DNA from: Pyrinomonadales bacterium
GTDB lineage: Bacteria > Acidobacteriota > Blastocatellia > Pyrinomonadales > Pyrinomonadaceae
Direction of reading: 5' to 3'
Length of the DNA stretch: 64,000 nucleotides
NCBI GenBank assembly: GCA_038235165.1
Contig: JBBSUG010000024.1
Location: forward strand, 2,430 to 66,429
Position 1 is the first letter of the stretch. Each line of letters begins with the position of its first letter. Of the stretch, positions 1-64,000 are shown piece after piece. The position numbers and the translations under genes were made by a program. Under the pieces are notes generated by a model. It ran no database searches. It had not been told where the DNA came from and saw nothing but the letters and a program-made list of their open reading frames with translations.

Positions 1-65
1 TGGCGGCATTCGTTTATCAAACGGCAATGATGGACGGAAAAATTCCGCGCAAAGAAATGAAATAA
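1..65 (+). CDS. 3' end of an unidentified CDS entering from upstream of the window (...AAFVYQTAMMDGKIPRKEMK*)
   Basis: Frame 3 is open from the window edge to TAA at 63-65 and is followed directly by a hairpin plus T-run. Confidence 0.3.
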   Translation, partial: AAFVYQTAMMDGKIPRKEMK

Positions 66-90
66 AAACTGTAAGCAGACAAAATCAAGG

Positions 91-122
91 GGCGAAGGTT
101 GAAAAAACTTTCGCCTTTTTTG
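91..122 (+). terminator. Rho-independent terminator
   Basis: GGCGAAGGTT / AACTTTCGCC stem (9 of 10 bp) followed by TTTTTTGTTT. Confidence 0.6.
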
Positions 123-412
123 TTTGACATAATCAATATCACATCACGGATTTCCTGTCCGAGCGTCAAAGCGAATTGGTTGCTGTCGGGCGGGCGACTG
201 TGTGAGAAAAGTTTTTCAATGGTGTTTTGAGTTTAAACGTGAAACACACTTTAACGCATAACTTAAAAAACGATTTGTTTTGATACTTTTGCTGTCACTG
301 CCGCTTCTAAAGAAAACTCGTGCAAGTTTAGTTCGGTTTCACCGTCAATTTAGAGTGGTAATGGCATCGGCAAATTTGTTTTTGATTCGGCTTGAATCTT
401 GATGAGGTAAAT

Positions 413-1249
413 ATGAAATATGTTTCGGCAGTAATTTTTGTTCTTTTGTTTAGTCTCGGAATTTATTCGCAGGATAAAATCGTGCTGATCGCGCACAATA
501 ATTTTCTGGTCGGCGGAACGCAAAACGGGAAATGGATGACGGAGGCAGAAGTATTGACGAACATAAAGAAACCGACCAAATTTTTCGGGTTCGATTCTTT
601 TAAAAATGAAAAACCTTCCGAAATTTACGGGACAATGAGCGATATGATGGGATGTGGAGCATATTTTTTTCATTTTGGCGGAACGGCAGACATTCCTAAA
701 GAAGTTTCTTTTGATGAGAGTTTGAAACCGAAACTGGCAATCAGCGCAGCTGCCAATTGGAATCCGCTGCCGCGAATGCCGAAAAAACTCGATCTCACGA
801 GTAAAATCTATCAAAAAATCGCGCTCGATTTTCTCACAACCAAGGGATTAAACATCAAAGGTGTAGAACTCGAAAACGCTTTTTCGGTTGATCTCGAAGG
901 CGACGGCAGCGACGAGATTTTTCTCGAGGCGACGACTTACAAAGATAAAGCCGGCGATATTTATTTTCCCTCCGCCCGCGCCGGTGATTATTCGTTTGTT
1001 CTGATGAGAAAAATAATCAACGGCAAACCGAAAGACTTTTTGATCGAGGGCGAATTCAGCCCGAAAAAACCGGCGATTGAAGATTATATCAGCGAGTTCG
1101 ATTTGTCGGCGTTTGCCGATCTCAACGGTGACGGGAAAATGGAAGTGATTCTCAAAGGTTTGTATTCATATGGCGGCGAATCAACGGAGATTTTTGAGTT
1201 GGGTAAGGGCAGTTTGAAAGAAGTTTTGTCGGTCGAATGCGGTGATTGA
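413..1249 (+). CDS. Secreted protein with FG-GAP/VCBS-like Ca-binding motifs
   Basis: GAGG lies 6 nt before the ATG at 413. N-terminal signal peptide MKYVSAVIFVLLFSLGIYSQ. DxDGDGxxE-type motifs DLEGDGSDE and DLNGDGKME. Confidence 0.6.
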   Translation: MKYVSAVIFVLLFSLGIYSQDKIVLIAHNNFLVGGTQNGKWMTEAEVLTNIKKPTKFFGFDSFKNEKPSEIYGTMSDMMGCGAYFFHFGGTADIPKEVSFDESLKPKLAISAAANWNPLPRMPKKLDLTSKIYQKIALDFLTTKGLNIKGVELENAFSVDLEGDGSDEIFLEATTYKDKAGDIYFPSARAGDYSFVLMRKIINGKPKDFLIEGEFSPKKPAIEDYISEFDLSAFADLNGDGKMEVILKGLYSYGGESTEIFELGKGSLKEVLSVECGD

Positions 1250-1348
1250 CCGAACTATCAGAAAGAAACGCGGGCGAAAGTTGAGCGATATAATTTCTGT
1301 TGATATTGCAAACAAAGAAATTTTGCTTGCTTTCGCCCGTTTATTAAT

Positions 1349-2254
1349 ATGATCCAAATATCTAAGTTTTTTTCAGTTTTTTTGCTTTTATCAGCGTTGC
1401 TTTTCGGAAACGCTGCCGCGCAAGTTGTCAAAAATAATCCAAATCAAAAAACGGAACAAAAATCCGACGAATTTTTAGGCTTAAAACTGCGCCCGGAAGT
1501 TCGAGCAATCGTCAAAGAAATTGAGCAGAAATCGGGCAGAAAAGTTTTCCGGCAGTTTACCGAAATGAAGGAATTTATGTTCGGTGCGAGTTATGTCGCC
1601 GAAGACGGTTCGCCAGTCGTTTTAGCTGATTATGGTTTGAAAGACGATCCGAAAAAACTAGAAACCGTCGTCGCTCACGAACTTTTGCATCTCCGTCTGC
1701 GCGTCAGCGGTTATCCGACGTTTCAGTTTTCGGAAAGCGTCAATACCGCCAAAGGACGGGCGATTGACACGGAACAGGACACGCTCAACGATGTCACGAG
1801 TTTGATCGAACACCAGATTTTCAAAGCCGATATGGAGCGGTTCGGTTTATATAAATACGTTGATCTGGCAGGCGATACCGCCGCCGTTGCAAAGAAAAAC
1901 AAGAGCCGGGACGAAGGACAATCCGACGGCATAAATTACGCCCGCGCGATCTTGGAATATCAGAATGCAGCAGACATTGCCGAAGTGCGAAAAATTTACA
2001 CGGCAAATAAATGGACGCGGGCTTTGCGCGACGGTGAAGCGATTGCCGTATTTATCAAAACGGCGAATATCCGTGCGCCGAAAGATGTGGACACGATTTT
2101 TTTAAAATGTCTCTCACAGCTTTTTCCGCTGCCGGGTTCCGTTTATAATTACAAATTAACGCTTGCTCCGAATAAAAAAGTCGAACGACTGATGATCGTT
2201 AGCATTGCGCGGCGGAAGGCAGCGGCGCGAAAGAGTCCGTCGAAACGAAACTGA
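1349..2254 (+). CDS. Secreted hypothetical protein with HExxH motif (putative zinc metallopeptidase-like)
   Basis: Signal peptide (FSVFLLLSALLFGNAAAQ) and the motif VVAHELLHLRL. No other family recognised. Confidence 0.5.
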   Translation: MIQISKFFSVFLLLSALLFGNAAAQVVKNNPNQKTEQKSDEFLGLKLRPEVRAIVKEIEQKSGRKVFRQFTEMKEFMFGASYVAEDGSPVVLADYGLKDDPKKLETVVAHELLHLRLRVSGYPTFQFSESVNTAKGRAIDTEQDTLNDVTSLIEHQIFKADMERFGLYKYVDLAGDTAAVAKKNKSRDEGQSDGINYARAILEYQNAADIAEVRKIYTANKWTRALRDGEAIAVFIKTANIRAPKDVDTIFLKCLSQLFPLPGSVYNYKLTLAPNKKVERLMIVSIARRKAAARKSPSKRN

Positions 2255-2261
2255 TAAATAT

Positions 2262-3455
2262 ATGAAGGCTCTGATTTGTCCGCAGTGCGGCGGGAAAATG
2301 ACGGATTACACGCCGTCTGATACTTTCGCTGTCTGCGGTTACTGCGGAACAAAATTCGTGATTGAACGCGAACCGCCGAAACCTCCGCCGTTTGCGCCGA
2401 CTCCCGCACGGCTGAACGCTGCGATGTCGCCGCAACAGCTTTTGATGACGATTGCCGCCTGTGCCGCCATCGGTTTGGGTTTAATAATTTTCATCGTGAT
2501 TGTTTCAAATAAAAAGAATCAGCCGGAAACTCCTTACGTTGGTTACACACCGCCGACACCGAGAACTTTATATACGCCGCCGCCTTCACCGACTCCGACC
2601 CCGAACTTAAATCTGCTCGAATTCGGCGGCAAAGGCACTGGCAACGGTCTTTTTAACGATGCCGATTCGATTGCGGTTGACGGGCAGGGCAGAATTTACG
2701 TCGGCGACGATTCTCTGCGCGTGCAGCAGTTTGACGCGCAGGGGAAATTTTTGAAGTTGTGGCAAATTCCGTCTCAAACAAAATTCTACCGCCGCGCGCG
2801 AACAATTCAAAAAGTTGCGGTTGATCAGGATAATCGGCTGTATGTGCTGGTTGGCGGAACGCTTTTAATCTACGAAAATGACGGCAGCGAACCGTCGAAC
2901 ACGCTCGAATCCGCGCCGAGCGCATTACAGGATTTCGCGCTGCGAAGCGATGGCGGAATTTTGATTATGTCTAACAATGGCAGCATCGAAACACTGATTA
3001 TTCTCAACAAAAACAAAAAATTGATTCGCTCGATCAAAGGTTTTCACACTGATACCGCCGACGCTTCGATGTCACCGGCATCGGTTGGTCTGGCGGCGAT
3101 TCGCATTGCCGTTGACGGCACAGGCAATATCTATTCGATTTACGCGCTCGGCGATTTGGGTAGCTATCAGCTTTCATACAACCCGGAAGATTTTATGACT
3201 TTTCGCTTTACGCCTGAAGGCAGATACGTTAATAAATTTTTTCAAACGATGAATTCCGTCGGCATCGAAGTTGATAATCAAAGCCGCATTTACATCTCCA
3301 ACAATAAGAGCATCATCGTCTATTCCAACATCGGCGAATCTTTCAGTTTGATTAACAATTTAGCGGGTGTCAACGCTTTTGCGCTCGACAAAGAAAATAA
3401 TGTTTATATCGTTCACAACGACCTGGTTATCAAACGCGCCGCCGTGCAGCAATAA
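2262..3455 (+). CDS. Zinc-ribbon / single-TM / NHL-like beta-propeller repeat protein
   Basis: The ATG at 2262 gives MKALICPQCGGKM...CGYCGTKF (CxxC...CxxC). A TM segment and a PT-rich linker follow, then repeated GxxxFxxPxxIAVDxxGxIYV-type NHL motifs. I judge the 2205 start in the track to be an upstream extension. Confidence 0.6.
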   Translation: MKALICPQCGGKMTDYTPSDTFAVCGYCGTKFVIEREPPKPPPFAPTPARLNAAMSPQQLLMTIAACAAIGLGLIIFIVIVSNKKNQPETPYVGYTPPTPRTLYTPPPSPTPTPNLNLLEFGGKGTGNGLFNDADSIAVDGQGRIYVGDDSLRVQQFDAQGKFLKLWQIPSQTKFYRRARTIQKVAVDQDNRLYVLVGGTLLIYENDGSEPSNTLESAPSALQDFALRSDGGILIMSNNGSIETLIILNKNKKLIRSIKGFHTDTADASMSPASVGLAAIRIAVDGTGNIYSIYALGDLGSYQLSYNPEDFMTFRFTPEGRYVNKFFQTMNSVGIEVDNQSRIYISNNKSIIVYSNIGESFSLINNLAGVNAFALDKENNVYIVHNDLVIKRAAVQQ

Positions 3456-3466
3456 TGCAAAAACCT

Positions 3467-3509
3467 GGACGAAGTAAGGGCGACATCGTATCACGCCCTT
3501 ACTTCGTCC
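3467..3509. terminator. Bidirectional terminator hairpin (16-bp perfect stem) between convergent genes
   Basis: GGACGAAGTAAGGGCG (3467-3482) pairs with CGCCCTTACTTCGTCC (3494-3509). The right arm supplies the stop codon of the GNAT gene. Confidence 0.7.
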
Positions 3510-3993
3510 GAGCTTCTGCATAAAAATTTAAATCGAGTTCCAAATAAAGCGTTTCATCGTATGGGTTTTGATAATAAGCCGGAACTTGACGAAATCCGTG
3601 CGATTCGTAAATTTTAACGGCTTGTGCCATTTTACCGGGCAGCGTGTCGAGCCGCATTTTTTGGTAACCGATCAAACGCGCTTCTTCGATCACTTTTTCG
3701 ATGAGTTTAACGCCCAACCCCGCACCGCGAAATTCGTCGCGCAGGTAAAGCCGTTTCATCTCGCAAGTGTTTTCTTCTAACTTTCGCAGGGCGATACAAC
3801 CGGCGATTGCGTTGTCAACCGAAGCCAATAAAAGCCGCCCGTCCGGTTTCGCGTACTTGCCGGGTAAGTTGGCAACTTCCGCTTCAAACCCCTGAAAACA
3901 AATATCGAGATTGAGCCATTTTTCGTATTCGCGGAACAGGCGGCGAATTTGTTCGATTTGTTCGGCGTTCTCAGCCTGAAAAATTTTGATCAT
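3499..3993 (-). CDS. GNAT family N-acetyltransferase
   Basis: Acetyl-CoA binding motif RGAGLGVKLIE in the typical GNAT beta4-alpha3 region. Overlaps ribE by 4 nt. Confidence 0.8.
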   Translation of the reverse strand: MIKIFQAENAEQIEQIRRLFREYEKWLNLDICFQGFEAEVANLPGKYAKPDGRLLLASVDNAIAGCIALRKLEENTCEMKRLYLRDEFRGAGLGVKLIEKVIEEARLIGYQKMRLDTLPGKMAQAVKIYESHGFRQVPAYYQNPYDETLYLELDLNFYAEARTK

Positions 3994-4640
3994 ACAAAGC
4001 CGAGGTCGTGCAGTTTTTCCATCGTGATGTTTTCATTTTTCTTTTCCGCTTTGCCGTAAAGCAGTATTCGTTCGACGTATTTGGCGATCACGTCAACTTC
4101 CAAATTGACCGCCGCACCGTTTGGTAGACTCGATAAATTCGTCAATTCCCACGTTTTCGGAATCACCGCGATTTCAAAATAGTCGTCTGTCAAATTTGCA
4201 ATCGTCAGCGAAATTCCCTCGACCGAAACCGAACCTTTTTCAACCAGATACTGCCGGATTTCCGCCGGAAACGCGACGCGCACCGTCCAGAAATCGCCGT
4301 CCTGTTGCGCCTGCAAAAACTTTCCGCGAGCATCAACGTGACCCTGGACGATATGACCGCCGAGCCGCGTTGCTGGCGTGACGGCGCGTTCGAGATTGAC
4401 CTTCGAGTTCATTTGCAACCCGCCGAGCGTCGAACAGTTCAAAGTCTCCTGCGAAACATCCGCCGAAAACTCATTTGCCGTGATCTTCAAAGCCGTCAGA
4501 CAAACGCCATTGACGGCAATCGAATCGCCCTCGGCAGTTTGGTCGGTAACGATTTTCGCGGCGATTTTTAATTTCGCTCCGCCCGCGTGTTTTTCGAGAG
4601 CGGTAATCTTTCCCAATTCTTCGATAATTCCGGTAAACAT
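3990..4640 (-). CDS. ribE: Riboflavin synthase alpha chain
   Basis: MFTGIIEELG start, duplicated lumazine-binding halves, SIAVNGVCLT, GGHIVQGHVD. Confidence 0.9.
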   Translation of the reverse strand: MFTGIIEELGKITALEKHAGGAKLKIAAKIVTDQTAEGDSIAVNGVCLTALKITANEFSADVSQETLNCSTLGGLQMNSKVNLERAVTPATRLGGHIVQGHVDARGKFLQAQQDGDFWTVRVAFPAEIRQYLVEKGSVSVEGISLTIANLTDDYFEIAVIPKTWELTNLSSLPNGAAVNLEVDVIAKYVERILLYGKAEKKNENITMEKLHDLGFV

Positions 4641-4761
4641 AAAATTCCTTTTTATTTATTCGGCTAAACCTTTTATTTACAATTACTTACAAGTTAATTC
4701 AAGTTGCACAAAAACCTTTATGTATCTAACTATGTAGCCGGTTGCTGCAACTTTGCCTTTT

Positions 4762-5817
4762 TTAGACTGCTTTTGCTTTCCTTTTCTGCATTTGGTTTGC
4801 CGCGTCCTTTTTGATTGATTCCGACGGATGCGCGTATCTTGTCACTTCGTCAAGCGATGAATGCCCGAGCATCGAAGCCAGGGTTAAAAGATCAACTCCG
4901 TTTTCTAAAACCCGCGTCGCAAAAGTATGGCGGCAATCATACATCCGAAACTTTAGGTTTGCCCGTGTTATCGCAGTTTGATGTTGATCGTTTAGCTGAT
5001 AAGTGGACGTTTCGCCGTCGCGGTCGCCTTTCGGGAAAAGACATTCCCCGGTGAAGCGGTCAATTCTCAATTTCAAAATCTTTGTTGTCCGGTCCGACAA
5101 CCAAACTTTTCGATTTGACGATTTTGTCTTACTGCCGACGATCTGCAAAAAACCTTGTTCAAGATTAACATTTTGACGCTTCAATTCGTAAACCTCACTT
5201 GGACGCATCCCGGTTGCCAGCATCAAAGCGGCGGCATCTTGAAGCGGCTGTGGACAAGCTAACAGGTAGAGTTTTTCTTCGTCGTCTGAAATGACGTGAA
5301 AACTTCTCTCATTCGGCGCAAGCTGTTTTATATCACGCGCCGGACTCTTACTTAAAACGTCCTTTGACACCAGCCGTTTGAAAATTGTTTTCAGTGCAAT
5401 CAACTCTAAATTGACCGTATCACGGGTTACGGGTTTGCCGGTCTTTTGCGAAGTTTGCCGGGAACGCCAACGGATAAATTTCTCTACGTCTTTCGGTTCG
5501 ATGCGGTCAACCTTTGTTTCTTTGAAGTATATTTTCAAAGACTGGCAAGAATATCTGATACGGACAAATGAATTCGGCTTTTGAGCGTGTTCGACTTCCG
5601 ACATTTTCAAAAAGTCTTCGACCGCGCGGCTAAACGCCGGTGCTTTTTGTTTCGGTTTGATTCCGATCTTACCCAAAGCAAGCTGCGTGCGATATGCCGA
5701 CTCAACCGTCAAAGCATCGCGTTTATTGGTAACTTGCGAAGACTTTTGAATCAATTCGCCGTTGAAGTAAAACTTAAACCACCAGTATTTTGAATTTTCC
5801 CGTTTGAATAATGACAT
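4762..5817 (-). CDS. Tyrosine recombinase / phage-type integrase
   Basis: N-terminal SAM-like domain (WWFKFYFNG). Catalytic residues in LATGMRPSEV (R), HTFATR (HxxR) and LGHSSLDEVTRYAH (Y). Start taken at MSLFKRE. Confidence 0.9.
   Translation of the reverse strand: MSLFKRENSKYWWFKFYFNGELIQKSSQVTNKRDALTVESAYRTQLALGKIGIKPKQKAPAFSRAVEDFLKMSEVEHAQKPNSFVRIRYSCQSLKIYFKETKVDRIEPKDVEKFIRWRSRQTSQKTGKPVTRDTVNLELIALKTIFKRLVSKDVLSKSPARDIKQLAPNERSFHVISDDEEKLYLLACPQPLQDAAALMLATGMRPSEVYELKRQNVNLEQGFLQIVGSKTKSSNRKVWLSDRTTKILKLRIDRFTGECLFPKGDRDGETSTYQLNDQHQTAITRANLKFRMYDCRHTFATRVLENGVDLLTLASMLGHSSLDEVTRYAHPSESIKKDAANQMQKRKAKAV
4763..4778. repeat. Left copy of a 16-bp perfect inverted repeat (partner 16151-16166)
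   Basis: TAGACTGCTTTTGCTT here is the reverse complement of AAGCAAAAGCAGTCTA at 16151-16166. It overlaps the integrase stop codon. Confidence 0.85.
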
Positions 5818-5818
5818 T

Positions 5819-6691
5819 TTATTTTTGCTTCCTTTCGTTTTGATAACAATTACATCTCGTATTTGGGCGAATGCACTTCTCACAGTATGGAGTTCTGTCG
5901 TTTTTGTATCTTTGTCTTCTACGCTCCGTATTTATTTGATCTTTATTTTTTTGCACAAACTTTTTCTGTCGCATTGAATTGCTGCATTCTTTACAAAATT
6001 CATTTTCTACGTTTTTGTTTAATCTTTTTAGCCAAAAAAAATCCTTGCAGTTTGAGCAATTCTTAATTCGTCTTATGTCTGCGCTATCACCGATTAAAAC
6101 GTCAAACGGGAAATCGTATGCACCTTTTAGAACCCCATTGACAATGTTGAGCGAGTGAAATCTAAAACTATGCAAAAAGTCTGTTAATTTTGCGCCTCGT
6201 GTGTCTTTCCATTCTCGAATTACTGGTTTGTTTTCTGTTTTGGTTGTTGGATAATTTAGATCACTCAATTCAATAATTTTATGAAGTCCTTCTCTCGCAG
6301 CCGAAGCCGAACTTATTGCTGACGTTAATTCGCGTAGCGGGTTGAACCAGTGTTCAGAGCGTTCATAGCGAGAGGCTCGCTCGCCCCGCTCAAATTCAAC
6401 CCAAGAAACTTCCCATTTTTGCGGATGCGTCTCCGACATAATTTCTATCGTTTCACCATCCAGAAAAGCTAACAATTTTGGGCAATGATTGAAAAAATCC
6501 TTTGGCAGAGTTTGAGTAAGTTCGGCAAATCTTCTTTTGGCTTGTTCTTTAGTTTTGGCTGCAAAAAGATGCTCTATGCCAATTTCGGACGCTAACGAAT
6601 GAGGGAAGCCTTTAGGCAATGAGTTTGCCTGATTTATGACTTCGCCTATCTTCGGCGGGCATTCAGAAATCTTTTCTTTGGTTTTTGGCAT
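5819..6691 (-). CDS. Hypothetical 290-aa protein with Cys-rich basic C-terminus
   Basis: AT-rich ORF whose stop lies 1 nt before the integrase ATG. C-terminus has CSNCKDFF...CKECS...CEKC...CNC plus Lys/Arg runs. No family recognised. Confidence 0.55.
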   Translation of the reverse strand: MPKTKEKISECPPKIGEVINQANSLPKGFPHSLASEIGIEHLFAAKTKEQAKRRFAELTQTLPKDFFNHCPKLLAFLDGETIEIMSETHPQKWEVSWVEFERGERASRYERSEHWFNPLRELTSAISSASAAREGLHKIIELSDLNYPTTKTENKPVIREWKDTRGAKLTDFLHSFRFHSLNIVNGVLKGAYDFPFDVLIGDSADIRRIKNCSNCKDFFWLKRLNKNVENEFCKECSNSMRQKKFVQKNKDQINTERRRQRYKNDRTPYCEKCIRPNTRCNCYQNERKQK

Positions 6692-6834
6692 AACGCTTAT
6701 TTTCCCTAAATAAAAAATAATGACTAAAGTGCAAACCGCAATTACTTGATAAGTCTCAATATATCTCTAAAATACATCATAGATGCTTTAGAAAGCAGTG
6801 TCAATTTATGCGTTATACCAAATAGAGAAATTAA

Positions 6835-7044
6835 ATGTTAGAAATTATTGCAGAAAAAAATAGCAGAGTTGCGGTTTCGGTTGACGAAGCCGCGAAAATC
6901 AGCAGTTTGAGCAAGCCGTTTTTGCGAAATGAAATCCGCAACGGCAATTTACCCGTCAAGCGTCCGGGAAATTCCCGGCGCGTCGTAATTATGATGTCCG
7001 ATTTTATGGATTATCTAAATGGGGAAACCAATGAAGCAAAATGA
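6835..7044 (+). CDS. Excisionase-family / AlpA-like HTH DNA-binding protein
   Basis: VSVDEAAKISSLSKPFLRNEIRNGNLPVKRPGNSRRVVI matches the MerR-type excisionase HTH pattern. Divergent from the integrase operon. Confidence 0.75.
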   Translation: MLEIIAEKNSRVAVSVDEAAKISSLSKPFLRNEIRNGNLPVKRPGNSRRVVIMMSDFMDYLNGETNEAK

Positions 7045-7450
7045 AAAAAGCATCGCTGCAAACGATGCCTTTAGAAACCTAACTAACGAACTAAATAACC
7101 AACCAAACAATATGAATAGTAACCCAAATCAACCAATTTTTCAACCACCGCCGATCACCGCCGCGCGAACGAACCGCGAACTGCTCGAATCAACCAAACT
7201 TTCGCGTCTGCCGCGATTGCCGGAACGTCGTCCGACTGCTTTCGACAACACGCCGAAGCCGGTTGTCGTCGTTTCAACTTGCGCCGGGTGCGGCGTTCGT
7301 CTCGATACCGACGATCCGATTCAACAAACATTTACCGGCTGCCGCAAGTGCGTTGGGATTTACGGACGGCTCGACGCGGCGTTTGCTGAAAATGCCGAAC
7401 GTAAAAGAAAAGAATTGCTCGAAAAAATGACGGGGGGTTTCAGCCGATGA
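7031..7450 (+). CDS. Hypothetical protein with CxxC...CxxC
   Basis: ORF overlaps the excisionase stop. Contains CAGCGVRL...GCRKC. Start (7019 or 7031) is uncertain. Confidence 0.45.
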   Translation: MKQNEKSIAANDAFRNLTNELNNQPNNMNSNPNQPIFQPPPITAARTNRELLESTKLSRLPRLPERRPTAFDNTPKPVVVVSTCAGCGVRLDTDDPIQQTFTGCRKCVGIYGRLDAAFAENAERKRKELLEKMTGGFSR

Positions 7451-8118
7451 ACCGCCAACCATTAACCGAAACGGATTATCAATATTTTGCCGAAAGTTTC
7501 TGTTCGCGTGAATTTGTCGAATTATTCGGCATTTTCCGCGCGGGCGATGAAGACGCGGCGGAAATGCTCGGACGGAAGCGAAATGCTTCCGTTAAATGGG
7601 AATCGGTTGCTTTCCCGCATTACGACACGAACGGAAAAATAACCGAATACTGCTTCAAACCCGAGAACCCGGAAACGGAAACGCAGCCGGACGGAACGAA
7701 AAACCCGAAATACAAATATCTTTTTCCGCCGGGACGCGGCGGCATTCTTTATTTTTCACCAACCGCCAACAAACAACTATTCACCGACATTTCAAAACCG
7801 CTCGTCATTACCGAAGGCAAAAAACAACTGATCTCACTGACAAGAGTTGCCACAGGCGACAACCCGCAGGCGACGGACTGGCACTTTTTGCCCGTTGCGA
7901 TTAACGGCGTTTGGGGTTGGCGGAACAAAGCGACGGGCGGCGTGATTCAACAGTTTGACGAAATAGCTTTCCAGTTTCGCGCTGTTTATCTAGTCTTCGA
8001 TGCCGACGTTTCGACTAACTGGCAGGTTCGCTATGCACGGCAACAACTTGCCTTGGAACTCCAGCGGCGCGGCGCGATTGTTTATCTTGCAAATTTAACA
8101 CCGGGAGGTTTGAAATAA
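7447..8118 (+). CDS. Toprim-domain (DUF3854-like) protein, putative primase component
   Basis: Toprim signature: Glu in VITEGKKQ and DxD in YLVFDADV. ATGA overlap with the upstream ORF. Confidence 0.6.
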   Translation: MNRQPLTETDYQYFAESFCSREFVELFGIFRAGDEDAAEMLGRKRNASVKWESVAFPHYDTNGKITEYCFKPENPETETQPDGTKNPKYKYLFPPGRGGILYFSPTANKQLFTDISKPLVITEGKKQLISLTRVATGDNPQATDWHFLPVAINGVWGWRNKATGGVIQQFDEIAFQFRAVYLVFDADVSTNWQVRYARQQLALELQRRGAIVYLANLTPGGLK

Positions 8119-10094
8119 TGAATAAAGACGGAATTGACGATCTACTCGGAAAATATGAAACCGATCACGGCGCAAAGACGGCAGTCGAAAAAGGACTGGA
8201 ACTGATACTTACCGGCTCACAGCTTTTTAACGGCGAAATGCTGGCAACGATCAGTACGGGCAAGATCACACTCGGAGCGGCGGCGGCAGACCGCAACAAA
8301 TGCCGACTGACAGCAAAGACGGCGGACGGCGGCGCGGCGGCAATGGATGTCTTCAACCCGGCAGATGCGGCGCGGCGCGAAAAGTTTATCAAACAAATCA
8401 ACGATGTCGTTCAATTGTCCGACGATGAAAAAAGACAGATTGCCGCCGAACTGATAAATCTGGCAGACGCGGCGGACTCGATTTTCAAAGTCGGATCGGA
8501 AACGAAGTCGAAAAAAGCACAGGGCGAACCGGTTGAAGTGTCATTCAAGGTTCTGACAGACGGGCGCATCATTGAACAGATTCGCAGCGGGTTTGCGGTT
8601 TACAACCCGGAAACCGGCACACACGAAATCACGGATGCCGTCGAAGACGCAGACGGCACAACTTACGCGCCGGTTGACGACGAACTTTTTACGAAACAAG
8701 GCGGCATTCAGCTTGCCGAACAACTAACCGAATACGGCACGGAAACGCAATTGATCGAAGATGTCGAAAAATATCTGTCTTCCTATCTCGATCTGAAACC
8801 GCTGTTTTTGAGATTGACGGCGTTTTATATTTTGTTCACTTACATTTTCGATTCAGATTCGATTCTCGAACTTTCATATTTGAACGCGACCGGCGACCCC
8901 GGCAGCGGCAAAAGTCGTTTCGGAATGACGGTTTGTTACGGCTCACATCGCGGACTTTCGCTTGTCACGCCAAGTGCGGCAAGTCTTTACCGGATCGTTG
9001 ATAAATTCAAGCCGACTTTGTTTCTTGACGAATTCAACTCCGATGCCAACTCTGACGACGGCGCGGCAATCATTCAGATTCTAAATGCCGGCATTCAAAA
9101 GACAGCACAAATTCCCCGACAGTCCGCAACCGCTGACGGGAAATATAAAACAGAAATGTTTGATGCTTTTTGCCCGAAAATTATCGGTTCGCTTAAACAA
9201 AGCGCGTCGAATGCTTTCAACTCCAGATGTATCGAAATTCAAATGGAGCGAACGCAGCGGAATGATATTCCGCTGCGCCTTTCCCGGAAGCATTTAAGCG
9301 ACGCGCTGAATATCCGTAACAAGTTGACGTTGTGGAGACTTCGGAACATCTCAATTGACTTTGACACCCGACTTGACCGGGCGGAACGTGAATTGAGAGA
9401 AAGCGGAATTATGCCGCGCTCGATACAAATCAACATTCCGCTGTTCGCGCTGATCGTGGACGATAAATTGAAACGCGAATTCATTTCACTTCTGAAAGGG
9501 CGTGATGAAGTGTTGACCGATGAAAAACAGCGGACGTTTGACGGCGAACTTATTCAAACGCTTCACACGATTCTTTTTGATGTCGAAGAAAGCGGCGCGG
9601 CGGTCTGGAGCGATCAAGTCGGCGGAACGCAACCGGCGGACGGCGAACTTTGCGAACATTTACGAATCGAAAAAATAGTTTCGATGCTTAACGACGGACT
9701 AAACCAAAAAGACCATTTCAACAGCCGGTATATCGGAAAGAAAATCAGCAGTTTCGGTTTGAGATCGTCACAAATTCTGAGGAGAAAATCCGATTATCAC
9801 AAAAAATCAGCCATTCGCTTTGACGCGCACCGGCTGAAAATAATATTCAAAAATTACGGCTTACCCACACCCGGCGATTTTCAATTAGACCAATTAGACC
9901 AAAACGCTAACATCAATATTGACAGCTACTTAACCCGGTCTAATGGGGAAACGAACGGAAACGGCAATCAAACGCCAATAGACCAAGCTAAACCCAATGG
10001 ACACAGCACTAACAGCGATTGGTCTAATTGGTCTAATGAAAATACGGGAAACGGGGTGAAAGCGGCAAAAGTGTTAGTTGATGAGGTAATGTGA
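8118..10094 (+). CDS. P-loop NTPase, putative replicative helicase (P4-alpha / VirE-like C-terminal module)
   Basis: Walker A GDPGSGKS and Walker B TLFLDEF. Position after the Toprim gene. Low-complexity Asn/Gly/Asp C-terminal tail. Confidence 0.65.
   Translation: MNKDGIDDLLGKYETDHGAKTAVEKGLELILTGSQLFNGEMLATISTGKITLGAAAADRNKCRLTAKTADGGAAAMDVFNPADAARREKFIKQINDVVQLSDDEKRQIAAELINLADAADSIFKVGSETKSKKAQGEPVEVSFKVLTDGRIIEQIRSGFAVYNPETGTHEITDAVEDADGTTYAPVDDELFTKQGGIQLAEQLTEYGTETQLIEDVEKYLSSYLDLKPLFLRLTAFYILFTYIFDSDSILELSYLNATGDPGSGKSRFGMTVCYGSHRGLSLVTPSAASLYRIVDKFKPTLFLDEFNSDANSDDGAAIIQILNAGIQKTAQIPRQSATADGKYKTEMFDAFCPKIIGSLKQSASNAFNSRCIEIQMERTQRNDIPLRLSRKHLSDALNIRNKLTLWRLRNISIDFDTRLDRAERELRESGIMPRSIQINIPLFALIVDDKLKREFISLLKGRDEVLTDEKQRTFDGELIQTLHTILFDVEESGAAVWSDQVGGTQPADGELCEHLRIEKIVSMLNDGLNQKDHFNSRYIGKKISSFGLRSSQILRRKSDYHKKSAIRFDAHRLKIIFKNYGLPTPGDFQLDQLDQNANINIDSYLTRSNGETNGNGNQTPIDQAKPNGHSTNSDWSNWSNENTGNGVKAAKVLVDEVM
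9884..10037. repeat. 19-bp perfect inverted repeat with tandem 9-mer arms, lying inside the helicase 3' coding region
   Basis: ATTAGACCAATTAGACCAA (9884-9902) pairs with TTGGTCTAATTGGTCTAAT (10019-10037). Extra degenerate copies GGTCTAAT and CAATAGACC lie in between. Confidence 0.9.
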
Positions 10095-10381
10095 TGAACC
10101 AAAAAACACAAAAGAAACAATTGAACCGGCAGCTTCAAGATTACGGAGAATGGTTATTCTCCGAACTTAAAAAGCAGGGCATTGATCTTGAAGTTGTCGG
10201 AAACGGTTTGCGCGTCAAAGGCGAAATCACGGCGGCGCAAAAAGAGTTTATCCGTATCTGGAAACGGCAATTGATCGAAGCCGCATCGCCGAAATGCCGA
10301 AACTGCAATTTAGCGATGGATTTAATTGAAGACGGCAAACTTTGGTTTTGTCCGGTTGGCTGTGAAAGCAGGGAAAAATAA
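10091..10381 (+). CDS. Small hypothetical protein with C-terminal zinc-ribbon-like motif
   Basis: ATG overlaps the upstream stop. Contains CRNC...CPVGC. Confidence 0.5.
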   Translation: MMNQKTQKKQLNRQLQDYGEWLFSELKKQGIDLEVVGNGLRVKGEITAAQKEFIRIWKRQLIEAASPKCRNCNLAMDLIEDGKLWFCPVGCESREK

Positions 10382-10384
10382 TTT

Positions 10385-10558
10385 ATGAATACCGAATTTA
10401 CAACGATGCTTTACGACCGCAAACACTTGGTTATCCGAAACGAAGCAGACCGAAACCCGCTGGTAATTTGCGAATGTTACTTGCTCGAATCCGCCGAAAC
10501 GATCTGCGCGGCGTTAATTGAACTGGAAAAACAAAAAGGAGAAAAAACTAATGACTAA
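10385..10558 (+). CDS. Small hypothetical protein (57 aa, below the track cutoff)
   Basis: My own translation: MNTEFTTMLYDRKHLVIRNEADRNPLVICECYLLESAETICAALIELEKQKGEKTND. Tightly packed, overlapping the next ATG in ATGACTAA. Confidence 0.35.
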   Translation: MNTEFTTMLYDRKHLVIRNEADRNPLVICECYLLESAETICAALIELEKQKGEKTND

Positions 10559-11129
10559 CGAAACGAAACAACAAATAAAAGAAAACGAAATAACCGTCAA
10601 TCGCTGGAAGGCGGAAAGACTTGCCAAAATTCTAAATCAAAGCGTCGTTTTGCCCGACAACACGGCACAGGCTTTTTATAAAATAGTCGGTGAATTTACT
10701 GAAGGTTTCAGAATTGAAACCCTGCGCGAAAAGATGGATGCGGAAATGCCGAAACTTTGGGATTTTATGCCGCTGCCGAAAAATGAAGACGAATGGACGG
10801 AGTATTTCAATGATTTACTAACCGACTGTGCGGCTCAAGAATGTCTGACGATAAAAGAGGTCTGGCAGATAATCGGATACGACCCGGCAGAATTTGAGAA
10901 ACTGCGCGGCAACGGCTTTTCCTTTGTTGAGGCGTTTGGCGAATTGCATTTGAAGGAAACCGCCGAACAGACGGACGCGCGAACAAAAAACCTTGCACCC
11001 GAACAGTGTCAAGAACGGATTGAACACGCGGTAAATCAGTGGCGGGAAGGTCAAAAAGAGGTTTCGAGACTGCAAAACAACGCATTTAATAAGTTTGGCG
11101 TGAACATCCGTTTAGAGAACGGATTATAG
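10551..11129 (+). CDS. Hypothetical protein
   Basis: ORF in operon context, start taken at MTNETKQQ. No motif recognised. Confidence 0.5.
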   Translation: MTNETKQQIKENEITVNRWKAERLAKILNQSVVLPDNTAQAFYKIVGEFTEGFRIETLREKMDAEMPKLWDFMPLPKNEDEWTEYFNDLLTDCAAQECLTIKEVWQIIGYDPAEFEKLRGNGFSFVEAFGELHLKETAEQTDARTKNLAPEQCQERIEHAVNQWREGQKEVSRLQNNAFNKFGVNIRLENGL

Positions 11130-11199
11130 GAATAGTCGGAGCAAGGCTTAACCAATAAAACGCGCTCAAATCGAAGGCGAAACGGACGGAATAACTCAA

Positions 11200-11634
11200 A
11201 TGGCAGAAAACACGAAAACAAACGGCGAACAGACGGCGAACCGGCAAACAAACGGCACATTTGCGCCCGGTCACAAACTCGGCAAACGGTTTCAGAAAGG
11301 CGAAACGGGCAACAAAAACGGACGACCGAAAATCACGAAATTGACCGACGCACTCCGGGAACAACTCGCCGAAGCCGCCCCGGACGCGCCCGAAGAAACG
11401 ATTGCCGAAGTGATCGCGCGGGCATTGATTCGGGAAGCGAAATCCGGCAACGTGCAGGCGATTCGGGAAATCGCCGACCGCACCGAAGGCAAACCGAAAC
11501 AGGCGATTGATGTTGACTTTCAAATTTCGGACTGGCGAACGATGGCGAAAAATTATTCATTAACGGAAAACGATGTTATCAGAGAAGCAAAATTACTCAT
11601 TGCAGAATCCGCTGCTGATTCAAGCGGCGAATAA
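11200..11634 (+). CDS. Terminase small subunit-like protein (DUF5681-type)
   Basis: FQKGETGNKNGRPK motif and AKSGNVQAIREIADRTEGKP, typical of small terminases. Lies directly upstream of TerL. Confidence 0.65.
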   Translation: MAENTKTNGEQTANRQTNGTFAPGHKLGKRFQKGETGNKNGRPKITKLTDALREQLAEAAPDAPEETIAEVIARALIREAKSGNVQAIREIADRTEGKPKQAIDVDFQISDWRTMAKNYSLTENDVIREAKLLIAESAADSSGE

Positions 11635-11680
11635 CGCAATCAAAAAACGGATTGACCGGGAAAGAGGCGATGCCGTGTTG

Positions 11681-12394
11681 ATGGCGGAACGCGCAGGGAT
11701 TATCCCCGACCCGTGGCAAGCCGACCTTTTGCGGTCCGACGCGAAGCAAATGGTTTTGAACTGTTCGCGGCAAAGCGGCAAATCAACGGTTAGTTCGGTG
11801 TTGACGATTCACCAGGGGATTTATAAAGACAATTCGCTAAGTCTGCTGCTGTCGCCGTCGCTTCGTCAATCGCAGGAATTATTCCGCAAAGTGCAGACGG
11901 TTTACAACAATCTGCATTCGCCGATGATTCCGCAAACAACCGACGAATCAGCATTGAGAATGCAGTTTGACAACGGTTCGCGCATTATCGCACTGCCGGG
12001 AACGGAAGCGACGATCAGAGGTTTCAGCGATGTTGACTTACTGATTATTGACGAAGCATCAAGAGTGTCGGACGCTCTGTACCAAAGTGTCAGACCGATG
12101 CTTGCCGTGTCCGGCGGGCGCATCATTCTACTGTCAACGCCGTTCGGCAAACGCGGTTTCTTTCATCAGGAATGGACGGAAGGCGAAGACTGGCAGCGCG
12201 TGAAAATTACCGCCGACGAATGCCCGCGCATTGATCAGGGATGGTTAGAGCGCGAACGGAAAATGATCGGCGATTGGTGGTTTTTGCAGGAGTATTTCTG
12301 CGAATTTGTTGAAACAAACGATCAGGTTTTTAGCTACGACGATATTCAAGCGGCAATCAGCGACGATCTCGAACCGCTTTTCCCAATGGAGTAA
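11681..12394 (+). CDS. Terminase large subunit, ATPase domain only
   Basis: Walker A CSRQSGKST, Walker B LLIIDEAS, coupling motif LSTP, and QEYFCEF at the domain end. Stops at TAA 12392-12394. Confidence 0.75.
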   Translation: MAERAGIIPDPWQADLLRSDAKQMVLNCSRQSGKSTVSSVLTIHQGIYKDNSLSLLLSPSLRQSQELFRKVQTVYNNLHSPMIPQTTDESALRMQFDNGSRIIALPGTEATIRGFSDVDLLIIDEASRVSDALYQSVRPMLAVSGGRIILLSTPFGKRGFFHQEWTEGEDWQRVKITADECPRIDQGWLERERKMIGDWWFLQEYFCEFVETNDQVFSYDDIQAAISDDLEPLFPME

Positions 12395-12404
12395 AACAAC
12401 AAAA

Positions 12405-13091
12405 ATGATAAACAGCCGATACGAAGACGAACAAACAACAAAAACCGAAAAATCACTATTTATCGGTTTGGACTTGGGTCAAGCGCAAGATTTTTCTGCG
12501 CTCGGGATTGTCGAATGCGTCCGGTCAACTACGACTTACGACGAAACATTCGACATCACAGCGTTAAACTGCATTCATTTGCAGCGGTGGCAGCTTCGCA
12601 CACCATACCCGGCAATCGTCGCCGACGTGGTGAAAATGGTCAACGGGTTGAAACCGTTTCAATCGCCGGATTATAAACCCGTCTTAGCCATTGACGCGAC
12701 GGGCGTCGGTGCGCCGGTGGTGGATTTATTCAAACGCGAAACGATCAACGCCGAACTAAAGCCGATTCAAATTGTCGGCGGCGCGAACGTGTCCGAAGAA
12801 TTCGGCACAACCCGCGTACCGAAACGCGATTTAGTCAGCGTCGTGCAAGTTGCGCTGCAAAGCAAAACTTTGAAAATCAGCGGCAAACTTCCCGAAGCCG
12901 CGACGCTTTCGCGGGAACTGGAAAACTTCACAGTCAAAATCACGGATGCGGCGAACGACGTGTACGGCGCGTGGCGCGAAGGAACGCACGACGATTTGGT
13001 GCTTGCCGTCGCCTTGGCTCTGTGGACGGCAAACAAAACACCGTTTCGAATAACGGAGCGGTCAAAGCAACTTTTCAGCAGCTTAGTTTAA
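12405..13091 (+). CDS. Terminase large subunit, RNase-H-like nuclease domain only
   Basis: IGLDLGQAQDFSAL, AIDATGVG and GTHDDLVLAVALALW are the catalytic acidic motifs of the TerL nuclease. Reading frame differs from the ATPase ORF, with a 10-nt gap. Confidence 0.75.
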   Translation: MINSRYEDEQTTKTEKSLFIGLDLGQAQDFSALGIVECVRSTTTYDETFDITALNCIHLQRWQLRTPYPAIVADVVKMVNGLKPFQSPDYKPVLAIDATGVGAPVVDLFKRETINAELKPIQIVGGANVSEEFGTTRVPKRDLVSVVQVALQSKTLKISGKLPEAATLSRELENFTVKITDAANDVYGAWREGTHDDLVLAVALALWTANKTPFRITERSKQLFSSLV

Positions 13092-13194
13092 TACAAGATG
13101 CAAATGAGTTTGTGGCAAATTTTTGTTACAAACACCAACAACCAACCAACCGGCGAACGCGCCGAAATTTAGAAAATTTAGGGAGAAAAGACAA

Positions 13195-13371
13195 ATGGCA
13201 GAAGAAGCAACAAATAATAGTATCTATGACAAGATTCGCGCCGCCGCCGTCGAAAGGCGAAATGCGCGAACCAAAGAAAAAGAAAAAGCCGACGAATTTC
13301 TTGCCCGGGCAAGAAACAGCGAAACCCCGCTTAACGAAGTAAACCGAAGAATGAGAGGAGAAAACAAATAA
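13195..13371 (+). CDS. Small basic hypothetical protein
   Basis: GGGAG Shine-Dalgarno sequence before the ATG at 13195. Lys/Arg/Glu-rich. Confidence 0.4.
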   Translation: MAEEATNNSIYDKIRAAAVERRNARTKEKEKADEFLARARNSETPLNEVNRRMRGENK

Positions 13372-14021
13372 TGAAAGCACTTGAGATTAAATCCGAAATT
13401 GATAAGACACAATCAAGAATCGCAGAACTGGAAACGGAACGGGAACAGCAGACAGCAACCGTTGAAGCGGCTGAAAAATCATACATTAACGGCAAGGCGG
13501 ACATTGCCAAACTCAATGACGCGCAGGGCAAGCTAAGCCTCTATGAGCGCACTATTGAGTCATTACGGGCAACTTATCAAAGGTTAAAATCTGCTTTTGA
13601 AAGTCAGTCGGAAGTTGAAACCCGACGCGAACAAATAAAGCAAATGACGGCAGCGGCGAACGAAGTCGGACCGCTTGTTAATAACTACTTAAAAACTAGA
13701 GATGAATTTCACGAAATTGTGAAAGGCTACGCTGAAAGGCTAATTGCCGAAGGTGAAATGTATCGAAGCAAGCAAGCGCAGTATCGTCAGATCGTCGGAG
13801 AATTAGAGCCAACTGCCGAAGAAATCCAAACAACCGGGCTTGACCAGCAAACATTAACGAGAGCGGGCGCGACTTACTTCAACCATCCGCCGCTTGAATA
13901 CGGCGAACCGATTCAGCTTGCCGAAAATCTGCTTGCCGCAAAAACTAACAAAGCGGAGCAGGCAAAAAGAGCGGCGGCATTTAGGGAAGCAAGCGCGAAG
14001 GCAATTCACAGTAACTTTTAA
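13371..14021 (+). CDS. Coiled-coil hypothetical protein (216 aa)
   Basis: Heptad-like, charged sequence throughout. ATGA overlap with the previous ORF. No family recognised. Confidence 0.55.
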   Translation: MKALEIKSEIDKTQSRIAELETEREQQTATVEAAEKSYINGKADIAKLNDAQGKLSLYERTIESLRATYQRLKSAFESQSEVETRREQIKQMTAAANEVGPLVNNYLKTRDEFHEIVKGYAERLIAEGEMYRSKQAQYRQIVGELEPTAEEIQTTGLDQQTLTRAGATYFNHPPLEYGEPIQLAENLLAAKTNKAEQAKRAAAFREASAKAIHSNF

Positions 14022-14046
14022 GCAAAAATAAGGAGACAAGACAACT

Positions 14047-14484
14047 ATGACGCAGGAAGAAATACAAATACAAAATGCACAAAATGCACAGGACATTATC
14101 ACGCTCGATTATCCGAAATGGAGTTTTCAACAAAGACGGGCGAACCGCTCCGACGATCACGGACTCTGGCAGCAGGAACGCGACCGGGTGCTTTCCCGGC
14201 AGCAAATTGACAACCAATCCGCCAAAAGCAGTTATCTTGCCGATCTTGAAGCGAAACGGGCGGACAAACGCGCCGAACACGAAGCCGAACTTGACCGGCA
14301 GCTAGAACCGCAAAAGCAGACAATGATGCGCGACTGGATGGCAAACCATCCGGGCAAAACAGCCGCCGACTTTGAAAAGGATGCCTGGACGCATTTAAGG
14401 CAAAATTTAGTCGAACAGCGTGAAAGTGAAATGACACGGGCGACCATCGAAAGCGAACGGGCAAGCGGTAGATACTCGCTGTAA
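14047..14484 (+). CDS. Highly charged hypothetical protein (145 aa)
   Basis: GGAG lies 10 nt upstream of the start. Glu/Arg/Gln-rich. Confidence 0.5.
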   Translation: MTQEEIQIQNAQNAQDIITLDYPKWSFQQRRANRSDDHGLWQQERDRVLSRQQIDNQSAKSSYLADLEAKRADKRAEHEAELDRQLEPQKQTMMRDWMANHPGKTAADFEKDAWTHLRQNLVEQRESEMTRATIESERASGRYSL

Positions 14485-14597
14485 ATTATCGCAGCGCAAA
14501 AAATAAAATAGCCGTCGTCATTACTTTGCCGGTAAATAAATTATCTTTTACCCCGGCAATTCATACCAAAACGACCGCTATGTTACCCCCGACGAAA

Positions 14598-14630
14598 AAG
14601 CCGCAAGCGTAAAAACTTGCGGCTTTATAT
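14598..14630. terminator. Terminator hairpin between convergent modules
   Basis: AAGCCGCAAG / CTTGCGGCTT 10-bp stem, A-run before and T-rich sequence after. Confidence 0.6.
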
Positions 14631-14633
14631 TTC

Positions 14634-14649
14634 CGTTCCAATTGGAACG
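14634..14649. repeat. Perfect 16-bp palindrome CGTTCCAATTGGAACG
   Basis: Self-complementary with no loop, in the convergent intergenic region of the element. Confidence 0.85.
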
Positions 14650-14653
14650 CTTT

Positions 14654-14893
14654 CTAAGTATGGTGTTTCAAGAATTTCTTTTTGAACCCGGTGAAAAACT
14701 TTTTAATTCGCGGATTGCCCGCCGCATAATCAATAATCGAATTGATTTCTTTAATAACTTCCTTGCTGTTCACCGCATATCTTGTCTGACAGTCAGCAAG
14801 ATAATTGACGATCCCAGTTTCCTGTTCGGCGGTCAAATTAACGGTTTCGGTTTTAGCAGTATCGGCTGCAATCGGTTCAATATTTGTAGTCAT
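14654..14893 (-). CDS. Hypothetical protein (79 aa)
   Basis: ORF with GGAG upstream, last gene of the leftward operon. Confidence 0.5.
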   Translation of the reverse strand: MTTNIEPIAADTAKTETVNLTAEQETGIVNYLADCQTRYAVNSKEVIKEINSIIDYAAGNPRIKKFFTGFKKKFLKHHT

Positions 14894-14943
14894 TTTATGT
14901 TATTCTCCTATGTGTGAATCAAATCATTCGTGGTTTGAAAGAG

Positions 14944-14985
14944 AGGCTTAGGTTGCTGTAACTTCCTAAGCCTTTCGTTTTTATT
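14944..14985. terminator. Hairpin with T-run (attenuator or terminator-like)
   Basis: AGGCTTAGG / CCTAAGCCT stem followed by TTCGTTTTTATTT on the + strand. Lies between two co-oriented minus-strand ORFs. Confidence 0.35.
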
Positions 14986-15295
14986 TAGTTCGTTCGATGT
15001 AGATTGCACAGAGCCGCGCGGCGGCGCGATGGCGGCACGGGAAGCCGTTTGCAAACGCTTTGCACTGACAAGTTCCGTTTGCCGTATAAATCTCGCTGGA
15101 AGTATCCGACATCATTAAAAGACTGTGTGAGTCGTGATCGTATGTCATATACGGATTCGATTCAATTTCGACCGTTGCCTTGGCAATCGCGTTAATCCAT
15201 CGTTGCCCGTTTTTCGATGCCGGGTTGATCTTTGCGATAGATTCGGCGGCAATTTGTCCTAAAACTTCGTGGTTGATCGTTGAAAATGTGTTCAT
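14981..15295 (-). CDS. SWIM zinc-finger protein
   Basis: CQCKAFANGFPCRH matches the CxCx(n)CxH SWIM signature. Confidence 0.65.
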   Translation of the reverse strand: MNTFSTINHEVLGQIAAESIAKINPASKNGQRWINAIAKATVEIESNPYMTYDHDSHSLLMMSDTSSEIYTANGTCQCKAFANGFPCRHRAAARLCAIYIERTK

Positions 15296-15366
15296 TGTTT
15301 TATTCCGTCCTTATTCGAGTTGGTGTTTCTACAAGTGCGGATTCCGCACTTGTAGAGGGTTTATGT

Positions 15367-15525
15367 TTAGTTGGCGTTGATGATTCGTTTGGCTTGTTTG
15401 AGAGCGTCACCGGTGAACTTATGCGCCCAAACTGATACGCCGTCCGCATCGTTGATAAATATTTGTCTGCCGTTGTAGCTTTCAAATACCGTGACTGTGT
15501 AACCTTTGTATGTAAAATTTTTCAT
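15367..15525 (-). CDS. Small hypothetical protein (52 aa, below the track cutoff)
   Basis: My own translation: MKNFTYKGYTVTVFESYNGRQIFINDADGVSVWAHKFTGDALKQAKRIINAN. GGAG upstream. Preferred over the overlapping 15300-15485 ORF. Confidence 0.35.
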   Translation of the reverse strand: MKNFTYKGYTVTVFESYNGRQIFINDADGVSVWAHKFTGDALKQAKRIINAN

Positions 15526-15580
15526 CGTTGCTAACTCCGTTTTTTAGATTCGCTAATTTCTTAACTTCACTAATAATACT

Positions 15581-15673
15581 ATTCTTTAGGGATAGCTATC
15601 AAGTCTTTAAGAATGATTTTAATTCTTTAGGGCTACTTTTTTATTCTTTATTGCACTTATATTATTCTTAGGG
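15581..15673. promoter_or_regulatory. Array of direct repeats ATTCTTTAGGG (operator-like) in the divergent switch region
   Basis: Copies at 15581-15591, 15622-15632, 15643-15653 (ATTCTTTATTG) and 15664-15673 (ATTCTTAGGG). The last three are spaced 21 bp apart. An inverted variant lies at about 15604-15614. Confidence 0.55.
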
Positions 15674-15687
15674 TATGATTGTAAAGT

Positions 15688-15888
15688 ATGAACAGTGGTG
15701 AACTTAAAAAAAGGCGTGTAAGCATTGGATTAACGCAGGCAGGGCTGGCTGAAAAAATTGGGGTTGTTCCGAATACGGTTTCCCGGTATGAAACTGATTC
15801 GCTCGAAATTCCTATTTATATGGAATTAGTTTTAGAGGCTCTGGAAAGTCGGAAAATAAAACAGCTTCAAGCGACATCTGAAAAATAA
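15688..15888 (+). CDS. XRE-family HTH transcriptional regulator (Cro/CI-like)
   Basis: LTQAGLAEKIGVVPNTVSRYE is the canonical HTH_3 motif. Confidence 0.8.
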   Translation: MNSGELKKRRVSIGLTQAGLAEKIGVVPNTVSRYETDSLEIPIYMELVLEALESRKIKQLQATSEK

Positions 15889-15892
15889 ATAT

Positions 15893-16075
15893 ATGAATAA
15901 AAAGCTATTCCCGGTTCAGGTCTTTATCTTAATCGTTTTAGGTGCAACCGGATTATTCCGATTCTCCGAGGGTGTGCGAACGGTTGACGTGATCGGATTA
16001 TTTGCAAGCGGTATGGTTTGCGGCGCGGCGTTGGTCTGGATCGTCGTCGCTCTCAAAGGTAAGTCGAAGCAATAA
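15893..16075 (+). CDS. Small two-TM membrane protein
   Basis: Two hydrophobic helices (VQVFILIVLGATGLF and GMVCGAALVWIVVAL). Lies 4 nt after the XRE gene. Confidence 0.5.
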   Translation: MNKKLFPVQVFILIVLGATGLFRFSEGVRTVDVIGLFASGMVCGAALVWIVVALKGKSKQ

Positions 16076-16150
16076 AAAAATAAAAAAAGCCGCCGGTTCT
16101 GACAAACCAGCGACTTCGATCTTTGATAACTAAATATCTAAATACCCTTT

Positions 16151-16166
16151 AAGCAAAAGCAGTCTA
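16151..16166. repeat. Right copy of the 16-bp inverted repeat (partner 4763-4778)
   Basis: AAGCAAAAGCAGTCTA. Confidence 0.85.
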
Positions 16167-16358
16167 TCAAATTCTTTTGACCGACTGCAACCGCCTGTAT
16201 CTGATAATGTATCTGTTACCTGTTACTTTGGAGTGATATGCAGTGACAAAAGATAGTCCTTTGTTCTTTGTATATCACTCTATAACACTTGGTAAGTATC
16301 AGTAAATAAAGGCTTAAAAGATTCCGGTAAACATTTTGTGTAGTCCTTTTCTTCAATA

Positions 16359-17330
16359 TTAAACTTCTTCAATTTTGGACAATTTCCTGACATCAATCGA
16401 AACTGAGTCTCCAGCTTCGGTTTTGTTGTAGAGACTGATAAATTTTGCGTTCCAGATGATTTCCGCCGGTTTGAATGATGTTCGGGTATGAACTGTCTGC
16501 GCGAAATCTTCGTCAATCGCCGTCATCAAAATCAGAATTTCAGCATCCGAATTAACCAATTCCTCGTGCGTGATGCCGTTGAGCGGACTTTCCTCGGTAA
16601 TCGGGTGAACGACCGTCCAGCCGAGCGGGAAGAAAGAAACTTTTTCTCGTTCCAAAACCAACGGCTCGAACCGGCGGACAACCTGCCCGTTTTCAGTAAT
16701 AAATCGTGCCAAGAAAACCTGCGCCGCAACTTCGATCAATTGGCTCGAACGCATATTCACCAGACGGAACATCAACGCCGTTCCGTTTTGGTAGGGAGCG
16801 ATAACGGCTCGTTCGCTGAAGAGGACGCGAGCCGTCGGGCGCGAAAAACGGGCAAAAAACATTCCCGTCACCAGGGCTTGCAACAAAATACTGCTAATTG
16901 ATTCGACCGTCACGAACGAGTTGGCGAGTGTGCCGACCGGTGCGATTGTCCCGTAGCCGATAGTGCCGAAAGTTTCTACGCTGAAAAAAAACGCCCGCAG
17001 AAAATGGCTGGTCATCGGCGGGTCGGTCGTTTCGACGATGGCATTTTCTCCGCACAGCATAAAAATTACGGCGAAAATCACATTGATGCTCAAATAAAGT
17101 CCGACGACCACAACGAGAAATTTCCACCACGACATCGTTAAAAGCAGATGATATAAATTTCTTCCGGCGAAACTTCTCAAACCTTTGCGCCGGACGTTAA
17201 AAGAACCGTCCTGATTGATAAATCGCAGACGGCTCTCGAGGGCGACGACCGAACCGAAGCCGAGATCGCGGTTGACTTCGTTGGCAAAGGCATCATTTGT
17301 AGTCATTTTATCGGGAATTTGATTGTGCAT
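16359..17330 (-). CDS. Inward-rectifier-type potassium channel (KirBac family)
   Basis: Selectivity filter TIGYG in ETFGTIGYGTIAP, two TM helices, and a beta-rich cytoplasmic C-domain. Confidence 0.85.
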   Translation of the reverse strand: MHNQIPDKMTTNDAFANEVNRDLGFGSVVALESRLRFINQDGSFNVRRKGLRSFAGRNLYHLLLTMSWWKFLVVVVGLYLSINVIFAVIFMLCGENAIVETTDPPMTSHFLRAFFFSVETFGTIGYGTIAPVGTLANSFVTVESISSILLQALVTGMFFARFSRPTARVLFSERAVIAPYQNGTALMFRLVNMRSSQLIEVAAQVFLARFITENGQVVRRFEPLVLEREKVSFFPLGWTVVHPITEESPLNGITHEELVNSDAEILILMTAIDEDFAQTVHTRTSFKPAEIIWNAKFISLYNKTEAGDSVSIDVRKLSKIEEV

Positions 17331-17529
17331 CGAAGTTATCGGTATCGCAAATTTTGCTTAATTATAAAATATAACAAATTTCGCGCTCCAAATTCTCTTG
17401 TCAACGGCAAAAATATCTGTTTAAATTTAAAGTCAGGGGAGTTTAATTTTTCAGTAGTGAGAAGCCAGGTTTTTGAGGGCAGGAAAGAAAGTCGGGAAAT
17501 GTTTGACGGAAATCCGCGCGCCCCCGAAA

Positions 17530-17919
17530 TTAGTTTACAAGGGATTTTAGATTAAGCAGTTCTTCGACCGTTTCCGTGAGAATGTCGAGGTCGTTGGGTT
17601 TCACCAGAAACTTTGTCGCGCCCGCGTCGAGCGCATTTTCGCCGTCAACATCGCGTGCCATTCCGGTAAAAAATACAATCGGCGTGATCTGATCGGTTTG
17701 ACGAATCTTTCGGCACAAATCGATACCACTCATTTCAGGCAGCCGAAAGTCGAGAATATACAAATCGAATGCTTTTTCGGCGATCAGTTTTAACGCTTCG
17801 GTTGCGGTTGAAGCCGCCGTCACGCGACATTTTTCATTCGCCGTGTGAACCATCAGTGTAACTAATTCGCAGGAGTCATCGTTATCATCAACACACAGAA
17901 TTTGCCGACAATCATCCAT
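17530..17919 (-). CDS. Stand-alone response regulator receiver protein
   Basis: ILCVDDNDD, phospho-acceptor context DLYILDFRLPEMSG, and FLVKP. Confidence 0.85.
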   Translation of the reverse strand: MDDCRQILCVDDNDDSCELVTLMVHTANEKCRVTAASTATEALKLIAEKAFDLYILDFRLPEMSGIDLCRKIRQTDQITPIVFFTGMARDVDGENALDAGATKFLVKPNDLDILTETVEELLNLKSLVN

Positions 17920-18077
17920 ATTTTTACACAGGAAATTACAGAAACAGATTTATTTTTTTACTAGAAAAAGATAACGAAATTTTATTTTTGACACAGTAAT
18001 TTTTGTTTGTCTGTAATGTATATTACAAATTAACAACACAGTCAAGATAAACTACCGGTCGCATAACTCAGCTAACT

Positions 18078-18896
18078 TCACACCGGTTTTTTACTTTCGA
18101 CGTTTCGCGGGGGTGAAGTCTCTTTTTGATAATCGGGTTTGTTTTGGGATACCGACGAAGCCGGATTAGGTTTCGGCTTGTTGTGGAAATCTTTCACTTC
18201 CTGTGGTTTGAGCCTTCGATAAGCACCTACGGGCAACAATTTATCGCTGATATGTCCGATAGAAATGCGCCGCAATTTGACGACCGAATTGCCGATTATG
18301 TCAAACATTTGGCGAATTTGCTGATTATGACCTTCGTGGAGCGTAATTTCATACCAGCCGTTTTTCTTGGTCGGATTTAGCTCTTTAATCTCGGCAGGGG
18401 CTGTCTTAAAACCGTCTTCGAGAAGAATGCCGCGCCGCAGTTTGTTGATCGCATTCTCGTTCGGTAAACCCTTCACCTTCACATTGTAAACTTTCGGGAT
18501 TTTTTTCGAAGATGCGACAAAATTTGTAAATTTTCCGTCGTTGGTAAGAATTATCAAACCTTCCGTATTGTAATCGAGCCGACCGACCGGGTGAAGTTTT
18601 CCAAACTGGGTTGGAATCAAATCAATTACCAATTTTCTGCCTTCCGGGTCGGCGGCACTCGACAAATAACCTTTCGGTTTATTGAGCAGAAAATAAAGGT
18701 CTTCGCGCTTTTCGAGCAGCGGATTAATCAGTTTGCCGCTCACTTTAATATGATCGGTTTCAGGATTAGCCTTGGTGCCGGGTTCGGTAATAATCTCGCC
18801 GTTGACGGTTACATCGCCGTCCGCAATCATTCGTTCCGCTTTGCGGCGCGAGGCGATACCCGCCTGCGCGATTAGTTTCTGAAGTCTTTCTTCCAT
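18078..18896 (-). CDS. rluB: 23S rRNA pseudouridine synthase, RsuA/RluB family
   Basis: S4 domain (RLQKLIAQAGIASRRKAERMIADGDVTVNG), catalytic GRLDYNTEGLIILTNDG, and a basic C-terminal tail. Confidence 0.85.
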   Translation of the reverse strand: MEERLQKLIAQAGIASRRKAERMIADGDVTVNGEIITEPGTKANPETDHIKVSGKLINPLLEKREDLYFLLNKPKGYLSSAADPEGRKLVIDLIPTQFGKLHPVGRLDYNTEGLIILTNDGKFTNFVASSKKIPKVYNVKVKGLPNENAINKLRRGILLEDGFKTAPAEIKELNPTKKNGWYEITLHEGHNQQIRQMFDIIGNSVVKLRRISIGHISDKLLPVGAYRRLKPQEVKDFHNKPKPNPASSVSQNKPDYQKETSPPRNVESKKPV

Positions 18897-18907
18897 AAGA
18901 AACAATT

Positions 18908-18935
18908 GTAAATGGTAAATGGTTAATGGTAAATA
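18908..18935. repeat. Four tandem heptamers GTAAATG
   Basis: GTAAATG GTAAATG GTTAATG GTAAATA, 12 nt upstream of the rluB start. Confidence 0.8.
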
Positions 18936-18979
18936 CGAAGAAGCGAATTCTGAATTTTTCGTTCATTTATCATTATTCT

Positions 18980-20329
18980 TTATTTCTCTCTCGGCAGCAC
19001 CGGCACGAATTTGTCCATCGAAGCGTTGATCTGCAAGTAAATCTGCGTTTCGCGCGGAATCAAAGTGCGCCAACCAGCCCCGCCGCGACGGATGTAACCG
19101 GCTAACTTTGCAGGATTTGAATTGTAGCCCGCCGACATCAATTCAGCAGGTGTGGCGATGCCGTTTTCAATCGCGTTGTAAATAGTCTCACTGGCAATTA
19201 AATCGCTCCAAGTCATCTGCATATAAAGCAGCATTGCCTCGGCAGCGTTGACGTGATCGCGCATTCCGTCAACAAAATCCGGCATCAGGTTGACGGCGTA
19301 ATACCGCGAACGAATCATCCGGTAGGTCGAAGGAATCATCTGCACCATTCCGCCCGCCCCGGCACTGCTGACCGAATAACGATATGTTTGTCCTTCGTTG
19401 AGAGCGTAAAGCGCAAAAATATCGTTGTAAATAACCGGATGCGCTTCTTTGCGAAAACGAAGATGGTCAACGTGTTCAACCACTGACAACCGCTCGGCAT
19501 TATCCGTCACCTGCGGTGAAATAAAAATACCTTTTCTCCGCAAATTCTCGCGTGCCAGGTCAATCGTATTTCGCACGTAAAGCCGTCCCGCGCTGACGAC
19601 TTCGGGCGTGACGATACCGGCGTGAGTCGAAATATAATAAGCGGTTTCCATATAAACTCCGTCGCGGACGACCGGATACTGTACGAGCAGCGGCAGGTGT
19701 GCGCGGTTTTCCGCGTCAATTACCATCACTGGCGTATTGACACCATTAACGCGAAGGATACGAATTTTAATGAACTTGCCGCCTTCGGTCGTCGTCATAA
19801 GTTCCGCATCGGGCGACAAAAATGCGTCCTTAGTCATCACGGTATAATCAATTTTGGCGGTTTCATAATCGTAAAAAGCCAAACGAACTACTTCAGTCAT
19901 CAAATAATTGGCGGTGATGGCGGTCGAAATCGGACGCGCCGTCATTTGCCGTTTGGCTTCGGCAATTCTCTTTTTGATTTCTTTAAAGCTTAGAGGTTTA
20001 TAAAACACGGGCGGCGGCGGCGTGTTAGCCGCCGGATAAGTTGCCGTGCCGAGATTAACAATATTTTGCAGCGGTGTCGGCACTGGTTTCGCCATTAGTA
20101 CCGGCGTTGACATCGGCATTGGTGTTGAAATCGGGGTTGGGGTTGGTGCCGGCAAATTATCCTTTGTAATCACGACGACATTTTTCGCCGGTGTCGGAGT
20201 TGGTGTCGGTGTCGGATTCATCAAAATACGGCTTCGCGTAAGTTTTTCAGTGGACGTATTCGACTGCGAAAATGCGGAAAAGGGAAGCAGAACGAAGACA
20301 CAGAATCCGATTAAAACTTTTAGTTTCAT
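18980..20329 (-). CDS. Secreted protein with C-terminal lytic-transglycosylase (SLT)-like domain
   Basis: Signal peptide, PTPTPTP linker, and SSAGAGGMVQMIPSTY resembling the SLT GLMQ motif. Confidence 0.5.
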   Translation of the reverse strand: MKLKVLIGFCVFVLLPFSAFSQSNTSTEKLTRSRILMNPTPTPTPTPAKNVVVITKDNLPAPTPTPISTPMPMSTPVLMAKPVPTPLQNIVNLGTATYPAANTPPPPVFYKPLSFKEIKKRIAEAKRQMTARPISTAITANYLMTEVVRLAFYDYETAKIDYTVMTKDAFLSPDAELMTTTEGGKFIKIRILRVNGVNTPVMVIDAENRAHLPLLVQYPVVRDGVYMETAYYISTHAGIVTPEVVSAGRLYVRNTIDLARENLRRKGIFISPQVTDNAERLSVVEHVDHLRFRKEAHPVIYNDIFALYALNEGQTYRYSVSSAGAGGMVQMIPSTYRMIRSRYYAVNLMPDFVDGMRDHVNAAEAMLLYMQMTWSDLIASETIYNAIENGIATPAELMSAGYNSNPAKLAGYIRRGGAGWRTLIPRETQIYLQINASMDKFVPVLPREK

Positions 20330-20574
20330 AATTGTTTTGCAGAGTTTGGAAATTGGCGGCGCGATTGCCGTTGAATATTATTGAAAATGCGAAATACTGG
20401 TGGTTCGCAATTATAAAGATTCGCTTATTAAACAAAAGGTTGTCAAATGATGAGGAATTAATTATAGTTCCAACAAGTTTTCGTTATGGATGGTTTAAGT
20501 TTGTCGTCGCGGTTGAATTACGGTATAAATAAAGTTTTTGTTGTCGGAACTAAAACAACAGGGACAGCTTTATT

Positions 20575-21921
20575 ATGAAAAAATTATTTGGAACGGACGG
20601 AATGCGCGGCGAAGCCGGTGTGTTTCCGCTTGATGAAAACACGATTGAAGTTGTCGGCAATTCACTGGCGCGGCAATTCCGCGAAAAACTCGGCAGGGAA
20701 CCGCGTTTTGTGACCGGGCGCGACACGCGCGAGTCGGGAACGTGGATTGAAACGGCGTTTTCCCGGGGCGCAAATGCTGCCGGCGCACACTGCGAATCCG
20801 CCCAAGTTATCACTACTCCGGGCATTGCCTTTCTGACCCTCAGCAATGATTTTGACGCGGGAATCGTTATCAGCGCGTCGCACAATCCGTTCGCCGACAA
20901 CGGTATCAAAATATTCTCGCCGAGCGGTAGAAAACTCGACGAAGCGACGGAACGGGAAATCGAGAAAGATATTCATAATAATTCCGCGTCTCAGGTTTCA
21001 GGTTCAAATTTCCAGGTTTCGGGTTCCAGAGCCGACCAAATGCAGCAGCAGTATTTAGATCATTTAGCCGGAGAATTCGGGACGCTTTCGCTTGATAAAC
21101 TGAAAATGGTAATGGATTGCGCCAACGGTGCGGCATCTTATCTCGCGCCGGGACTTTTGGCAGGATTAGGCGCAGAAGTTTCCGCTTTTAATTGTCAGCC
21201 AGACGGTCGCAACATCAATGAAAATTGCGGTTCGCTGCATCTCGACAATTTGCAAAAGAAAGTTCTGGAAGAAAAGGCGGATTTTGGGGTGGCGTTCGAC
21301 GGCGATGCCGACCGTGCCTTATTTGTTGATGAAAAAGGGAATTTGGTGGACGGCGACGCAGTTTTGTGGATTATGGCAAATTTTCTGCAATCCAAAAATC
21401 AACTGAATCACCAAACCGTCGTTGCTACCGTGATGAGCAACATCGGGCTGGAAATTGCTCTCAATGCAAAAAATATCACACTGCTGCGAACGGCGGTCGG
21501 TGACAAATACGTTTTACAGGAGCTTCTGCAAACTGATTCGAGCGTCGGCGGCGAGCAGTCGGGACATATTATTTTCCCGAAAAAAAGTTTAGTCGGTGAC
21601 GGGATGATGACGACTCTGTTTCTGCTCGAAGCGATGCGCGAACATAATCAATCATTGTCGCAAATGACGGAGGGATTCACGCAATTTCCGCAGATTTTGG
21701 TCAACGTCAAAGTGAAGGAAAAACATCCTTTCGAGGAAGTTAAAGAAATTGCCGCTGCCGCCGCCGTTGTCGAAAAACAACTCGGCGAAAAGGGTCGTCT
21801 GCTGCTTCGTTATTCGGGAACGGAAAACCTGGCGCGGGTGATGATTGAAGGTGAAAATCAGTCGGAAATCGAAATACAGGCGCATTCATTGGCGGAAGTT
21901 ATCAAAAATAGTTTGAGGTGA
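20575..21921 (+). CDS. glmM: Phosphoglucosamine mutase
   Basis: GTDGMRG, active-site SASHNP, GVAFDGDADR, and GGEQSGH. Confidence 0.95.
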   Translation: MKKLFGTDGMRGEAGVFPLDENTIEVVGNSLARQFREKLGREPRFVTGRDTRESGTWIETAFSRGANAAGAHCESAQVITTPGIAFLTLSNDFDAGIVISASHNPFADNGIKIFSPSGRKLDEATEREIEKDIHNNSASQVSGSNFQVSGSRADQMQQQYLDHLAGEFGTLSLDKLKMVMDCANGAASYLAPGLLAGLGAEVSAFNCQPDGRNINENCGSLHLDNLQKKVLEEKADFGVAFDGDADRALFVDEKGNLVDGDAVLWIMANFLQSKNQLNHQTVVATVMSNIGLEIALNAKNITLLRTAVGDKYVLQELLQTDSSVGGEQSGHIIFPKKSLVGDGMMTTLFLLEAMREHNQSLSQMTEGFTQFPQILVNVKVKEKHPFEEVKEIAAAAAVVEKQLGEKGRLLLRYSGTENLARVMIEGENQSEIEIQAHSLAEVIKNSLR

Positions 21922-21925
21922 AAAT

Positions 21926-22219
21926 ATGTTTGTCGTCCTTTACCGCTGGCGCATCAAACCGCAATTTGAACAGCAGTTTATTGCGGCGTGGTCGGAAATC
22001 TCCGCGAATTATCGGGAAATTTACGGTTCGCTCGGCTCACGACTACATCGCGGGGACGACGGAATTTTCTACAGCTACGCGCAGTGGGAATCCGCCACAC
22101 AGCGCGAAAACGCTTTTGCGAAAATGCCGCGCACCTCTGCCGCCGACAAAATGCGTGAAGCCATCGAAGAATCTTTTTCCGAAGTTTTATTGGAAATAGC
22201 TGCCGATTATTTGAAGTGA
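21926..22219 (+). CDS. ABM-domain (antibiotic biosynthesis monooxygenase-like) protein
   Basis: About 97 aa with a ferredoxin-like pattern and YAQWESATQRENAF. Confidence 0.55.
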   Translation: MFVVLYRWRIKPQFEQQFIAAWSEISANYREIYGSLGSRLHRGDDGIFYSYAQWESATQRENAFAKMPRTSAADKMREAIEESFSEVLLEIAADYLK

Positions 22220-22495
22220 TAAAAAATCACATTTTCACGACTTGTCATCGAAAGAATAAAATTGTATATTTAACCAACTGAAACGATAGGTGAAACCTTC
22301 GTTTCAAGTGGTTGCTGGGGTGAGGACAGTAACTACGAATTGGCAGGTGCGGTACACTTCCACGTTGCTTCGCCTGCTCTTAATTTTAAAACCGCCGTTT
22401 TTCCACTTATATCAATCGAAATAATTTTGACAGCTTGGCGAAAACTCCGGAAGTAAAAACAAACTCATTAATTTTTTCAATATTTTTATTTTTTA

Positions 22496-23080
22496 CTATG
22501 GGCGTTTTTTATTCACAAAATAGATCCGGCACGAACCCGTTACGGGCATATCTTCAAAATCAACATCCAGTGCCTGATGTCCGATGATTACACGATACCA
22601 ACCTGTTTTAGTGAAATATGGTTTTGATTTGTTGTAACCTTCACTGTCTAATTCTTCGCTTGCACCGCGAACTTTTTGCGTATCAAATTCAATATCAGTT
22701 AGTTTTTCGAAATCGTCAGGCGAAATAAACGGGAAATAGTATCTGTCATTTGCCGTCAAAAAGTAAAAATCTCTCGTTTTTTCGTTGTAAATTGCAAAGT
22801 TATGTCCGTGCGACTTCTTAAATGAAATTTTTAAAGTTTCACTACGATATATTTTTTCAGGTGAACAATTTATTATTTCATTTCCTTCTTCTGAATTTTC
22901 ATCATCAATTGCATTTATTTGATTGCTTTTGACATTGACCGTGGGTTCCGCACTAACATTCGTGACTGTCGGTTGAACCGTTGCGGAATATTGATTATTT
23001 ATCCCAGCCGAACGACTCAGATCACAACTGCAAGATAAAATAAAGAAAGTTAAAAACACTATTAAATCTAATATTTTCAT
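22496..23080 (-). CDS. Lipoprotein, hypothetical
   Basis: Lipobox-like FILSC after a hydrophobic N-terminus. AT-rich. Lies 7 nt downstream of the peptidase gene. Confidence 0.6.
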   Translation of the reverse strand: MKILDLIVFLTFFILSCSCDLSRSAGINNQYSATVQPTVTNVSAEPTVNVKSNQINAIDDENSEEGNEIINCSPEKIYRSETLKISFKKSHGHNFAIYNEKTRDFYFLTANDRYYFPFISPDDFEKLTDIEFDTQKVRGASEELDSEGYNKSKPYFTKTGWYRVIIGHQALDVDFEDMPVTGSCRIYFVNKKRP

Positions 23081-23087
23081 AAATCTC

Positions 23088-24065
23088 CTATTTGAACTTT
23101 ATGTGAATGTGCAGCGGTTTAGTTTCTCTTAAAGCTGAAAATCCTGTTACTTCCTTTGCTATTTCCATCATTATCTTTTGATTTGGACCACTCATTGGCA
23201 ATATTCTTGTTGCTATATCACCTACAATTGCAATGTCAATCGCACCTGCCTGTTGATGGTCTGAAAATAGAGTCCCCTTTTCAAAATATTTTTGAATTAC
23301 TTCCGCCATTTTTTGAACAGTTACCGTTTTCGATTCCCCTTTTTTGATTATTGCAAGCATCTCATTGGCTTTCCATCTGCTATATTGACTGAGGATTTTA
23401 TCTCCGCTCATATAAACAATGTACATCGCGGCGGCTTGACGATATGCGCTTCTTATTCCACTGTTGACATTAAATTTTTCTTTCGTTTTCGCAAAATACA
23501 AGGGTCCGATTTTGTCCAGCACGGCAATCGCATCGGCTTCGAGAACAATATTCGCGTCAATTGTATAATATGGACTCGAAGTTGTGCCGTTTGTCTCTGT
23601 CGTTTCGCAAACAGCATTATCTTTGGCGGTCACGGCACTTTTGAATCCTTGAAAGGTAAGTAACCCGATAAGTGCTTGAGTTGCCAGCAGATCACTGTCG
23701 AAATCTATTTTTGCCTCGCCATTCGGAGTCAGACAGACCGGCTTGATCGAACATTTTAATAGATATTCATAGTCTTCACCATCAGGAGTGATGACAACGG
23801 TCGGGAAAAGCATCGAACCCGTGTTCAATATTAAAGGCGGCGGAACGTAAGTTATTCCGCTTGACTTTTTTCGATAAGCGATAAGCGATCAAATAGCCGC
23901 GTTTGTCTCTATGTCGGCAACTCCGGTCTCCCGAAGATTATATGTTCTATCAAACAAATTTGTTCCGTAATTATTCTGCGCCCGGATGAGCATCCACTGA
24001 ATAATCGTCACATCCGGCGGCATGTTTCTGCCGCCTAAGCCGACTGAGTTCGTGATAAAAGCCAT
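23088..24065 (-). pseudogene. LAS/M15-type cell-wall metallopeptidase interrupted by one in-frame TGA (23889-23891)
   Basis: The C-terminal part (23088-23828) has SGIRSAYRQ, SDHQQAGAID (Hx6D) and LHIHIKF (HxH). A 58-aa ORF (23889-24065) lies in the same frame, separated only by the TGA plus 20 sense codons. That N-terminal part weakly resembles a peptidoglycan-binding helical domain. Confidence 0.55.
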
Positions 24066-24249
24066 AATTTTTTTCGTGTAGTTTCAATGATCGTCGTTTA
24101 GAGTATAATTCTACGCCATTGACGTTTGAACAGAATAATTTTTGCACGTAATTAATAACATTCTGTAATCAAATCTTTCAGTCCAGAACAAAAACTGCTT
24201 TTTGTTGTAAATTAGACCTAAACTAATTTTTGAATGTGGAATTGAATAT

Positions 24250-25404
24250 ATGAAAAAAGTTTCCGTAAAACTAAGCGGCGATAAACACAAATACGAAATC
24301 AAAATTGGCAGCCGTTTATTAATAAACTGCGGCGAGTGGGCGCGAAAATGTGTTTCGTCAAATACCAGAAAAATCGCTCTCGTCACTAACGCCAAAGTTT
24401 TTCGCCTTTATGGTGAAATAGTCAAAACAAGCCTTGAAGATGCCGGTTTTGAAGTCGTTGTCTATAAAATTGGTGACGGTGAAAAATATAAAAGTTTTTG
24501 CACTCTTGAAAAAGTATTGAAGTTTTTCAGCGAAAATAAATTAAAGCGAACCGACGCGGTAATCGCTTTCGGCGGCGGTGTCGTCGGCGATTTGGCTGGG
24601 TTCGCCGCTTCAATTTATTTGCGCGGCGTGGGGTTCTTGCAGATTCCAACAACGCTGCTGGCGATGATTGATTCTTCAGTCGGCGGGAAAACTGCCGTTA
24701 ATTCCGCCTTTGGTAAAAACCTAATCGGCACATTTTATCAACCGAACGGCGTTTTAATTGATGTCGAAACACTAAAAACAATCGCCCGCCGCGAACTCAC
24801 CGCCGGTTTTTGCGAAGCCTTTAAACAAGGCGCAATCGCCGATCAAGCACTTTTTGATCGTACCGCCCGATTTTTGGAAGATTATCCGATTAATAAATTT
24901 AATAAACATTTCGCCGACCAAAGCTTTGTCGCTGATTTTGAAAATTTGCTCGCCGCACAAGTTTCGTTTAAAGCGGAAATCGTCATGCAGGACGAACGCG
25001 AAAGTGTAGCGCGAACCGACTTTAAATCGCGTAAAATACTGAACTTCGGACACACGCTGGCACACGCGCTCGAAAAAATTACCGATTACAAATACTTCAA
25101 ACACGGGGAAGCAGTCGGCTACGGCATTTTATTTGCCGCCGATTTATCGAAAAGACTTGATATTTTTGATAAAAATGAATTACTATTGTTGAACGATGTT
25201 TTTCGTCGGGTTGGTGATCTTCCAGACACGAAAAACATCAAGATAAAAAAGGTGATCGAAGCATTTGCTTTTGATAAAAAAGCCATCGGCGATTCGCTTC
25301 AATTTATTCTTTTAGAAGGAATCGGCAAACCCGTAATCTTAGAAAATAAAGACATTCCTGCATCAGCAATTCAAGCATCTCTCGAGGCGGTTTTACACAA
25401 TTAA
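24250..25404 (+). CDS. aroB: 3-dehydroquinate synthase
   Basis: GGGVVGDLAGFAA, DSSVGGKT, NFGHTLAHALE. Confidence 0.9.
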   Translation: MKKVSVKLSGDKHKYEIKIGSRLLINCGEWARKCVSSNTRKIALVTNAKVFRLYGEIVKTSLEDAGFEVVVYKIGDGEKYKSFCTLEKVLKFFSENKLKRTDAVIAFGGGVVGDLAGFAASIYLRGVGFLQIPTTLLAMIDSSVGGKTAVNSAFGKNLIGTFYQPNGVLIDVETLKTIARRELTAGFCEAFKQGAIADQALFDRTARFLEDYPINKFNKHFADQSFVADFENLLAAQVSFKAEIVMQDERESVARTDFKSRKILNFGHTLAHALEKITDYKYFKHGEAVGYGILFAADLSKRLDIFDKNELLLLNDVFRRVGDLPDTKNIKIKKVIEAFAFDKKAIGDSLQFILLEGIGKPVILENKDIPASAIQASLEAVLHN

Positions 25405-25444
25405 ATTTGCTCAAAGTTGTTGTGTCAGAGGAGTTTATTAGAAA

Positions 25445-25858
25445 ATGAGTAAAGCAGCAGTAAAAAACAGAAAATCTGAACACGGCGGCGCAGGAGTAAA
25501 ATTAGCGATGGTTTTGGTAACGCTATTTCTCATCGCTCACGCCGGTTTTAATTACATTCCAATCGCTTACGAAAGCGAAAATTTCAAGCAGGATATGCAG
25601 ACGGCGGTCGTGCAGGCGGTCGCCTTACCCGGAGCGAATATAACGGCAGTTGATTCTGTCAAACGCCGCGTAGCGGCGGCGGCAGCTAATAATAATGTCC
25701 CGACTAACGCCCTAATCGAGGTCAAACAGGTCGGAAACGTCGTGCAGGCGCACGTCAAATTCACAAAACAAGTCAATGTGTTGCCATTCGGTCTCTTCAA
25801 ATACAATTATCAATTTGAGAAAACCGCGACCCCGACCGGATTTTTGTTCAAGGAATAA
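25445..25858 (+). CDS. Membrane-anchored hypothetical protein
   Basis: One N-terminal TM segment (VKLAMVLVTLFLIAHAGF). No family recognised. Confidence 0.5.
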   Translation: MSKAAVKNRKSEHGGAGVKLAMVLVTLFLIAHAGFNYIPIAYESENFKQDMQTAVVQAVALPGANITAVDSVKRRVAAAAANNNVPTNALIEVKQVGNVVQAHVKFTKQVNVLPFGLFKYNYQFEKTATPTGFLFKE

Positions 25859-25993
25859 AATTCCCGTCCCCACAAATAAAACGAAACTTCAAATTTCACA
25901 CCACACGACATCCGTATTTGCATTTGGTTGGCTGTTTCTCCGCACGGTTTACGAAGCGGAACTCGCTGCATAAATATTGAATCGAAATTTGGC

Positions 25994-26029
25994 GAAACCC
26001 GCTGTCCGATTATTAGGTCAGCGGGTTTC
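25994..26029. terminator. Hairpin with an 11-bp perfect stem
   Basis: GAAACCCGCTG / CAGCGGGTTTC between convergent genes. Confidence 0.5.
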
Positions 26030-26073
26030 AAGCATCGCGGATAAAAAAAACTGCCGCTTATTTGCTAATCTTT

Positions 26074-26718
26074 TTACTTGTCGCCGCCGGAAAATGGAAG
26101 CTGCATCGCCAGATCGAGCCAGCGTTTCTGCACTTCGACGTAATTGTTGACGGCTTGCTGCGCGAAATCCGCCACTGCCGACACCGGCGATGAATCGTCA
26201 ATTTTCAGCGTGTCTTTCATCGCATTAATTAATTGGGTATTTTTCCGGGTGACAAAATCGAGCCACGAATTTCGCATTTTTACGAGTGATTTGATACCCG
26301 GATTTGCGCCGTCCCCGGACACTTCACCGCCGGAATTTGCGAAATTATTGTTTGACTGAACGGCTTGCAAAATTTGCTCGCTCTGTTGAACGGCAATCTC
26401 TGACCATCTTTTCTGCGCTTCGACAAACCCTTCGATACCTTGTTTGACCCAATCGGACAAAGCATCGGTCGGCGCAGTTTCCCTCATTGCCGTCATTTTA
26501 TTGACGGTCTCGATCAGCAGCGCATTCTGTTGGGCGGCGTTTCCAAACCACGCCTTTTGCGCTTCAATGAGTTGGTCTAAAACTTTCTGCGCCCAATCGT
26601 TCGCAGGTGCGGCGGTTGATTCATTTTTTGGGTAAGTCGTCTTTTTTCTGGTGCTGCCGCTGGTCTTTCCGGTAGTTTTTCCAGTAGTTTTTCGTTTGGT
26701 AGATTTGGTGTCAGCCAT
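26074..26718 (-). CDS. Phasin-like protein with three internal repeats and a basic N-terminus
   Basis: Repeats EAQKAWFGNAAQQ, EAQKRWSEIAVQQ and EVQKRWLDLAMQ. Lys/Thr-rich N-terminus. Adjacent to phaR. Assignment rests on context. Confidence 0.45.
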   Translation of the reverse strand: MADTKSTKRKTTGKTTGKTSGSTRKKTTYPKNESTAAPANDWAQKVLDQLIEAQKAWFGNAAQQNALLIETVNKMTAMRETAPTDALSDWVKQGIEGFVEAQKRWSEIAVQQSEQILQAVQSNNNFANSGGEVSGDGANPGIKSLVKMRNSWLDFVTRKNTQLINAMKDTLKIDDSSPVSAVADFAQQAVNNYVEVQKRWLDLAMQLPFSGGDK

Positions 26719-26802
26719 AATGTTAGATTCTCCGTAACTTTAAAATGAAAAGAAGTTTGGAGTTTACAGCACTCCAAACTTCCAAGTCAAAATATTTGTC
26801 GT

Positions 26803-27186
26803 TTATTTGGTCGCTACCTTCGCCTGTGTTGCCGCATTGTCAACGATTTCTGTGCCGCCCGCGACGACATTGTTCATCGTGTTTTTAACCGCGTCGCCCG
26901 CCGAATTGATCGTTCTTTCGCCGGTGCCGGAGAACAAATTGATCCACTGACGATTTAACTTGGACATATTGTCAAAGTAATTTCTTGCCACATTCACGCC
27001 GCTTTCCTGCATATCGAACCCGACTTGAACCATATTCTGCATATAGCCGTTGGCGATTTCCGCTGTTTTCACCGTGCTTTCAAACATCACATTTGCCGTT
27101 TTTTGCGAAAGCTCAATCGCTGAATTAACACTCTCAACTGCCTGTCCCGTCATTGTTTCCGCCGCTTCTTTTGTATTCTGCTTCAT
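26803..27186 (-). CDS. Phasin-family-like small helical protein
   Basis: 127 aa, all-helical and amphipathic, divergent from phaR. Assignment rests on context. Confidence 0.45.
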   Translation of the reverse strand: MKQNTKEAAETMTGQAVESVNSAIELSQKTANVMFESTVKTAEIANGYMQNMVQVGFDMQESGVNVARNYFDNMSKLNRQWINLFSGTGERTINSAGDAVKNTMNNVVAGGTEIVDNAATQAKVATK

Positions 27187-27303
27187 ACCAAAAAAATCTC
27201 CTGAATATTTTTGCTGTTAAATTATAATCGTTAGTCAACTGATAGTTTTTCCGGCTAACACATCGAATAATAAACTCAAAAAATAATCTTGTCAAGTTTT
27301 ATT

Positions 27304-27315
27304 TCGCATTTGCGA
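27304..27315. promoter_or_regulatory. Palindrome TCGCATTTGCGA (candidate PhaR operator)
   Basis: Perfect TCGCA-TT-TGCGA in the phasin/phaR divergent region. A related CGCATTTACAGC lies near 27413. Confidence 0.3.
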
Positions 27316-27506
27316 GATAAAATTTCAAAACAGCGAAAGTACATATTTGCCTAACAAAATACTAATATACGAAACTTTTACCGAAATTCTACAATGTAAA
27401 TTTTCCATTTTTACGCATTTACAGCAATAAAATATCGTTGGGAAATAAACTGTCTTTGTGAAAAATCTGTGCGGTCGCGTCTTGATTATAGTACTCTGGT
27501 TATATT

Positions 27507-27980
27507 ATGGCGAAAAGAAAGAAAGAATCGAGTGATGTGCTGGTTATCAAGCGTTACGGCAATCGACGGCTTTACAACACAGAGACGCGCAGTTACGTCA
27601 ACTATCAGGATTTAATCAAATTAGCGCGGGCTGGCGAAGATTTTCAGGTGATCGAATCAAAAACAAAGGATGACGTGACAAAATCAATCTTGATTCAACT
27701 GATTTTGGAAGAGGAAAAGAATAATCACAACATTATGCCGACACCTTTTCTTTTTCAGCTTTTGCGTTCAAACGAAGAATCGTTGCAGGATTTTTTTAAA
27801 AACCATTTGACGACGAGTCTTGCGGCATATATGAAAACTAAAGAAGAGTTCGACAGACGCTTTCGCAGCGTGCTGGAAATGGCGATTCCGAACGCGCAGA
27901 CGTGGGAAAAACTGATTCCCGGCGCGGAAATTATGCGCGAACTTTTGACGGGCGAGAAGAAGGAAAAGGATGAAGGATAA
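27507..27980 (+). CDS. phaR: Polyhydroxyalkanoate synthesis repressor PhaR
   Basis: [27 protein letters not shown] plus the [10 protein letters not shown] block are hallmark PhaR N-terminal motifs. Confidence 0.85.
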
Positions 27981-28045
27981 ACAAGAAAGAAATTTCGCGG
28001 TTTATCTGTTCCGGCTTCTCTTATTTCTCATTTACCCGGCAACTC

Positions 28046-28798
28046 TTAATTATTCGATAAACGATCAGCAATGATGCGATAAACCTGCGGATTGACGACT
28101 AAACCGACGTGCGTTCCCGACACTTTATAATTATTCGTCGGCTCGTCGTCAACGCAAACCTGCCAGTCAACGATGCCGTCGGTTTCCGTGTAAACGGCGG
28201 TTTGCCGAATCTCTGCCGGAAAATAAGTGTCCCACGCTCTGACGGTTTCACAGTCGCAGCCGCCGCCGAAACATTCGGGGCGTTCGTTGCTGGTTTCGCG
28301 CAGAATGCGGGCGCGAACTTGATTTGCCGTTTTCATCACCGCCGGATGCGAACGAATGCCGCGAAACGGTGAGCCGAGCGCGATTACCGAGCGCACCATT
28401 TCCGGGCGTTGGACAGCCGCCGAACGCGCCAGAATACCGCCCAGACTGTGACCGATCAAATGGACGGGTTTGCCGGTTTTATCTTCGGCTTTTTCAATCG
28501 TCGCCACTAATTTTTTGCCGAGTTTGTCCAAACAGTCGGCGTTCCAACCGATGCCGGACAGATATGGTTTGTAGCCGATGCGCCAGAGCCAAAAATACAA
28601 CTCGCCGAAATAATAATCGGTTCCCATAAATCCGGGAACCAGCACGACCGCCGAACCGTCGCCGCGTTTCGCCCCGAATCCGTAATAAATCGCCGAAGCC
28701 CGCAGCGAAAGCCAGTCAACTCCCCACAATGCTTCACGCAAAATTGGTCGGTCAACCGTTTTGCTGTCCTTAAATGTGTAACTGCCCGTGTTTGTCAT
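28046..28798 (-). CDS. Alpha/beta hydrolase (lipase/esterase-like)
   Basis: Nucleophile elbow HLIGHSLGG. Lies 14 nt downstream of the WS/DGAT gene. Confidence 0.75.
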   Translation of the reverse strand: MTNTGSYTFKDSKTVDRPILREALWGVDWLSLRASAIYYGFGAKRGDGSAVVLVPGFMGTDYYFGELYFWLWRIGYKPYLSGIGWNADCLDKLGKKLVATIEKAEDKTGKPVHLIGHSLGGILARSAAVQRPEMVRSVIALGSPFRGIRSHPAVMKTANQVRARILRETSNERPECFGGGCDCETVRAWDTYFPAEIRQTAVYTETDGIVDWQVCVDDEPTNNYKVSGTHVGLVVNPQVYRIIADRLSNN

Positions 28799-28812
28799 AA
28801 GTTTATTATCGC

Positions 28813-30486
28813 TTATTTGGAGCCGGTTGCGCTAGTAGTTTTTTGCTCCGCATTCGATTTCGGGGCAGTTTTTTTGACAGCGGCTGTCGGTTTCGTCGCT
28901 TCTGCGCTTTTTGATGCTTTCGGTGCTTTGATTTTTGCCGCCGCCGGTTTCTTGTTGGCGGCGACTTTCGGTACGGCTTTTTCTTTGGAAACAGCTTTCG
29001 AGACTGCCTTTGCCGCCGTTGGCGTTTTGGTTTTGGCAGTATTTCGCGGGGCGACTTTTTTAATCGGCGGCGAATCGGCTCCTTCCACTCCTGCCGCCGT
29101 TAATAATTCTGCAAATGACTCGTTGAGACAATCGCGCAGAATTTCGACATCGGGCATCGCCTGCACGTCGGCAGTCAGACCGAACGTGATTTTTTGATCG
29201 TAAGTCAAAATCGCGCAGCCGCAACCGACCGCATAACCGACCGGAACATAGGGATAATAGCCGAGCATTTTTTTGCCGAGCGTGTAAAGCGGAACCTGCG
29301 GACCCGGCACATTCGTCGCCACCATATTGACGGCGGGCATCGGCATTGAGGCAAGCGCACCGGCGAGAGCCTGCACCGGCGCAGGCAAAATTCCCATTAA
29401 CGCCGAAAACAAACTGACACCTTCCGCCACGCGCCCGCCTTTGAGAGCCGCTGTTTTGCGGTTGATGTAGCGAAATCGTTCCGCCGGATCGGGCAGATCA
29501 AGCGGGATTTCAACCGGCAGAATCGAAACCAGATTGCCGAGTGTGCCGTGCTGATCTGCCTGCCGCAAACTCACCGGAACCATAAACCGAATACTGCGAT
29601 TCGCCGTCGGCTGTGCGTGACTTTCGACGTATTTAGCAACCGCACCCGACAAAATCGTCAATGCCGCGTCGTTGACAGTACCGCCGAGAACAGCGCGAAT
29701 CGCGCGAACATCGGCAAAAGAGAATTCGCTCCAAACCAACCGCCGTTCGCCCGAACACTGACGGTTAAACGGCAAAATCGCCGCCGGAGTCACCATTCCC
29801 GACAGTTCGCCGCCGATTTTAGTCATCGCGTCGCGCGTCGGCTGTTCGATAAAAGCCTGCGTTAAATTCAGCAGACCGTTTTGAAACTCCATCCAGCGGT
29901 TCATTCCTTCTTCCATTCCGCCAAGCAGGGAATCGAAAAACTGGCGCGTCGGGTCTAATTTTTCGGTGCGCGGGTGCGTCGTTTCCGGCTTTATCGGAAT
30001 TCCGGCATTCGGCGAAATATCAAGAATAATTTTGATCAGATCAATACCCGACATTCCGTCCACCATACAATGATGAATGCGGGCGACCATCGCCGAATTG
30101 CCGCCTGCAAGTCCGTAAATCCAGAAAATATCCCAGAGCGGTTTGTCCCGTTCCATCACGGGCGTAAAAAGTTTGCTCGACAGTTCGACAAGTTCCCGTT
30201 CGCCGCCGGGAGCGTCAATTTGGAGTTTGAAAATATGTTTGCGAATATCGAAATGCGCGTCGTTTTCCCACGTCGGATGCGCTAGATTAAAAGGGTCGAA
30301 TTTGACGATTTGCTGATAACGCGGAATCAAGTGCATTTTCGCGTCCATCATCGCAACAAAATCCTCAAACGGAACTTCGCCCTCGAAAAAATGAACGCTG
30401 CCGATGTGCATCGGTGCTTCTTTTTTCTCGAAATAGAGAAAACTCGAATCAACGGTCGTCAATCGGCGGTTTAGTGTTTTTGACAT
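28813..30486 (-). CDS. Wax ester synthase / acyl-CoA:diacylglycerol acyltransferase (WS/DGAT) with Lys/Ala/Pro-rich C-terminal tail
   Basis: Active-site [10 protein letters not shown] (HHxxxDG) and a ~460-aa WS/DGAT body. The last ~95 aa are [32 protein letters not shown]... Confidence 0.85.
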
Positions 30487-30513
30487 AATTTTCTGTTCTA
30501 CGGCACGTTGATT

Positions 30514-33500
30514 TTAATTAAATGCCCAAACATCGAGCCGGTAGCGATTGTCGGCGGTCAATTCGTTCAACCAATTTTCAGCTTCGGCAATGCTTTTTCC
30601 AGTTTTCTCAATATAAATAGCGGCAAATGTGCGGCGCACGTCGGGAGCCATTCGACCGGCGTCGCCGCAGATATAGATTATCGCACCGGCTTCGAGCAGT
30701 TGCCAAACTTCATCACGGCGCGTGTACATTTCGTTTTGAACGTAGCATTTTTCGTGTCCTTCAACGCGCGAAAAGCAGGTTGAAAGCTGCACGATTCCTT
30801 GTTTTTCAAATTCGCGCAGTTCGTCTTCGTAGATAAAATCCTGTTGCGGATGACGGCAGCCGAAAAATAAAAGTGCGTCGCCGATTTCTTTTCCCTGCTT
30901 TTTAAGTTGATGGCGTTCCTGTAAAAATCCGCGAAACGGCGCGATCCCCGTTCCTGGTCCGATCATAATAATCGGAGTCGTCAAATCGTCCGGCAGACCA
31001 AAAACGGCTTTCGTATCTTTGACGAAGGCGTAAATCTGGCTCGACTCGTTTTTGTGAGCGAGATAATTGGTGCAAACGCCGCGAAATGTGCCGTGACCGG
31101 AACACGCCGAACTTTCGACGACGGCGACCGTAATGCTCGTAAGTTGCGGATTTTCCAGTGGCGACGACGAAATCGAATAATAGCGCGGGCGCAGCGGCGG
31201 CAGTGTTTCGAGATAAATTTCAAACGGCAGAGCGCACGCCGGATATTCTTCGAGCAAATCCAGCGCGGATTTTCTCTTGTCCAAAATTTCTTCGCGGTAC
31301 CGCGCCGCCGTCTGTTCGTCATCGCCGACGAGCGCGAGCATCTGAATTTTGTGCGGTGGGCAATCGGTATATTCGGCGAGCGTTTTGATTTGCTGGCGCG
31401 TGGCGACTTCCTGCAATTCGACGTAATCGCGCAGCAGCCGATAGACGGAAATCGTCTGTTCGATTGGCAGAAAAGTTTTGCGGTTCGCCTGTTTCCGCAG
31501 TCGAATATATGTTTCGCGCTCGAAACCGAAGCGGGCGGCGACTCGTTCAATGAGATTTTCGCTGTTTTGCGGAATCACGCCGAGATGGTCGCCGACATTG
31601 TAAGAAACCGTTTCCGGCAATTCGAGTTCGATGTGCCGGGTCGAGCGTTCCGACGGATGTTCGCCGGTTTTTTTGAGCAGTTCGCGGTTGGTCAGCACTC
31701 GCAATGATTTCGCGCCGAACGAATCAACAAAACCGCTCATTTGCGCTCCCGGCACGATTTCGAGTTTGTAAAGTTGCTTTGAACCTTCGTCAACCTCGAA
31801 TTGCAAATTTAATTCCTTGCCGATGAGTTTTCGCAGCGGCTGAAACCAATTTTGAAATTGTCTTTCAAAATCGTCGCGGGCATCGCCTTCGCCGTGCGCG
31901 TAAAAACGCCGTGCGCCGAGTTGCGCCAAACGCTCGTCAAAAAAACGCGGCACGGCTTGAAAAGTCGAAGCCCAATCCCGATTTCCGCATCCGAAAACCG
32001 CATAAGTTACGCCGTCGAGCGATTGATTCGTATTTTTCAGCCAGTCGTAGAATGCGGCGGCATTGTCCGGCGGCGCACCGTTGTAAGACGACGCGGCGAT
32101 AAACGTCAGCCCGTCCTTCGGCAAACGTCCGGCGTAATCATCAAGCGCGGCGATTTTCACGGCAAACCCGTTTTCCTCCGCATCCTGCGCGATGCGGCGG
32201 GCGATTTCCTCAGCCGTTCCCATATTCGAGCCGTATAAAACCAGCAAAGGAGTATTGTGTTTAGTGCTTTGTCCTTTGTCCTTTGTCTCCGGTTTGGCGG
32301 TTATCTTATTGTCGAAAGTATCTCTTGGAGAACTGGGGACTAAGGACAAAGCACTAAGGACTGTTGATGGACGAGTTCGCACTTTGATCTTCAAGCCTTC
32401 CGGCTTCATCGTCAGCGTTTCCTTGATTTTCAGGTCAATGTAATTGGTGTGATTAATCAGTTCAAAACGCTGCAAAATCATCCCGATCACGAGCGTCGCT
32501 TCCTGAATTGCAAACTGCCGCCCGATGCACGCCCGTTGCCCGTTGCCGAACGGTTTGTAAGCGTTCGGCGGCAGCGAGGCTTCGTGTTCCGTCGTGAAAT
32601 TGTCGGGGTTAAACACTTCCGCGTTCTCGCCCCAAACGGACGGGTCACGGTGCAGCATCGGCAGCAAAACGTTGATTTGATGATCACGTTTAATTTTATA
32701 TTTGCCGCCGAGAATCGTGTCTTCGTAAGGCACGAGCGCGAACGCTGGAGCGGTCGGGAACAGCCGCAGAGTTTCCTTCAAAATCTGCCCAATATAAGTT
32801 AGTTGATTGACTTGCGCGTAAGTCGGCTGCTGTGAATAATCGCGTCCTAAAACACGGTCAACTTCTTCGTAAGCTCGCGCCAGCACGTCCGGGCTTTTGA
32901 GCAGTTCGTAAATCACGAACGAGAGCATCCCGCTGGTTGTTTCGTGTCCGGCAATCAGAAAAGTAATGACCTGATAACGAATGTTCAAATCGTCGAGCCG
33001 TCCGCCGGTTTTTTTGTCCACGCCGGACAACATATAACTCAATAAATCGTGTTTTTCAACCGAATCTGCGCTGTCTGCCCGTCGTTCTTTGATGATGCGG
33101 TCAACGATTTCATTCATCCCGTTGATATCTTCCTGAAACAGGCGGTCGCGTTTGTGCTGCACCATTTTTTCGCCCGGCATATCGCGCAATTCGTCCATCG
33201 AAGTCGAAAGCGCGTTCGCCATCTGCCGGACAAAAGGATGTTCCGCATCGTGATAAAACGAATTAAACCGATAGCCGAAACCGCACAATCCGATAGTGTC
33301 AACCGTTAGACTGGTCATATCGCGCACAACATCAATTTCTTCGTCGGCGTTCAGACGCGCCCATTTGGAAATCATCTGTTCGGCGATGTCGAGCATCATC
33401 GGATGATAGCCGAGCATCGCATTGTGGCTGAAATTCGGCAGCAGAATATTGTGCGCTTTCGACCAATTCGGCTCCTGAGTTTTCGCGGTGAAAAGCCCGT

Positions 33501-33747
33501 CACCCGCAAATCTTCGCACGAGTCCGAGTGCGCCGCGAATCGTTTTATCAAAGCGTTTTTCGTCGGACAATTCGTTGACCAATTCCTGCCCGGACACGAT
33601 AATAACGACCCGCTTGCGAAAAACCATCCGGTAAATCGGACCGTATTCGCGGGCGAGACGAATCATATCCTGCACCGGTTCGCCCGCACTCAAATCGAGC
33701 ATATTGCCGAGCAGAAATTTTTGCGGCGGTTGCGGAATTCGCTCCAT
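30514..33747 (-). CDS. Self-sufficient cytochrome P450 fused to NADPH-P450 reductase (CYP102 / P450-BM3-like)
   Basis: Heme loop FGNGQRACIGRQFA, FMN domain NTPLLVLYGSNMGTAEE, FAD/NADPH motifs RYYSISSSP and GPGTGIAPFRGF. 1077 aa. Confidence 0.95.
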   Translation of the reverse strand: MERIPQPPQKFLLGNMLDLSAGEPVQDMIRLAREYGPIYRMVFRKRVVIIVSGQELVNELSDEKRFDKTIRGALGLVRRFAGDGLFTAKTQEPNWSKAHNILLPNFSHNAMLGYHPMMLDIAEQMISKWARLNADEEIDVVRDMTSLTVDTIGLCGFGYRFNSFYHDAEHPFVRQMANALSTSMDELRDMPGEKMVQHKRDRLFQEDINGMNEIVDRIIKERRADSADSVEKHDLLSYMLSGVDKKTGGRLDDLNIRYQVITFLIAGHETTSGMLSFVIYELLKSPDVLARAYEEVDRVLGRDYSQQPTYAQVNQLTYIGQILKETLRLFPTAPAFALVPYEDTILGGKYKIKRDHQINVLLPMLHRDPSVWGENAEVFNPDNFTTEHEASLPPNAYKPFGNGQRACIGRQFAIQEATLVIGMILQRFELINHTNYIDLKIKETLTMKPEGLKIKVRTRPSTVLSALSLVPSSPRDTFDNKITAKPETKDKGQSTKHNTPLLVLYGSNMGTAEEIARRIAQDAEENGFAVKIAALDDYAGRLPKDGLTFIAASSYNGAPPDNAAAFYDWLKNTNQSLDGVTYAVFGCGNRDWASTFQAVPRFFDERLAQLGARRFYAHGEGDARDDFERQFQNWFQPLRKLIGKELNLQFEVDEGSKQLYKLEIVPGAQMSGFVDSFGAKSLRVLTNRELLKKTGEHPSERSTRHIELELPETVSYNVGDHLGVIPQNSENLIERVAARFGFERETYIRLRKQANRKTFLPIEQTISVYRLLRDYVELQEVATRQQIKTLAEYTDCPPHKIQMLALVGDDEQTAARYREEILDKRKSALDLLEEYPACALPFEIYLETLPPLRPRYYSISSSPLENPQLTSITVAVVESSACSGHGTFRGVCTNYLAHKNESSQIYAFVKDTKAVFGLPDDLTTPIIMIGPGTGIAPFRGFLQERHQLKKQGKEIGDALLFFGCRHPQQDFIYEDELREFEKQGIVQLSTCFSRVEGHEKCYVQNEMYTRRDEVWQLLEAGAIIYICGDAGRMAPDVRRTFAAIYIEKTGKSIAEAENWLNELTADNRYRLDVWAFN
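32261..32357. repeat. 16-bp perfect inverted repeat inside the P450 interdomain-linker coding region
   Basis: TTAGTGCTTTGTCCTT (32261-32276) pairs with AAGGACAAAGCACTAA (32342-32357). The left arm continues as CTTTGTC repeated three times. Confidence 0.9.
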
Positions 33748-33760
33748 AAAAGTAATTATG

Positions 33761-33824
33761 AATTACGAATTTCAAATTACGATTTCTATCGAATCCTGAC
33801 ATTCGTAGTTTGAAATTCGTAATT
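33761..33824. terminator. Long hairpin (22-bp stem, 1 mismatch) between the GNAT gene and the P450 gene
   Basis: AATTACGAATTTCAAATTACGA pairs with TCGTAGTTTGAAATTCGTAATT. The arms contain the duplicated heptamer ATTACGA. The right arm end overlaps the first base of the GNAT stop codon. Confidence 0.6.
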
Positions 33825-34390
33825 TAAAAAGTCAGTCCCGTGACATCGTAAGTCATTACGACCAAATCATTTGTACGGTTATTGCGGTCAATTACGAAAT
33901 CAGCGAGCAGTGCTTCAGCGTTGAAACCCAATCGCTCGAAAACGGCAATCGCGCTCTTTTGACCGGCAGCCATTCGTGCGACGATTTTCTGCAAACCGAA
34001 CCCTTCGGCAACACTGAAAATCTCGCTTGCCAGCAGATTTCCCAAACCCAAACCACGCGCTTCGGGACTGACCAATAATTGAATCTCGCCGAGATGCCGC
34101 GTCCACGTCAGATTATTGCGAATCAGCGTACCGTGTCCGAGCAGTTTCCCGTTCGCTTCGGCGAAAATCGTCACTACGCGGTTCGTCTCCAAATCGCTTA
34201 CCCACGCGTCAACCGCTTCCCGTTCAGTGATGTCCACCGACAAAAACAGCAAATCGTCGGCGGGCAGCGAACGCGCAAATGCTAACAGCGCGTCGCGGTC
34301 AGCAGGCTGCATCAAACGCAGCGTGATTTTCCGGTCTTTCAGCGTCGCCGTCTGCGGGTAATGTTTCTTTGAAACTGATGTTTTAGCCAT
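33824..34390 (-). CDS. GNAT family acetyltransferase
   Basis: RGLGLGNLLASE acetyl-CoA motif. Confidence 0.75.
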   Translation of the reverse strand: MAKTSVSKKHYPQTATLKDRKITLRLMQPADRDALLAFARSLPADDLLFLSVDITEREAVDAWVSDLETNRVVTIFAEANGKLLGHGTLIRNNLTWTRHLGEIQLLVSPEARGLGLGNLLASEIFSVAEGFGLQKIVARMAAGQKSAIAVFERLGFNAEALLADFVIDRNNRTNDLVVMTYDVTGLTF

Positions 34391-34477
34391 TAGTTCTCCA
34401 GTCTGTTTTTAAAAGTTAGGTCGGGGAATTATATATGCGAACGGGAACTTGAAACAAATGCAGAAAATAATTTGATT

Positions 34478-34518
34478 AATAACCGGAGCGTAAGCGTATC
34501 GCTTGCGCTCCGGTTATT
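34478..34518 (-). terminator. Terminator hairpin (18-bp stem with one G-U pair)
   Basis: AATAACCGGAGCGTAAGC / GCTTGCGCTCCGGTTATT, downstream of the radical SAM gene. Confidence 0.65.
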
Positions 34519-34563
34519 GAATTTTCACTGAATAACTAATCTAAAACTTTGCCGTTTGAATCA

Positions 34564-36450
34564 TTAAACAGCAACAGATAAACTCCGCGGCTTTCTCAAA
34601 CTCTGCAATTGCACGAGTCCTGCCGGCGCATCAGCCAGCCACGTTGTCGGGCAAACGCCGCAGGTGGTGCATTTTTCGACTGCCGGACACGGTTTTGAAG
34701 AAAGCGAGGCTTGCGATTTTTCGTGTTCGGTTTTCAAAAAATCAAAAGATAATCCCGTATCAACAATTGACCATGGCAAAAATTCGTCGTAACTGCGATT
34801 GCGCGAAGTGTGAAAAGCCGCGTCAATGCCGGTTTCACGTAATGCTTCCTTCAAATTTCCTTTGTTTCTCGCGGCTGATTCGATAACTCTCGAAATAGTG
34901 CGGTCGCCGGAAGAAAACAGAGCCTGTTCGTGGGCGATTCGTGCGCTCATTGCGCGGACTTCGACGTTCGGGATTTTCGCTAAATTTTTGCTAACCCATT
35001 TCAGACGGTTTTTTAATTCCTTTTCATCGCACACCGCATCCCACTGGAACGGCGTGTTCGGTTTCGGCACGAGTCCGTTTAATGACGGAATGATTTTCCC
35101 GGCGCGTCCGAATCGTTTTCCGGCTTCGAGCATTCGGTCTTTAATGCGCTCGACCAATACGAGCATTTCTTCCAAATCTTCCTGCGTTTCCGTCGGCAAT
35201 CCGACCATTAAATAAAGTTTGACGGTCAGCATTCCCCGATCAAACACCGCGCCGCAGATGTCCACGATTTCGTCGTTCGTCAAATTTTTGTTGATAACGC
35301 GGCGCAGTCTGTCCGAGCCGGTTTCGGGCGCAACGGCGATTTGCTGATCGTTCGATTCGACGAGCGCGTCGAGTAATTCTTCGGAAATTTGGTCTAAACG
35401 CAGCGATGAAACGGTAATTTTATACTCCATTTTTCGCAATTCACTTAGAATCGTCGAGATTTCCGGGTGATCGCAAACAGCTGTCGAAACGAGTCCGATT
35501 TTGTTGGTTTTGCTGCGCCATTCGCTCGCCTTTGCCAAAATATCCCGTGCCGGAACGACGCGCGGCGGATAGTAATTGTAACCCGCCCAACAAAAACGAC
35601 AGCCCTGCGAACAGCCGCGCGAAATTTCAATCAATAATCTGTCGCCCATTTCCGCTCCCGGCGACCAAACGGCGGTTGACGGTGCGAAAACGTCCTGATT
35701 CATCAGGTAATCAATCACTTCGACTTCGTTGCGTTTGATTGCGCGGCGCAAAGTTCCTTCTTTCGGATTCGCGGCGGCAAGTGCGCGTCCGACTCGTTTT
35801 GGCACGCCTTCTTCGGTCGGAATATAATCGAAAACCGTTCCGTCGTCGTTGTAGATCACGTTGTAAAGCGACGGAATATAAAAGCCGCGCCCGATTTTGG
35901 CGAGATTGAGCAGAATATCTTCTTTATTGCCGTGTTCCAAAATCGCGTCAACCAATTGAAACGCGAGAATTTCGCCTTCGCCGACGGCGATAATGTCAGT
36001 GAAATCGGCAATTGGTTCGGGATTCAAAAAAGAAGCCGCGCCGCCCATCACGATTAGCGGATGAAAATGATTTCTGTCTTTCGACCAAACTGGAATCTGT
36101 GACATTTGCAGCATTCGCGCCATATTCAGATAATCAGTTTCAAACGAAATCGAAAATGCGACGACATCGAAATCTTTGATCGGCGTTTGTGTTTCCAGCG
36201 AAAGCAACGGCGTGCGCGATTTTTCGTATTCGCGCATTTCAAAATCGTCGGGCAGAAAAACTCTCTCGCACGAAACTTCGGGGATTTTGTTGAAAAGTTC
36301 GTACATCGTGTGGAGTCCGAGATTCGCCATTCCGACGGCGTGAGTGTTCGGGTAACACAGTGCAATGCGGAGCTGCGCGCCGTGCTTGATCGTCCAGCCT
36401 TCTTCTTGTTCTAACTTCTTCTTGTAACTTTCGACTATCTTTTTGCTCAT
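34564..36450 (-). CDS. B12-binding-domain radical SAM protein
   Basis: N-terminal Rossmann-like B12-binding region and the CxxxCxxC cluster in ISRGCSQGCRFCWAG. 628 aa. Confidence 0.8.
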   Translation of the reverse strand: MSKKIVESYKKKLEQEEGWTIKHGAQLRIALCYPNTHAVGMANLGLHTMYELFNKIPEVSCERVFLPDDFEMREYEKSRTPLLSLETQTPIKDFDVVAFSISFETDYLNMARMLQMSQIPVWSKDRNHFHPLIVMGGAASFLNPEPIADFTDIIAVGEGEILAFQLVDAILEHGNKEDILLNLAKIGRGFYIPSLYNVIYNDDGTVFDYIPTEEGVPKRVGRALAAANPKEGTLRRAIKRNEVEVIDYLMNQDVFAPSTAVWSPGAEMGDRLLIEISRGCSQGCRFCWAGYNYYPPRVVPARDILAKASEWRSKTNKIGLVSTAVCDHPEISTILSELRKMEYKITVSSLRLDQISEELLDALVESNDQQIAVAPETGSDRLRRVINKNLTNDEIVDICGAVFDRGMLTVKLYLMVGLPTETQEDLEEMLVLVERIKDRMLEAGKRFGRAGKIIPSLNGLVPKPNTPFQWDAVCDEKELKNRLKWVSKNLAKIPNVEVRAMSARIAHEQALFSSGDRTISRVIESAARNKGNLKEALRETGIDAAFHTSRNRSYDEFLPWSIVDTGLSFDFLKTEHEKSQASLSSKPCPAVEKCTTCGVCPTTWLADAPAGLVQLQSLRKPRSLSVAV

Positions 36451-36555
36451 AAAAACTTTAATTATAACCGATTTAGCTCAATTGTGTAAGCTAAATTGGT
36501 TGTATGTTCAAATTTTTAGATGCTGAAAATACAAGTTGATGCGATTAATTTTCTT

Positions 36556-37446
36556 TTACAACTTGATTGCTTGAACTTTATAGCCTTTTGCTCTCAGCAA
36601 ATTCAAAACTCCGGTTTTACCGCCCAAATGTCCCGCGCCGACAGCAATAAACGAAGATTTTTCCTTGACGGCTTTTTCGATTTTCGGAATCCAAGCAGTA
36701 TTTCTTTTGTCCAGAAGATTTGTTTGAAACGCGGGATCATCTTTCATCTGTGTCTCCATATACTCGAAAAGTTTATCCGTGTTTTGAGTTTTATAAATTT
36801 CGAGCAATTTCTTGAATTCGGCAGAAGATTTCTCCGGCTCTAAAGCTGTTTGATATAAACCGTCCGCCTGCTTTTTCAAAGGAATCGAGTCTATCGTGGC
36901 TGCTTGAACTGCCACTGTTTCCAAACCTTCAACCGGTTTTTGCTTTGTTTGAGCATACTGCAAAAACGATAAATCATAAGAATTCGCCTGACTGCAACCC
37001 AAAAATTTCGGGCTTGTAATAGCCATTATCTGCAAGAACAAAGGTTTGATGTTTTTAAAATTTTCAATCGGCGCACCCAAAGCGTTTTGCACCAATTTGC
37101 CGACTTTAGCGTATTTTTCTTCGGTGTAAAAATCATTGAGCGTTTTCCCGTCCGCCAAAAAAGGCATTTTTCCAATAGACTGCAATTCCGCCAGATCATC
37201 AAAATCCACTTCTAAAAACAATTGCTCAGTTTTATCAATATAATTGGTCAATTTTTCCGCCTGAATCATCTCGCCTGAACAAATTATGTGGAAAGTTCCG
37301 AACAAGTACGAAGGTTTTTTCAAACCGTTTCCGCTAATTTCATAAAGCAACGCGGAATTTTCTGCAGGTTTCATCGTTTGCGCGTGAATTGTCGAAAAAA
37401 CCGCAAACAAAGCCAATAACATAACGACCAATAAACTTTTTTTCAT
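36556..37446 (-). CDS. TraB/GumN family protein (secreted)
   Basis: Signal peptide, LLYEISGNGLKKPSYLFGTFHI, and C-terminal FIAVGAGHLGG. Confidence 0.7.
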   Translation of the reverse strand: MKKSLLVVMLLALFAVFSTIHAQTMKPAENSALLYEISGNGLKKPSYLFGTFHIICSGEMIQAEKLTNYIDKTEQLFLEVDFDDLAELQSIGKMPFLADGKTLNDFYTEEKYAKVGKLVQNALGAPIENFKNIKPLFLQIMAITSPKFLGCSQANSYDLSFLQYAQTKQKPVEGLETVAVQAATIDSIPLKKQADGLYQTALEPEKSSAEFKKLLEIYKTQNTDKLFEYMETQMKDDPAFQTNLLDKRNTAWIPKIEKAVKEKSSFIAVGAGHLGGKTGVLNLLRAKGYKVQAIKL

Positions 37447-37572
37447 TGTAGACCTCCTGTATAGCATTACTCTGGATTTTTTCATCCGCTATAAATTAGT
37501 CATCGGACTTTGAAAAAAATCACAATTTTTGAAAAATGTGATTTTCACGGAAGATTTTTTACTAATAGATTG

Positions 37573-38055
37573 ATGAAGTCGGAATTCGAGAAAACAATTC
37601 GTGAAAACGGGAAAATCCTGCACAAGTTTTGCCATATTTACACGGATGACCGTACGGAATATGAAGAGTTGTTTCAGGAAATGATGATTCAAATCTGGCG
37701 TTCACTCGAAAAATTTCGCGGCGATGCAAAGGTTTCGACGTTTATTTATCGAATCTGCATCAACACGGCGTTAGGTTTTCGGGCGAAACTGAACGATTCA
37801 AAAACAAAATTTGATCCGCTTGACGGAAAGATTTTTGCGTCGCAGGAAAAAGACAAAGTTCAAGATGAAAATTTGCAAAAAATATACGCCGCGATTCGTG
37901 AATTGAAACCGATTGAACGGGCGATTGTTGGTTTGTATTTGGACGAGAAATCTTATGAAGAAATAGCCGAGATTCTGGGAATTTCCAAAACAAATGTGGC
38001 GACTCGCCTGATGCGTTTGAAAAAGAAACTTATCGAGAGGTTCAACAATGAATGA
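37573..38055 (+). CDS. ECF-type RNA polymerase sigma factor
   Basis: Region 2 (EELFQEMMIQIWRSLEKF) and region 4 HTH (KSYEEIAEILGISKTNVATRLMRLKKKL). Confidence 0.8.
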   Translation: MKSEFEKTIRENGKILHKFCHIYTDDRTEYEELFQEMMIQIWRSLEKFRGDAKVSTFIYRICINTALGFRAKLNDSKTKFDPLDGKIFASQEKDKVQDENLQKIYAAIRELKPIERAIVGLYLDEKSYEEIAEILGISKTNVATRLMRLKKKLIERFNNE

Positions 38056-38677
38056 ACAAGAATTAAAAGAAATCTGGAAAAACGCGGATTTGCAGGACAT
38101 ACCGAAAATAGATTTTGAAAAAGTTCAAAAAAATATGCTCGGCTGGCACGGCAAACTACGTCGAAAAATCGAGTTGGATTTTCTATCAGGCACTTTGATA
38201 CTTGTTATCTGGTTGGTTTTGATAATCCTTTTTCCTACTGCAATTTATCCTCTACCGTTCTTTTTGATAATGTATTTTTGGTATTATTGGATACTTTGGA
38301 CAATATATCGAGGCAAAACAAAAGCGCAAGATGTCACAAGTACGCGGAAATACTTGGAGGATAAAGCGGCAAAATTAACCAAACTTTTTCGCGGTTCTCG
38401 CATCGTCACTTCGCTTATATTGTATCCTTGTATTCTGGCAACGTATTACGCTACGTTATCCAGCAATCGGTTTACGTCAATATTTGTTGATTACGAGGTT
38501 CTTTCCAAAGATCGCGTTTTATTATATCTTGCTTTGGCACCTTACGCGTTTCTGATTGTCGCTGGCGCGGTATTGGTTATAGTTGCAATAATTTTTAATG
38601 AAACTGTTATGGGAAAATATTATCTGCCATCACTAGACCGCGTTAAAGAGTTGATTGAACAGTTGGATTCTGAATAA
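38048..38677 (+). CDS. Multi-TM membrane protein, possible cognate anti-sigma factor
   Basis: Overlaps the sigma gene by 8 nt. Four or more hydrophobic helices. No zf-HC2 motif. Confidence 0.45.
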   Translation: MNEQELKEIWKNADLQDIPKIDFEKVQKNMLGWHGKLRRKIELDFLSGTLILVIWLVLIILFPTAIYPLPFFLIMYFWYYWILWTIYRGKTKAQDVTSTRKYLEDKAAKLTKLFRGSRIVTSLILYPCILATYYATLSSNRFTSIFVDYEVLSKDRVLLYLALAPYAFLIVAGAVLVIVAIIFNETVMGKYYLPSLDRVKELIEQLDSE

Positions 38678-38763
38678 TAATTTAAGTGAATTTTACTCGC
38701 AAATTTTCATTTTTGCCGTATTTATAATATCTTTGAGAAACGCTGAGTTGAACGGAGAAATAT

Positions 38764-39219
38764 ATGCTGACAAATTCACTAATCGAACTTTTTGAACGCG
38801 ATTTGAACAAACTAATCAAAGAAATAAATTCATACGAAAATGAAGAAGATTTGTGGACCAAAACCGATGACATTCCAAATTCGGCGGGTAATTTATGTCT
38901 TCATTTAATCGGGAATCTGAATCATTACATCGGCGCGACGCTCAGCGATTCGGGTTATGAGAGAAAGCGCGACGCGGAATTTTCAACCAAGCACATTTCC
39001 CGCAACGAATTAAGTTCAAATATAGAAAATACGATTGAGGTTGTTAAAAACTCCTTGAATAATTTATCGGATGATGATTTGGAAAAACCATATCCGCTTC
39101 AAGAAGGACACGAACCGTCAAAAACAAATTCTGCGCTGCTGAAAATTTTAGCGCATTTCAGCTATCATCTCGGACAGATAAATTATCATCGAAGACTGCT
39201 TACTAATGGCAAAAAATGA
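38764..39219 (+). CDS. DinB-superfamily protein (DUF1572-like)
   Basis: His triad context HLIGNLNHYIG ... HFSYHLGQINYHRR. Confidence 0.75.
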   Translation: MLTNSLIELFERDLNKLIKEINSYENEEDLWTKTDDIPNSAGNLCLHLIGNLNHYIGATLSDSGYERKRDAEFSTKHISRNELSSNIENTIEVVKNSLNNLSDDDLEKPYPLQEGHEPSKTNSALLKILAHFSYHLGQINYHRRLLTNGKK

Positions 39220-39276
39220 ATTTAGTATTTACAGCGAGATAATATCTTTGGGCTTGGAATAATAGCCGCATTTACA

Positions 39277-39936
39277 ATGTTGAATTGGATAAAAAACAAA
39301 CTCGGCGTTCTCAAAGAACCGAACGAAGAAACAACCGATTATGATTTTCGCTGGTATGAAGTCGGCGATGAAGAAAACCCATTTAACAAACGAGTTTTGG
39401 ACATCCGTCCGTTCACCCACAGCGTTATTTCCGGCTCTACCGATGTCTTTGGCTCAGCCTTTGGAGTAATGCGGCAGTCTGACGGCAAAAATCACATCGG
39501 GCAGAAAATTGAAAACGAAAATTTTATCGAAACAAATCTCGAATATCCGCACAATGGGGAAATGCTCGATGGCGTTATTTTCAAATCCGAAGAAATGGAA
39601 TGTAAATGGGATATTTATATTTACGACAACTGTTTCTATTTCGCCCGGAGTTGGTCAGGCGAATTGTGGTTCAAGGCACAAGCTGAATTTTCAGATAACA
39701 AATTGTTAATCAAGAAAATCTTTTTCGATGAAGAAGGATACAATGAAGAAGTTGTTAACGATGTGCATTTCTTGATGAAATCCCACGCTTTCAATCAGCC
39801 GTTTCCGCACAAAATTCTCGATCTGTCCGGCAGCGAAATGCTTGTCGCGCAGGTTTCATTCAAACTGCACGGAAACAGAGCTTGCTACGCCTGTTTCGAC
39901 GATATTACGGACACGACCATTACGAAATCTTTATGA
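39277..39936 (+). CDS. Hypothetical protein
   Basis: ORF with ATGA overlap onto folC. No motif recognised. Confidence 0.5.
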   Translation: MLNWIKNKLGVLKEPNEETTDYDFRWYEVGDEENPFNKRVLDIRPFTHSVISGSTDVFGSAFGVMRQSDGKNHIGQKIENENFIETNLEYPHNGEMLDGVIFKSEEMECKWDIYIYDNCFYFARSWSGELWFKAQAEFSDNKLLIKKIFFDEEGYNEEVVNDVHFLMKSHAFNQPFPHKILDLSGSEMLVAQVSFKLHGNRACYACFDDITDTTITKSL

Positions 39937-41213
39937 ACTTCGCCGAATCAACCGAATACCTCTACAATCTCGGCAATGAAGTTACGGCGATGAAACTCGG
40001 TCTTGAGAATATCGGAAAACTTCTTGCCGCACTGGGAAATCCAAACAACAATTATCTAAAAGTTCAGGTTGCAGGAACAAACGGCAAGGGTTCAGTGTGC
40101 GCGTTTTTGGAAGCGATTTGTGTTTCGGCGGGCATCAGAGTCGGAATGACGACTTCGCCGCATCTCGTTTCTGTGACGGAGAGAGTTAAAGTTAATGGGC
40201 GGGAAATCAGTGAAAAAGATTTTGCACGATATGCTTCAAAAATTAGAGAAATTGCTGAAAACTTAGTCGAAAAGGGCGAACTCGAAACCGTGCCGACATA
40301 TTTTGAACAAGTGACGGCGATTGCTTTGCAGGCGTTCTCGGAAGCAAACATTAAACTGGCGATTTTGGAAACCGGTTTGGGCGGACGCTTTGACGCGACG
40401 ACTGCCGCCAATGCGGAAATTGTCGCAATTACGCCGATTGATTACGATCATCAGAATATTTTAGGAAATACTTTGACGGAAATTGCGGGGGAAAAAGCGG
40501 CGACTATTCGGGCAGATATACAGGTTGTCATATCAAATCAGCCGAAAGAAGCGTTCGATGTGATTTTAGACCGATGCGCCGAGTTTGGCATTTCGCCAAA
40601 CTCGGCGGCGAATGTCGGAACGTTTAGCGAAAACGGAACAACGACTTTTCAAACTGCAAAAGCCGTTTATGAAAAAGTTCATCTGAATTTGGCAGGAAAA
40701 CATCAGATCGAGAATGCAAAGGCGGCAATTTTGCTCGCCGAAATGCTGCCGGAAAAATTTAAAATTACGAATGAACACATTGTCAAAGGTCTGCAAAACG
40801 CGACACACAAAGGACGACTCGAATTTTACAAAGATATTTTATTCGACGGAGCGCACAACATTGCGGGCGCGAAAGCGTTAAAAAATTACCTAGACGAATT
40901 TATCAACCAGCCGGTCACGATGGTTTTTGGCGCGATGCGCGATAAGGATTTATCCGAAATTGCCTCCGTACTTTTTCCGCTCGCCGATAAGTTAATTTTA
41001 ACCGTCCCCGATAATCCGCGTTCCATGGAAACTAAGGAGTTGTTAAAATTCGTGCCGAAAATTTTTGAAAAAGAAAATATTCTTACTGAAGAAACAGTTG
41101 AAAATGCCGTCAAAAAAGCGCGTGAAATATCGTCGGACAAGCATTTAATTTTGGTTACGGGGTCGCTTTATTTGGTTGGCGAAGCGCAAATGTTTCTGCG
41201 AGAATCGTTCTAA
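39933..41213 (+). CDS. folC: Folylpolyglutamate synthase / dihydrofolate synthase
   Basis: Mur-ligase P-loop VAGTNGKGSV, LETGLGGRFDATT, DGAHN. Confidence 0.85.
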   Translation: MNFAESTEYLYNLGNEVTAMKLGLENIGKLLAALGNPNNNYLKVQVAGTNGKGSVCAFLEAICVSAGIRVGMTTSPHLVSVTERVKVNGREISEKDFARYASKIREIAENLVEKGELETVPTYFEQVTAIALQAFSEANIKLAILETGLGGRFDATTAANAEIVAITPIDYDHQNILGNTLTEIAGEKAATIRADIQVVISNQPKEAFDVILDRCAEFGISPNSAANVGTFSENGTTTFQTAKAVYEKVHLNLAGKHQIENAKAAILLAEMLPEKFKITNEHIVKGLQNATHKGRLEFYKDILFDGAHNIAGAKALKNYLDEFINQPVTMVFGAMRDKDLSEIASVLFPLADKLILTVPDNPRSMETKELLKFVPKIFEKENILTEETVENAVKKAREISSDKHLILVTGSLYLVGEAQMFLRESF

Positions 41214-41227
41214 ACGCAGAGGACTTT

Positions 41228-41809
41228 ATGAAAATTTTTAGAAAAGTTTTGGTGTTGGCGATTGTCATTTGCGGTATTTTTTCAACCGTTTCTTTCGCTC
41301 AAACGAGTGACAAACAACAGATTACAAATTTATCGCGCCGCGTGGTTGTGGCTTTGAAACAAAAGGATATGAAAATGCTTGCCGCCTCAGTTCATCCGAA
41401 AAAAGGACTACGATTTTCGCCTTACGGTTTCATCAATAAAGCAACAGATTTGGTTTTCAAAAAATCGCAGATCAAAGACTTGAAAAACTCTCGAAAAGTT
41501 TACAATTGGGGCGATTACGATTCGGCTGATGAGGCGATTAAATCGAAATTTTCAGATTATTACGCGGAGTTTGTTTACGATAAAAATTTTGCAAATGCTC
41601 CGAACACCGGCTACAACAAAATTATCGGACAAGGCAACACGCTGATTAATCTCGGGAATCTTTATCCGAATGCAAAATTTGTCGAATATAATTTTGCGGG
41701 AACTGAAAAATACGGCACAATGGATTGGAAATCACTGCGCTTAATTTTTGAAAAACAGGGAAGCCGTTGGTATCTCGTCGGCATCAGCCACGACGGATGG
41801 ACGATTTAA
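41228..41809 (+). CDS. Secreted hypothetical protein
   Basis: Signal peptide MKIFRKVLVLAIVICGIFSTVSFAQ. Confidence 0.55.
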   Translation: MKIFRKVLVLAIVICGIFSTVSFAQTSDKQQITNLSRRVVVALKQKDMKMLAASVHPKKGLRFSPYGFINKATDLVFKKSQIKDLKNSRKVYNWGDYDSADEAIKSKFSDYYAEFVYDKNFANAPNTGYNKIIGQGNTLINLGNLYPNAKFVEYNFAGTEKYGTMDWKSLRLIFEKQGSRWYLVGISHDGWTI

Positions 41810-41885
41810 AAAATTCGGTAACACGACATTTCACTTGTTTGACAAAAACCGACAACAGCGCGGAGCGTAACATCTTCTAAAATTT

Positions 41886-42632
41886 ATGCACAAATTAGTT
41901 TTAATCAGACACGGCGAAAGCCAATGGAATAAAGAAAATCGGTTCACGGGTTGGAAAGACGTTGACCTTTCGGACAAAGGTCGGACGGAAGCGCACGCGG
42001 CGGGAAAACTTTTGAAAGACGAAGGTTTCACTTTCGATGAAGCCTACACATCGGTTTTGAAACGCGCCATCCGCACACTTTGGATCATCCTGGACGAAAT
42101 GGATTTGATGTGGATTCCCGAAACGAAATCGTGGCTGCTGAACGAACGGCATTACGGCGGCTTGCAGGGTCTGAATAAAGCCGAAACTGCGGCGCAGCAC
42201 GGCGAAGAGCAAGTTTTAATTTGGCGCAGAAGTTACGACGTTTTGCCGACTCTGCTTGAAGAAGGCGACGAACGCTGGATGGGCAAAGACCCGCGTTACG
42301 CTTTGATTGAAGCCGAAAACTTCCCGAAAGCCGAAGCGTTGAAAAACACCGTCGAGCGCGTCGTGCCGTTTTACGAAGCGGAAATTATGCCGAAAATAAA
42401 AGCGGGAAAGCGGATGATTATCGCCGCACACGGCAATTCTTTACGCGCTTTGGTCAAATATCTCGATCAAATTTCCGATGAAGATATAGTTCAGCGCAAT
42501 ATTCCGACGGGAATTCCGCTCGTCTATGAACTTGACGACGCTTTGAAGCCGGTGAAAAGTTATTACTTGGGCGATCAGGAAGCGATTGCCAAAGCCGAAG
42601 AAGCTGTGGCGAAACAGGGAAAAGCTAAATAA
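41886..42632 (+). CDS. gpmA: 2,3-bisphosphoglycerate-dependent phosphoglycerate mutase
   Basis: [37 protein letters not shown]. Confidence 0.95.
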
Positions 42633-42652
42633 CACGGGACGGCGGCTCTAAT

Positions 42653-42976
42653 TCAGCTTTTTGCCGCAAAAGATTTTTCCAAACAGCTATGCGAACAAAA
42701 AAAGCTGTTTTTTAATTTAACACCCTGTCCCTGCGAAAACCATTTCTGACATTTGGCGCATTTAATGAGCGGCGAGTTGTCGGAAACCGGTTTCGTTTCG
42801 ATCACCTTTTTTTCGGGTTTGGCATTTTGTTTGAACTGCCGGTATGTTTTCAGCATAAACCACCCGGTTTGCAGATATTTGCGGTAACGATACGCGGTAA
42901 TTGCCGTAGAAATCAAAGACAAAACAAAAAACGTGATGACGATCCAATAAATCCAATTCATTATTATTATTTTCAC
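42653..42976 (-). CDS. Small membrane protein with C-terminal Cys motif (PP0621-like)
   Basis: N-terminal TM segment and CAKCQKW...FCSHSC. Confidence 0.5.
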   Translation of the reverse strand: MKIIIMNWIYWIVITFFVLSLISTAITAYRYRKYLQTGWFMLKTYRQFKQNAKPEKKVIETKPVSDNSPLIKCAKCQKWFSQGQGVKLKNSFFCSHSCLEKSFAAKS

Positions 42977-43171
42977 TCACATTGAACAATTCTTCAACTC
43001 AAAACGGATGTTCAGTGAATAAGGTGAAAAGACGCAAATACAAAAAATGGTTTCATCACATTTGAATTGATGTCGAGTCAGCCATTGGCAACTCTCGGGT
43101 TCACTCCGACGATCTGGAAGAGAGTGTTTGCCGAATATCTCTGGCAAAATCGTAAAATCAGGTATTTTGAA

Positions 43172-43636
43172 ATGCAAATCATTGAACAAAGCAAATTAAC
43201 ATCAGTTCAAAAAAATCGAATTGTCGAACTGTGGAATGCAGAATACCCGGAAAATCTGGCGTTTTCAGAAGTTTCGGGGTTTGATGTTTATTTGAATGAA
43301 CGTCCGAATCAAAAGCATTTTTTGTTGATGAGTGCAGCGAATGAGATTATCGGCTGGGTGTGTGCATTTGAACGTGAAGGCGCAAGATGGTTTGCGATAA
43401 TTATTGACGAAAGACATCAAGGAAAAGGTTTCGGCGTGAAATTAATTGATACGCTGAAAGCAGCGAAAAATCAATTTTTCGGTTGGGTAATAGACCACTC
43501 AGACAGCAGAAAATCGAATGGTGAAACTTATCAATCGCCGCTCGGTTTCTACCGGAAACTCGGTTTTACGGTTCACGAAAGCGAGAGAATCGAAAAGGAC
43601 GGGATTTCAGGCGTGAAAATTGAATGGAAAAAATGA
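43172..43636 (+). CDS. GNAT family acetyltransferase
   Basis: HQGKGFGVKLID acetyl-CoA motif. Start taken at MQIIEQ. Confidence 0.7.
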   Translation: MQIIEQSKLTSVQKNRIVELWNAEYPENLAFSEVSGFDVYLNERPNQKHFLLMSAANEIIGWVCAFEREGARWFAIIIDERHQGKGFGVKLIDTLKAAKNQFFGWVIDHSDSRKSNGETYQSPLGFYRKLGFTVHESERIEKDGISGVKIEWKK

Positions 43637-43700
43637 AAAAAATCGAGCGGAGTTTTTAGAAAACAGACTGCTGTTTGTTGGAACGAAAACTCTTTAATTT

Positions 43701-44669
43701 TCACGCTTCTTTGTTATATTTATTTCGATAATCGTAAGGTGTCATTCCGGTAATTTTTTTGAATGTTCCGCGAAAGGATTTGGTGTCGGAATAGCCGACA
43801 TCGAACATTACTTCGGTGATGTTTTTGCGGCTCGTTTCAAAACTCTTTTTGGCGGCTTCGATCTTTACGCGCTGAACGTATTCGTTGACGGTGTTGTTTG
43901 TGGCGCGTTTGAATCTTCGCTCAAAACTGCGTCGGCTGATAGCGAATTTTTCGGATAATCGGTCGGTCGTGAACTTTTCCTCGACGTTATTTTCGATAAA
44001 TCTCTGCGCCGCTTTGATGTCTTCGTCGGTGTGTTCTTTCTGACCTTTGAAGATCGTAAAGTGCGTTTGGCTGTGGCGTTCGATGTCTATGGCGAAAATT
44101 TTGGCGGTTTGAATTGCGGTTTCGCGGTCGGTGAATTTCTCGACAAGGTAAATCAGCAAATTAAAATATGAAGTCGCGCCGCCGCTCGTGTAAATGCCGT
44201 CTTCTTCGGTGATTATCTTGTCGGTTTGCAGATCAACTTTGGGAAACATTGCACGGAATTCGTCAGCCGCCAGCCAATGTGTTGAGCATTTTTTGCCATC
44301 TAAAAGTCCCGTTTTCGCCAACATAAATGCGCCGACGCAGAGGCTGACGACTTCCGCGCCCTTTTTATGTTTTTCGACAATCCACGGAATGAATTCTTTG
44401 TTCGTTTCCAAAAACTGTTCGGTGTCGCCGTAAAATGCGGGAACGAAGATCAAATCCGTCTTTTTCACATCGTCCAAAAACAAATCAGAATGAACGGAAA
44501 ACGCGCTGTTGTGCAGTTTTACTTCTTTCGACAATCCGACAAATTTTATATCGAAAAGTGCGGGTTTTACTAAACTATTAACTTGCGAAAAAACGTGGCG
44601 CGGATCGTCAATTGCCGCTAAAACTGCGGATTCCGGGACGAGTATGGAAATGTGTTTCATAATTTTCAT
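43701..44669 (-). CDS. GlxA-family transcriptional regulator (DJ-1/PfpI domain plus AraC HTH)
   Basis: DJ-1-like N-domain (VVSLCVGAFMLAKTGLLDGKKCSTHW) and a C-terminal AraC double HTH (VGYSDTKSFRGTFKKITGMTPYDYR). Confidence 0.85.
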   Translation of the reverse strand: MKIMKHISILVPESAVLAAIDDPRHVFSQVNSLVKPALFDIKFVGLSKEVKLHNSAFSVHSDLFLDDVKKTDLIFVPAFYGDTEQFLETNKEFIPWIVEKHKKGAEVVSLCVGAFMLAKTGLLDGKKCSTHWLAADEFRAMFPKVDLQTDKIITEEDGIYTSGGATSYFNLLIYLVEKFTDRETAIQTAKIFAIDIERHSQTHFTIFKGQKEHTDEDIKAAQRFIENNVEEKFTTDRLSEKFAISRRSFERRFKRATNNTVNEYVQRVKIEAAKKSFETSRKNITEVMFDVGYSDTKSFRGTFKKITGMTPYDYRNKYNKEA

Positions 44670-44670
44670 T

Positions 44671-44734
44671 GCAGAAACACGCACGAAGTAAGTGTGTGAA
44701 ACTGTTATCACACTTACTTCGTGCGTGTTTCTGC
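44671..44734. repeat. 64-nt hairpin with a 26-bp perfect stem abutting the regulator start codon
   Basis: GCAGAAACACGCACGAAGTAAGTGTG (44671-44696) pairs with CACACTTACTTCGTGCGTGTTTCTGC (44709-44734). Confidence 0.9.
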
Positions 44735-44880
44735 ATTAATTCAAATATCCGAAAAGTTTGTCGCAAACAACCCGCAACTTTGTCGTATTTACACCGCGCA
44801 TTATCTCATAATGGGTGTTAATGTGTAAAGACGATAAGAAATTGTCTTATCTGTGAAACGTAATAAATAGGAGAAATAAA

Positions 44881-45249
44881 ATGGGAAAATATGTAGATGG
44901 ATTTTTACTTCCGATTGCGAAAGACAAGATCGGAGAATATAAAGAAATGGCAAACAAAGCGGGCAAAGTTTGGATGGAATACGGCGCGTTAGCGTTTTGC
45001 GAATGTGAAGGGGACGATCTGGAAGTCGAGGGAATGTTTTCGTTTCGGACGGCGGCGGACGCGGCGGAAAATGAAACTGTGATTTTTTCGTGGATTATGT
45101 TTGAATCCAGAGAACACCGCGACGAGGTGAACGCTAAAGTTATGGAAGACGAGCGTTTGAAGGAAATGATGGAGAATAAAAATCCGATTTTTGATTTCAA
45201 ACGGATGCCTTACGGCGGTTTTAAAACTTTGGTGAATTTTAATAAATAA
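44881..45249 (+). CDS. DUF1428 family protein
   Basis: MGKYVDGFLLPI...YKEMANKAGKVWMEYGAL is the typical DUF1428 N-terminus. Confidence 0.7.
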   Translation: MGKYVDGFLLPIAKDKIGEYKEMANKAGKVWMEYGALAFCECEGDDLEVEGMFSFRTAADAAENETVIFSWIMFESREHRDEVNAKVMEDERLKEMMENKNPIFDFKRMPYGGFKTLVNFNK

Positions 45250-45270
45250 ATAAAAAGGAGAATAAAAAAA

Positions 45271-45708
45271 ATGGCAAATATTAATCCATATTTGGATTTT
45301 GACGGAAATGCGGAAGAAGCATTAAATTTTTACAAATCGGTTTTCGGCGGCGAATTTACGGCGTTGATGCGTTATAAAGAAATGTCGGGCGCGGAATGTG
45401 ACGGAATGAAATTGGCGAATGATGAACTCGAAAGGGTGATGCACATTTCATTGCCGATAGGAAATAACAGCATTTTGATGGCATCGGACGTACTTGAATC
45501 AACGGGACAAACACGAATTGTCGGCACAAATTTTTCGGTTTCGATTGGTGCGGACAGCAAGGAGGAAGCGGAAAAACTTTATCACGGTTTGGCGGACGGC
45601 GGAACGATGACGATGCCGATTGCCGATGCTTTTTGGGGCGCGTATTTCGGGATGTTGACGGATAAGTTCGGCGTTCAATGGCTTGTTAATTACGATTACA
45701 AAAAGTAG
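45271..45708 (+). CDS. VOC-superfamily protein (PhnB-like)
   Basis: NPYLDFDGNAEEALNFYKSVFGGEF ... DKFGVQWLVN. Confidence 0.75.
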   Translation: MANINPYLDFDGNAEEALNFYKSVFGGEFTALMRYKEMSGAECDGMKLANDELERVMHISLPIGNNSILMASDVLESTGQTRIVGTNFSVSIGADSKEEAEKLYHGLADGGTMTMPIADAFWGAYFGMLTDKFGVQWLVNYDYKK

Positions 45709-45721
45709 GTTTCAATAAGAC

Positions 45722-45764
45722 AAAATCGGGCAAGAAGAAATGAGATTTTAGTTGCCCGATTTTT
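45722..45764 (+). terminator. Rho-independent terminator
   Basis: AAAATCGGGCAA / TTGCCCGATTTT stem plus T-run. Confidence 0.6.
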
Positions 45765-45869
45765 AGTAAGTACGAGGAAAATTCCGATTGCAAGTTTGCT
45801 TTTCCCAGCAATTTTGTTTTTGTCTTACATAAATCGGGAAAAATATTACACGCTTTTGGAGGCAAAATA

Positions 45870-46442
45870 ATGAGAAAATTAAAACTACAAATGCAGATGT
45901 CTATTGACGGATACGTCGCCGGACCGAACGGCGAACTCGATTGGATGACTTTTTCTTTGGATGAAAAAGCATTAGCTCGCCTAAATGAATTAACCGATTC
46001 GTCTGACACCATCTTGATGGGTAGAAAAATGACCGACGGTTTCATTAATCATTGGTCGAGTGTTTTAGAGAATCCTGAAAGTCCGCTATATTCTTTCGCC
46101 CGAAAAATGATTGACATTCCGAAAGTAGTGTTCAGCAAAACGGTCAAAGAATCTAAATGGGCAAACACGACTCTGGCAAACGGCGATATTGTCGAGGAAG
46201 TCGAAAACCAAAAAAGTAGAAACGGCAAAGATATTCTTGTCCACGGCGGCGCGGGCTTTGTCAGTTCCTTAATACAAAACAATCTAGTTGACGAATATCA
46301 TTTTTTAGTTAATCCGGTCGCCATCGGCAAAGGAATGTCTATTTTCGGAGATTCGTATGAAAGATTGAATCTTCGATTTATCAAATCCGAAGCATTTTCC
46401 AACGGTAAAGTCGAGCTTTGCTACGAGCCGCAAAAAACTTAA
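45870..46442 (+). CDS. Dihydrofolate-reductase-like (RibD C-terminal domain) family protein
   Basis: MRKLKLQMQMSIDGYVAGPNGELDWM, GRKM, and VHGGAGF. Confidence 0.75.
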   Translation: MRKLKLQMQMSIDGYVAGPNGELDWMTFSLDEKALARLNELTDSSDTILMGRKMTDGFINHWSSVLENPESPLYSFARKMIDIPKVVFSKTVKESKWANTTLANGDIVEEVENQKSRNGKDILVHGGAGFVSSLIQNNLVDEYHFLVNPVAIGKGMSIFGDSYERLNLRFIKSEAFSNGKVELCYEPQKT

Positions 46443-46455
46443 AGGAAACATTTTA

Positions 46456-46812
46456 ATGAAATATAATTCTATCGAAGCATTCGTTCCGGCGGGGAACAAT
46501 TTTAAGAAATCGCGGCAATTGTTTTTAGAATTAGGTTTTAAAATCATTTGGGAAACCGATGATTACGTCGGTTTTGAAAATAACAGCTGTAAATTTATTC
46601 TGCAAGGTAATGACAACAAAGAATTCGCCGAAAACTTCATGATGAGCGTTAAAGTTGGTGATTTGGACGTATTCTGGGGAGAAATCAGCGCATTGAGTTT
46701 GCCGGAAAAGTTCGGTGTGAAACTCAATGCGCCGAAAGATTTTCCGTGGGGCAGAGAGGTTAATTTGATTGACATCGCGGGCGTTTGCTGGCATTTTGCG
46801 GAAGAGAAATAA
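46456..46812 (+). CDS. Glyoxalase/bleomycin-resistance-like small protein
   Basis: About 118 aa with a VOC-like pattern and PWGREVNLIDIAGVCWHF. Confidence 0.55.
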   Translation: MKYNSIEAFVPAGNNFKKSRQLFLELGFKIIWETDDYVGFENNSCKFILQGNDNKEFAENFMMSVKVGDLDVFWGEISALSLPEKFGVKLNAPKDFPWGREVNLIDIAGVCWHFAEEK

Positions 46813-46870
46813 CAACTTACAATGCGAATCATTAGTTGCAATTTCAAAGGTCAGTTAAATATATTGCTTA

Positions 46871-46929
46871 GCGAACTTTGCGCCCCCAGCGTGAAATAAT
46901 TTATCTCACGTTGGAAAACCAAAGTTCGC
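46871..46929. other. Two-tier hairpin in a 460-bp intergenic region
   Basis: Outer stem GCGAACTTTG / CAAAGTTCGC. Inner stem CAGCGTGA / TCACGTTG with one G-U pair. Confidence 0.4.
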
Positions 46930-47122
46930 CAAGAAAAACTATTATTTCAAAATTCCAGCTCAACTACTGATTCGCGTTTATAAAAGGAAAAAACGATAAA
47001 GTGTTAATCTAATTTTTGAAGCAAATCTGTTTTGAAAAAGGAATTAACGAATCGTTTGTTGGTACGGAAGCAGTGAAGCAGATATAAATTCAGTTTGGTT
47101 TAATGACAAATTCGGGTAGAAT

Positions 47123-47236
47123 ATGACGATGATCAATCAGGAAAAAGTTCGCAAATTTATGTGGTTTAGTTTGGGGATTGCCGGTGCGCTGAGCATTTTG
47201 TTAATTATACAGAAAATATTCGGTGCGGGCAGTTGA
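47123..47236 (+). CDS. Possible 37-aa single-TM peptide
   Basis: My own translation: MTMINQEKVRKFMWFSLGIAGALSILLIIQKIFGAGS. No clear Shine-Dalgarno sequence. Confidence 0.25.
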   Translation: MTMINQEKVRKFMWFSLGIAGALSILLIIQKIFGAGS

Positions 47237-47274
47237 GAATCGGCTGATCTTAAATATCTCCAAGGACGAAAAAT

Positions 47275-48429
47275 TTATTCGACAAAAAGGCTTTCGATCT
47301 TATTTTCCAGTTCCGCGCCGTGCAGATTTTTGGCGATGATTTTCCCGTCTGCATCAATTAGAAAATTTGCGGGCAGTGCAGTAACGGCATATTGAAAAGT
47401 GACGGGCGTTTCAAATTCCTGTAATGTTGATACGTTTATCCAAGTGCGTTTGTCCTGTTCGATGGCGTTCAGCCAAGCGGCTTTTTCCGTTTCCAGACCA
47501 ACTCCGTAAATCTCGAATCCCCGCGATTTGAATTTGTCGTACATACGGACGAGTTCCGCGCTTTCACGACGACACGGCGCACACCAGCTTGCCCAAAAAT
47601 CAATCAAAATATACTCGGATTTTATTGAGGATTTCTCTTTTATCGAAGAAAGCGGGATTTCCATTCCGTTTCGGTCGCGCATTTTTATTTCAGCCGCCGT
47701 TCCGCCGATGCTCGTGTTTTTAAGTATTTTTACCTTTTCCACAATTTTTTCGGTGACGGCAAGCTGCGGATGATCTTTTTGAAAAGCCGTCGCCAGCGAT
47801 TCGAGAAACGGAAGATTGCGGTCGCCGTCCCACCTAATCGAAGTCGCGTACACGGCAATCGAAGTTCCCATATTTTTTTCGATGTAATTAATCAATTCGT
47901 CTTTGTGTTTGTCGTAATTTTCGATTTCCAGCTCGCCCAATCGGGCAATTTCCGCATCATCGGCAGGATTGCTTTTATCTTTTAGTTGTTTGATTTTTTC
48001 GCGCACCGAAATTACCAAAGAATCCAGCGACTTTTTACGAAACGCTTCGTATCCTTCAAGTTTTTCAGTGTCGGCAGAACCCGAAACCTTGACCGTTGAC
48101 CAATCGTCGGCATCGCCGCTAATGACAACTTTCTGGTTTTTATCAATTGCGAGGGTGATATTTTTCTCGTCATCAAAATTTATCGTGTAAATATGCGGTT
48201 CGAGATTGAAATCCATCTCGAAGTTCCCGTTTTTATCAACCGGAATTTCGCTGATTACGCGGTTTTGTTTGCGGTAAATGTCTTCTTCCAAAAGCAAATT
48301 TAAAGTGCTTTTCTGATAGTTTTTGATGTTTCCCGCAATGCTGAATGTCGGAGTTTCCCGGTGGCGGCAGGAGGGAATTATTGCGAAGATCAACAGCAGA
48401 GCCACAAGTTTGATTTTATTTGAGAGCAT
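47275..48429 (-). CDS. TlpA-like thiol:disulfide oxidoreductase (thioredoxin fold)
   Basis: FWASWCAPCRRE active site, lipoprotein-like N-terminus (IIPSC), and a DUF4369-like N-domain. Confidence 0.8.
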   Translation of the reverse strand: MLSNKIKLVALLLIFAIIPSCRHRETPTFSIAGNIKNYQKSTLNLLLEEDIYRKQNRVISEIPVDKNGNFEMDFNLEPHIYTINFDDEKNITLAIDKNQKVVISGDADDWSTVKVSGSADTEKLEGYEAFRKKSLDSLVISVREKIKQLKDKSNPADDAEIARLGELEIENYDKHKDELINYIEKNMGTSIAVYATSIRWDGDRNLPFLESLATAFQKDHPQLAVTEKIVEKVKILKNTSIGGTAAEIKMRDRNGMEIPLSSIKEKSSIKSEYILIDFWASWCAPCRRESAELVRMYDKFKSRGFEIYGVGLETEKAAWLNAIEQDKRTWINVSTLQEFETPVTFQYAVTALPANFLIDADGKIIAKNLHGAELENKIESLFVE

Positions 48430-48698
48430 AATATGTTTGATTTTGGCTGAATTTTTGACGGCACTTTGAAAATGCATTAAACCAAAACAAGGGTCAACGG
48501 CAAATGAAGTCAAATTTTATTCGCCAAATATGACTATTCCAATTCGGTCCCGGTAAATTCCTGCATTTCACAAAATATGTGAAATTGTAAGAACTTTGTC
48601 GAAGAAAAAGATAAAAGCTAATCACGAAGTAAAGAGTTTTAATATTAAATTGAGTTGGTGTAGAATTATCGAATAATCTACCCGTTCAAATCCAAAAA

Positions 48699-50993
48699 AT
48701 GAAAATATTTTATGCTTTCGTTGTTTTGTTCGCTTTTCAAATGACCTCATCAGCGCAAAAAATTGAAAATTATATTCAATACGTCAACCCGCTGATCGGC
48801 ACTCAGAAGATGGGACACACTTATCCGGGCGCGACGGTACCGTTCGGCGCAGTGCAGCTTTCGCCCGACACGGACGAGCAGCCTTATCTGATCGGCGGTA
48901 AATATAACCCGGCAACTTATCGGTACTGCGCCGGTTATAATTACGACGACGCAACGATTGTCGGGTTTTCGCACACGCATTTTTCCGGGACGGGACATTC
49001 GGATTTGGGCGATTTTTTAATAATGCCGACGGTCGGCGATTTGCAGCTTGAACCGGGCGACAAAAGCAATTCGAAAAGCGGTTTTCGGTCGGCGTTTTCG
49101 CATTCGACGGAAATCGCTGAACCGAATTACTACAAAGTTCTATTGGCGGACGATAATATTCTCGCCGAATTAACAACGACAACTCGCGTTGGTTTTCATC
49201 AATATACTTTTCCCGAAAGCGATAACTCTCACATTATCCTGGATTTAATGCACGGCATTTATAATTACGACGGAAAAAATGTCTGGACATTCGTGCGCGT
49301 CGAAAACGATCACACGATTACGGGTTTCCGGCAGACGAATGGCTGGGCGCGGACGCGGACGGTTTATTTTGCGATGGAATTTTCCAAACCGTTCACGAAT
49401 TACGGCTTTAAAGATTTCAAACCGTCGCCGTATAAAGGTTTCTGGCGCAAATTCGACCAGACGAAAAAATTCCCTGAAATGGCGGGCGAGCAGATTCGTG
49501 CATATTTCGATTTCAAAACGGCGAAAGGCGAGAAAATCAAGGTAAAATTCGCGCTGTCGCCGGTTTCGACGGAAGGCGCAATGAATAATTTGAAACTCGA
49601 AACGCCCGGTTGGGATTTCGACAAAGTTAAAAATGCCGGACAAAATTTGTGGAATGCCGAACTTGGCAAAATCGCCGTCACTGCCGATTCAAAAGATGAT
49701 TTGACAAATTTTTATACGGCGATGTATCACGCTTTTATCAGCCCAACGGTTTATATGGATGCTGACGGTCAGTATAAAGGCTTGGATCAAAACGTCCATT
49801 CGGCAAAAGGATTTACAAATTACACGACCTTTTCGCTGTGGGACACATATCGCGCTCTGCACCCGCTTTTTAACATTATTCAGCCGCAACGCAACCGCGA
49901 GATGGTCAATTCGATGCTCGCGCATTATGATCAGAGCGTTCACAAAATGCTTCCTATCTGGTCACATTACGCCAACGAAAACTGGTGTATGATCGGTTAT
50001 CATTCGGTTTCGGTGATTGCTGATGCAATCGTCACCGGCAACATCGAAGGCATCAACGCGGAACACGCGCTCGATGCAATGGCGAACACAGCGCGAACGA
50101 AATATTACGATGGTTTGGGGTTTTATATGAAACTCGGCTATGTTCCCGAAGATGAAAATTCTTTGAGCGTGTCGAAAACTTTAGAATATGCTTACGATGA
50201 TTATGCAATCGCGCAGGCGGCGAAAAAACTCGGCAAAACAGCGATTTACGACGAATTTATCAAACGTTCGGAGAATTGGAAAAACGTTTATGATGCGTCG
50301 GTCGGTTTTACGCGCCCAAAAATGACGGACGGAAAATTCAGCGAAAAATTTGACCCGCTGAAAACCGAAGGGCAGGGATTTATTGAGGGAAACGCGTGGA
50401 ATTACAGTCTTTATGTGCCGCATAATCCCGAAAAAATGATTGAAATGATGGGCGGCAAAGCGAAATTTGCGGCGCATTTGGACGAACTTTTCACGATGCA
50501 CTTGCCGGACGAGTTTTTTGCCGCGACCGAAGACATCACACGCGAAGGAATTATCGGCGGCTATATTCACGGCAACGAACCTTCGCACCACGTCGCTTAT
50601 CTTTACAACTGGACTGACAGCCCGTGGAAAACGCAGGAACGGGTGCGAATGATTCTGAAAAATCAATATAAAGATACGCCCGACGGACTCGGCGGCAACG
50701 ACGACTGCGGGCAGATGTCAGCGTGGTACTTGTTTTCGAGTTTGGGTTTTTATCCGGTCGCGCCCGCTTCCGGGCAATATCAAATCGGCAGTCCGGCGAT
50801 CAAATCAGCGGTTTTGAAACTCGAAAACGGCAAAACTTTGACGATAGAAGCCGAAAATCAATCTGACAAAAATGTTTACGTGCGAAAAGTAGTCATCAAC
50901 GGCAGAGAACTCAATCGCAATTACATTACCTCTTCTGAAATAATGAATGGCGGGAAAATTGCATTTTCGATGAGCGATAAACCAAAAGTGTGA
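48699..50993 (+). CDS. Glycoside hydrolase family 92 (alpha-mannosidase-like)
   Basis: Signal peptide, GHTYPGATVPFGAVQLSPDT, GGNDDCGQMSAWY. About 760 aa. Confidence 0.9.
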   Translation: MKIFYAFVVLFAFQMTSSAQKIENYIQYVNPLIGTQKMGHTYPGATVPFGAVQLSPDTDEQPYLIGGKYNPATYRYCAGYNYDDATIVGFSHTHFSGTGHSDLGDFLIMPTVGDLQLEPGDKSNSKSGFRSAFSHSTEIAEPNYYKVLLADDNILAELTTTTRVGFHQYTFPESDNSHIILDLMHGIYNYDGKNVWTFVRVENDHTITGFRQTNGWARTRTVYFAMEFSKPFTNYGFKDFKPSPYKGFWRKFDQTKKFPEMAGEQIRAYFDFKTAKGEKIKVKFALSPVSTEGAMNNLKLETPGWDFDKVKNAGQNLWNAELGKIAVTADSKDDLTNFYTAMYHAFISPTVYMDADGQYKGLDQNVHSAKGFTNYTTFSLWDTYRALHPLFNIIQPQRNREMVNSMLAHYDQSVHKMLPIWSHYANENWCMIGYHSVSVIADAIVTGNIEGINAEHALDAMANTARTKYYDGLGFYMKLGYVPEDENSLSVSKTLEYAYDDYAIAQAAKKLGKTAIYDEFIKRSENWKNVYDASVGFTRPKMTDGKFSEKFDPLKTEGQGFIEGNAWNYSLYVPHNPEKMIEMMGGKAKFAAHLDELFTMHLPDEFFAATEDITREGIIGGYIHGNEPSHHVAYLYNWTDSPWKTQERVRMILKNQYKDTPDGLGGNDDCGQMSAWYLFSSLGFYPVAPASGQYQIGSPAIKSAVLKLENGKTLTIEAENQSDKNVYVRKVVINGRELNRNYITSSEIMNGGKIAFSMSDKPKV

Positions 50994-51039
50994 TTTGTCC
51001 AATTAGTCAAGTCAGATGTTTAATTGTAATATTTGTAGT

Positions 51040-51258
51040 ATGAGTAATGAAAATGAAGAACAAAAAAACGAGATAAATCACACGACGGAAAATGTCGAAT
51101 CGGTCGGGCAGATGATTCTCGGCGAAATTCAGGTGATCGGCGGAATTCTAACCGGCGACCCGATCACGCAGGCGGAAGGAGAATACAACGTCGAAGCAGG
51201 AACTATTCATCAGGAAACCAACAAAAATTTGACGGTGATGGATGAAGAAGAATCGTGA
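51040..51258 (+). CDS. CsbD-like stress protein
   Basis: GEIQVIGGILTGDPITQAEGEYNVEAG resembles the CsbD repeat. Confidence 0.45.
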   Translation: MSNENEEQKNEINHTTENVESVGQMILGEIQVIGGILTGDPITQAEGEYNVEAGTIHQETNKNLTVMDEEES

Positions 51259-51501
51259 GTATTAAATTCGGATTCATTGTAAACACGGACAAAATATTAT
51301 TTTATAGATAAAGTCCTGCACTTGGTTTTGATGTATTTCCGATTTAAATATTCATTCCTTAACTCCTGAAAATCCTAAATGTCCGGCGACGAAGATTTTA
51401 CAAAATCACGATTTAGCGGACTTACACAGACTTTCAGTAGTCGGATTACCATACAAACCGACTTCGCAAAAAATTGTTCTTAGTTAATATTAAAAGAACT
51501 T

Positions 51502-51526
51502 ATTGAAATTGAAAATTGATTTCAAT
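51502..51526. promoter_or_regulatory. Inverted-repeat operator (Fur-box-like) overlapping the feoA promoter
   Basis: ATTGAAAT-n9-ATTTCAAT, AT-rich, immediately before CATATAAT (-10-like) and 29 nt before the feoA ATG. Confidence 0.45.
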
Positions 51527-51554
51527 TAGCATATAATTTTTCTGTCGAACATAT

Positions 51555-51800
51555 ATGCACACAACTGTCAAAGAAATGAATCTAACAGATTTGCCAATCG
51601 GGGCGACGGCAACAGTCATCGCTGTCAACGGCAACAATGCCATCGCCAAGCGATTGATGGAAATGGGCGTTGTTCCGGGCGTATCCGTCAGGGTAATAAA
51701 GTCTGCACCGTTCGGCGATCCGCTGGAAATCCGGGTGCGCGGTTATCATTTGGCGATGCGAAAAAATGAAGCCGCTGCAATAGAAGTAAATGAAATCTAA
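51555..51800 (+). CDS. feoA: Ferrous iron transport protein A
   Basis: SH3-like FeoA pattern: LTDLPIGATATVIAV...RLMEMGVVPGVSVRVI...GDPLEIRVRGYHLAMR. Confidence 0.85.
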   Translation: MHTTVKEMNLTDLPIGATATVIAVNGNNAIAKRLMEMGVVPGVSVRVIKSAPFGDPLEIRVRGYHLAMRKNEAAAIEVNEI

Positions 51801-51888
51801 AATTCAAGATTCCAAATTCAAGATCCCAAATTCCGGCGCGATTGCAACCAAAACAATCGAAGGACAAAGGACAAAAGACAAAAAACAA

Positions 51889-53898
51889 TTGACAATTGCG
51901 TTAGCGGGGAATCCGAACGCCGGTAAAACCACTCTTTTTAATGCTTTGACCGGAATGCGCCAGAAAGTCGCCAATTATTCCGGCGTAACGGTCGAACGCA
52001 AGGAAGGCTTTTGGCGATTAAACGGCAGCGGTGACGCGGCACGGCTGGTTGATTTGCCCGGACTTTACAGTCTTGATGCAACCTCGCTCGATGAACAGAT
52101 TGCCAGCGACGTGCTGCTCGGAAAAGTCGCTGATTTACCGAAACCTGATGCGCTCGTCGCCGTCGTTGACGCAACTAATCTCGAACGAAATCTCTATCTT
52201 GTCACCCAGCTCTTAGAGTTCAAAATCCCTGTCATTATTGCTTTGACGATGGTTGACACCGCCGAAAAACAGAGCCTCGAAATTGACACCGACAAACTTT
52301 CGCGCCTGCTGCAAATTCCGGTCGTCCGCATCAAAGCGACACAAAAACAGGGCATTCAAGAGTTAGCCGAAAAGGTTCTTCTCGCCGCCAAAACTGAAGC
52401 GACACCGAACTTTGTCTGGCTTTCCGACGCTGGTTTTACCAATAATATCGGCGATGAAGATATTCATCTAAGCCTTTCTGATGACAAAATCACCAACAAG
52501 AAAATCTTCGCCCGCTATAATTTTATTTCCGACGTTTATCAAGAATCAGTCAAACCGAAAAATACCGCTGAACGCAGTTTTTCCGAAAAAATTGACAGCG
52601 TTTTGACGCACAAATTTTTCGGTTTGATAATTTTGGTCGGAATTCTGCTGCTTGTTTTTCAAACGATTTTTTCGTGGGCAAATCTGCCGATGGATTTGCT
52701 CGACAAAGGTTTTGGCGCATTGGGCGATTTTGTTCACGCTGAAATGCCTGCGGGAATTTTGACCGACTTGCTAGTTGACGGCGTGATCGCCGGAGTCGGC
52801 GGCGTGGTCGTTTTTCTGCCGCAGATTTTGCTCCTGTTTTTGTTTCTTTCAATTTTGGAAGACACCGGATATATGGCGCGGGCAGCGTTTTTACTTGATA
52901 AACTGATGTCGCGCGTCGGTTTGCACGGCAAAGCGTTTCTGCCGCTGCTGTCGAGTTTTGCGTGTGCGATTCCGGGAATTATGGCGACACGGACGATTGA
53001 GAATCCGAAAGACCGTGTGGCAACGATTATGATCGCGCCGTTTATGAGCTGTTCGGCGCGACTGCCGGTTTATACTTTGATGATCGCCGCGTTTTTCGCC
53101 GGACAAACAATTTTCGGCTTTATTTCGCTCGGCGCAGTTTTGATTTTAGCGATGTACGCGCTCGGCATTTTCGTCGCCGTAATCGTCGCATTCATTTTGA
53201 AGCGGACGATTTTGAAATCGCCGACACCGCCGTTCGTGATGGAACTTCCGCCGTATCGTCTGCCGAATTTTCGCACCGTTTTTCAAAATATGTTCATCCG
53301 CGCCGGTCTTTTTCTCAAACGTGCCGGCACGGTAATTTTAGCGATTTCGATTATTTTGTGGGCATTGACTTATTTTCCGCGAAGTGCGGAAACAGTTCAA
53401 AGTCCAGCATCGAATGTCCAAAGTCAAGAACAAGTTAAAGCAGAAGGAGGAACGAGCGACGACGAAGGGCAGCAATTACAGCACAGTTACGCCGGAAAAC
53501 TTGGTCACGCCATTGAGCCTGTCATTCAGCCGCTCGGTTTTGACTGGAAAATCGGCGTGGCGTTAATCGCTTCGTTTGCGGCGCGTGAAGTTTTGGTTTC
53601 GACCTTGAGCATTATTTATAATGTCGGCAAGGATTCAGATGCGGAAAGTCCGTCATTGATTTCTGCCGTCCGTGACGCGAAAAAGGACGACGGAACACCG
53701 GCTTGGACACCTTTGACGGCGTTGACGCTGATGGTTTTTTTCGTGCTGGCGATGCAGTGTATGTCAACCGTCGCGGTAGTGCGGCGCGAAACGAATTCGT
53801 GGTGGTGGGCGTTGTTTATGGTCGGTTATATGACCGGCTTGGCATATCTGGCAGCATTTTTAACGTATCAAGGCGGCAGACTTCTGGGTTTTGGATAG
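51889..53898 (+). CDS. feoB: Ferrous iron transporter B (start uncertain: TTG 51889 or ATG 51790)
   Basis: G-domain IALAGNPNAGKTTLFNALTG, DLPG, and a polytopic membrane domain. The 33 codons between 51790 and 51888 are made of tandem repeat DNA. Confidence 0.9.
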   Translation: MTIALAGNPNAGKTTLFNALTGMRQKVANYSGVTVERKEGFWRLNGSGDAARLVDLPGLYSLDATSLDEQIASDVLLGKVADLPKPDALVAVVDATNLERNLYLVTQLLEFKIPVIIALTMVDTAEKQSLEIDTDKLSRLLQIPVVRIKATQKQGIQELAEKVLLAAKTEATPNFVWLSDAGFTNNIGDEDIHLSLSDDKITNKKIFARYNFISDVYQESVKPKNTAERSFSEKIDSVLTHKFFGLIILVGILLLVFQTIFSWANLPMDLLDKGFGALGDFVHAEMPAGILTDLLVDGVIAGVGGVVVFLPQILLLFLFLSILEDTGYMARAAFLLDKLMSRVGLHGKAFLPLLSSFACAIPGIMATRTIENPKDRVATIMIAPFMSCSARLPVYTLMIAAFFAGQTIFGFISLGAVLILAMYALGIFVAVIVAFILKRTILKSPTPPFVMELPPYRLPNFRTVFQNMFIRAGLFLKRAGTVILAISIILWALTYFPRSAETVQSPASNVQSQEQVKAEGGTSDDEGQQLQHSYAGKLGHAIEPVIQPLGFDWKIGVALIASFAAREVLVSTLSIIYNVGKDSDAESPSLISAVRDAKKDDGTPAWTPLTALTLMVFFVLAMQCMSTVAVVRRETNSWWWALFMVGYMTGLAYLAAFLTYQGGRLLGFG

Positions 53899-53901
53899 AT
53901 T

Positions 53902-54063
53902 ATGAACTGGCAAATTTTAATAGTCGCAATAATAATTTTAGGTGCGTTACTCTACGTTGGGAAAAATGTTTGGAACAAAGCCAAATCTTTCACCGGCAAA
54001 TCTTCCTGCGGTACGGGTGATTGCGGATGCGGAACAAAATCACCGGGCGCAAAGCCGCTGTGA
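53902..54063 (+). CDS. FeoB-associated Cys-rich small membrane protein
   Basis: My own translation: MNWQILIVAIIILGALLYVGKNVWNKAKSFTGKSSCGTGDCGCGTKSPGAKPL. TM segment plus CGxGxCGCG, 3 nt after feoB. Confidence 0.6.
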   Translation: MNWQILIVAIIILGALLYVGKNVWNKAKSFTGKSSCGTGDCGCGTKSPGAKPL

Positions 54064-54226
54064 ATGAAACGCGAAGTTTAATTAGTGTTACCGATCAACC
54101 GGATTGCTCGAAACATCAGTGTTTCGAACAGAATCTCCTCTTTTCAATTCACTATTTACGCTCTTCCGGCTTGCCAACATACCTAAAAAAACGTTAGCCT
54201 CTAAGCAAATTCAAAAAGGAGAATGA

Positions 54227-55135
54227 ATGATGTTCAAAAAAATAAAATTTAATAATTTCGCGTGGTTGTTTTTGTTGGTTTTTGCCGCCTTCAGTTTGGC
54301 TTGTCAGCAGCCCGTGACGAATGGCAATTTGACGGTGATGAATACGAATCTAAATTCTAATGCTAATCCAAACTCAAACGTCAATATCACTACGAATTCC
54401 GCCAACGTCAATGTTTCTAATACAAATATGATGAATGAAACAGGTGCGGCGATTGAAGCAAAAGAACCCGATCAGTATCAGGCGGATATTTCGCTTCGGC
54501 TGGAAACTTCCGGCGATCAAAAAATGACGATGCCGCCGCTCAAAGCGCAGGTTGCCCGCAACGGGGCAAATCGGCGGTTGGAAATTACTGCCCCGAACGG
54601 CGAAAAAGTTATTTATCTGGAAACTGACGGGAAAAATTTTATAATCGCTCCGCAACGCAAACAATACGGAGAGTTGAACAAAGAATCAATGGGTTTTAAT
54701 ATTCAAAATTTGTTGATGCCCGACCAAATTATCAAGCAAATTGAAAATATGAAAGGCGTGGAAAAAGTCGGCGAAGAGAAAGTTGACGGGCGCGACGCGA
54801 TCAAATATCGTTACGGCACGACGACCAACACGCAGACCAAAGCCGGTAACGTTAACACCGAATCATTTATTTTTGTTGACAAAGAAACGGGTTTACCGCT
54901 GCGTTCATTCACTAATTCGCAGTCACAGAACGGCAATGTGCAGGGAGTCAGCGGCATAAATTTGGTGACGGAAATGAGCAACATTCGCACTACCGCCGAA
55001 GAAAGTTTGTTCGCCGTCCCGACCGATTTCAAAAAAGTAGAACCCGAACAAATCAAACAACAAGTAAATCAGCTTTTAAGTTTGGCAACGGCTGTCATCG
55101 GTCAGTTGATGAAAAGCTCGCAACCTGCACCGTAA
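54227..55135 (+). CDS. Lipoprotein, hypothetical
   Basis: Lipobox FSLAC and an Asn-rich linker. No family recognised. Confidence 0.6.
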   Translation: MMFKKIKFNNFAWLFLLVFAAFSLACQQPVTNGNLTVMNTNLNSNANPNSNVNITTNSANVNVSNTNMMNETGAAIEAKEPDQYQADISLRLETSGDQKMTMPPLKAQVARNGANRRLEITAPNGEKVIYLETDGKNFIIAPQRKQYGELNKESMGFNIQNLLMPDQIIKQIENMKGVEKVGEEKVDGRDAIKYRYGTTTNTQTKAGNVNTESFIFVDKETGLPLRSFTNSQSQNGNVQGVSGINLVTEMSNIRTTAEESLFAVPTDFKKVEPEQIKQQVNQLLSLATAVIGQLMKSSQPAP

Positions 55136-55143
55136 ACGGGTTT

Positions 55144-55193
55144 CAGGTTCAAGGTTCAAGGTTAATGACTAAAAACCTTGAACCTTGAACCTG
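55144..55193. terminator. Bidirectional terminator hairpin (20-bp perfect stem)
   Basis: CAGGTTCAAGGTTCAAGGTT pairs with AACCTTGAACCTTGAACCTG. The arms are tandem CAAGGTT heptamers. Confidence 0.75.
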
Positions 55194-55205
55194 AAAACTT
55201 GAACC

Positions 55206-56390
55206 TCATCGGGCGAGGCGGATACCGGTAAATTGCCAACGCAGGGGCGCGTGAAAAAAATTACGATAGGTCTTACGGCTGTGATTTGGCGAAGTCGCCA
55301 CGCTTGCGCCGCGCAGAACCATCTGATTGATCATAAACTTGCCGTTGTATTCGCCGACCGCACCTTCGGGTTTCGAGAAATTCGGATACGGCAGATACGC
55401 CGAATTCGTCCATTCCCAACGCAGTCCCCAATCAAATTTATTTGATGCCGATTCCCATTCAAATTCGGTTGGCAATCTCATTTTTTTCCATTCGGCGAAT
55501 GCGCTTGCTTCGTAAAAAGAAACGTGGCAAACCGCATTTTCGGGACGGACTTTTCGCAAGCCTCCGAGCGTGAAATTCATCCAATCTTTATCAATTTTCT
55601 GCCAGTAGAGCGGTGCGGTTATTTCGTTGTTTTTAACCCAGTCAAGTCCTTCGGCGTGCCACAATAAATGGTTTGCGTAACCGCCGTCTTCGATAAATTC
55701 GATAAACTCGCCATTTGTGACGAGATTTTTGCTGATTTGAAAATCTTCGAGATAAACTTTGTGTCGTCCGAGTTCGTTGTCGAAGTGAAAACCTTCACCG
55801 ACAAAACCAATCTCGTGAATGCCGCCTTCGATGTCGGCAAAGCCTTTTTCACCAATCTCCCCTTTCTCAACCAATGCGAAATTTTCTTTGTAAACCGGAA
55901 AAGTCGGGTTAACACTGAATGTATATTTCAAGTCAGTAATAAGCAATTCCTGATGCTGCTGTTCGTGATTAAGACCTAAAACGAGCAGTTCGCGCACTTC
56001 ATCCGTCAACTCACCTTTCAAGAACTCGCGCATTTTCGCGTCAACATATTGGCGATATTCAAAAACTCGTGCGACCGTCGGACGTGCCAAATCGCCGCGA
56101 TGATCGCGCAGTGTGCGTTCGCCGACCGAATTGTAATAACTATTGAACAGAAAACCGAATTGCGCGTCGAATTCTTTGTAATCCGGCGCAAATTTTTTGA
56201 GAATCATCTCTTCAAAAAACCAGGTCGTGTGTGCGACATTCCACTTCGGCGGCGAAACATCAACGACCGGCTGCGGAATATAATCTTCCACCTCTAGCGG
56301 TTCGCAAATTTCTTCGGTGTAGTTGCGAACGTAAGAATAAAGCGTTTCCATTTCCTGCGGCGTGATTTTTTGTGTTTGTGTTCCCTGCAT
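55206..56390 (-). CDS. egtB: EgtB-like sulfoxide synthase (DinB_2 plus FGE-sulfatase domains)
   Basis: Iron-binding HEQQHQELL, and a C-terminal FGE-like WEWTNSAYLPYPNF and RGASVATS. 394 aa, the short-form size. Confidence 0.75.
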   Translation of the reverse strand: MQGTQTQKITPQEMETLYSYVRNYTEEICEPLEVEDYIPQPVVDVSPPKWNVAHTTWFFEEMILKKFAPDYKEFDAQFGFLFNSYYNSVGERTLRDHRGDLARPTVARVFEYRQYVDAKMREFLKGELTDEVRELLVLGLNHEQQHQELLITDLKYTFSVNPTFPVYKENFALVEKGEIGEKGFADIEGGIHEIGFVGEGFHFDNELGRHKVYLEDFQISKNLVTNGEFIEFIEDGGYANHLLWHAEGLDWVKNNEITAPLYWQKIDKDWMNFTLGGLRKVRPENAVCHVSFYEASAFAEWKKMRLPTEFEWESASNKFDWGLRWEWTNSAYLPYPNFSKPEGAVGEYNGKFMINQMVLRGASVATSPNHSRKTYRNFFHAPLRWQFTGIRLAR

Positions 56391-56559
56391 ATAACTCTAT
56401 TTAACCAAAAAACAGAGCGAAAATAAAATCAAAACGGGCAATGCAGCTGTCTAGCTTGCCGTTTGGTGATTATTTTGCCTGTCGGCTTCTTGATTAAAGT
56501 TTATGTTTTGGTAAGTGCAAAAGCGAGACACTTTTGCTGCGGCAGTCAGGACGATTGGA

Positions 56560-57522
56560 TTATTTTTTTTGCCGCAGATATTGCACGAATTGAATTTCTC
56601 TGACAGATTCTTTAGCAATTCTCGCCAGATAATAATCTTCGTCATTCAAATACGACTGTAAAACAGTGATTGCCGATTCTTCGCCGATTGTGCCGAGCGC
56701 AAATGCAGCTTCGCGTTTTGTGTCCGCAGATTCACGGTCGTTTTGCAGCGTTTTAATCAACGTATTGTTGGCATTGATAAAAATCGGTATATTCCGCGAT
56801 AAAAAAAGAAAATTCGGCGGTGTGAAGTTTACATATTTATCGGGCAGAAAATCGTTTGGCGTGAGGACTTGTATCTTACCGGTTTGAATAATTTGCGCGA
56901 TTTGACCGATGGAACGTGCCGCGCTGCGCCGCATAAATTCGTCGCCGTCGTTATCTTTTTTCGGCTTGCGCTGCAAAATTTGGATCAAAATATCAATCGC
57001 CGCCGCATCGCCGATTTCGCCGAGCGCGACAACCGCCGCGTTTTTCACTTCCACGCTTTTATCTCTTTGAAAAACCAGCGACAGCGGCGCAATTGCGTTA
57101 AGATTGCGAACTTTGCCGAGCGCGTAAGCCGTTTCGCGCCTGACGAGTCCTTTTTTATCGCCCAACAGCGGCAGCAAAAGCTGCAACGCCTCATCTTTCG
57201 GCAAAGATATGACGGAAAACGCGGCGGTTGCACGAACAATTTCCGATGAATCGAGCAGTGCCGGAATTGCCGCGCGCGAAGCTGTTTCGCTTTCCAAATT
57301 TCTTATTTGAAAGAGTGCGGTTCGTTTTTGTTCGACATTTCCGCGATTGATAACTTCGGCGTAAGTTTCAAAGTTGTTTTGAGCAAAAGAATGCCCAACA
57401 AAAACGCAGGACAAAAAACAGCACCAAAAAAAGTACTTAAATTTCGTAACTCGCAGTTCGTGATTCGTAGTTGAGTTTTTCAAGCGGCACGTTGGACGTT
57501 CTGCCGCCGAACTTTTTCCCAT
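56560..57522 (-). CDS. HEAT-repeat protein (secreted or anchored)
   Basis: Repeated xxVRxxAAxALGxIGDxxAIxxL motifs. Start uncertain: the only ATG overlaps the upstream ORF. Confidence 0.65.
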   Translation of the reverse strand: MGKSSAAERPTCRLKNSTTNHELRVTKFKYFFWCCFLSCVFVGHSFAQNNFETYAEVINRGNVEQKRTALFQIRNLESETASRAAIPALLDSSEIVRATAAFSVISLPKDEALQLLLPLLGDKKGLVRRETAYALGKVRNLNAIAPLSLVFQRDKSVEVKNAAVVALGEIGDAAAIDILIQILQRKPKKDNDGDEFMRRSAARSIGQIAQIIQTGKIQVLTPNDFLPDKYVNFTPPNFLFLSRNIPIFINANNTLIKTLQNDRESADTKREAAFALGTIGEESAITVLQSYLNDEDYYLARIAKESVREIQFVQYLRQKK

Positions 57523-57722
57523 TCAAACACCTGACGCGCCCGCCTGTTTTCGTAAGTATCCGACAGCGACATGATTACGTCGTCATTGTTAATCAAATTT
57601 TCCTGCTGTTTCGAGAGGCGTTTTGAAAGAATTTGGGATATGTAGTTTGCCACTGCCAGAGTTTCCGGCTCGCTCAGTTTATCAATTTCGCCGACGATAT
57701 TATGTTTTGCTTGTTTGACCAT
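57480..57722 (-). CDS. Small hypothetical protein
   Basis: GGAGG Shine-Dalgarno sequence before the ATG at 57722 (MVKQAKHNIV...). Confidence 0.45.
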   Translation of the reverse strand: MVKQAKHNIVGEIDKLSEPETLAVANYISQILSKRLSKQQENLINNDDVIMSLSDTYENRRARQVFEWEKVRRQNVQRAA

Positions 57723-57905
57723 TTTTCCTGCCTCCAATTTTTCGGGCAGACAGTCACACAACAAACTAAAATACTAAGTTTCGACTGTCTGCAAAATTGT
57801 TTTTCTCATCATTAATTTTTGGTAAATTTCTTCAACTTTTAATGTAAAGTTAAAACGAGATTACCACGAGTTTTGCGACAAATCAATAGGATTTCTCAAT
57901 CAACC

Positions 57906-58139
57906 GGAGTGCGGAAGTCTCGTCCGCTTCGACGCCGGCGCAGCAAAGCGTTGAATACGTTTCTCAATGTAAAATTTAACTGTCAATCACGATATGGCGG
58001 ATTATGAGTGCGTTTGATTACTTGAAATTTACCGGTAATGACGTTGTGGTGAGGCATTGAATGCGCTTGTTTGTTCGTATTTTTTGAGAACGCTTCCAAC
58101 TTCGCTGCGCTGGTTGGGCGGACGAGACTTCCGCGTTCC
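57906..58139. repeat. REPIN-like doublet A: two inverted copies of a ~50-nt two-hairpin unit around a ~130-bp AT-rich spacer
   Basis: Core GGAGTGCGGAAGTCTCGTCCGC (57906-57927) and its reverse complement GCGGACGAGACTTCCGCGTTCC (58118-58139). Confidence 0.75.
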
Positions 58140-58146
58140 TTTTGAA

Positions 58147-59181
58147 TTATTGTTTCTTAATTCTAATTGCGCCGCTGACGGTGGAAAGTTTGAGTGCCGC
58201 GTCGCCGCCGCCCATTTGAGCGGAAAGGGTCTGCACTCTCGACGGCACATTTCGCTCGACGTTTTGCATCGGGATTTCTGAATTGAACGCGCCGAAACCG
58301 TATGACGCGAGTATTTTGAGCGATGAATTCAGCGGGATTGATAAATTAATCGAACCGTTCGACGTGCCGAAACTGTATTGACCACCGTTCAAAAAACTTC
58401 CGTTGAAATTGATCGAACCCGTGTTTGAAGCGACATCTATCTGCCGCTGTCCGATGTTTTTGAGCGTGATCGCCCCGTTGCTGGTTTTCGCTTTGAAAAT
58501 GTCGCCGATGTCGCCCGGACTGACATCAAAGGCGATGATGTTGCCGGTCGTGCTTTGCAGCGACATCGTGCCGCTCGATTGTTCGACCGTCACGTTGCCT
58601 TCATAGGTTCTGGCTTCGATGCCGCGCGAGATACGGTTGAAAAACATATCGCCGCTGTCATTTTCAACCGTCACTTTCGCCACCGAATCAATAATCATCT
58701 CGTTGACTTTGCTTTTGATGTTGACGACGGCATTGCGCGGCACGTCAATTTCAATTGTATCGCCCGCTAAACATTCATCGGGATTATTTTCTTTGTTCGC
58801 CGACGGATCGAAACCGAGAACTTTGATCCAAATCGGGGCGGTATTTTCCTTGCCTTTTTCGACAATCGTAAAACCGACCTGACTGCCGCCGCTGACGTAG
58901 GCGCGAACTTCACGGCGATCCCAGCCGTTGATTTTGAGACTTCCTTCAGCGACGCATAGCGAGATATTGACATTTTCGCTGACCGCGATAGACTTTTCGG
59001 CGGGCGTGTCGCCTTCGTTGCTGACACGGTTGGCGTTTTTCCAAACCGGCTTTGAAGTTTCAATTTTAAGCGGAACTTTAGACGGCAAAGTCTGACTGAA
59101 AACAATGGAAAAAGACGCAAATGTTAAAAGTAAAATTGCCGAAAAACTAAACTTCAATGAGATTGTGTTGTTACGATTCAT
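58147..59181 (-). CDS. DUF4097-type putative adhesin / beta-helix protein
   Basis: Signal peptide and repeated GxIxV/GDI beta-strand motifs (SGDMFFN, EGNVTVE, TGNIIAF, NGAITLK, TGSINFN, NGSINLS). Confidence 0.7.
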   Translation of the reverse strand: MNRNNTISLKFSFSAILLLTFASFSIVFSQTLPSKVPLKIETSKPVWKNANRVSNEGDTPAEKSIAVSENVNISLCVAEGSLKINGWDRREVRAYVSGGSQVGFTIVEKGKENTAPIWIKVLGFDPSANKENNPDECLAGDTIEIDVPRNAVVNIKSKVNEMIIDSVAKVTVENDSGDMFFNRISRGIEARTYEGNVTVEQSSGTMSLQSTTGNIIAFDVSPGDIGDIFKAKTSNGAITLKNIGQRQIDVASNTGSINFNGSFLNGGQYSFGTSNGSINLSIPLNSSLKILASYGFGAFNSEIPMQNVERNVPSRVQTLSAQMGGGDAALKLSTVSGAIRIKKQ

Positions 59182-59200
59182 CTTTACTTTTTTTACTCTT

Positions 59201-60127
59201 TCACTTTAAGCTCGCCATCAACTCCGATTTTTCCGTGACGGAATTGAGCAGATCAATTTTATTTTGATACGACGTGCGAAGCATTTCTTTGGCAGATTCG
59301 TCCTTCGGGTTTTTCCTGACTTCCACCTGCATTTTGCCGATGGCATCGTTAATTACCGCCAAATCTTTCTCGAAGGCAAACCGCGCCGATGGCTTTAACG
59401 TCTCGTCTTTTTTGATGTCAACCGTTTTCGTCAGCGACGCAATCGTCTTCAAATAGCTGTCTTCGCCGGACAATGCGTTGGTCGGCATTCGTAATTCTTT
59501 GTTATTAACTTTTAATTCGTTGTTAGTTTCAAAGTTTGGTATTGCAAATTTTAATTTCGGCTGTTCGGTTACTTTTTTTAGTTTCTTCGTTTTTCCCAAA
59601 GACGTTTTTGTGACTTTATAATCATTTTTATTCTCAACCGCTACAGCTGTTTCTATTGCAGGCAATTCATCAATCAGCGGATTTTGTTCGATATTTATGC
59701 TTGGTTCGATGACGGGCAGCCCTACATTTCGATTAATTGAATCATTCTGCGCGACGGAAGGACTAAGATTTTCCGCGTGGCGCAAAGTTGTCACCGCTGC
59801 GAAAAGTCCGAACATAATTAATAAACTCGCCAGCGCGAGGGAAGTCGGGGCTGAGAGAAAAGCGATAACTCTCTGCCAAAACGAGCTTTGCCTTTGTTCA
59901 ATCGAATCGTTAATTTTCAGCCACAGCCGCTGTGTCGGGACGAGCATGTTCAGTTCGTTTTCCAAAGCCGAAAAAGCAATTGCCGTTTCGTCTTCCGCTT
60001 CGGCGAGTGAGAGCGCACAAGCGTCGCAGTCGGCGATGTGCCGCGCGACGTTTTCCGTCACGTCGGCGGCGAGTTCGCCGTCTAAAAATGCTTGAATTGT
60101 TCCGATTTCAAAACAGTTATCTCTCAT
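59201..60127 (-). CDS. Anti-sigma factor (zf-HC2 type), single TM
   Basis: N-terminal HIADCDAC motif, a central TM segment, and a 4-nt overlap with the sigma gene. Confidence 0.75.
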   Translation of the reverse strand: MRDNCFEIGTIQAFLDGELAADVTENVARHIADCDACALSLAEAEDETAIAFSALENELNMLVPTQRLWLKINDSIEQRQSSFWQRVIAFLSAPTSLALASLLIMFGLFAAVTTLRHAENLSPSVAQNDSINRNVGLPVIEPSINIEQNPLIDELPAIETAVAVENKNDYKVTKTSLGKTKKLKKVTEQPKLKFAIPNFETNNELKVNNKELRMPTNALSGEDSYLKTIASLTKTVDIKKDETLKPSARFAFEKDLAVINDAIGKMQVEVRKNPKDESAKEMLRTSYQNKIDLLNSVTEKSELMASLK

Positions 60128-60693
60128 AAAACTTTCCCGATTTTATCGTAATGCCGAACAAATTCTTTTCGCGCCCGAGCGACGAAAGTACCGATGCTCG
60201 ATTCCGTCAGCGACAGCGTTTCGGCAATTTCCCGATACGATAAGCCCTGCTGTTTCAGCACCAAACAGCTTCGCAACGGTTCTTTGATTAAACTTAATGT
60301 GCGGTGAACTTCCTTGGAAACTTCGCGCTGTTCGAGTTCTTTTTCCGCCGTTACATTCGTCACGTCGTCCGTTTCTTTGACGTAATTATCTTCGCGGGTG
60401 TTGGCTCTGATATTGCCGCGCAGTGTGTTTCGCGCCACATTTAATGCTACGCGAATCAGCCACGGGCGCAGCATTTCCTCATCCTTGATCGAATCTAAAT
60501 GATGATAAAGCCGCAAAAAAACTTCCTGCGTCACATCTTCGGCAAGCATCGCGTCGCGCACGACCGAATTCGCCGTGCGAAAAACGGTTCGATGGTGCAG
60601 CGTAAACGCCTCATCAAATACAATTTTATCTTTCGCCGTCGCTGTTGCTTGTTCGGACATCGCGTCCACAAAATTTCTCACGCCTTCATTCAT
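60124..60693 (-). CDS. ECF RNA polymerase sigma factor
   Basis: Region 2 (AEDVTQEVFLRLYHHLDS) and region 4 (LSYREIAETLSLTESSIGTFVARARKEF). Confidence 0.85.
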   Translation of the reverse strand: MNEGVRNFVDAMSEQATATAKDKIVFDEAFTLHHRTVFRTANSVVRDAMLAEDVTQEVFLRLYHHLDSIKDEEMLRPWLIRVALNVARNTLRGNIRANTREDNYVKETDDVTNVTAEKELEQREVSKEVHRTLSLIKEPLRSCLVLKQQGLSYREIAETLSLTESSIGTFVARARKEFVRHYDKIGKVL

Positions 60694-60765
60694 TTTTTAC
60701 AGCATTTTTGATGCTTCTGTGATAAATACACCGCCGATACATTTTTTGTGACAATTTTTTCATCG

Positions 60766-60993
60766 GGAGTGCGGAAGTCTCGTCCGCCAACGCCGGCGAA
60801 GCGAGGCGTTGTCTGCGTTCGCCAACAAAATCGCACCATTTATAGTGAATCGTCTCAACAAATCATTGCGTCCAAGTAGAAGTTGATACTGTTACCAAAG
60901 ATAATTTTTATACTGTCTAGCAGCGTAATTGTTGATGGAAGTTCGCAACACTTCGCTTCGCTGGAGTTGCGGCGGACGAGACTTCCGCGCTCC
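60766..60993. repeat. REPIN-like doublet B (same unit as 57906-58139)
   Basis: GGAGTGCGGAAGTCTCGTCCGC (60766-60787) and GCGGACGAGACTTCCGCGCTCC (60972-60993). Confidence 0.75.
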
Positions 60994-61032
60994 GGCTGGA
61001 ATCGTATTTGCTTAATTCCTGAATTGTTAAGA

Positions 61033-61584
61033 TTAAAAATTGCGGCTATTACTTGCTTTATCGTTAATTGACACAATTTCTTCTTGACTCATAAAGTGAA
61101 TCGGAGAGATTTGTTTCATCGAAACGATCTCTATTTCAAACGGAAAATAAACAGTAGCAAATCCTTCTGTTTCAGTGTTTTGTAGAACCTTTTTGATGCT
61201 ACCGGTAATTTCAACCTGACCTATAAAATGACCGTCAGCGCGTTTTTCGTACAATTGATTATTTTTTAGACGCAATTCATCTATAAAACTTTTTAAACTC
61301 GCATCATTTTTTAACTGTTCCCTAAACTTTTCTGAAATATTCAAACTTGCTCCGGTGAGACAATCATCGCCGAAATCGAAAACAGAAAAGTAGCTTAAAT
61401 CATCTTCAGATGCACCGACATTATCAACATACGCTTTAATATAAATTTGTTTTGATCGGTAAATCTCAGTATTTTGCGGTATCTTACATAACCGGACAGG
61501 AGTCACCAGCGGACGCAAATTGAAAAGCCAAAAGCCGACGGAAAAAGTGAAAATTCCAAATAAAACGTAAACTGCTTTTTTCAT
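61033..61584 (-). CDS. Membrane-anchored hypothetical protein
   Basis: N-terminal TM segment, AT-rich, 3 nt after the DUF58 gene. Confidence 0.5.
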   Translation of the reverse strand: MKKAVYVLFGIFTFSVGFWLFNLRPLVTPVRLCKIPQNTEIYRSKQIYIKAYVDNVGASEDDLSYFSVFDFGDDCLTGASLNISEKFREQLKNDASLKSFIDELRLKNNQLYEKRADGHFIGQVEITGSIKKVLQNTETEGFATVYFPFEIEIVSMKQISPIHFMSQEEIVSINDKASNSRNF

Positions 61585-61587
61585 AAA

Positions 61588-63024
61588 TTAAAATCCGATT
61601 AGTTTCACTAATTGCCGCAATTCACCAGGCAAATCGTTTTCCGGTAAAGAAGACACTAAAAAGTTGTGGCTGTTATCCCTTTCATCGAGAATCTCGGCGA
61701 GATTTTCTTCTAAATCACCGGCGGCGAAATTTTCGACAAATTCTGCTTCGACCGTCGCTAACCGCGCCAGACACGAGTGAAGATGTTCTCTGCCGATGCC
61801 GAATTCACCGCGTTCTTCGCCAATCATTAAGCGGATTTCGGCTTGTTCTTCGGTGAAATGTGTTAGCAGGGAAGATGTCTTGCTGACCCCGGTTTCAAAG
61901 CGAACGGGCGAATTTCTCTCGCCTTTTTGTTCTTCTTCGAGGCGTTCACGCAGTGATTTCTTTTTTTCTTTTTCGTCTTTGACGAGCCGCGTATCGAAAA
62001 ATATAGTGATGCGTTTATCGTCTTCGGCGGAGAATTCGCGGATAATTAAACGATTTGTCCGCGCCGTCGCCTTCCAGTCCACGCGGCGCAAATCGTCCAT
62101 CGGCTGGTAATCGCGCAGGGCGAGCAAATCCTGTCCCAACCCGCGTTTATTGGCGACGAGTTTGCCGACTTCGAGCGGCAAATCCACCAGTTCGTCCTCA
62201 ACGGAGACGATGCACGGGAAGATGACAATTTCCGCTTCCTGCGCGGAAAGCCGTCGGCGGTGGCGAAAAAAACCGAACGGAAATTTTGTTGAAAGCTCGA
62301 AATCTTTGATAATAAACCTTCCGCGATGCGGGAAAATATGTTCGACCTTATTTTCGACCGTATCGCGGCGCGGAACATTGATAAAATAATCGAGCGTGTA
62401 TTTGATAATCGGCGGATGCGCGATTCTTTCCGCCCATTTCTCCGACAAAATCTGCCTGATTTCACTGAGCAAAGCTGAATTTTCACGGTCTTTCCCGCGC
62501 ACTTCGGCGACCACGGAAAACGTCGGGAAAACGCGCTTGCGGTTGTGCAGACTGACGATGATCGGGGTCGGCTCGCCCGTGAAAATCGTATCGGGAAACC
62601 GCATTTTGACATCGAGTTTTTTCAGGCAGAAATTCCCGATAAAAAATCCGACGACGAGTGACGAAGCGAGAAACGAAAGGACCAGAAAAAGCAGATTGTT
62701 GCCGGTGTTCCACGCGGAAAATCCGACGATCAGTATCAAACCGAAAATCATCGCGCCGCCGATGGTCAGTTCAAACGGCAAATTCATCTGCGAGGCTTCC
62801 GCACTGGCGTTTTTGGCGAGCGGCGGAATGACGAAAACGATAATTATCAAAACGAAAATCAGCGACGCGCCCGCCGCGTAACCGGCAGATTTATATGAGC
62901 CGATCTGCTGAAGCCAAACCGTCGTCGCAGCCAGCCCGACCCCGCCGATGACGACCGCCAAACCGACCAGGGCGTTGCGAATATCGCGCCAACTGAGAAG
63001 TTGAGTAATGGCTTTTAGCTTCAT
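61588..63024 (-). CDS. DUF58 domain protein with N-terminal multi-TM region
   Basis: LRDYQPMDDLRRVDWKATARTNRLIIREF is the DUF58 hallmark. Start taken at MKLKAITQ. Confidence 0.8.
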   Translation of the reverse strand: MKLKAITQLLSWRDIRNALVGLAVVIGGVGLAATTVWLQQIGSYKSAGYAAGASLIFVLIIIVFVIPPLAKNASAEASQMNLPFELTIGGAMIFGLILIVGFSAWNTGNNLLFLVLSFLASSLVVGFFIGNFCLKKLDVKMRFPDTIFTGEPTPIIVSLHNRKRVFPTFSVVAEVRGKDRENSALLSEIRQILSEKWAERIAHPPIIKYTLDYFINVPRRDTVENKVEHIFPHRGRFIIKDFELSTKFPFGFFRHRRRLSAQEAEIVIFPCIVSVEDELVDLPLEVGKLVANKRGLGQDLLALRDYQPMDDLRRVDWKATARTNRLIIREFSAEDDKRITIFFDTRLVKDEKEKKKSLRERLEEEQKGERNSPVRFETGVSKTSSLLTHFTEEQAEIRLMIGEERGEFGIGREHLHSCLARLATVEAEFVENFAAGDLEENLAEILDERDNSHNFLVSSLPENDLPGELRQLVKLIGF

Positions 63025-63152
63025 TATTAAACTAAAGAATCGTGGCGGAAGCGCGAGCGTCAGAGAGGACAGACATTTGAGTTCCCCACCCTTGCTGACG
63101 TGCAGGCTTTCACCACTTTTCAACTAAATCAAACAACAGCGGTTGATGTGCT

Positions 63153-64000
63153 TCAAATAGGTACATTTGTTTTTGCCAAAATATCCTGCAAAATCTGTTC
63201 GGCTTCAAAAGTTCGCCGTTTGGTGCTGGCGGTTTGGCGCGAATTGACGATGACGCGGTGCGCGAAAACCGGCAATACGAGTTGTTTGATGTCGTCGGCG
63301 ATGCAGTAATCGCGCCCGTCAACTAAAGCGAACGCCTGTGCCGAACGAAACAGGGCGAGTGTTCCGCGCGGGCTGATGCCGAGTTCAAGCGCATCGTTGG
63401 CGCGGGTTTGGGCGACGATGTTGAGAAGATAATCAATCAAACTTTCGTCAACGCGTACTTCGGTCGCCATTTTTTGCAAATCCAAAATGTCATTTTGCGA
63501 TAAAACCGGACGGACTGCTTTGAGAGGATTGGCGCGTTCGCGGTCGCGCAAAATCTTTCGTTCGTCATCAATACTCGGATAACCGACGTGCAGCCGCAGC
63601 ATAAATCTGTCCAACTGCGATTCGGGCAGCGGATAGGTGCCGTGATGTTCCGCCGGATTTTGCGTGGCAACGACCATAAACGGCAGCGGCAGCGGGCGCG
63701 AAACGCCTTCGATGGTGATTTGTTCCTCCGACATCGCTTCCAATAATGCGGACTGCGTTTTCGGCGTGGCGCGGTTGATTTCGTCGGCTAAAACGATGTT
63801 GGCGAAAATCGGTCCCGGATTCCATTCAAATTTGCCGGTTTGCTGATTAAAAATGGAAAGCCCGATGACATCGGACGGCAGCAAATCGGACGTGAACTGC
63901 ACACGCTGAAACGATAAATCGAGAGCGCGTGCCAACGCGTTGGCGAGTGTCGTTTTGCCGATGCCGGGAACGTCTTCAATCAATAGATGACCTTTGGCGA
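63153..64000 (-). CDS. MoxR-like AAA+ ATPase (5' end lies beyond the window)
   Basis: GHLLIEDVPGIGKTTLA (Walker A), NIVLADEINRATPKTQSALLEAM (Walker B / sensor). The frame is open to the window edge. Confidence 0.9.
   Translation of the reverse strand, partial: AKGHLLIEDVPGIGKTTLANALARALDLSFQRVQFTSDLLPSDVIGLSIFNQQTGKFEWNPGPIFANIVLADEINRATPKTQSALLEAMSEEQITIEGVSRPLPLPFMVVATQNPAEHHGTYPLPESQLDRFMLRLHVGYPSIDDERKILRDRERANPLKAVRPVLSQNDILDLQKMATEVRVDESLIDYLLNIVAQTRANDALELGISPRGTLALFRSAQAFALVDGRDYCIADDIKQLVLPVFAHRVIVNSRQTASTKRRTFEAEQILQDILAKTNVPI

Follow-up and report, generated by a model that had tools for sequence, protein, structure and literature searches.

A compact integrated element with a split terminase and no recognisable head genes in a Pyrinomonadales genome, a putative phage satellite

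PICIs depend on the TerL of a helper phage, and in SatelliteFinder terL marks cfPICI rather than PICI (PMC10085698). The cfPICIs bring their own TerS and TerL along with major capsid, portal, protease and head-tail connector genes and take only tails from the helper (PMC10085698), while P4 carries sid, psu and delta and borrows the terminase of P2, acting at a cos site. Adjacent TerS and TerL genes as the only Caudovirales-like content, in an integrated element with a tyrosine integrase, are known from the single anecdotal case of NitKor-E1 in Ca. Nitrosopumilus koreensis, interpreted by its authors as probably a relic (Krupovic et al. 2019, PMC6563490). For the Salinibacter ruber plasmids pSR11 and pSR14, the published account goes no further than that they "contain terminase" (PMC6060240). 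As an earlier first-pass annotation of the present locus had proposed, no described satellite class with TerS and TerL but without capsid genes was found in the literature searched, nor was any published description of the element family presented below.

Positions 4641-16334 of the window, by which we mean the whole 64-kb stretch that was analysed, constitute a discrete integrated element of 11,694 bp (Table 1). The two flanking copies of ATTCCGGTAAACAT match exactly over all 14 bp; the left copy forms the opening 14 nt of an intact ribE (ATGTTTACCGGAAT on the minus strand), and the right one lies 24 nt downstream of the stop of a Kir-channel gene (16359). The closest relative found, the contig with the nearest Kir homolog (L169), belongs to a different species, with an orthologue at 69% protein identity, and offers an empty site at the locus upstream of ribE: the Kir stop TAA is followed by ttt and ATGTTTACAGGAAT and runs straight into ribE, with no element between. 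Because channel gene and ribE are directly adjacent there, the 11.7 kb is an insertion. The first-pass annotation had drawn the borders at 4722-16211. Its picture of an element bounded by an integrase gene, equipped for replication and with a complete terminase but without head genes, is borne out by the Pfam and PHROGs searches and the 14-bp repeat, and the genes it listed are all present, essentially where it put them; the exact limits, however, are slightly wider, and since they are set by the repeat, the SWIM/XRE module falls inside the element. No phage genes were found elsewhere within the window.

Table 1. Coordinates of the element, its border repeats and its genes
Feature	Position	Strand	Evidence or remark
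ribE (riboflavin synthase)	3990-4640	-	intact
attL core	4627-4640		14-bp direct repeat ATTCCGGTAAACAT; exact repeat D12 and junction sequences
Tyrosine integrase	4762-5817	-	PF00589 E 7e-24; phrog_1 E 5e-58
290-aa Cys-rich protein	5819-6691	-	conserved C-terminal double Zn-ribbon and basic region
Divergent promoter region	6692-6834		between the leftward 290-aa ORF-integrase operon and the rightward operon
HTH_17 (Xis/AlpA-type) DNA-binding protein	6835-7044	+	PF12728 E 3e-6; phrog_66 E 4e-4
143-aa ORF, CxxC...CxxC	7019-7450	+	homologs in L004, L005, L138
Toprim-type (DUF3854) primase-like protein	7447-8118	+	PF12965 E 9e-8; phrog_16213 "DNA primase" E 4e-4
658-aa P-loop NTPase	8118-10094	+	Walker A GDPGSGKS, Walker B LFLDEF (by inspection)
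Iteron cluster	9885-10036		152 bp, inside 3' end of NTPase gene
Three small ORFs: 96 aa (Zn-ribbon CxxC...CxxxC), 57 aa, 192/203 aa	10091-11129	+	
DUF5681 protein	11200-11634	+	PF18932 E 1e-11
TerL ATPase, stand-alone gene, 273 aa	11573-12394	+	phrog_7579 E 1e-61; Terminase_6N E 4e-8
TerL nuclease (RNase H-like), separate gene	12405-13091	+	phrog_27743 E 8e-42; Terminase_6C E 2e-3
58-aa basic ORF (82 aa from TTG 13123)	13195-13371	+	called as gene in Logan contig
216-aa all-helical coiled-coil protein	13371-14021	+	AF2 model
145-aa charged ORF	14047-14484	+	last gene of rightward operon
Leftward operon	14654-15525	-	52-aa ORF 15367-15525; 104-aa SWIM 14981-15295; 79-aa ORF 14654-14893
Operator-like motif TTCTTTAGGG	15581-15650		repeat D13, upstream of XRE gene
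XRE-family HTH regulator, 66 aa (15688-15888), and 60-aa hydrophobic ORF	15688-16075	+	HTH_3 E 2e-7
attR core	16321-16334		second ATTCCGGTAAACAT copy; orphan ribE start

The heart of the element is its terminase module. The ATPase and nuclease domains of TerL are encoded by separate genes, the second starting 10 nt past the stop of the first, and both appear catalytically intact, the ATPase in its Walker A (CSRQSGKST), Walker B (LLIIDEAS) and C-motif (LSTP) and the nuclease in its acidic motifs GLDLG, IDATG and HDD. In the PDB the ATPase matches 4zni ("Phage terminase large subunit", 274-aa chain; E 6e-9), and the nuclease matches 5m1f and 5tge, annotated likewise, at E about 0.02 (0.016 for 5m1f). 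There are at least 7,997 homologs of the ATPase, of which the top 120 are all 255-288 aa long, and among about 150 related loci nearly all show the split. A frameshift, or a peculiarity of satellites, was considered as the source of the split and rejected, the arrangement being ancestral to a large TerL family to which true phages of 35-42 kb also belong. The nuclease gene often occurs in tandem duplicates (2-3 copies in L089, L022, L045, L135 and L120). Overlapping the ATPase start by 62 nt is the gene for a DUF5681 protein, whose relatives are 65-79% identical and always directly upstream of TerL, and the 47.6-kb phage MW202647.1 has a homolog in the equivalent place. Searches for a TerS structure or TerS family gave no match to this protein, which is a small-terminase candidate by position only. 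No gene of the element is more conserved than TerL, and dN/dS values, obtained at saturated dS, of 0.09-0.16 for the ATPase and 0.09-0.17 for the nuclease (0.18-0.27 for DUF5681) show strong purifying selection on the terminase genes.

Upstream of the terminase lies what appears to be a replicon. An HTH_17 gene heads the rightward operon, and the phrog family that it matches is annotated as "excisionase and transcriptional regulator". The Toprim protein is fused in one relative (L004) to the homolog of the next ORF, in a single protein of 837 aa. That next ORF, the 658-aa NTPase, gave no Pfam, PHROG or PDB match and is presumed to be the replicative helicase partner of the Toprim protein; it has homologs in 9-11 loci, methanogen and Firmicutes elements included, and other family members carry PrimPol+DUF3987 or D5-like proteins in its place. 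Within the 3' end of its gene, the 9-mer TTAGACCAA occurs in two plus-strand copies, two inverted copies and one near copy, which together make up 5 of the 16 matches with at most one mismatch in the whole window, and a 24-nt inverted repeat (I3, 92% complementary) coincides with the cluster. This arrangement suggests a candidate replication origin. The 143-aa ORF and the three small ORFs (96, 57 and 192/203 aa) had no match in Pfam, PHROGs or PADLOC; homologs of the 96-aa and 57-aa ORFs are found in L004, L089, L092 and L138.

The leftward arm begins with an integrase ORF that is open to a GTG at 5883, with a likely start at ATG 5817 (MSLFKRE...), and homologs 52-68% identical hold the same position in L003, L004, L089-L091 and L138. 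Because the 290-aa ORF ends 1 nt before this ATG, the two genes are co-transcribed. The 290-aa protein had no Pfam, PHROG or PADLOC match, yet its homologs fall into 52 representative clusters with the conserved motif RRIxxCxxCxxFFWxKR...CxxCxN..RQK...FCxKCxRPxxKCxC and adjoin the integrase gene in six relatives; it is a candidate regulator by its position, which is like that of Stl. The divergent promoter region holds the best sigma-70-like matches of the whole element, as consensus matches only, with TTGACA-17-TATGAT on the minus strand (6804-6776, 11/12) and TTGATA-16-TAAAAT on the plus strand (6746-6773, 10/12).

Beyond the terminase there are only ORFs of 58/82, 216 and 145 aa, about 1.4 kb of coding sequence. 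The 58-aa ORF has homologs in L091 and L138, and the 145-aa ORF, with homologs in L003 (61%) and L100, matched nothing in Pfam, PHROGs, PADLOC or the phage collection; a GC hairpin and T-run can be read from the sequence 3' of it (about 14588-14634). The 216-aa protein has 46 homolog clusters, with HMM matches among the fetched loci confined to this element clade and a homolog upstream of TerS in L003, and no match in the phage collection. Its AF2 model is confident (pLDDT 85; helices 3-39, 45-145 and 178-215), but Foldseek returned nothing below E 0.07 from PDB or BFVD, so that the Sid-like identity once proposed for it is left with an all-helical model and no significant structural match; a scaffold-like or interference role is possible. 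In the leftward operon, for which PADLOC gave no match, the SWIM zinc-finger protein (PF04434 E 3e-5) has homologs adjoining XRE in L089, L090, L092, L093 and L138, and other members carry a Peptidase_S24 protein where this operon stands here. The XRE protein matches 18 PHROG regulator/repressor families. Two exact copies of TTCTTTAGGG lie 41 bp apart, and a one-mismatch copy is present in the other divergent promoter region (6704-6713), a count reached in 39 of 100 shuffles, so it may be due to chance.

No Pfam or PHROGs match to portal, capsid, protease, tail or lysis families was obtained in the element. Moreover, the AF2 models of its two largest unassigned ORFs, the 216-aa and the 290-aa (pLDDT 83, pTM 0.77), are neither portal-like nor HK97-like, the best PDB hit of the latter being a non-significant 3h0n (DUF1470, E 1.5). 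The earlier statement that virion genes are absent thus holds for this copy but not for its close relatives, since a tape-measure gene lies between the att sites of L089, L090 and L003, joined in L089 and L090 by an HK97-gp10-like gene; the lineage is thus of phage descent, and not all of its members lack morphogenesis genes. A model in which heads and tails are simply stolen does not explain these tape-measure and gp10-like genes.

The element is intact and belongs to a widespread family of small mobile elements, 10-17.6 kb long, whose core combines a gene for a recombinase or for partition with a primase-helicase replicon, a TerS-position protein and a split TerL, without portal, capsid or tail-tube genes. 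The accessory ORFs are not conserved family-wide. L003, L004 and L005 have matching gene order, as do dozens of loci in GTDB, drawn from methanogens and from six bacterial phyla. Dozens of elements, flanked by att repeats of their own, share this compact layout, and their carriers include Acidobacteriota, Chloroflexota, Gemmatimonadota, Firmicutes, Xanthomonadales and methanogens; repeats of 13-58 bp spaced 11.0-17.6 kb apart were identified in L003, L090, L093, L097, L112, L113, L127 and L151. One Pyrinomonadaceae MAG holds four diverged copies. Among the GTDB loci, 41 extend 4 kb or more beyond TerL on its downstream side, and the portal HMMs matched none of these; the classification relied on a rough ORF caller and a limited set of portal HMMs, and at least two loci first classed as portal-less (L079 and L084) proved to be phages. 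A PHROGs spot-check of 10 large downstream ORFs gave one portal (L140), the rest being integrases, a tape-measure-like protein, a helicase or unknowns. In genuine phages of the same TerL family the portal lies immediately downstream. The TerL clade of the present element comprises 10 portal-less loci and no portal-bearing one, and the cluster at 55% identity or above 37 and 5, respectively; since the TerLs of portal-less loci form groups separate from those of phages that have a portal, the element is not a recent remnant. Unintegrated members are also known, including the circular 12.3-kb IMG/VR contig L009 (127-bp terminal repeat), with a D5-like primase-helicase, a TerS-position ORF and a split TerL but neither integrase nor capsid gene, and the Salinibacter plasmids pSR11 (11.2 kb) and pSR14 (14.9 kb), which add ParA to the same core. 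Such stable plasmid forms show that members can persist without integration, perhaps without any phage.

We consider it reasonably probable, arguing from gene content, that the element is a phage satellite that packages its own DNA into helper heads with its own terminase. The integrase placed it at the first 14 nt of ribE, as the repeat and synteny show, and the Zn-ribbon protein and XRE/SWIM module may keep it silent until a signal from an infecting or induced helper leads to excision by the Xis-type HTH protein and integrase. Replication from the iteron cluster by the Toprim protein and NTPase would presumably follow, and a holoenzyme of the DUF5681 protein, TerL ATPase and TerL nuclease would recognise and cut element concatemers, dock on the portal of a helper procapsid and fill it. 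If this is so, the satellite needs only the heads and tails of its helper, not its terminase. Phages with the same TerL family measure 35-42 kb, about three times the length of the element, a proportion that would fit either small capsids or headful packaging of trimers.

A different use of the same genes is unlikely, though to be taken seriously. The element might be an integrative or plasmid replicon that spreads by other routes and employs TerS/TerL outside encapsidation, in concatemer processing or in anti-phage interference, where the module would cut or mis-package invading phage DNA. The ParA plasmid members stably kept in cultured Salinibacter agree with this, as does the tandem duplication of the nuclease, a diversification reminiscent of conflict systems; known satellites, too, commonly interfere with helper packaging. 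TerS has itself been discussed as a factor in such interference (PMC9618062). Against it, no PADLOC defence family was matched, and TerS position, ATPase and nuclease are kept together with packaging ATPase motifs intact, as in portal-bearing phages, when a translocating ATPase would be superfluous for resolving concatemers alone. Interference and self-packaging are, moreover, not mutually exclusive.

The first-pass annotation had named a deletion-decayed prophage, a siphovirus remnant stripped of head and tail genes with a terminase now functionless, as its alternative. The terminase family is clearly phage-derived (Riverbug and MMP17, 45% identical, have portal and head genes downstream), and the siphovirus-like order of L089, L090 and L003 suggests reductive evolution from a phage. 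That said, decay is contradicted by a reduced layout maintained with intact att repeats in many independent elements and phyla, by dN/dS about 0.1 at saturated dS, by intact catalytic motifs and by the portal-less TerL clades; four diverged copies in one genome and the circular and plasmid forms fit no better, and we regard it as improbable. It is very improbable that the element is a minimal autonomous virus or particle producer, with shell proteins among its small ORFs or at a domesticated, GTA-like locus elsewhere. Eight of its ORFs lack annotation and IMG/VR classes related 10-12-kb contigs as viral, but little coding sequence follows the terminase, no ORF is of portal size, the sole capsid-sized ORFs have the confident models described above, and the accessory ORFs vary across the family.

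Among known systems, the PICIs/SaPIs have in common with the element the 10-15 kb size class, site-specific integration, an arm with integrase and adjacent regulator that diverges from an HTH gene of the Xis/AlpA type, a replicon with primase-helicase and iterons, a TerS-type gene near the end of the rightward operon and a size about one third of that of a candidate helper genome. The element differs from them in having both TerL domains, as two genes, and no recognisable Stl, cpm, ppi or rpp homologs. With cfPICIs it has its own TerS and TerL in common, but none of their head genes. P4-like satellites are similar in length (about 11.6 kb), in their integrase, AlpA-type regulator and primase-helicase, and in being able to exist integrated or as a plasmid, as this family does (pSR11, pSR14); of the P4 genes sid, psu and delta none was found, and the element has a terminase of its own. 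NitKor-E1, compared by description only, resembles it in the traits already given, although no replication module or family-wide conservation was described there. Thermus phage Riverbug and the Meiothermus phages MMP7 and MMP17 are the closest cultured TerL relatives, with 45-46% identity across the ATPase domain. They are complete phages of 33-34 kb, in which a fused TerL of 415-417 aa is followed by an annotated or matching Mu-type portal, head morphogenesis, protease, major head and tail genes. Nearest in content are pSR11 and pSR14, which share the HTH regulator, primase-helicase, TerS-position ORF, split TerL (44-51% identity), small ORFs and lack of capsid genes, and differ in being episomal, with ParA instead of an integrase.

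The element is bracketed by a 14-mer, ATTCCGGTAAACAT, at window positions 4627-4640 and 16321-16334, the sole exact repeat to do so. At the left, the 14-mer forms the opening 14 nt of ribE, an intact gene for riboflavin synthase (minus strand, ATGTTTACCGGAAT...); at the right, it is an orphaned ribE start lying 24 nt past the stop codon of Kir, an inward-rectifier K+ channel gene. The first-pass annotation had proposed comparing related genomes for an empty site upstream of ribE, and such an arrangement is seen in L169, a locus of a different species that comes from a single metagenome scan and carries no insert. This locus holds the closest Kir homolog found in metagenomes (69% identity), followed after 3 nt by ribE (69% identity). 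Because the 14-mer is the ribE start at both ends, and because Kir and ribE adjoin in L169, the 11,694 bp at 4641-16334 are read, by synteny with another species' locus, as an insertion at the ribE start codon. A search with ARAGORN finds no tRNA in the window, ruling out a tRNA-type att site. Exact-protein look-ups matched the source sample only, and the integrated state was also assembled in public Logan contigs of the source run.

In comparison loci L090 and L003, the repeats on either side of a related integrase (52-55% identity) also contain a start codon, in this case that of dnaX. The dnaX-site repeat, ATGTC(A/T)TATCA(A/G)G, lies at 2613 and 20224 in L003 and at 2965 and 18969 in L090. 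Target duplication by this integrase clade is 13-17 nt including the ATG (ribE in the window, dnaX in L003 and L090), and the targets of the clade appear to be 5' ends of housekeeping genes. Another locus, L005 (2128-4322; TerL 74% identity), adjoins a ribE orthologue (69% identity) at its 3' end, in the opposite arrangement, and has a different integrase of 402 aa (~24% identity); ribE may be a recurrent target, or this may be coincidence.

The ribE gene is now preceded by element DNA (4641-4761) that bears its own AAAGGA ribosome-binding site and is co-directional with int; in the lysogen, ribE is probably dependent on promoters of the element for its expression. At the other end, a strong minus-strand terminator-like hairpin just inside attR (16086-16117) would block Kir read-through. 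The two Logan contigs of the source run correspond to window positions 5497-14941 (L002) and 14948-18576 (L001), with breaks inside the integrase gene (~5497) and between the rightward and SWIM operons (14941-14948). These may be branch points, reflecting modules common to related variants of the element in the sample.

All of the genes named in the first-pass annotation were recovered by ORF listing and by Pfam and PHROG scans (see table); its finding is real, and its core reading largely right. Divergent promoter-like sites lie at 6746-6804, and the small ORFs 3' of the terminase total only 1.4 kb. Scans of the element's ORFs against Pfam and PHROG found no portal, capsid, protease, tail, or lysis genes. 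Portal HMMs matched nowhere in the window, the rest of which contains no phage-like genes and no helper prophage, and no Rfam family was found across it.

Features of the integrated element (window coordinates)
Feature	Position	Arm or orientation	Remarks
Tyrosine integrase	4762-5817	leftward arm	PF00589, E 7e-24
290-aa Cys-rich ORF	5819-6691	leftward arm	ends 1 nt before integrase ATG
HTH_17 (Xis/AlpA-type) protein	6835-7044	rightward arm	
143-aa ORF		rightward arm	between HTH_17 and DUF3854/Toprim genes
DUF3854/Toprim protein	7447-8118	rightward arm	
658-aa ORF, P-loop NTPase	8118-10094	rightward arm	Walker A and B motifs
Three small ORFs		rightward arm	between 658-aa ORF and DUF5681 gene
DUF5681 protein	11200-11634	rightward arm	
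TerL ATPase	11573-12394	rightward arm	phrog_7579, E 1e-61; PDB 4zni, E 6e-9
TerL nuclease	12405-13091	rightward arm	phrog_27743, E 8e-42; PDB 5m1f, E 0.016
ORFs of 58/82, 216, and 145 aa		rightward arm	3' of terminase
Operon with SWIM zinc-finger protein		right end, leftward	
XRE regulator		right end	two TTCTTTAGGG repeats upstream

The division of the large terminase between two genes is widespread. At least 7,997 homologs of the ATPase half (TerL-A) were found, the best 120 of which (73-80% identity) are all 255-288 aa long; among the matches listed, 120 clusters show at least 73% identity to the window's TerL. About 150 loci were drawn from IMG/VR and GTDB genomes, and nearly all of those that allowed both halves to be placed have TerL-A and the nuclease half (TerL-N) as separate neighboring genes; the window's pair has the makeup of the split-TerL family (phrog_7579 plus phrog_27743), an ATPase of about 250-290 aa and then a separate RNase H-like nuclease of about 200-260 aa. 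A frameshifted TerL pseudogene is ruled out, as two genes with a 10-nt spacer and an ATG of their own are the norm in thousands of homologs. Split TerL also occurs in portal-bearing phages: uncultured 35-42-kb phages in IMG/VR carry a portal gene immediately 3' of it, of SPP1, HK97, Mu, or Phage_portal_3 type. TerL is fused in the cultured relatives Thermus phage Riverbug and Meiothermus phages MMP7 and MMP17 (45% identity), where a portal, of the Mu-type family by annotation or by match, lies downstream, followed by head genes. Since separate genes are common across loci, including those of split-TerL phages with a portal, comparison of these loci indicates that the split is an old trait of this phage terminase family and not damage. 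That naturally split ATPase and nuclease genes are so common bears on models of domain cooperation in packaging. Variations were also noted: TerL-N is present in two tandem copies in L089 (10818-12284), L022, L045, and L135, and in three in Methanospirillum purgamenti (L120, 10680-12706), while L123 has a different order, with the nuclease gene ahead of those for the TerS-position protein and the ATPase.

Both TerL halves retain intact catalytic motifs, and no other protein of the element is as well conserved as TerL. Against six relatives, dN/dS was 0.09-0.16 for TerL-A, 0.09-0.17 for TerL-N, and 0.18-0.27 for the DUF5681 protein, with dS at or near saturation; TerL-A and TerL-N are under purifying selection. 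The DUF5681 protein is by its position a candidate small terminase. It has no match in PDB, and in phage MW202647.1 a homolog lies directly upstream of TerL and overlaps it. Average-linkage clustering of TerL-A placed the window's copy in a clade with 10 portal-less loci and none bearing a portal; at 55% identity or more, the cluster comprises 37 portal-less versus 5 portal-bearing loci, and several other clades are purely phage.

The element belongs to a family. Three long contigs with TerL at 74-78% identity share its layout in 9.8-17.6 kb between chromosomal genes: int, a neighboring ORF, HTH_17, primase/helicase (DUF3854 plus NTPase, or PrimPol plus DUF3987), and small ORFs, then DUF5681, TerL-A, TerL-N, one to a few small ORFs, and a divergent S24- or SWIM-type operon with XRE. 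In GTDB genomes this layout recurs in Acidobacteriota, Chloroflexota, Gemmatimonadota, Actinomycetota, Firmicutes, and Xanthomonadales isolates, as well as in the methanogens Methanospirillum, Methanothrix, and Methanoculleus; one Pyrinomonadaceae MAG holds four different copies. Eight loci have flanking direct repeats of 13-58 bp, spaced 10,986-17,611 bp apart, several of them tRNA 3' ends. Of the GTDB loci, 41 extend 4 kb or more past TerL; portal HMMs matched none of them, a count that depends, like the other portal counts, on a crude ORF caller and limited portal models. A PHROG spot-check of 10 large downstream ORFs turned up one portal (in L140), the rest being integrases, a tape-measure-like protein, a helicase, or unknowns. 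Two IMG/VR loci at first scored as portal-less, L079 and L084, proved to be phages. Family loci in IMG/VR came from an alignment-based scan, a single-sequence scan having given one distant locus only. The TerL ATPases of methanogens (L120, L116, L123, L132, L137) and anaerobic Firmicutes (L114, L118, L133, L147, L158) are 64-71% identical, and the two groups of elements have primase-helicase clusters in common, which suggests fairly recent cross-domain transfer. A binning artefact is argued against because two of the carriers are cultured isolates.

Not all members are integrated. The 12,458-bp IMG/VR contig L009 has a 127-bp terminal repeat, the signature of circular assembly, and encodes a D5-like primase-helicase, an SprT-like protein, a TerS-position ORF, split TerL, and a MerR-like protein, with neither an integrase nor a capsid gene. 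Two plasmids from cultured Salinibacter ruber strains, pSR11 (NC_014026.1, 11,229 bp) and pSR14 (NZ_CP030359.1, 14,894 bp), carry an HTH regulator, a P4-family primase-helicase, a TerS-position ORF, TerL-A (44-51% identity), TerL-N, small ORFs, and ParA; the paper describing the two plasmids mentions no more than 'terminase' in small plasmids (PMC6060240). In such plasmid-type members ParA replaces the integrase, and a ParA-like gene is also found in IMG/VR contig L087 (4045-4803). After the terminase genes, pSR11 and pSR14 have a 608-628-aa ORF of unassigned function.

The first-pass annotation had described the element as free of virion genes, which is true of the window's copy but fails as a family-wide rule. 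Loci L089 (15220-19168) and L090 (12815-16115) encode, inside their att sites, an HK97-gp10-like protein and, after it, a tape-measure protein (TMP_3, E 1e-33), and a 1056-aa ORF inside the att repeats of L003 (13423-16593) matches annotated tape-measure proteins. ORFs in L116 and L039 match tape-measure PHROGs directly, and L045, L102, and L120 also have ORFs matching the proteins of L089/L090, L003, or L116. The capsid-less relatives with tape-measure genes have no portal, capsid, or tail-tube genes, and tape-measure and gp10-like genes are absent from the window's copy, L004, L092, and L093. Because relatives keep tail-type genes inside their att sites, the lineage looks like a reduced siphovirus that has retained selected morphogenesis genes. 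A satellite bearing its own tape measure would be unusual.

The 216-aa ORF has 46 homolog clusters, and its HMM matches are confined to this element clade within the fetched loci. Its AF2 model is a confident (pLDDT 85) long helical hairpin for which neither PDB nor BFVD gave a significant match, and phages yielded no homolog; as modeled, it is neither a portal nor a capsid protein. Neither this model nor that of the 290-aa ORF matches a capsid or portal structure, and a scaffold-like or Sid/CpmB-like role is no more than a possibility for the 216-aa protein. The 290-aa ORF (52 representative clusters) has a conserved C-terminal double Zn-ribbon and basic segment, and its confident model (pLDDT 83, pTM 0.77) has no significant structural neighbor, the top Foldseek match being the DUF1470 structure 3h0n (E 1.5). 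We take its motif to resemble the CGNR/ABATE zinc finger; this is a lead only, as no alignment member matches the CGNR or ABATE Pfam family. Its place beside int, facing a divergent promoter, makes the 290-aa ORF a candidate regulator. Four exact copies of the 9-mer TTAGACCAA, in inverted pairs, and one near copy fall within 152 bp near the end of the NTPase gene (3' side), an iteron cluster that is a candidate origin. The operator-like motif TTCTTTAGGG lies upstream of the XRE gene at 15582-15591 and 15623-15632. A one-mismatch copy occurs at 6704-6713 (minus strand) in the int/Xis divergent promoter region, a count within chance expectation; this copy hints at one regulator for both switch regions.

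To the observed anatomy, integration, family-wide conservation, purifying selection, and circular and plasmid forms, the satellite reading would add induction, replication from the iterons, and packaging. On balance, the element is probably a helper-dependent satellite that brings its own terminase holoenzyme and uses the procapsids and tails of its helper. The main rival is that the terminase does something other than packaging, such as concatemer processing or anti-phage interference; PADLOC assigned no defence family to the SWIM operon, the uncharacterised ORFs, or the large L003 ORF. This rival is a real but distinctly lesser prospect. Decay of a prophage by deletion, raised in the first-pass annotation, is contradicted by the intact motifs, the dN/dS values, the TerL clades, and the recurrent layout, and the tape-measure genes do not revive it; a passive remnant is unlikely. 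A cryptic autonomous virus we regard as very unlikely.

Whether the family amounts to a new cross-domain class of phage satellites is, in our estimate, an evenly balanced matter. Such a class would span at least six bacterial phyla and methanogenic archaea, carry its own split terminase and sometimes its own tape measure, parasitise only the procapsids and tails of helpers, and exist in integrated and plasmid forms. If so, it would overturn the view of the terminase holoenzyme as confined to autonomous viruses, and archaeal head-tailed viruses would have their first candidate satellites. Equipped with a full packaging motor, a satellite would be tied to its helper through the portal only. Such a satellite is predicted to have a wide range of helpers, to interfere in a new way through competition for procapsids, and to open a new path for gene transfer in soil Acidobacteria and many other poorly studied phyla, methanogens among them. 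Because the family has cultured carriers, the packaging hypothesis is directly testable.

In layout the element resembles PICI and P4-type satellites. To our knowledge, the well-studied capsid-less satellites all rely on the helper's large terminase, redirected via TerS, an Rpp protein, or a cos site. As in PICIs, there is an integrase (PF00589) at one end with a specific att site (the 14-bp repeat, with synteny evidence for an empty site), and a divergent regulatory region leads into a replication module (HTH_17, DUF3854 Toprim plus P-loop NTPase, iterons). Unlike PICIs, which lack terL and use that of the helper, the element has intact TerL ATPase and nuclease genes. It shares with cfPICIs the possession of both subunits (DUF5681 in the TerS position plus split TerL) but not a major capsid, portal, protease, or head-tail connector, none of which was detected with Pfam, PHROG, or portal HMMs or in AF2 models of the 290- and 216-aa ORFs. 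Of the P4-like genes, sid, psu, and delta have no Pfam or PHROG match in any ORF, a very remote Sid-like function of the 216-aa ORF being possible, while the integrase, AlpA-type regulator, and alpha-type primase-helicase have functional analogues; the primase of the plasmid relatives is annotated 'phage/plasmid primase, P4 family'. The portal, HK97-fold capsid, tail, and lysis genes of a complete Caudoviricetes prophage are missing from the element and the rest of the 64-kb window alike.

One published scheme uses terL as the marker to tell cfPICI from PICI (PMC10085698), and VEIMEs have been reported with TerS only (PMC9618062). No description of a capsid-less satellite class with TerS and TerL was found in the full-text literature searched, which covered only a minority of subscription journals; an earlier description may exist. 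The sole published precedent found is NitKor-E1, which its authors call enigmatic, remarking that terminase had not previously been identified in non-viral mobile elements (PMC6563490).

Follow-up and report, generated by a model that had tools for sequence, protein, structure and literature searches.

A CYP102-type P450, a WS/DGAT acyltransferase and a lipase-like hydrolase belong to a conserved lipid-ester gene module of soil bacteria

Within a 64,000-nt stretch of DNA from a Pyrinomonadales bacterium (hereafter the window), three genes lie on the minus strand, encoding a CYP102-type self-sufficient P450 (30514–33747; 1077 aa, a heme domain fused to a diflavin reductase), a WS/DGAT-family O-acyltransferase (28813–30486; 557 aa, with WS_DGAT_cat and WS_DGAT_C domains) and a lipase-like alpha/beta hydrolase (28046–28798; 250 aa, with a GHSLGG motif). 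The open reading frame coordinates bear out the co-orientation and the gaps of 27 nt and 14 nt described in the original prediction, and Pfam and NCBIfam agree with its assignment of the products as CYP102, WS/DGAT and a GxSxG hydrolase. It had also noted that no hairpin separates the genes, which is correct because gaps this short cannot accommodate a terminator; the sole terminator-like match near a junction is a weak 6-bp stem (30538–30524) within the 3′ end of the CYP102 gene.

Upstream, on the same strand, lies a gene for a GNAT N-acyltransferase (33824–34390; 188 aa, Pfam Acetyltransf_1), parted from CYP102 by an AT-rich hairpin (33756–33829, minus strand; arms 33756–33782 and 33803–33829) without an adjacent U-tract. 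This hairpin had been taken to close off the GNAT gene. Its existence is well borne out by folding (−24.3 kcal/mol, z-score −5.15, with 0 of 200 shuffles folding as well), but it occurs only in the window and its closest relative (L001), whereas the next relatives (L002 and L088) have a GNAT-to-CYP102 gap of ~10 nt and no hairpin, so the conserved unit does not end there. Candidate roles include an attenuator, a processing site or a protein-binding palindrome. A GC-rich palindromic hairpin of 19–20 bp (34477–34519, no strand assigned), downstream of the upstream radical-SAM gene, is likely the terminator that bounds the unit on its upstream side, and a TATAAT box at 34433–34428, between this hairpin and the GNAT start, is a putative promoter. 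GNAT is probably the first gene of the transcription unit, which in the window most likely runs GNAT – (hairpin) – CYP102 – WS/DGAT – hydrolase, with co-transcription inferred; none of the RNA runs searched for the window sequence contained it.

On the other side, a PhaR-like regulator gene (27507–27980, plus strand) is convergent with the hydrolase gene. Its product carries a PHB_acc_N DNA-binding domain (Pfam, E = 2.5e-23) and scores 106.2 on TIGR01848, slightly under the cutoff of 109.45. Beyond it, both on the minus strand, are genes for a small conserved helical protein without a Pfam family (o127; 26803–27186) and a conserved helical repeat protein (o214; 26074–26718) with a Lys/Thr-rich N-terminus and three A/VQK(R)W motif repeats. 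Neither was recognisable as a phasin: hhalign comparison of o127 with Phasin_2-type phasins was negative, and for o214 every Phasin_2 match fell below threshold and hhalign against phasins was again negative. A tblastn search with an Afipia PhaC-like query detected no PHA synthase in the 64-kb window, nor did Pfam scanning of the ORFs at ~16 to 54 kb.

The CYP102 protein comprises p450, Flavodoxin_1, FAD_binding_1 and NAD_binding_1 domains, aligns over its full length with full-length P450 BM3 structures (E = 0), and has a heme domain 54% identical to that of BM3. It keeps the equivalents of R47, F87 and T268 as well as the Cys-ligand motif FGNGQRACIG; it has Ile where BM3 has Y51, and the Afipia enzyme does not retain R47, both of which count against the explanation we favor below. 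The WS/DGAT scores 341 bits on TIGR02946 (cutoff 310), and its HHCMVDG motif is invariant in 16 orthologues, among which a Lys/Ala/Thr/Pro-rich C-terminal tail of ~90 aa varies in length and sequence. Among the Pfam-scanned ORFs near it, we found no fatty acyl-CoA reductase gene to supply wax alcohols. In the hydrolase, S118, D207 and H230 are invariant, as are C89, C176, C181 and C183; its top PDB sequence matches are family I bacterial triacylglycerol lipases (E = 2e-9 to 1e-7), its homologues carry the JGI label "triacylglycerol lipase", its AlphaFold model (pLDDT 83.7) has an alpha/beta-hydrolase fold, and reading of the N-terminus revealed no evident signal peptide.

We surveyed gene order around WS/DGAT in 80 genome loci (homologue counts are given per 81 loci; the taxon labels of some MAGs are those of the records and may be wrong). 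A homologue of the lipase-like hydrolase was present in 67/81 loci and a GNAT homologue adjoined or lay near WS/DGAT in 54/81, across phyla, such that a GNAT–WS/DGAT–hydrolase core recurs in several phyla. The PhaR-like gene is syntenic in ~33 of the WS/DGAT loci, o127 shares synteny with PhaR and o214 in loci of the Pyrinomonadaceae type, and among the WS/DGAT loci from Blastocatellia, Pyrinomonadaceae and "Chloroflexia" MAGs, most have o214 directly upstream of GNAT. The proposed three-gene operon is thus right as to linkage, which is conserved, but not as a closed unit, since GNAT upstream and PhaR and the two helical proteins downstream are conserved partners as well.

In the Blastocatellia clade of the window, a P450 occupies the slot between GNAT and WS/DGAT in 24 of 28 assessable loci; 13 of these have CYP102, the other 11 a stand-alone P450 unrelated to it. 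The alternative enzyme, which is CYP170/183-like and sits at the same position in a sister Blastocatellia clade, is nearest to the terpenoid-oxidising CYP170/CYP183 rather than to any known fatty-acid hydroxylase; within the P450-bearing clade, four loci have no P450 and no remnant of one; and GNAT–WS/DGAT–hydrolase occurs without any P450 in most Pyrinomonadaceae-type, Bryobacterales, Acidobacteriaceae, Binatia and other loci. All three observations count against our favored explanation. Many lineages have no P450, and that of the sister clade belongs to another family; GNAT–WS/DGAT–hydrolase is therefore the older core, to which the P450 is a dispensable accessory. In compact forms of the locus the P450 gene is co-oriented and directly upstream of WS/DGAT, with gaps of 10–35 nt; in many relatives 0.5–1.2 kb of unrelated small ORFs part the two, so their co-transcription is not universally kept, which also speaks against that explanation.

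A second survey, centered on CYP102, covered 80 metagenome loci, with WS/DGAT within 6 kb in 54 (mostly closely related Bradyrhizobium-type sequences that amount to one lineage), 1 locus clearly without it (L095) and 25 with flanks too short; no WS/DGAT was seen on the visible side of CYP102 in L084, L085, L089–L091 and L124. The loci without WS/DGAT and the close relatedness of most positive ones weigh against our favored explanation. Gene order varied: WS/DGAT-hydrolase-OsmC-EH is convergent with CYP102-SDR in L030, CYP102 is convergent with DUF445-WS/DGAT-hydrolase in L065, L093, L096 and L111, WS/DGAT lies directly upstream of CYP102 in L141 and L142, and L098 and L100 have EH-CYP102-hydrolase. 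Conservation of synteny, which had been put forward as the check on the original prediction, was strongly confirmed, the linkage being found in the Blastocatellia clade and again, with CYP102, WS/DGAT and the lipase-like gene in other orders, in Bradyrhizobium/Afipia, in MAGs labelled Chloroflexia and Methylomirabilia, and in further metagenome lineages.

The Bradyrhizobium/Afipia type (cluster names B. diazoefficiens and Afipia spp.) has the order lipase-like – WS/DGAT – epoxide-hydrolase-like – CYP102A6 – PhaE/PhaC-like – GNAT – phasin – DUF445, and 9-Mb contigs of assemblies from Bradyrhizobium isolates read WS/DGAT – Abhydrolase_1 – P450/reductase – ... – PhaC_N – GNAT – Phasin_2 – DUF445 – lipase-like; GNAT and the PhaC-like gene overlap by 4 nt. 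At their far end, past the paa operon, the Bradyrhizobium loci contain an alcohol-dehydrogenase gene. By inference, the B. diazoefficiens counterpart is blr2879–blr2888. Identity to the window is 26–28% for WS/DGAT, 30–36% for the hydrolase and 53–56% for CYP102. Thermoanaerobaculia loci hold both WS/DGAT types side by side, which, with their low identity, marks them as paralogues; from this paralogy and the low identity of both WS/DGAT and hydrolase, it follows that CYP102 has joined two paralogous acyltransferase/hydrolase pairs. The epoxide-hydrolase-type protein bears HGWP and GHDWGG motifs (blr2881 is annotated "epoxide hydrolase"; PMC6321122), a further hydrolase of the cluster resembles macrolide esterases, and the PhaC-like protein, which scores 325 bits against a class III cutoff of 365 yet keeps its GYCFGG cysteine box, is a divergent PhaC paralogue. 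These neighboring enzymes are compatible with a synthetic route. Soil and root metatranscriptome contigs cover the Bradyrhizobium-type genes and cross the WS/DGAT-to-EH junction. In a B. diazoefficiens phaR mutant, phaP5 (blr2887) is up 3.77-fold and blr2880, the WS/DGAT gene, down 2.0-fold, and the P450 reductase protein blr2882 is detected by proteomics (PMC10888616).

Taken together, these results place the three genes in a conserved multi-gene lipid-ester module. GNAT, a WS/DGAT O-acyltransferase and a lipase-like serine hydrolase of the cytoplasm make up its old core, which usually has a PhaR-type regulator and small helical proteins at its flanks, and elsewhere PhaE/PhaC-like genes and a true phasin; an epoxide-hydrolase-like gene and DUF445 are further members in other lineages. 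A P450 has been recruited to it repeatedly, as CYP102 in the lineage of the window, in Bradyrhizobium/Afipia and in several others. The joint occurrence of these genes in the window and in several soil bacteria unrelated to one another, among them the much-studied Bradyrhizobium, gives good support to a functional coupling of P450, WS/DGAT and lipase-like hydrolase in the synthesis or turnover of an unusual storage lipid. The weakest alternative, adjacency through inherited order or chance, is very improbable: common ancestry alone could hold the genes together within the Blastocatellia clade, where unrelated ORF insertions between P450 and WS/DGAT are tolerated, but the linkage is found again with paralogous WS/DGAT/hydrolase pairs and on either strand, its gene orders number at least five and its securely identified phyla at least two, and two different P450 families fill the same slot.

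CYP102A1 introduces hydroxyls at positions omega-1 to omega-3 of fatty acids and converts unsaturated ones to epoxides, and WS/DGAT enzymes such as Acinetobacter AtfA take many alcohols, diols included. Our best explanation, to which we give a probability of roughly 0.45, is that the P450-bearing module makes and mobilises acyl-oxy-acyl lipids. With NADPH and O2, CYP102 would hydroxylate long-chain fatty acids at a subterminal position, or epoxidise them where an epoxide-hydrolase-like gene adjoins, and the hydroxyl so made would serve as acyl-acceptor site, to which the HHxxxDG active site of WS/DGAT would join the acyl group of an acyl-CoA. The products would be acyl-oxy-acyl neutral lipids, possibly oligomeric, held in cytoplasmic inclusions; the lipase-like hydrolase would split these esters upon mobilisation of the store, and PhaR may tie expression to inclusion state. 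Esters of hydroxylated fatty acids (estolide- or FAHFA-like), as the original prediction had proposed, are thus our best hypothesis for the product. As the original prediction had supposed, a literature search found no description of the three-gene combination as a unit.

The foremost rival, which we consider rather unlikely, holds that WS/DGAT makes ordinary triacylglycerols or wax esters and that the P450 works on the breakdown side. There CYP102, together with any epoxide hydrolase of the cluster, would hydroxylate lipase-released fatty acids so as to detoxify them or oxidise them subterminally, and the genes would be kept adjacent by a common response to one fatty-acid signal. For BM3, too, a part in detoxifying unsaturated fatty acids has been proposed. 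Such a scheme fits the wide occurrence of the core without a P450, the likeness of the hydrolase to triacylglycerol lipases, the SDR gene adjoining CYP102 in L030, and the "post-symbiotic" expression pattern of blr2881 and blr2882 in senescing nodules (PMC6321122). It leaves unexplained, however, the repeated placement of a co-oriented P450 directly upstream of the acyltransferase, at 10–35 nt in the compact forms, gives the PhaC-like and phasin genes beside P450 and EH no role, and would lead one to look for dedicated subterminal-oxidation genes, of which neither a Baeyer-Villiger monooxygenase nor any other appears among the annotated cluster neighbors.

Less probable still is PHA-type polyester granule metabolism, in which hydroxyacyl units derived from CYP102 would be activated and the PhaE/PhaC-like synthase would polymerise them or take them as primers, with WS/DGAT capping or acylating polymer hydroxyl ends and the alpha/beta hydrolases acting as depolymerases, as a bacterial counterpart of a cutin-like polyester. 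The position of CYP102 between WS/DGAT-EH and PhaE/PhaC-like–GNAT–phasin in Bradyrhizobium/Afipia speaks for this, as do PhaE/PhaC near WS/DGAT in L051, L053 and L054, a PhaC-like gene after WS/DGAT in Binatia loci, the syntenic PhaR in the lineage of the window, and the divergent PhaC paralogue with its intact cysteine box; we list with these that little or no expression of the paralogue is reported for the conditions tested (PMC10888616). Set against them, no PHA synthase turned up in the window, or within ~10 kb in Blastocatellia loci, when the Afipia PhaC-like query was used in tblastn, and neither o214 nor o127 is demonstrable as a phasin. We also know of no PHA synthase that polymerises long-chain subterminal hydroxyacyl-CoAs.

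The module for which we favor ester synthesis can be compared with several known systems. With CYP102A1 (P450 BM3, Priestia megaterium) and CYP102A6 (Bradyrhizobium diazoefficiens blr2882) the window P450 shares the single-polypeptide layout of heme and FMN/FAD/NADPH reductase, and it conserves the Cys-ligand motif, the T268 region, F87 and R47, with Ile for Y51; the linker between its domains is unrelated, and the stretch that codes for it forms a stable RNA hairpin. To our knowledge, no Bacillus CYP102 gene lies beside a WS/DGAT or lipase gene. Like Acinetobacter baylyi AtfA and Mycobacterium Tgs1, the window acyltransferase has both WS/DGAT domains and HHxxxDG, and it has a lipase-like hydrolase as partner, as Tgs1 has the lipase LipY, in a similar logic of synthesis and mobilisation; its conserved partners (GNAT, PhaR, helical proteins and a recurrent P450) and its unusual Lys/Ala-rich C-terminal tail set it apart. 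As in PHA granule systems such as that of B. diazoefficiens, a PhaR-like gene adjoins the module, and the Bradyrhizobium/Afipia cluster itself contains a Phasin_2 protein (phaP5, blr2887) and a class III-like PhaC (blr2885); the window differs in having no PHA synthase by tblastn over 64 kb, a PhaR slightly below the NCBIfam cutoff, and small helical proteins that are not demonstrable phasins.

Among eukaryotes, petunia stigma estolides depend on CYP86A22, the plant cutin pathway combines a P450, an epoxide hydrolase, acyltransferases and a lipase-fold cutin synthase, and mammalian O-acyl-omega-hydroxy fatty acids and acylceramides involve CYP4F22 with wax synthases or PNPLA1. These routes hydroxylate terminally, whereas subterminal hydroxylation is expected of our cluster; the families are unrelated, save that the oxygenases are all P450s. 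The likeness is one of logic only, in which a P450-made hydroxyl would be esterified by an acyltransferase and then undergo lipase-fold transacylation or hydrolysis, the Bradyrhizobium version also having an epoxide-hydrolase-type gene. Finally, the barley Cer-cqu cluster (polyketide synthase, lipase/carboxyl transferase and P450; PMC5620584), although a plant cluster of beta-diketone chemistry with homology to the window at superfamily level only, likewise brings lipid-ester genes together in one place.

In the original prediction, a CYP102-type P450, a WS/DGAT acyltransferase and a GxSxG alpha/beta hydrolase formed an operon of three co-oriented genes with gaps of 27 and 14 nt and no intervening hairpin. 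This held on reanalysis: the genes are minus-strand open reading frames with those gaps, their identities were confirmed by domains, motifs and structure alignments, and a single weak terminator-like stem was seen near a junction, so that the three share one strand, short gaps and the lack of an internal terminator, as looked for in an operon. A strong hairpin between CYP102 and the upstream N-acyltransferase (GNAT) gene (33824..34390, minus strand) had been thought to close off the unit. The hairpin itself is real (33756..33829; −24.3 kcal/mol, z −5.15; AT-rich, without an adjacent U-tract), but we rejected it as a general boundary because it is missing in L002 and L088, the next relatives of the window among the loci compared, where the GNAT–CYP102 gap is about 10 nt. 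It was present only at the window site and in the closest relative, L001, which also led us to reject a dispersed repeat. A strong, terminator-like, GC-rich hairpin of 19–20 bp (34477-34519) follows the next gene upstream, and a TATAAT box lies ahead of GNAT. From the restricted occurrence of the GNAT–CYP102 hairpin, the roughly 10-nt gap in relatives, and the GC-rich hairpin and TATAAT box before GNAT, we infer that the transcription unit probably runs GNAT–CYP102–WS/DGAT–hydrolase and that the hairpin within it is lineage-specific.

The gene directly upstream of GNAT (34564-36450) encodes a B12-binding radical SAM protein with Radical_SAM_N2 and Radical_SAM domains, which scored 428.8 on TIGR03960, below the cutoff of 462.3. 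We rejected it as a member of the unit, since tblastn found it in 0/160 related loci and the GC-rich hairpin separates it from GNAT. The stretch from the hydrolase to the radical SAM gene (window 28000-36000) has a G+C content of 50-54%, versus about 40-43% in the flanks at 22-28 kb and 36-50 kb; gene-specific composition and an older horizontal acquisition are both possibilities. About 11 kb from the cluster, a homologue of inward-rectifier-type potassium channels (IRK and IRK_C; 16359-17330) appears to be unrelated to it. By the names of its homologues, which come from MAGs labelled Pyrinomonadaceae, the window belongs to the Acidobacteriota, class Blastocatellia. DNA near-identical to the window was found in metagenome runs from soil, rhizosphere and biocrust; all matching runs were DNA, and no RNA run carrying the window sequence was found.

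The CYP102-type enzyme (30514-33747, minus strand) consists of a P450 heme domain (Pfam p450, E 1.9e-87) followed in the same polypeptide by flavodoxin, FAD and NAD(P)H domains (Flavodoxin_1, FAD_binding_1 and NAD_binding_1), and its residues 3-1075 aligned end to end to full-length structures (8dmg, 8dme) of BM3, the CYP102A1 of Priestia megaterium. The heme domain is identical to that of BM3 at 243 of 448 aligned positions (54%), where P450 nomenclature places a protein in CYP102 at >40% identity to a member, and its Cys-ligand motif FGNGQRACIG aligns to the BM3 motif and fits FxxGxRxCxG. By these features the protein is a clear member of the CYP102 self-sufficient P450-diflavin reductase fusions. 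Among the residues that bind fatty acid in BM3, R47 and F87 are kept and Y51 is replaced by Ile; the T268 region is conserved as well. R47 is not conserved in the Afipia orthologue. We also observed a very stable RNA hairpin in the linker between heme and reductase parts (32261-32357, codons ~464-495), with 21-nt arms that are 95% complementary (−37.7 kcal/mol, z −8.5). This linker is hypervariable among orthologues; even L001, with a CYP102 that is 86% identical overall, has an unrelated one. The hairpin may represent a palindrome inserted in frame, or a site of translational pausing.

The acyltransferase (28813-30486, minus strand) contains both Pfam WS_DGAT domains (PF03007, E 1.3e-50; PF06974, E 1e-26) and scored 341.2 on TIGR02946, above the cutoff of 309.95. 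Its HHxxxDG active-site motif reads HHCMVDG (residues 138-144) and is invariant in 16 orthologues; in the Afipia paralogue the motif reads HHACIDG. Judged on domains and motif, it is a clear member of the WS/DGAT O-acyltransferases. Its C-terminal tail of ~90 residues (28813-29080, residues ~470-557) is low in complexity, rich in Lys, Ala, Thr and Pro and reminiscent of histone H1; it ranges from 0 to about 170 residues across orthologues and could anchor the protein to nucleic acid or inclusions.

The third gene (28046-28798, minus strand) encodes a serine hydrolase of 250 aa with the nucleophile motif GHSLGG and a Ser/Asp/His triad (S118, D207, H230) that is invariant among aligned relatives. 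Its predicted structure is a compact alpha/beta hydrolase (model pLDDT 83.7), for which Foldseek returned the lipases 1ex9 and 9g8u at TM 0.59-0.60 and Lip_vut1 at TM 0.77 on target, with generic esterases ranking as high as lipases. Because the matches were generic alpha/beta hydrolases and lipases at TM about 0.5-0.6, we dropped any specific enzyme class drawn from structure. The closest solved relatives by sequence are family I triacylglycerol lipases, which match over residues about 50-148 only (E about 1e-9). True family I lipases of the Pseudomonas/Burkholderia type are secreted, about 285-320 aa long and alignable along their full length, and we ruled out membership for the window protein on its 250 aa, an N-terminus that on reading has no evident signal peptide, and a similarity confined to ~100 residues. 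It is best called a lipase-like cytoplasmic serine hydrolase. Hydrolases of the window type have invariant cysteines at C89, C176, C181 and C183 and a nearly invariant C215; the model places the CxxxxCxC motif in a loop of low confidence, within a segment deleted in the Bradyrhizobium/Afipia paralogue, and these cysteines may form a metal site or redox switch.

Eighty genome loci were collected around relatives of WS/DGAT with 34-79% identity to the window protein, and compared by tblastn and ORF-level blastp. Conservation of the three-gene synteny, which had been put forward as a check on the original prediction, extended far beyond the window's own lineage. The conserved core comprises GNAT, WS/DGAT and the lipase-like hydrolase, with the hydrolase in 67/81 loci and GNAT in 54/81, and the PhaR-like gene and the genes for two small helical proteins, o214 and o127, are often close by. 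Gene order within the core varies among loci labelled Blastocatellia, Pyrinomonadaceae, Bryobacterales, Acidobacteriaceae, Thermoanaerobaculia, Chloroflexota and others. The P450 is not part of the core but accessory to it. Within the window's clade, a P450 sits between GNAT and WS/DGAT in 24 of 28 assessable loci, as a CYP102 in 13 and as a stand-alone P450 in 11. The stand-alone enzyme shares about 27% identity with the CYP102 heme domain, and its nearest relatives are CYP170/CYP183-type enzymes. Since CYP102 occurs in two loci nested among those with the stand-alone P450, the slot has had a change of occupant more than once. No decayed P450 remnant was detected, even at E ≤ 1, in the four clade loci without a P450 (L012, L025, L026, L056).

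The stand-alone P450 is a protein of 452 aa that occupies the CYP102 position in a sister Blastocatellia clade (loci L007, L009-L011, L013, L014, L017, L021, L022, L024 and L058; for example, L011 8604-9962); it has no adjacent redox partner and is nearest to CYP170A1 and pentalenene-oxygenase-type enzymes. In many relatives, the P450 and WS/DGAT genes are separated by 0.5-1.2 kb of unrelated small ORFs. This spacer is a hotspot of small inserted genes (in related loci L010 4135-4524, L013 9457-9921, L021 9506-9940, L006 9431-9971, L016 4112-4652, L023 1440-1988 and L019 9342-9983), among them genes for four-helix-bundle proteins like those in 23S rRNA intervening sequences, with the motif SYRDLIVWQKAMDL, toxin-antitoxin-like pairs with a zinc-ribbon partner, and one PIN-like pair.

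A metagenome scan with a CYP102 alignment headed by the sequence from L030, a locus in a MAG labelled Chloroflexia, yielded a further view, centred on the P450. WS/DGAT lay within 6 kb of CYP102 in 54 of these 80 loci and was clearly absent in 1, the flanks of the remaining 25 being too short. Most positive loci had a second architecture: lipase-like hydrolase – WS/DGAT – epoxide-hydrolase-type hydrolase (EH) – CYP102 – (hydrolase) – PhaE-like – PhaC class III-like – GNAT – Phasin_2 – DUF445, all on one strand except the hydrolase after CYP102, which is on the opposite strand. Names of cluster members assign this architecture to Afipia, Bradyrhizobium (including B. diazoefficiens) and Beijerinckiaceae, and called genes in Bradyrhizobium assemblies with 9-Mb contigs follow the identical order. 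The EH protein has HGWP and GHDWGG motifs, the PhaC-like protein retains its Cys box, and esterase-like hydrolases are also present. Other arrangements were seen in L030, in L065/L093/L096/L111, in L141/L142 and in L098/L100. Compared with the window proteins, those of Bradyrhizobium/Afipia are 26-28% (WS/DGAT), 30-36% (hydrolase) and 53-56% (CYP102) identical, and both WS/DGAT types stand in tandem in Thermoanaerobaculia loci. The low identity of WS/DGAT and hydrolase, together with these tandem types, indicates that CYP102 is linked to two paralogous acyltransferase/hydrolase pairs.

Published locus tags of B. diazoefficiens agree with this gene order: blr2881 is annotated as "epoxide hydrolase" (PMC6321122), blr2882 is the bifunctional P450 reductase CYP102A6 (PMC10888616 supplement; PMC9281120), blr2885 is a phaC paralogue (PMC4029623; PMC10888616) and blr2887 is phaP5 (PMC10888616). 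From its position, we infer that blr2880 is the WS/DGAT. The blr2882 P450 protein is made in this species (PMC10888616 supplement), and upon deletion of phaR, phaP5 went up 3.77-fold and blr2880 went down 2.0-fold (PMC10888616). The Bradyrhizobium-type genes also appear in metatranscriptome contigs, one of which crosses the junction from WS/DGAT to EH. Within the intergenic stretch from EH to CYP102 in one Bradyrhizobium-type locus (L106 9787-10014), the depth of metatranscriptome contigs was 17-192, versus about 0-25 elsewhere, and at 9832 and 9864 many reads ran on into unrelated sequence; the pattern resembles that of a repeated element, or of an abundant small RNA, common to other genomic sites. 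One Bradyrhizobium assembly has CYP102 called as two overlapping ORFs of 553 aa (P450) and 533 aa (reductase parts) (L163 3514-6751), a frameshift from either a pseudogene or a sequencing error. In the Bradyrhizobium loci L161-L163, a second lipase-like hydrolase follows DUF445 (12864-13634), and a paaX/paaABCDE phenylacetate-catabolism operon that also contains genes for a thioesterase and an AMP-binding ligase directly abuts the cluster (13797-20366).

An association that recurs in rearranged form in at least two phyla identified with confidence makes it very likely that CYP102 is functionally linked to the WS/DGAT/hydrolase pair, and the replacement of one P450 family by another in the slot between GNAT and WS/DGAT favours this too. 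We favour a synthetic role for the P450, which would make hydroxyl acceptor sites that the WS/DGAT would then acylate, because in compact forms it lies directly upstream of the acyltransferase and co-oriented with it, and because all Bradyrhizobium neighbours (EH, PhaC-like protein, phasin, esterase-like hydrolases) fit a scheme for building esters or polyesters. The main rival is that the core makes ordinary triacylglycerol or wax esters, and that the P450 acts on fatty acids once they are released; here, the lack of a fatty acyl-CoA reductase gene among the annotated neighbours of the window cluster, as would supply ordinary wax alcohols, argues for the synthetic role.

In a third reading, the module would belong with PHA-type polyester granules; beside the PhaR-like gene and the PhaC-like and phasin genes of Bradyrhizobium stands the finding that no PHA synthase was detected in the window by tblastn with the Afipia PhaC-like query, nor among the ORFs from about 16 to 54 kb that were scanned with Pfam. 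The PhaR-like protein (27507..27980, plus strand) scored 82.3 bits for PHB_acc_N against a Pfam threshold of 25, and 106.2 on TIGR01848, below the cutoff of 109.45. Their place beside it and their helical repeats suggested that o214 (26074..26718) and o127 (26803..27186), both on the minus strand, were phasins. We dropped this assignment because matches to Pfam Phasin_2 were sub-threshold (E 0.5-0.9, with one orthologue at 1.9e-4 yet under the gathering score) and hhalign against Bradyrhizobium-type phasins was negative (probabilities <1%). Across these bacteria, the PhaR, phasin and PhaC-like links suggest that polyester and neutral-lipid storage are genetically integrated.

Returning to the synthetic role, the proposed chemistry, esters of subterminally hydroxylated fatty acids, is a plausible hypothesis. 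A fuller version, to which we assign a probability of roughly 0.3, is that soil bacteria of at least two phyla make an undescribed storage or envelope lipid consisting of (oligo-)esters of subterminally hydroxylated or epoxide-derived dihydroxy fatty acids, built by a dedicated cluster of CYP102 and WS/DGAT (with or without an epoxide hydrolase and a PhaC-like synthase), stored in inclusions under PhaR control, from which dedicated lipase-like hydrolases would mobilise it. We would describe the finding as a conserved lipid-ester gene cluster of known enzyme families; as the original prediction had supposed, no description of this gene set as a unit turned up in the literature searched.

Few P450s have been studied and engineered as much as the BM3-type enzymes, and to our knowledge the natural role of the CYP102/BM3 family has long been unclear. 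The value of the cluster is that it provides CYP102 enzymes with a testable physiological context: a conserved partnership with a storage-lipid acyltransferase and lipase-like hydrolases offers a concrete hypothesis, which could be tested with CYP102A6 (blr2882) and its neighbours in the genetically tractable B. diazoefficiens USDA110. Should the undescribed-lipid reading be true, the family would gain a defined physiological function. A hydroxy-fatty-acid ester as product would be a new bacterial lipid class, of consequence for carbon storage among abundant soil Acidobacteriota and rhizobia and for the interpretation of neutral-lipid biomarkers in soil; the cluster would then also provide natural enzymes for the synthesis of estolides, prized as lubricants and bioactive lipids.

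The cluster is a new version of bacterial storage-lipid loci. In some eukaryotic routes, an acyl chain is first hydroxylated by a P450 and then esterified by an acyltransferase; petunia estolides, cutin and the mammalian O-acyl-omega-hydroxy fatty acids are examples. The enzyme logic of these systems is like that of the window module, a likeness of analogy and not of homology.
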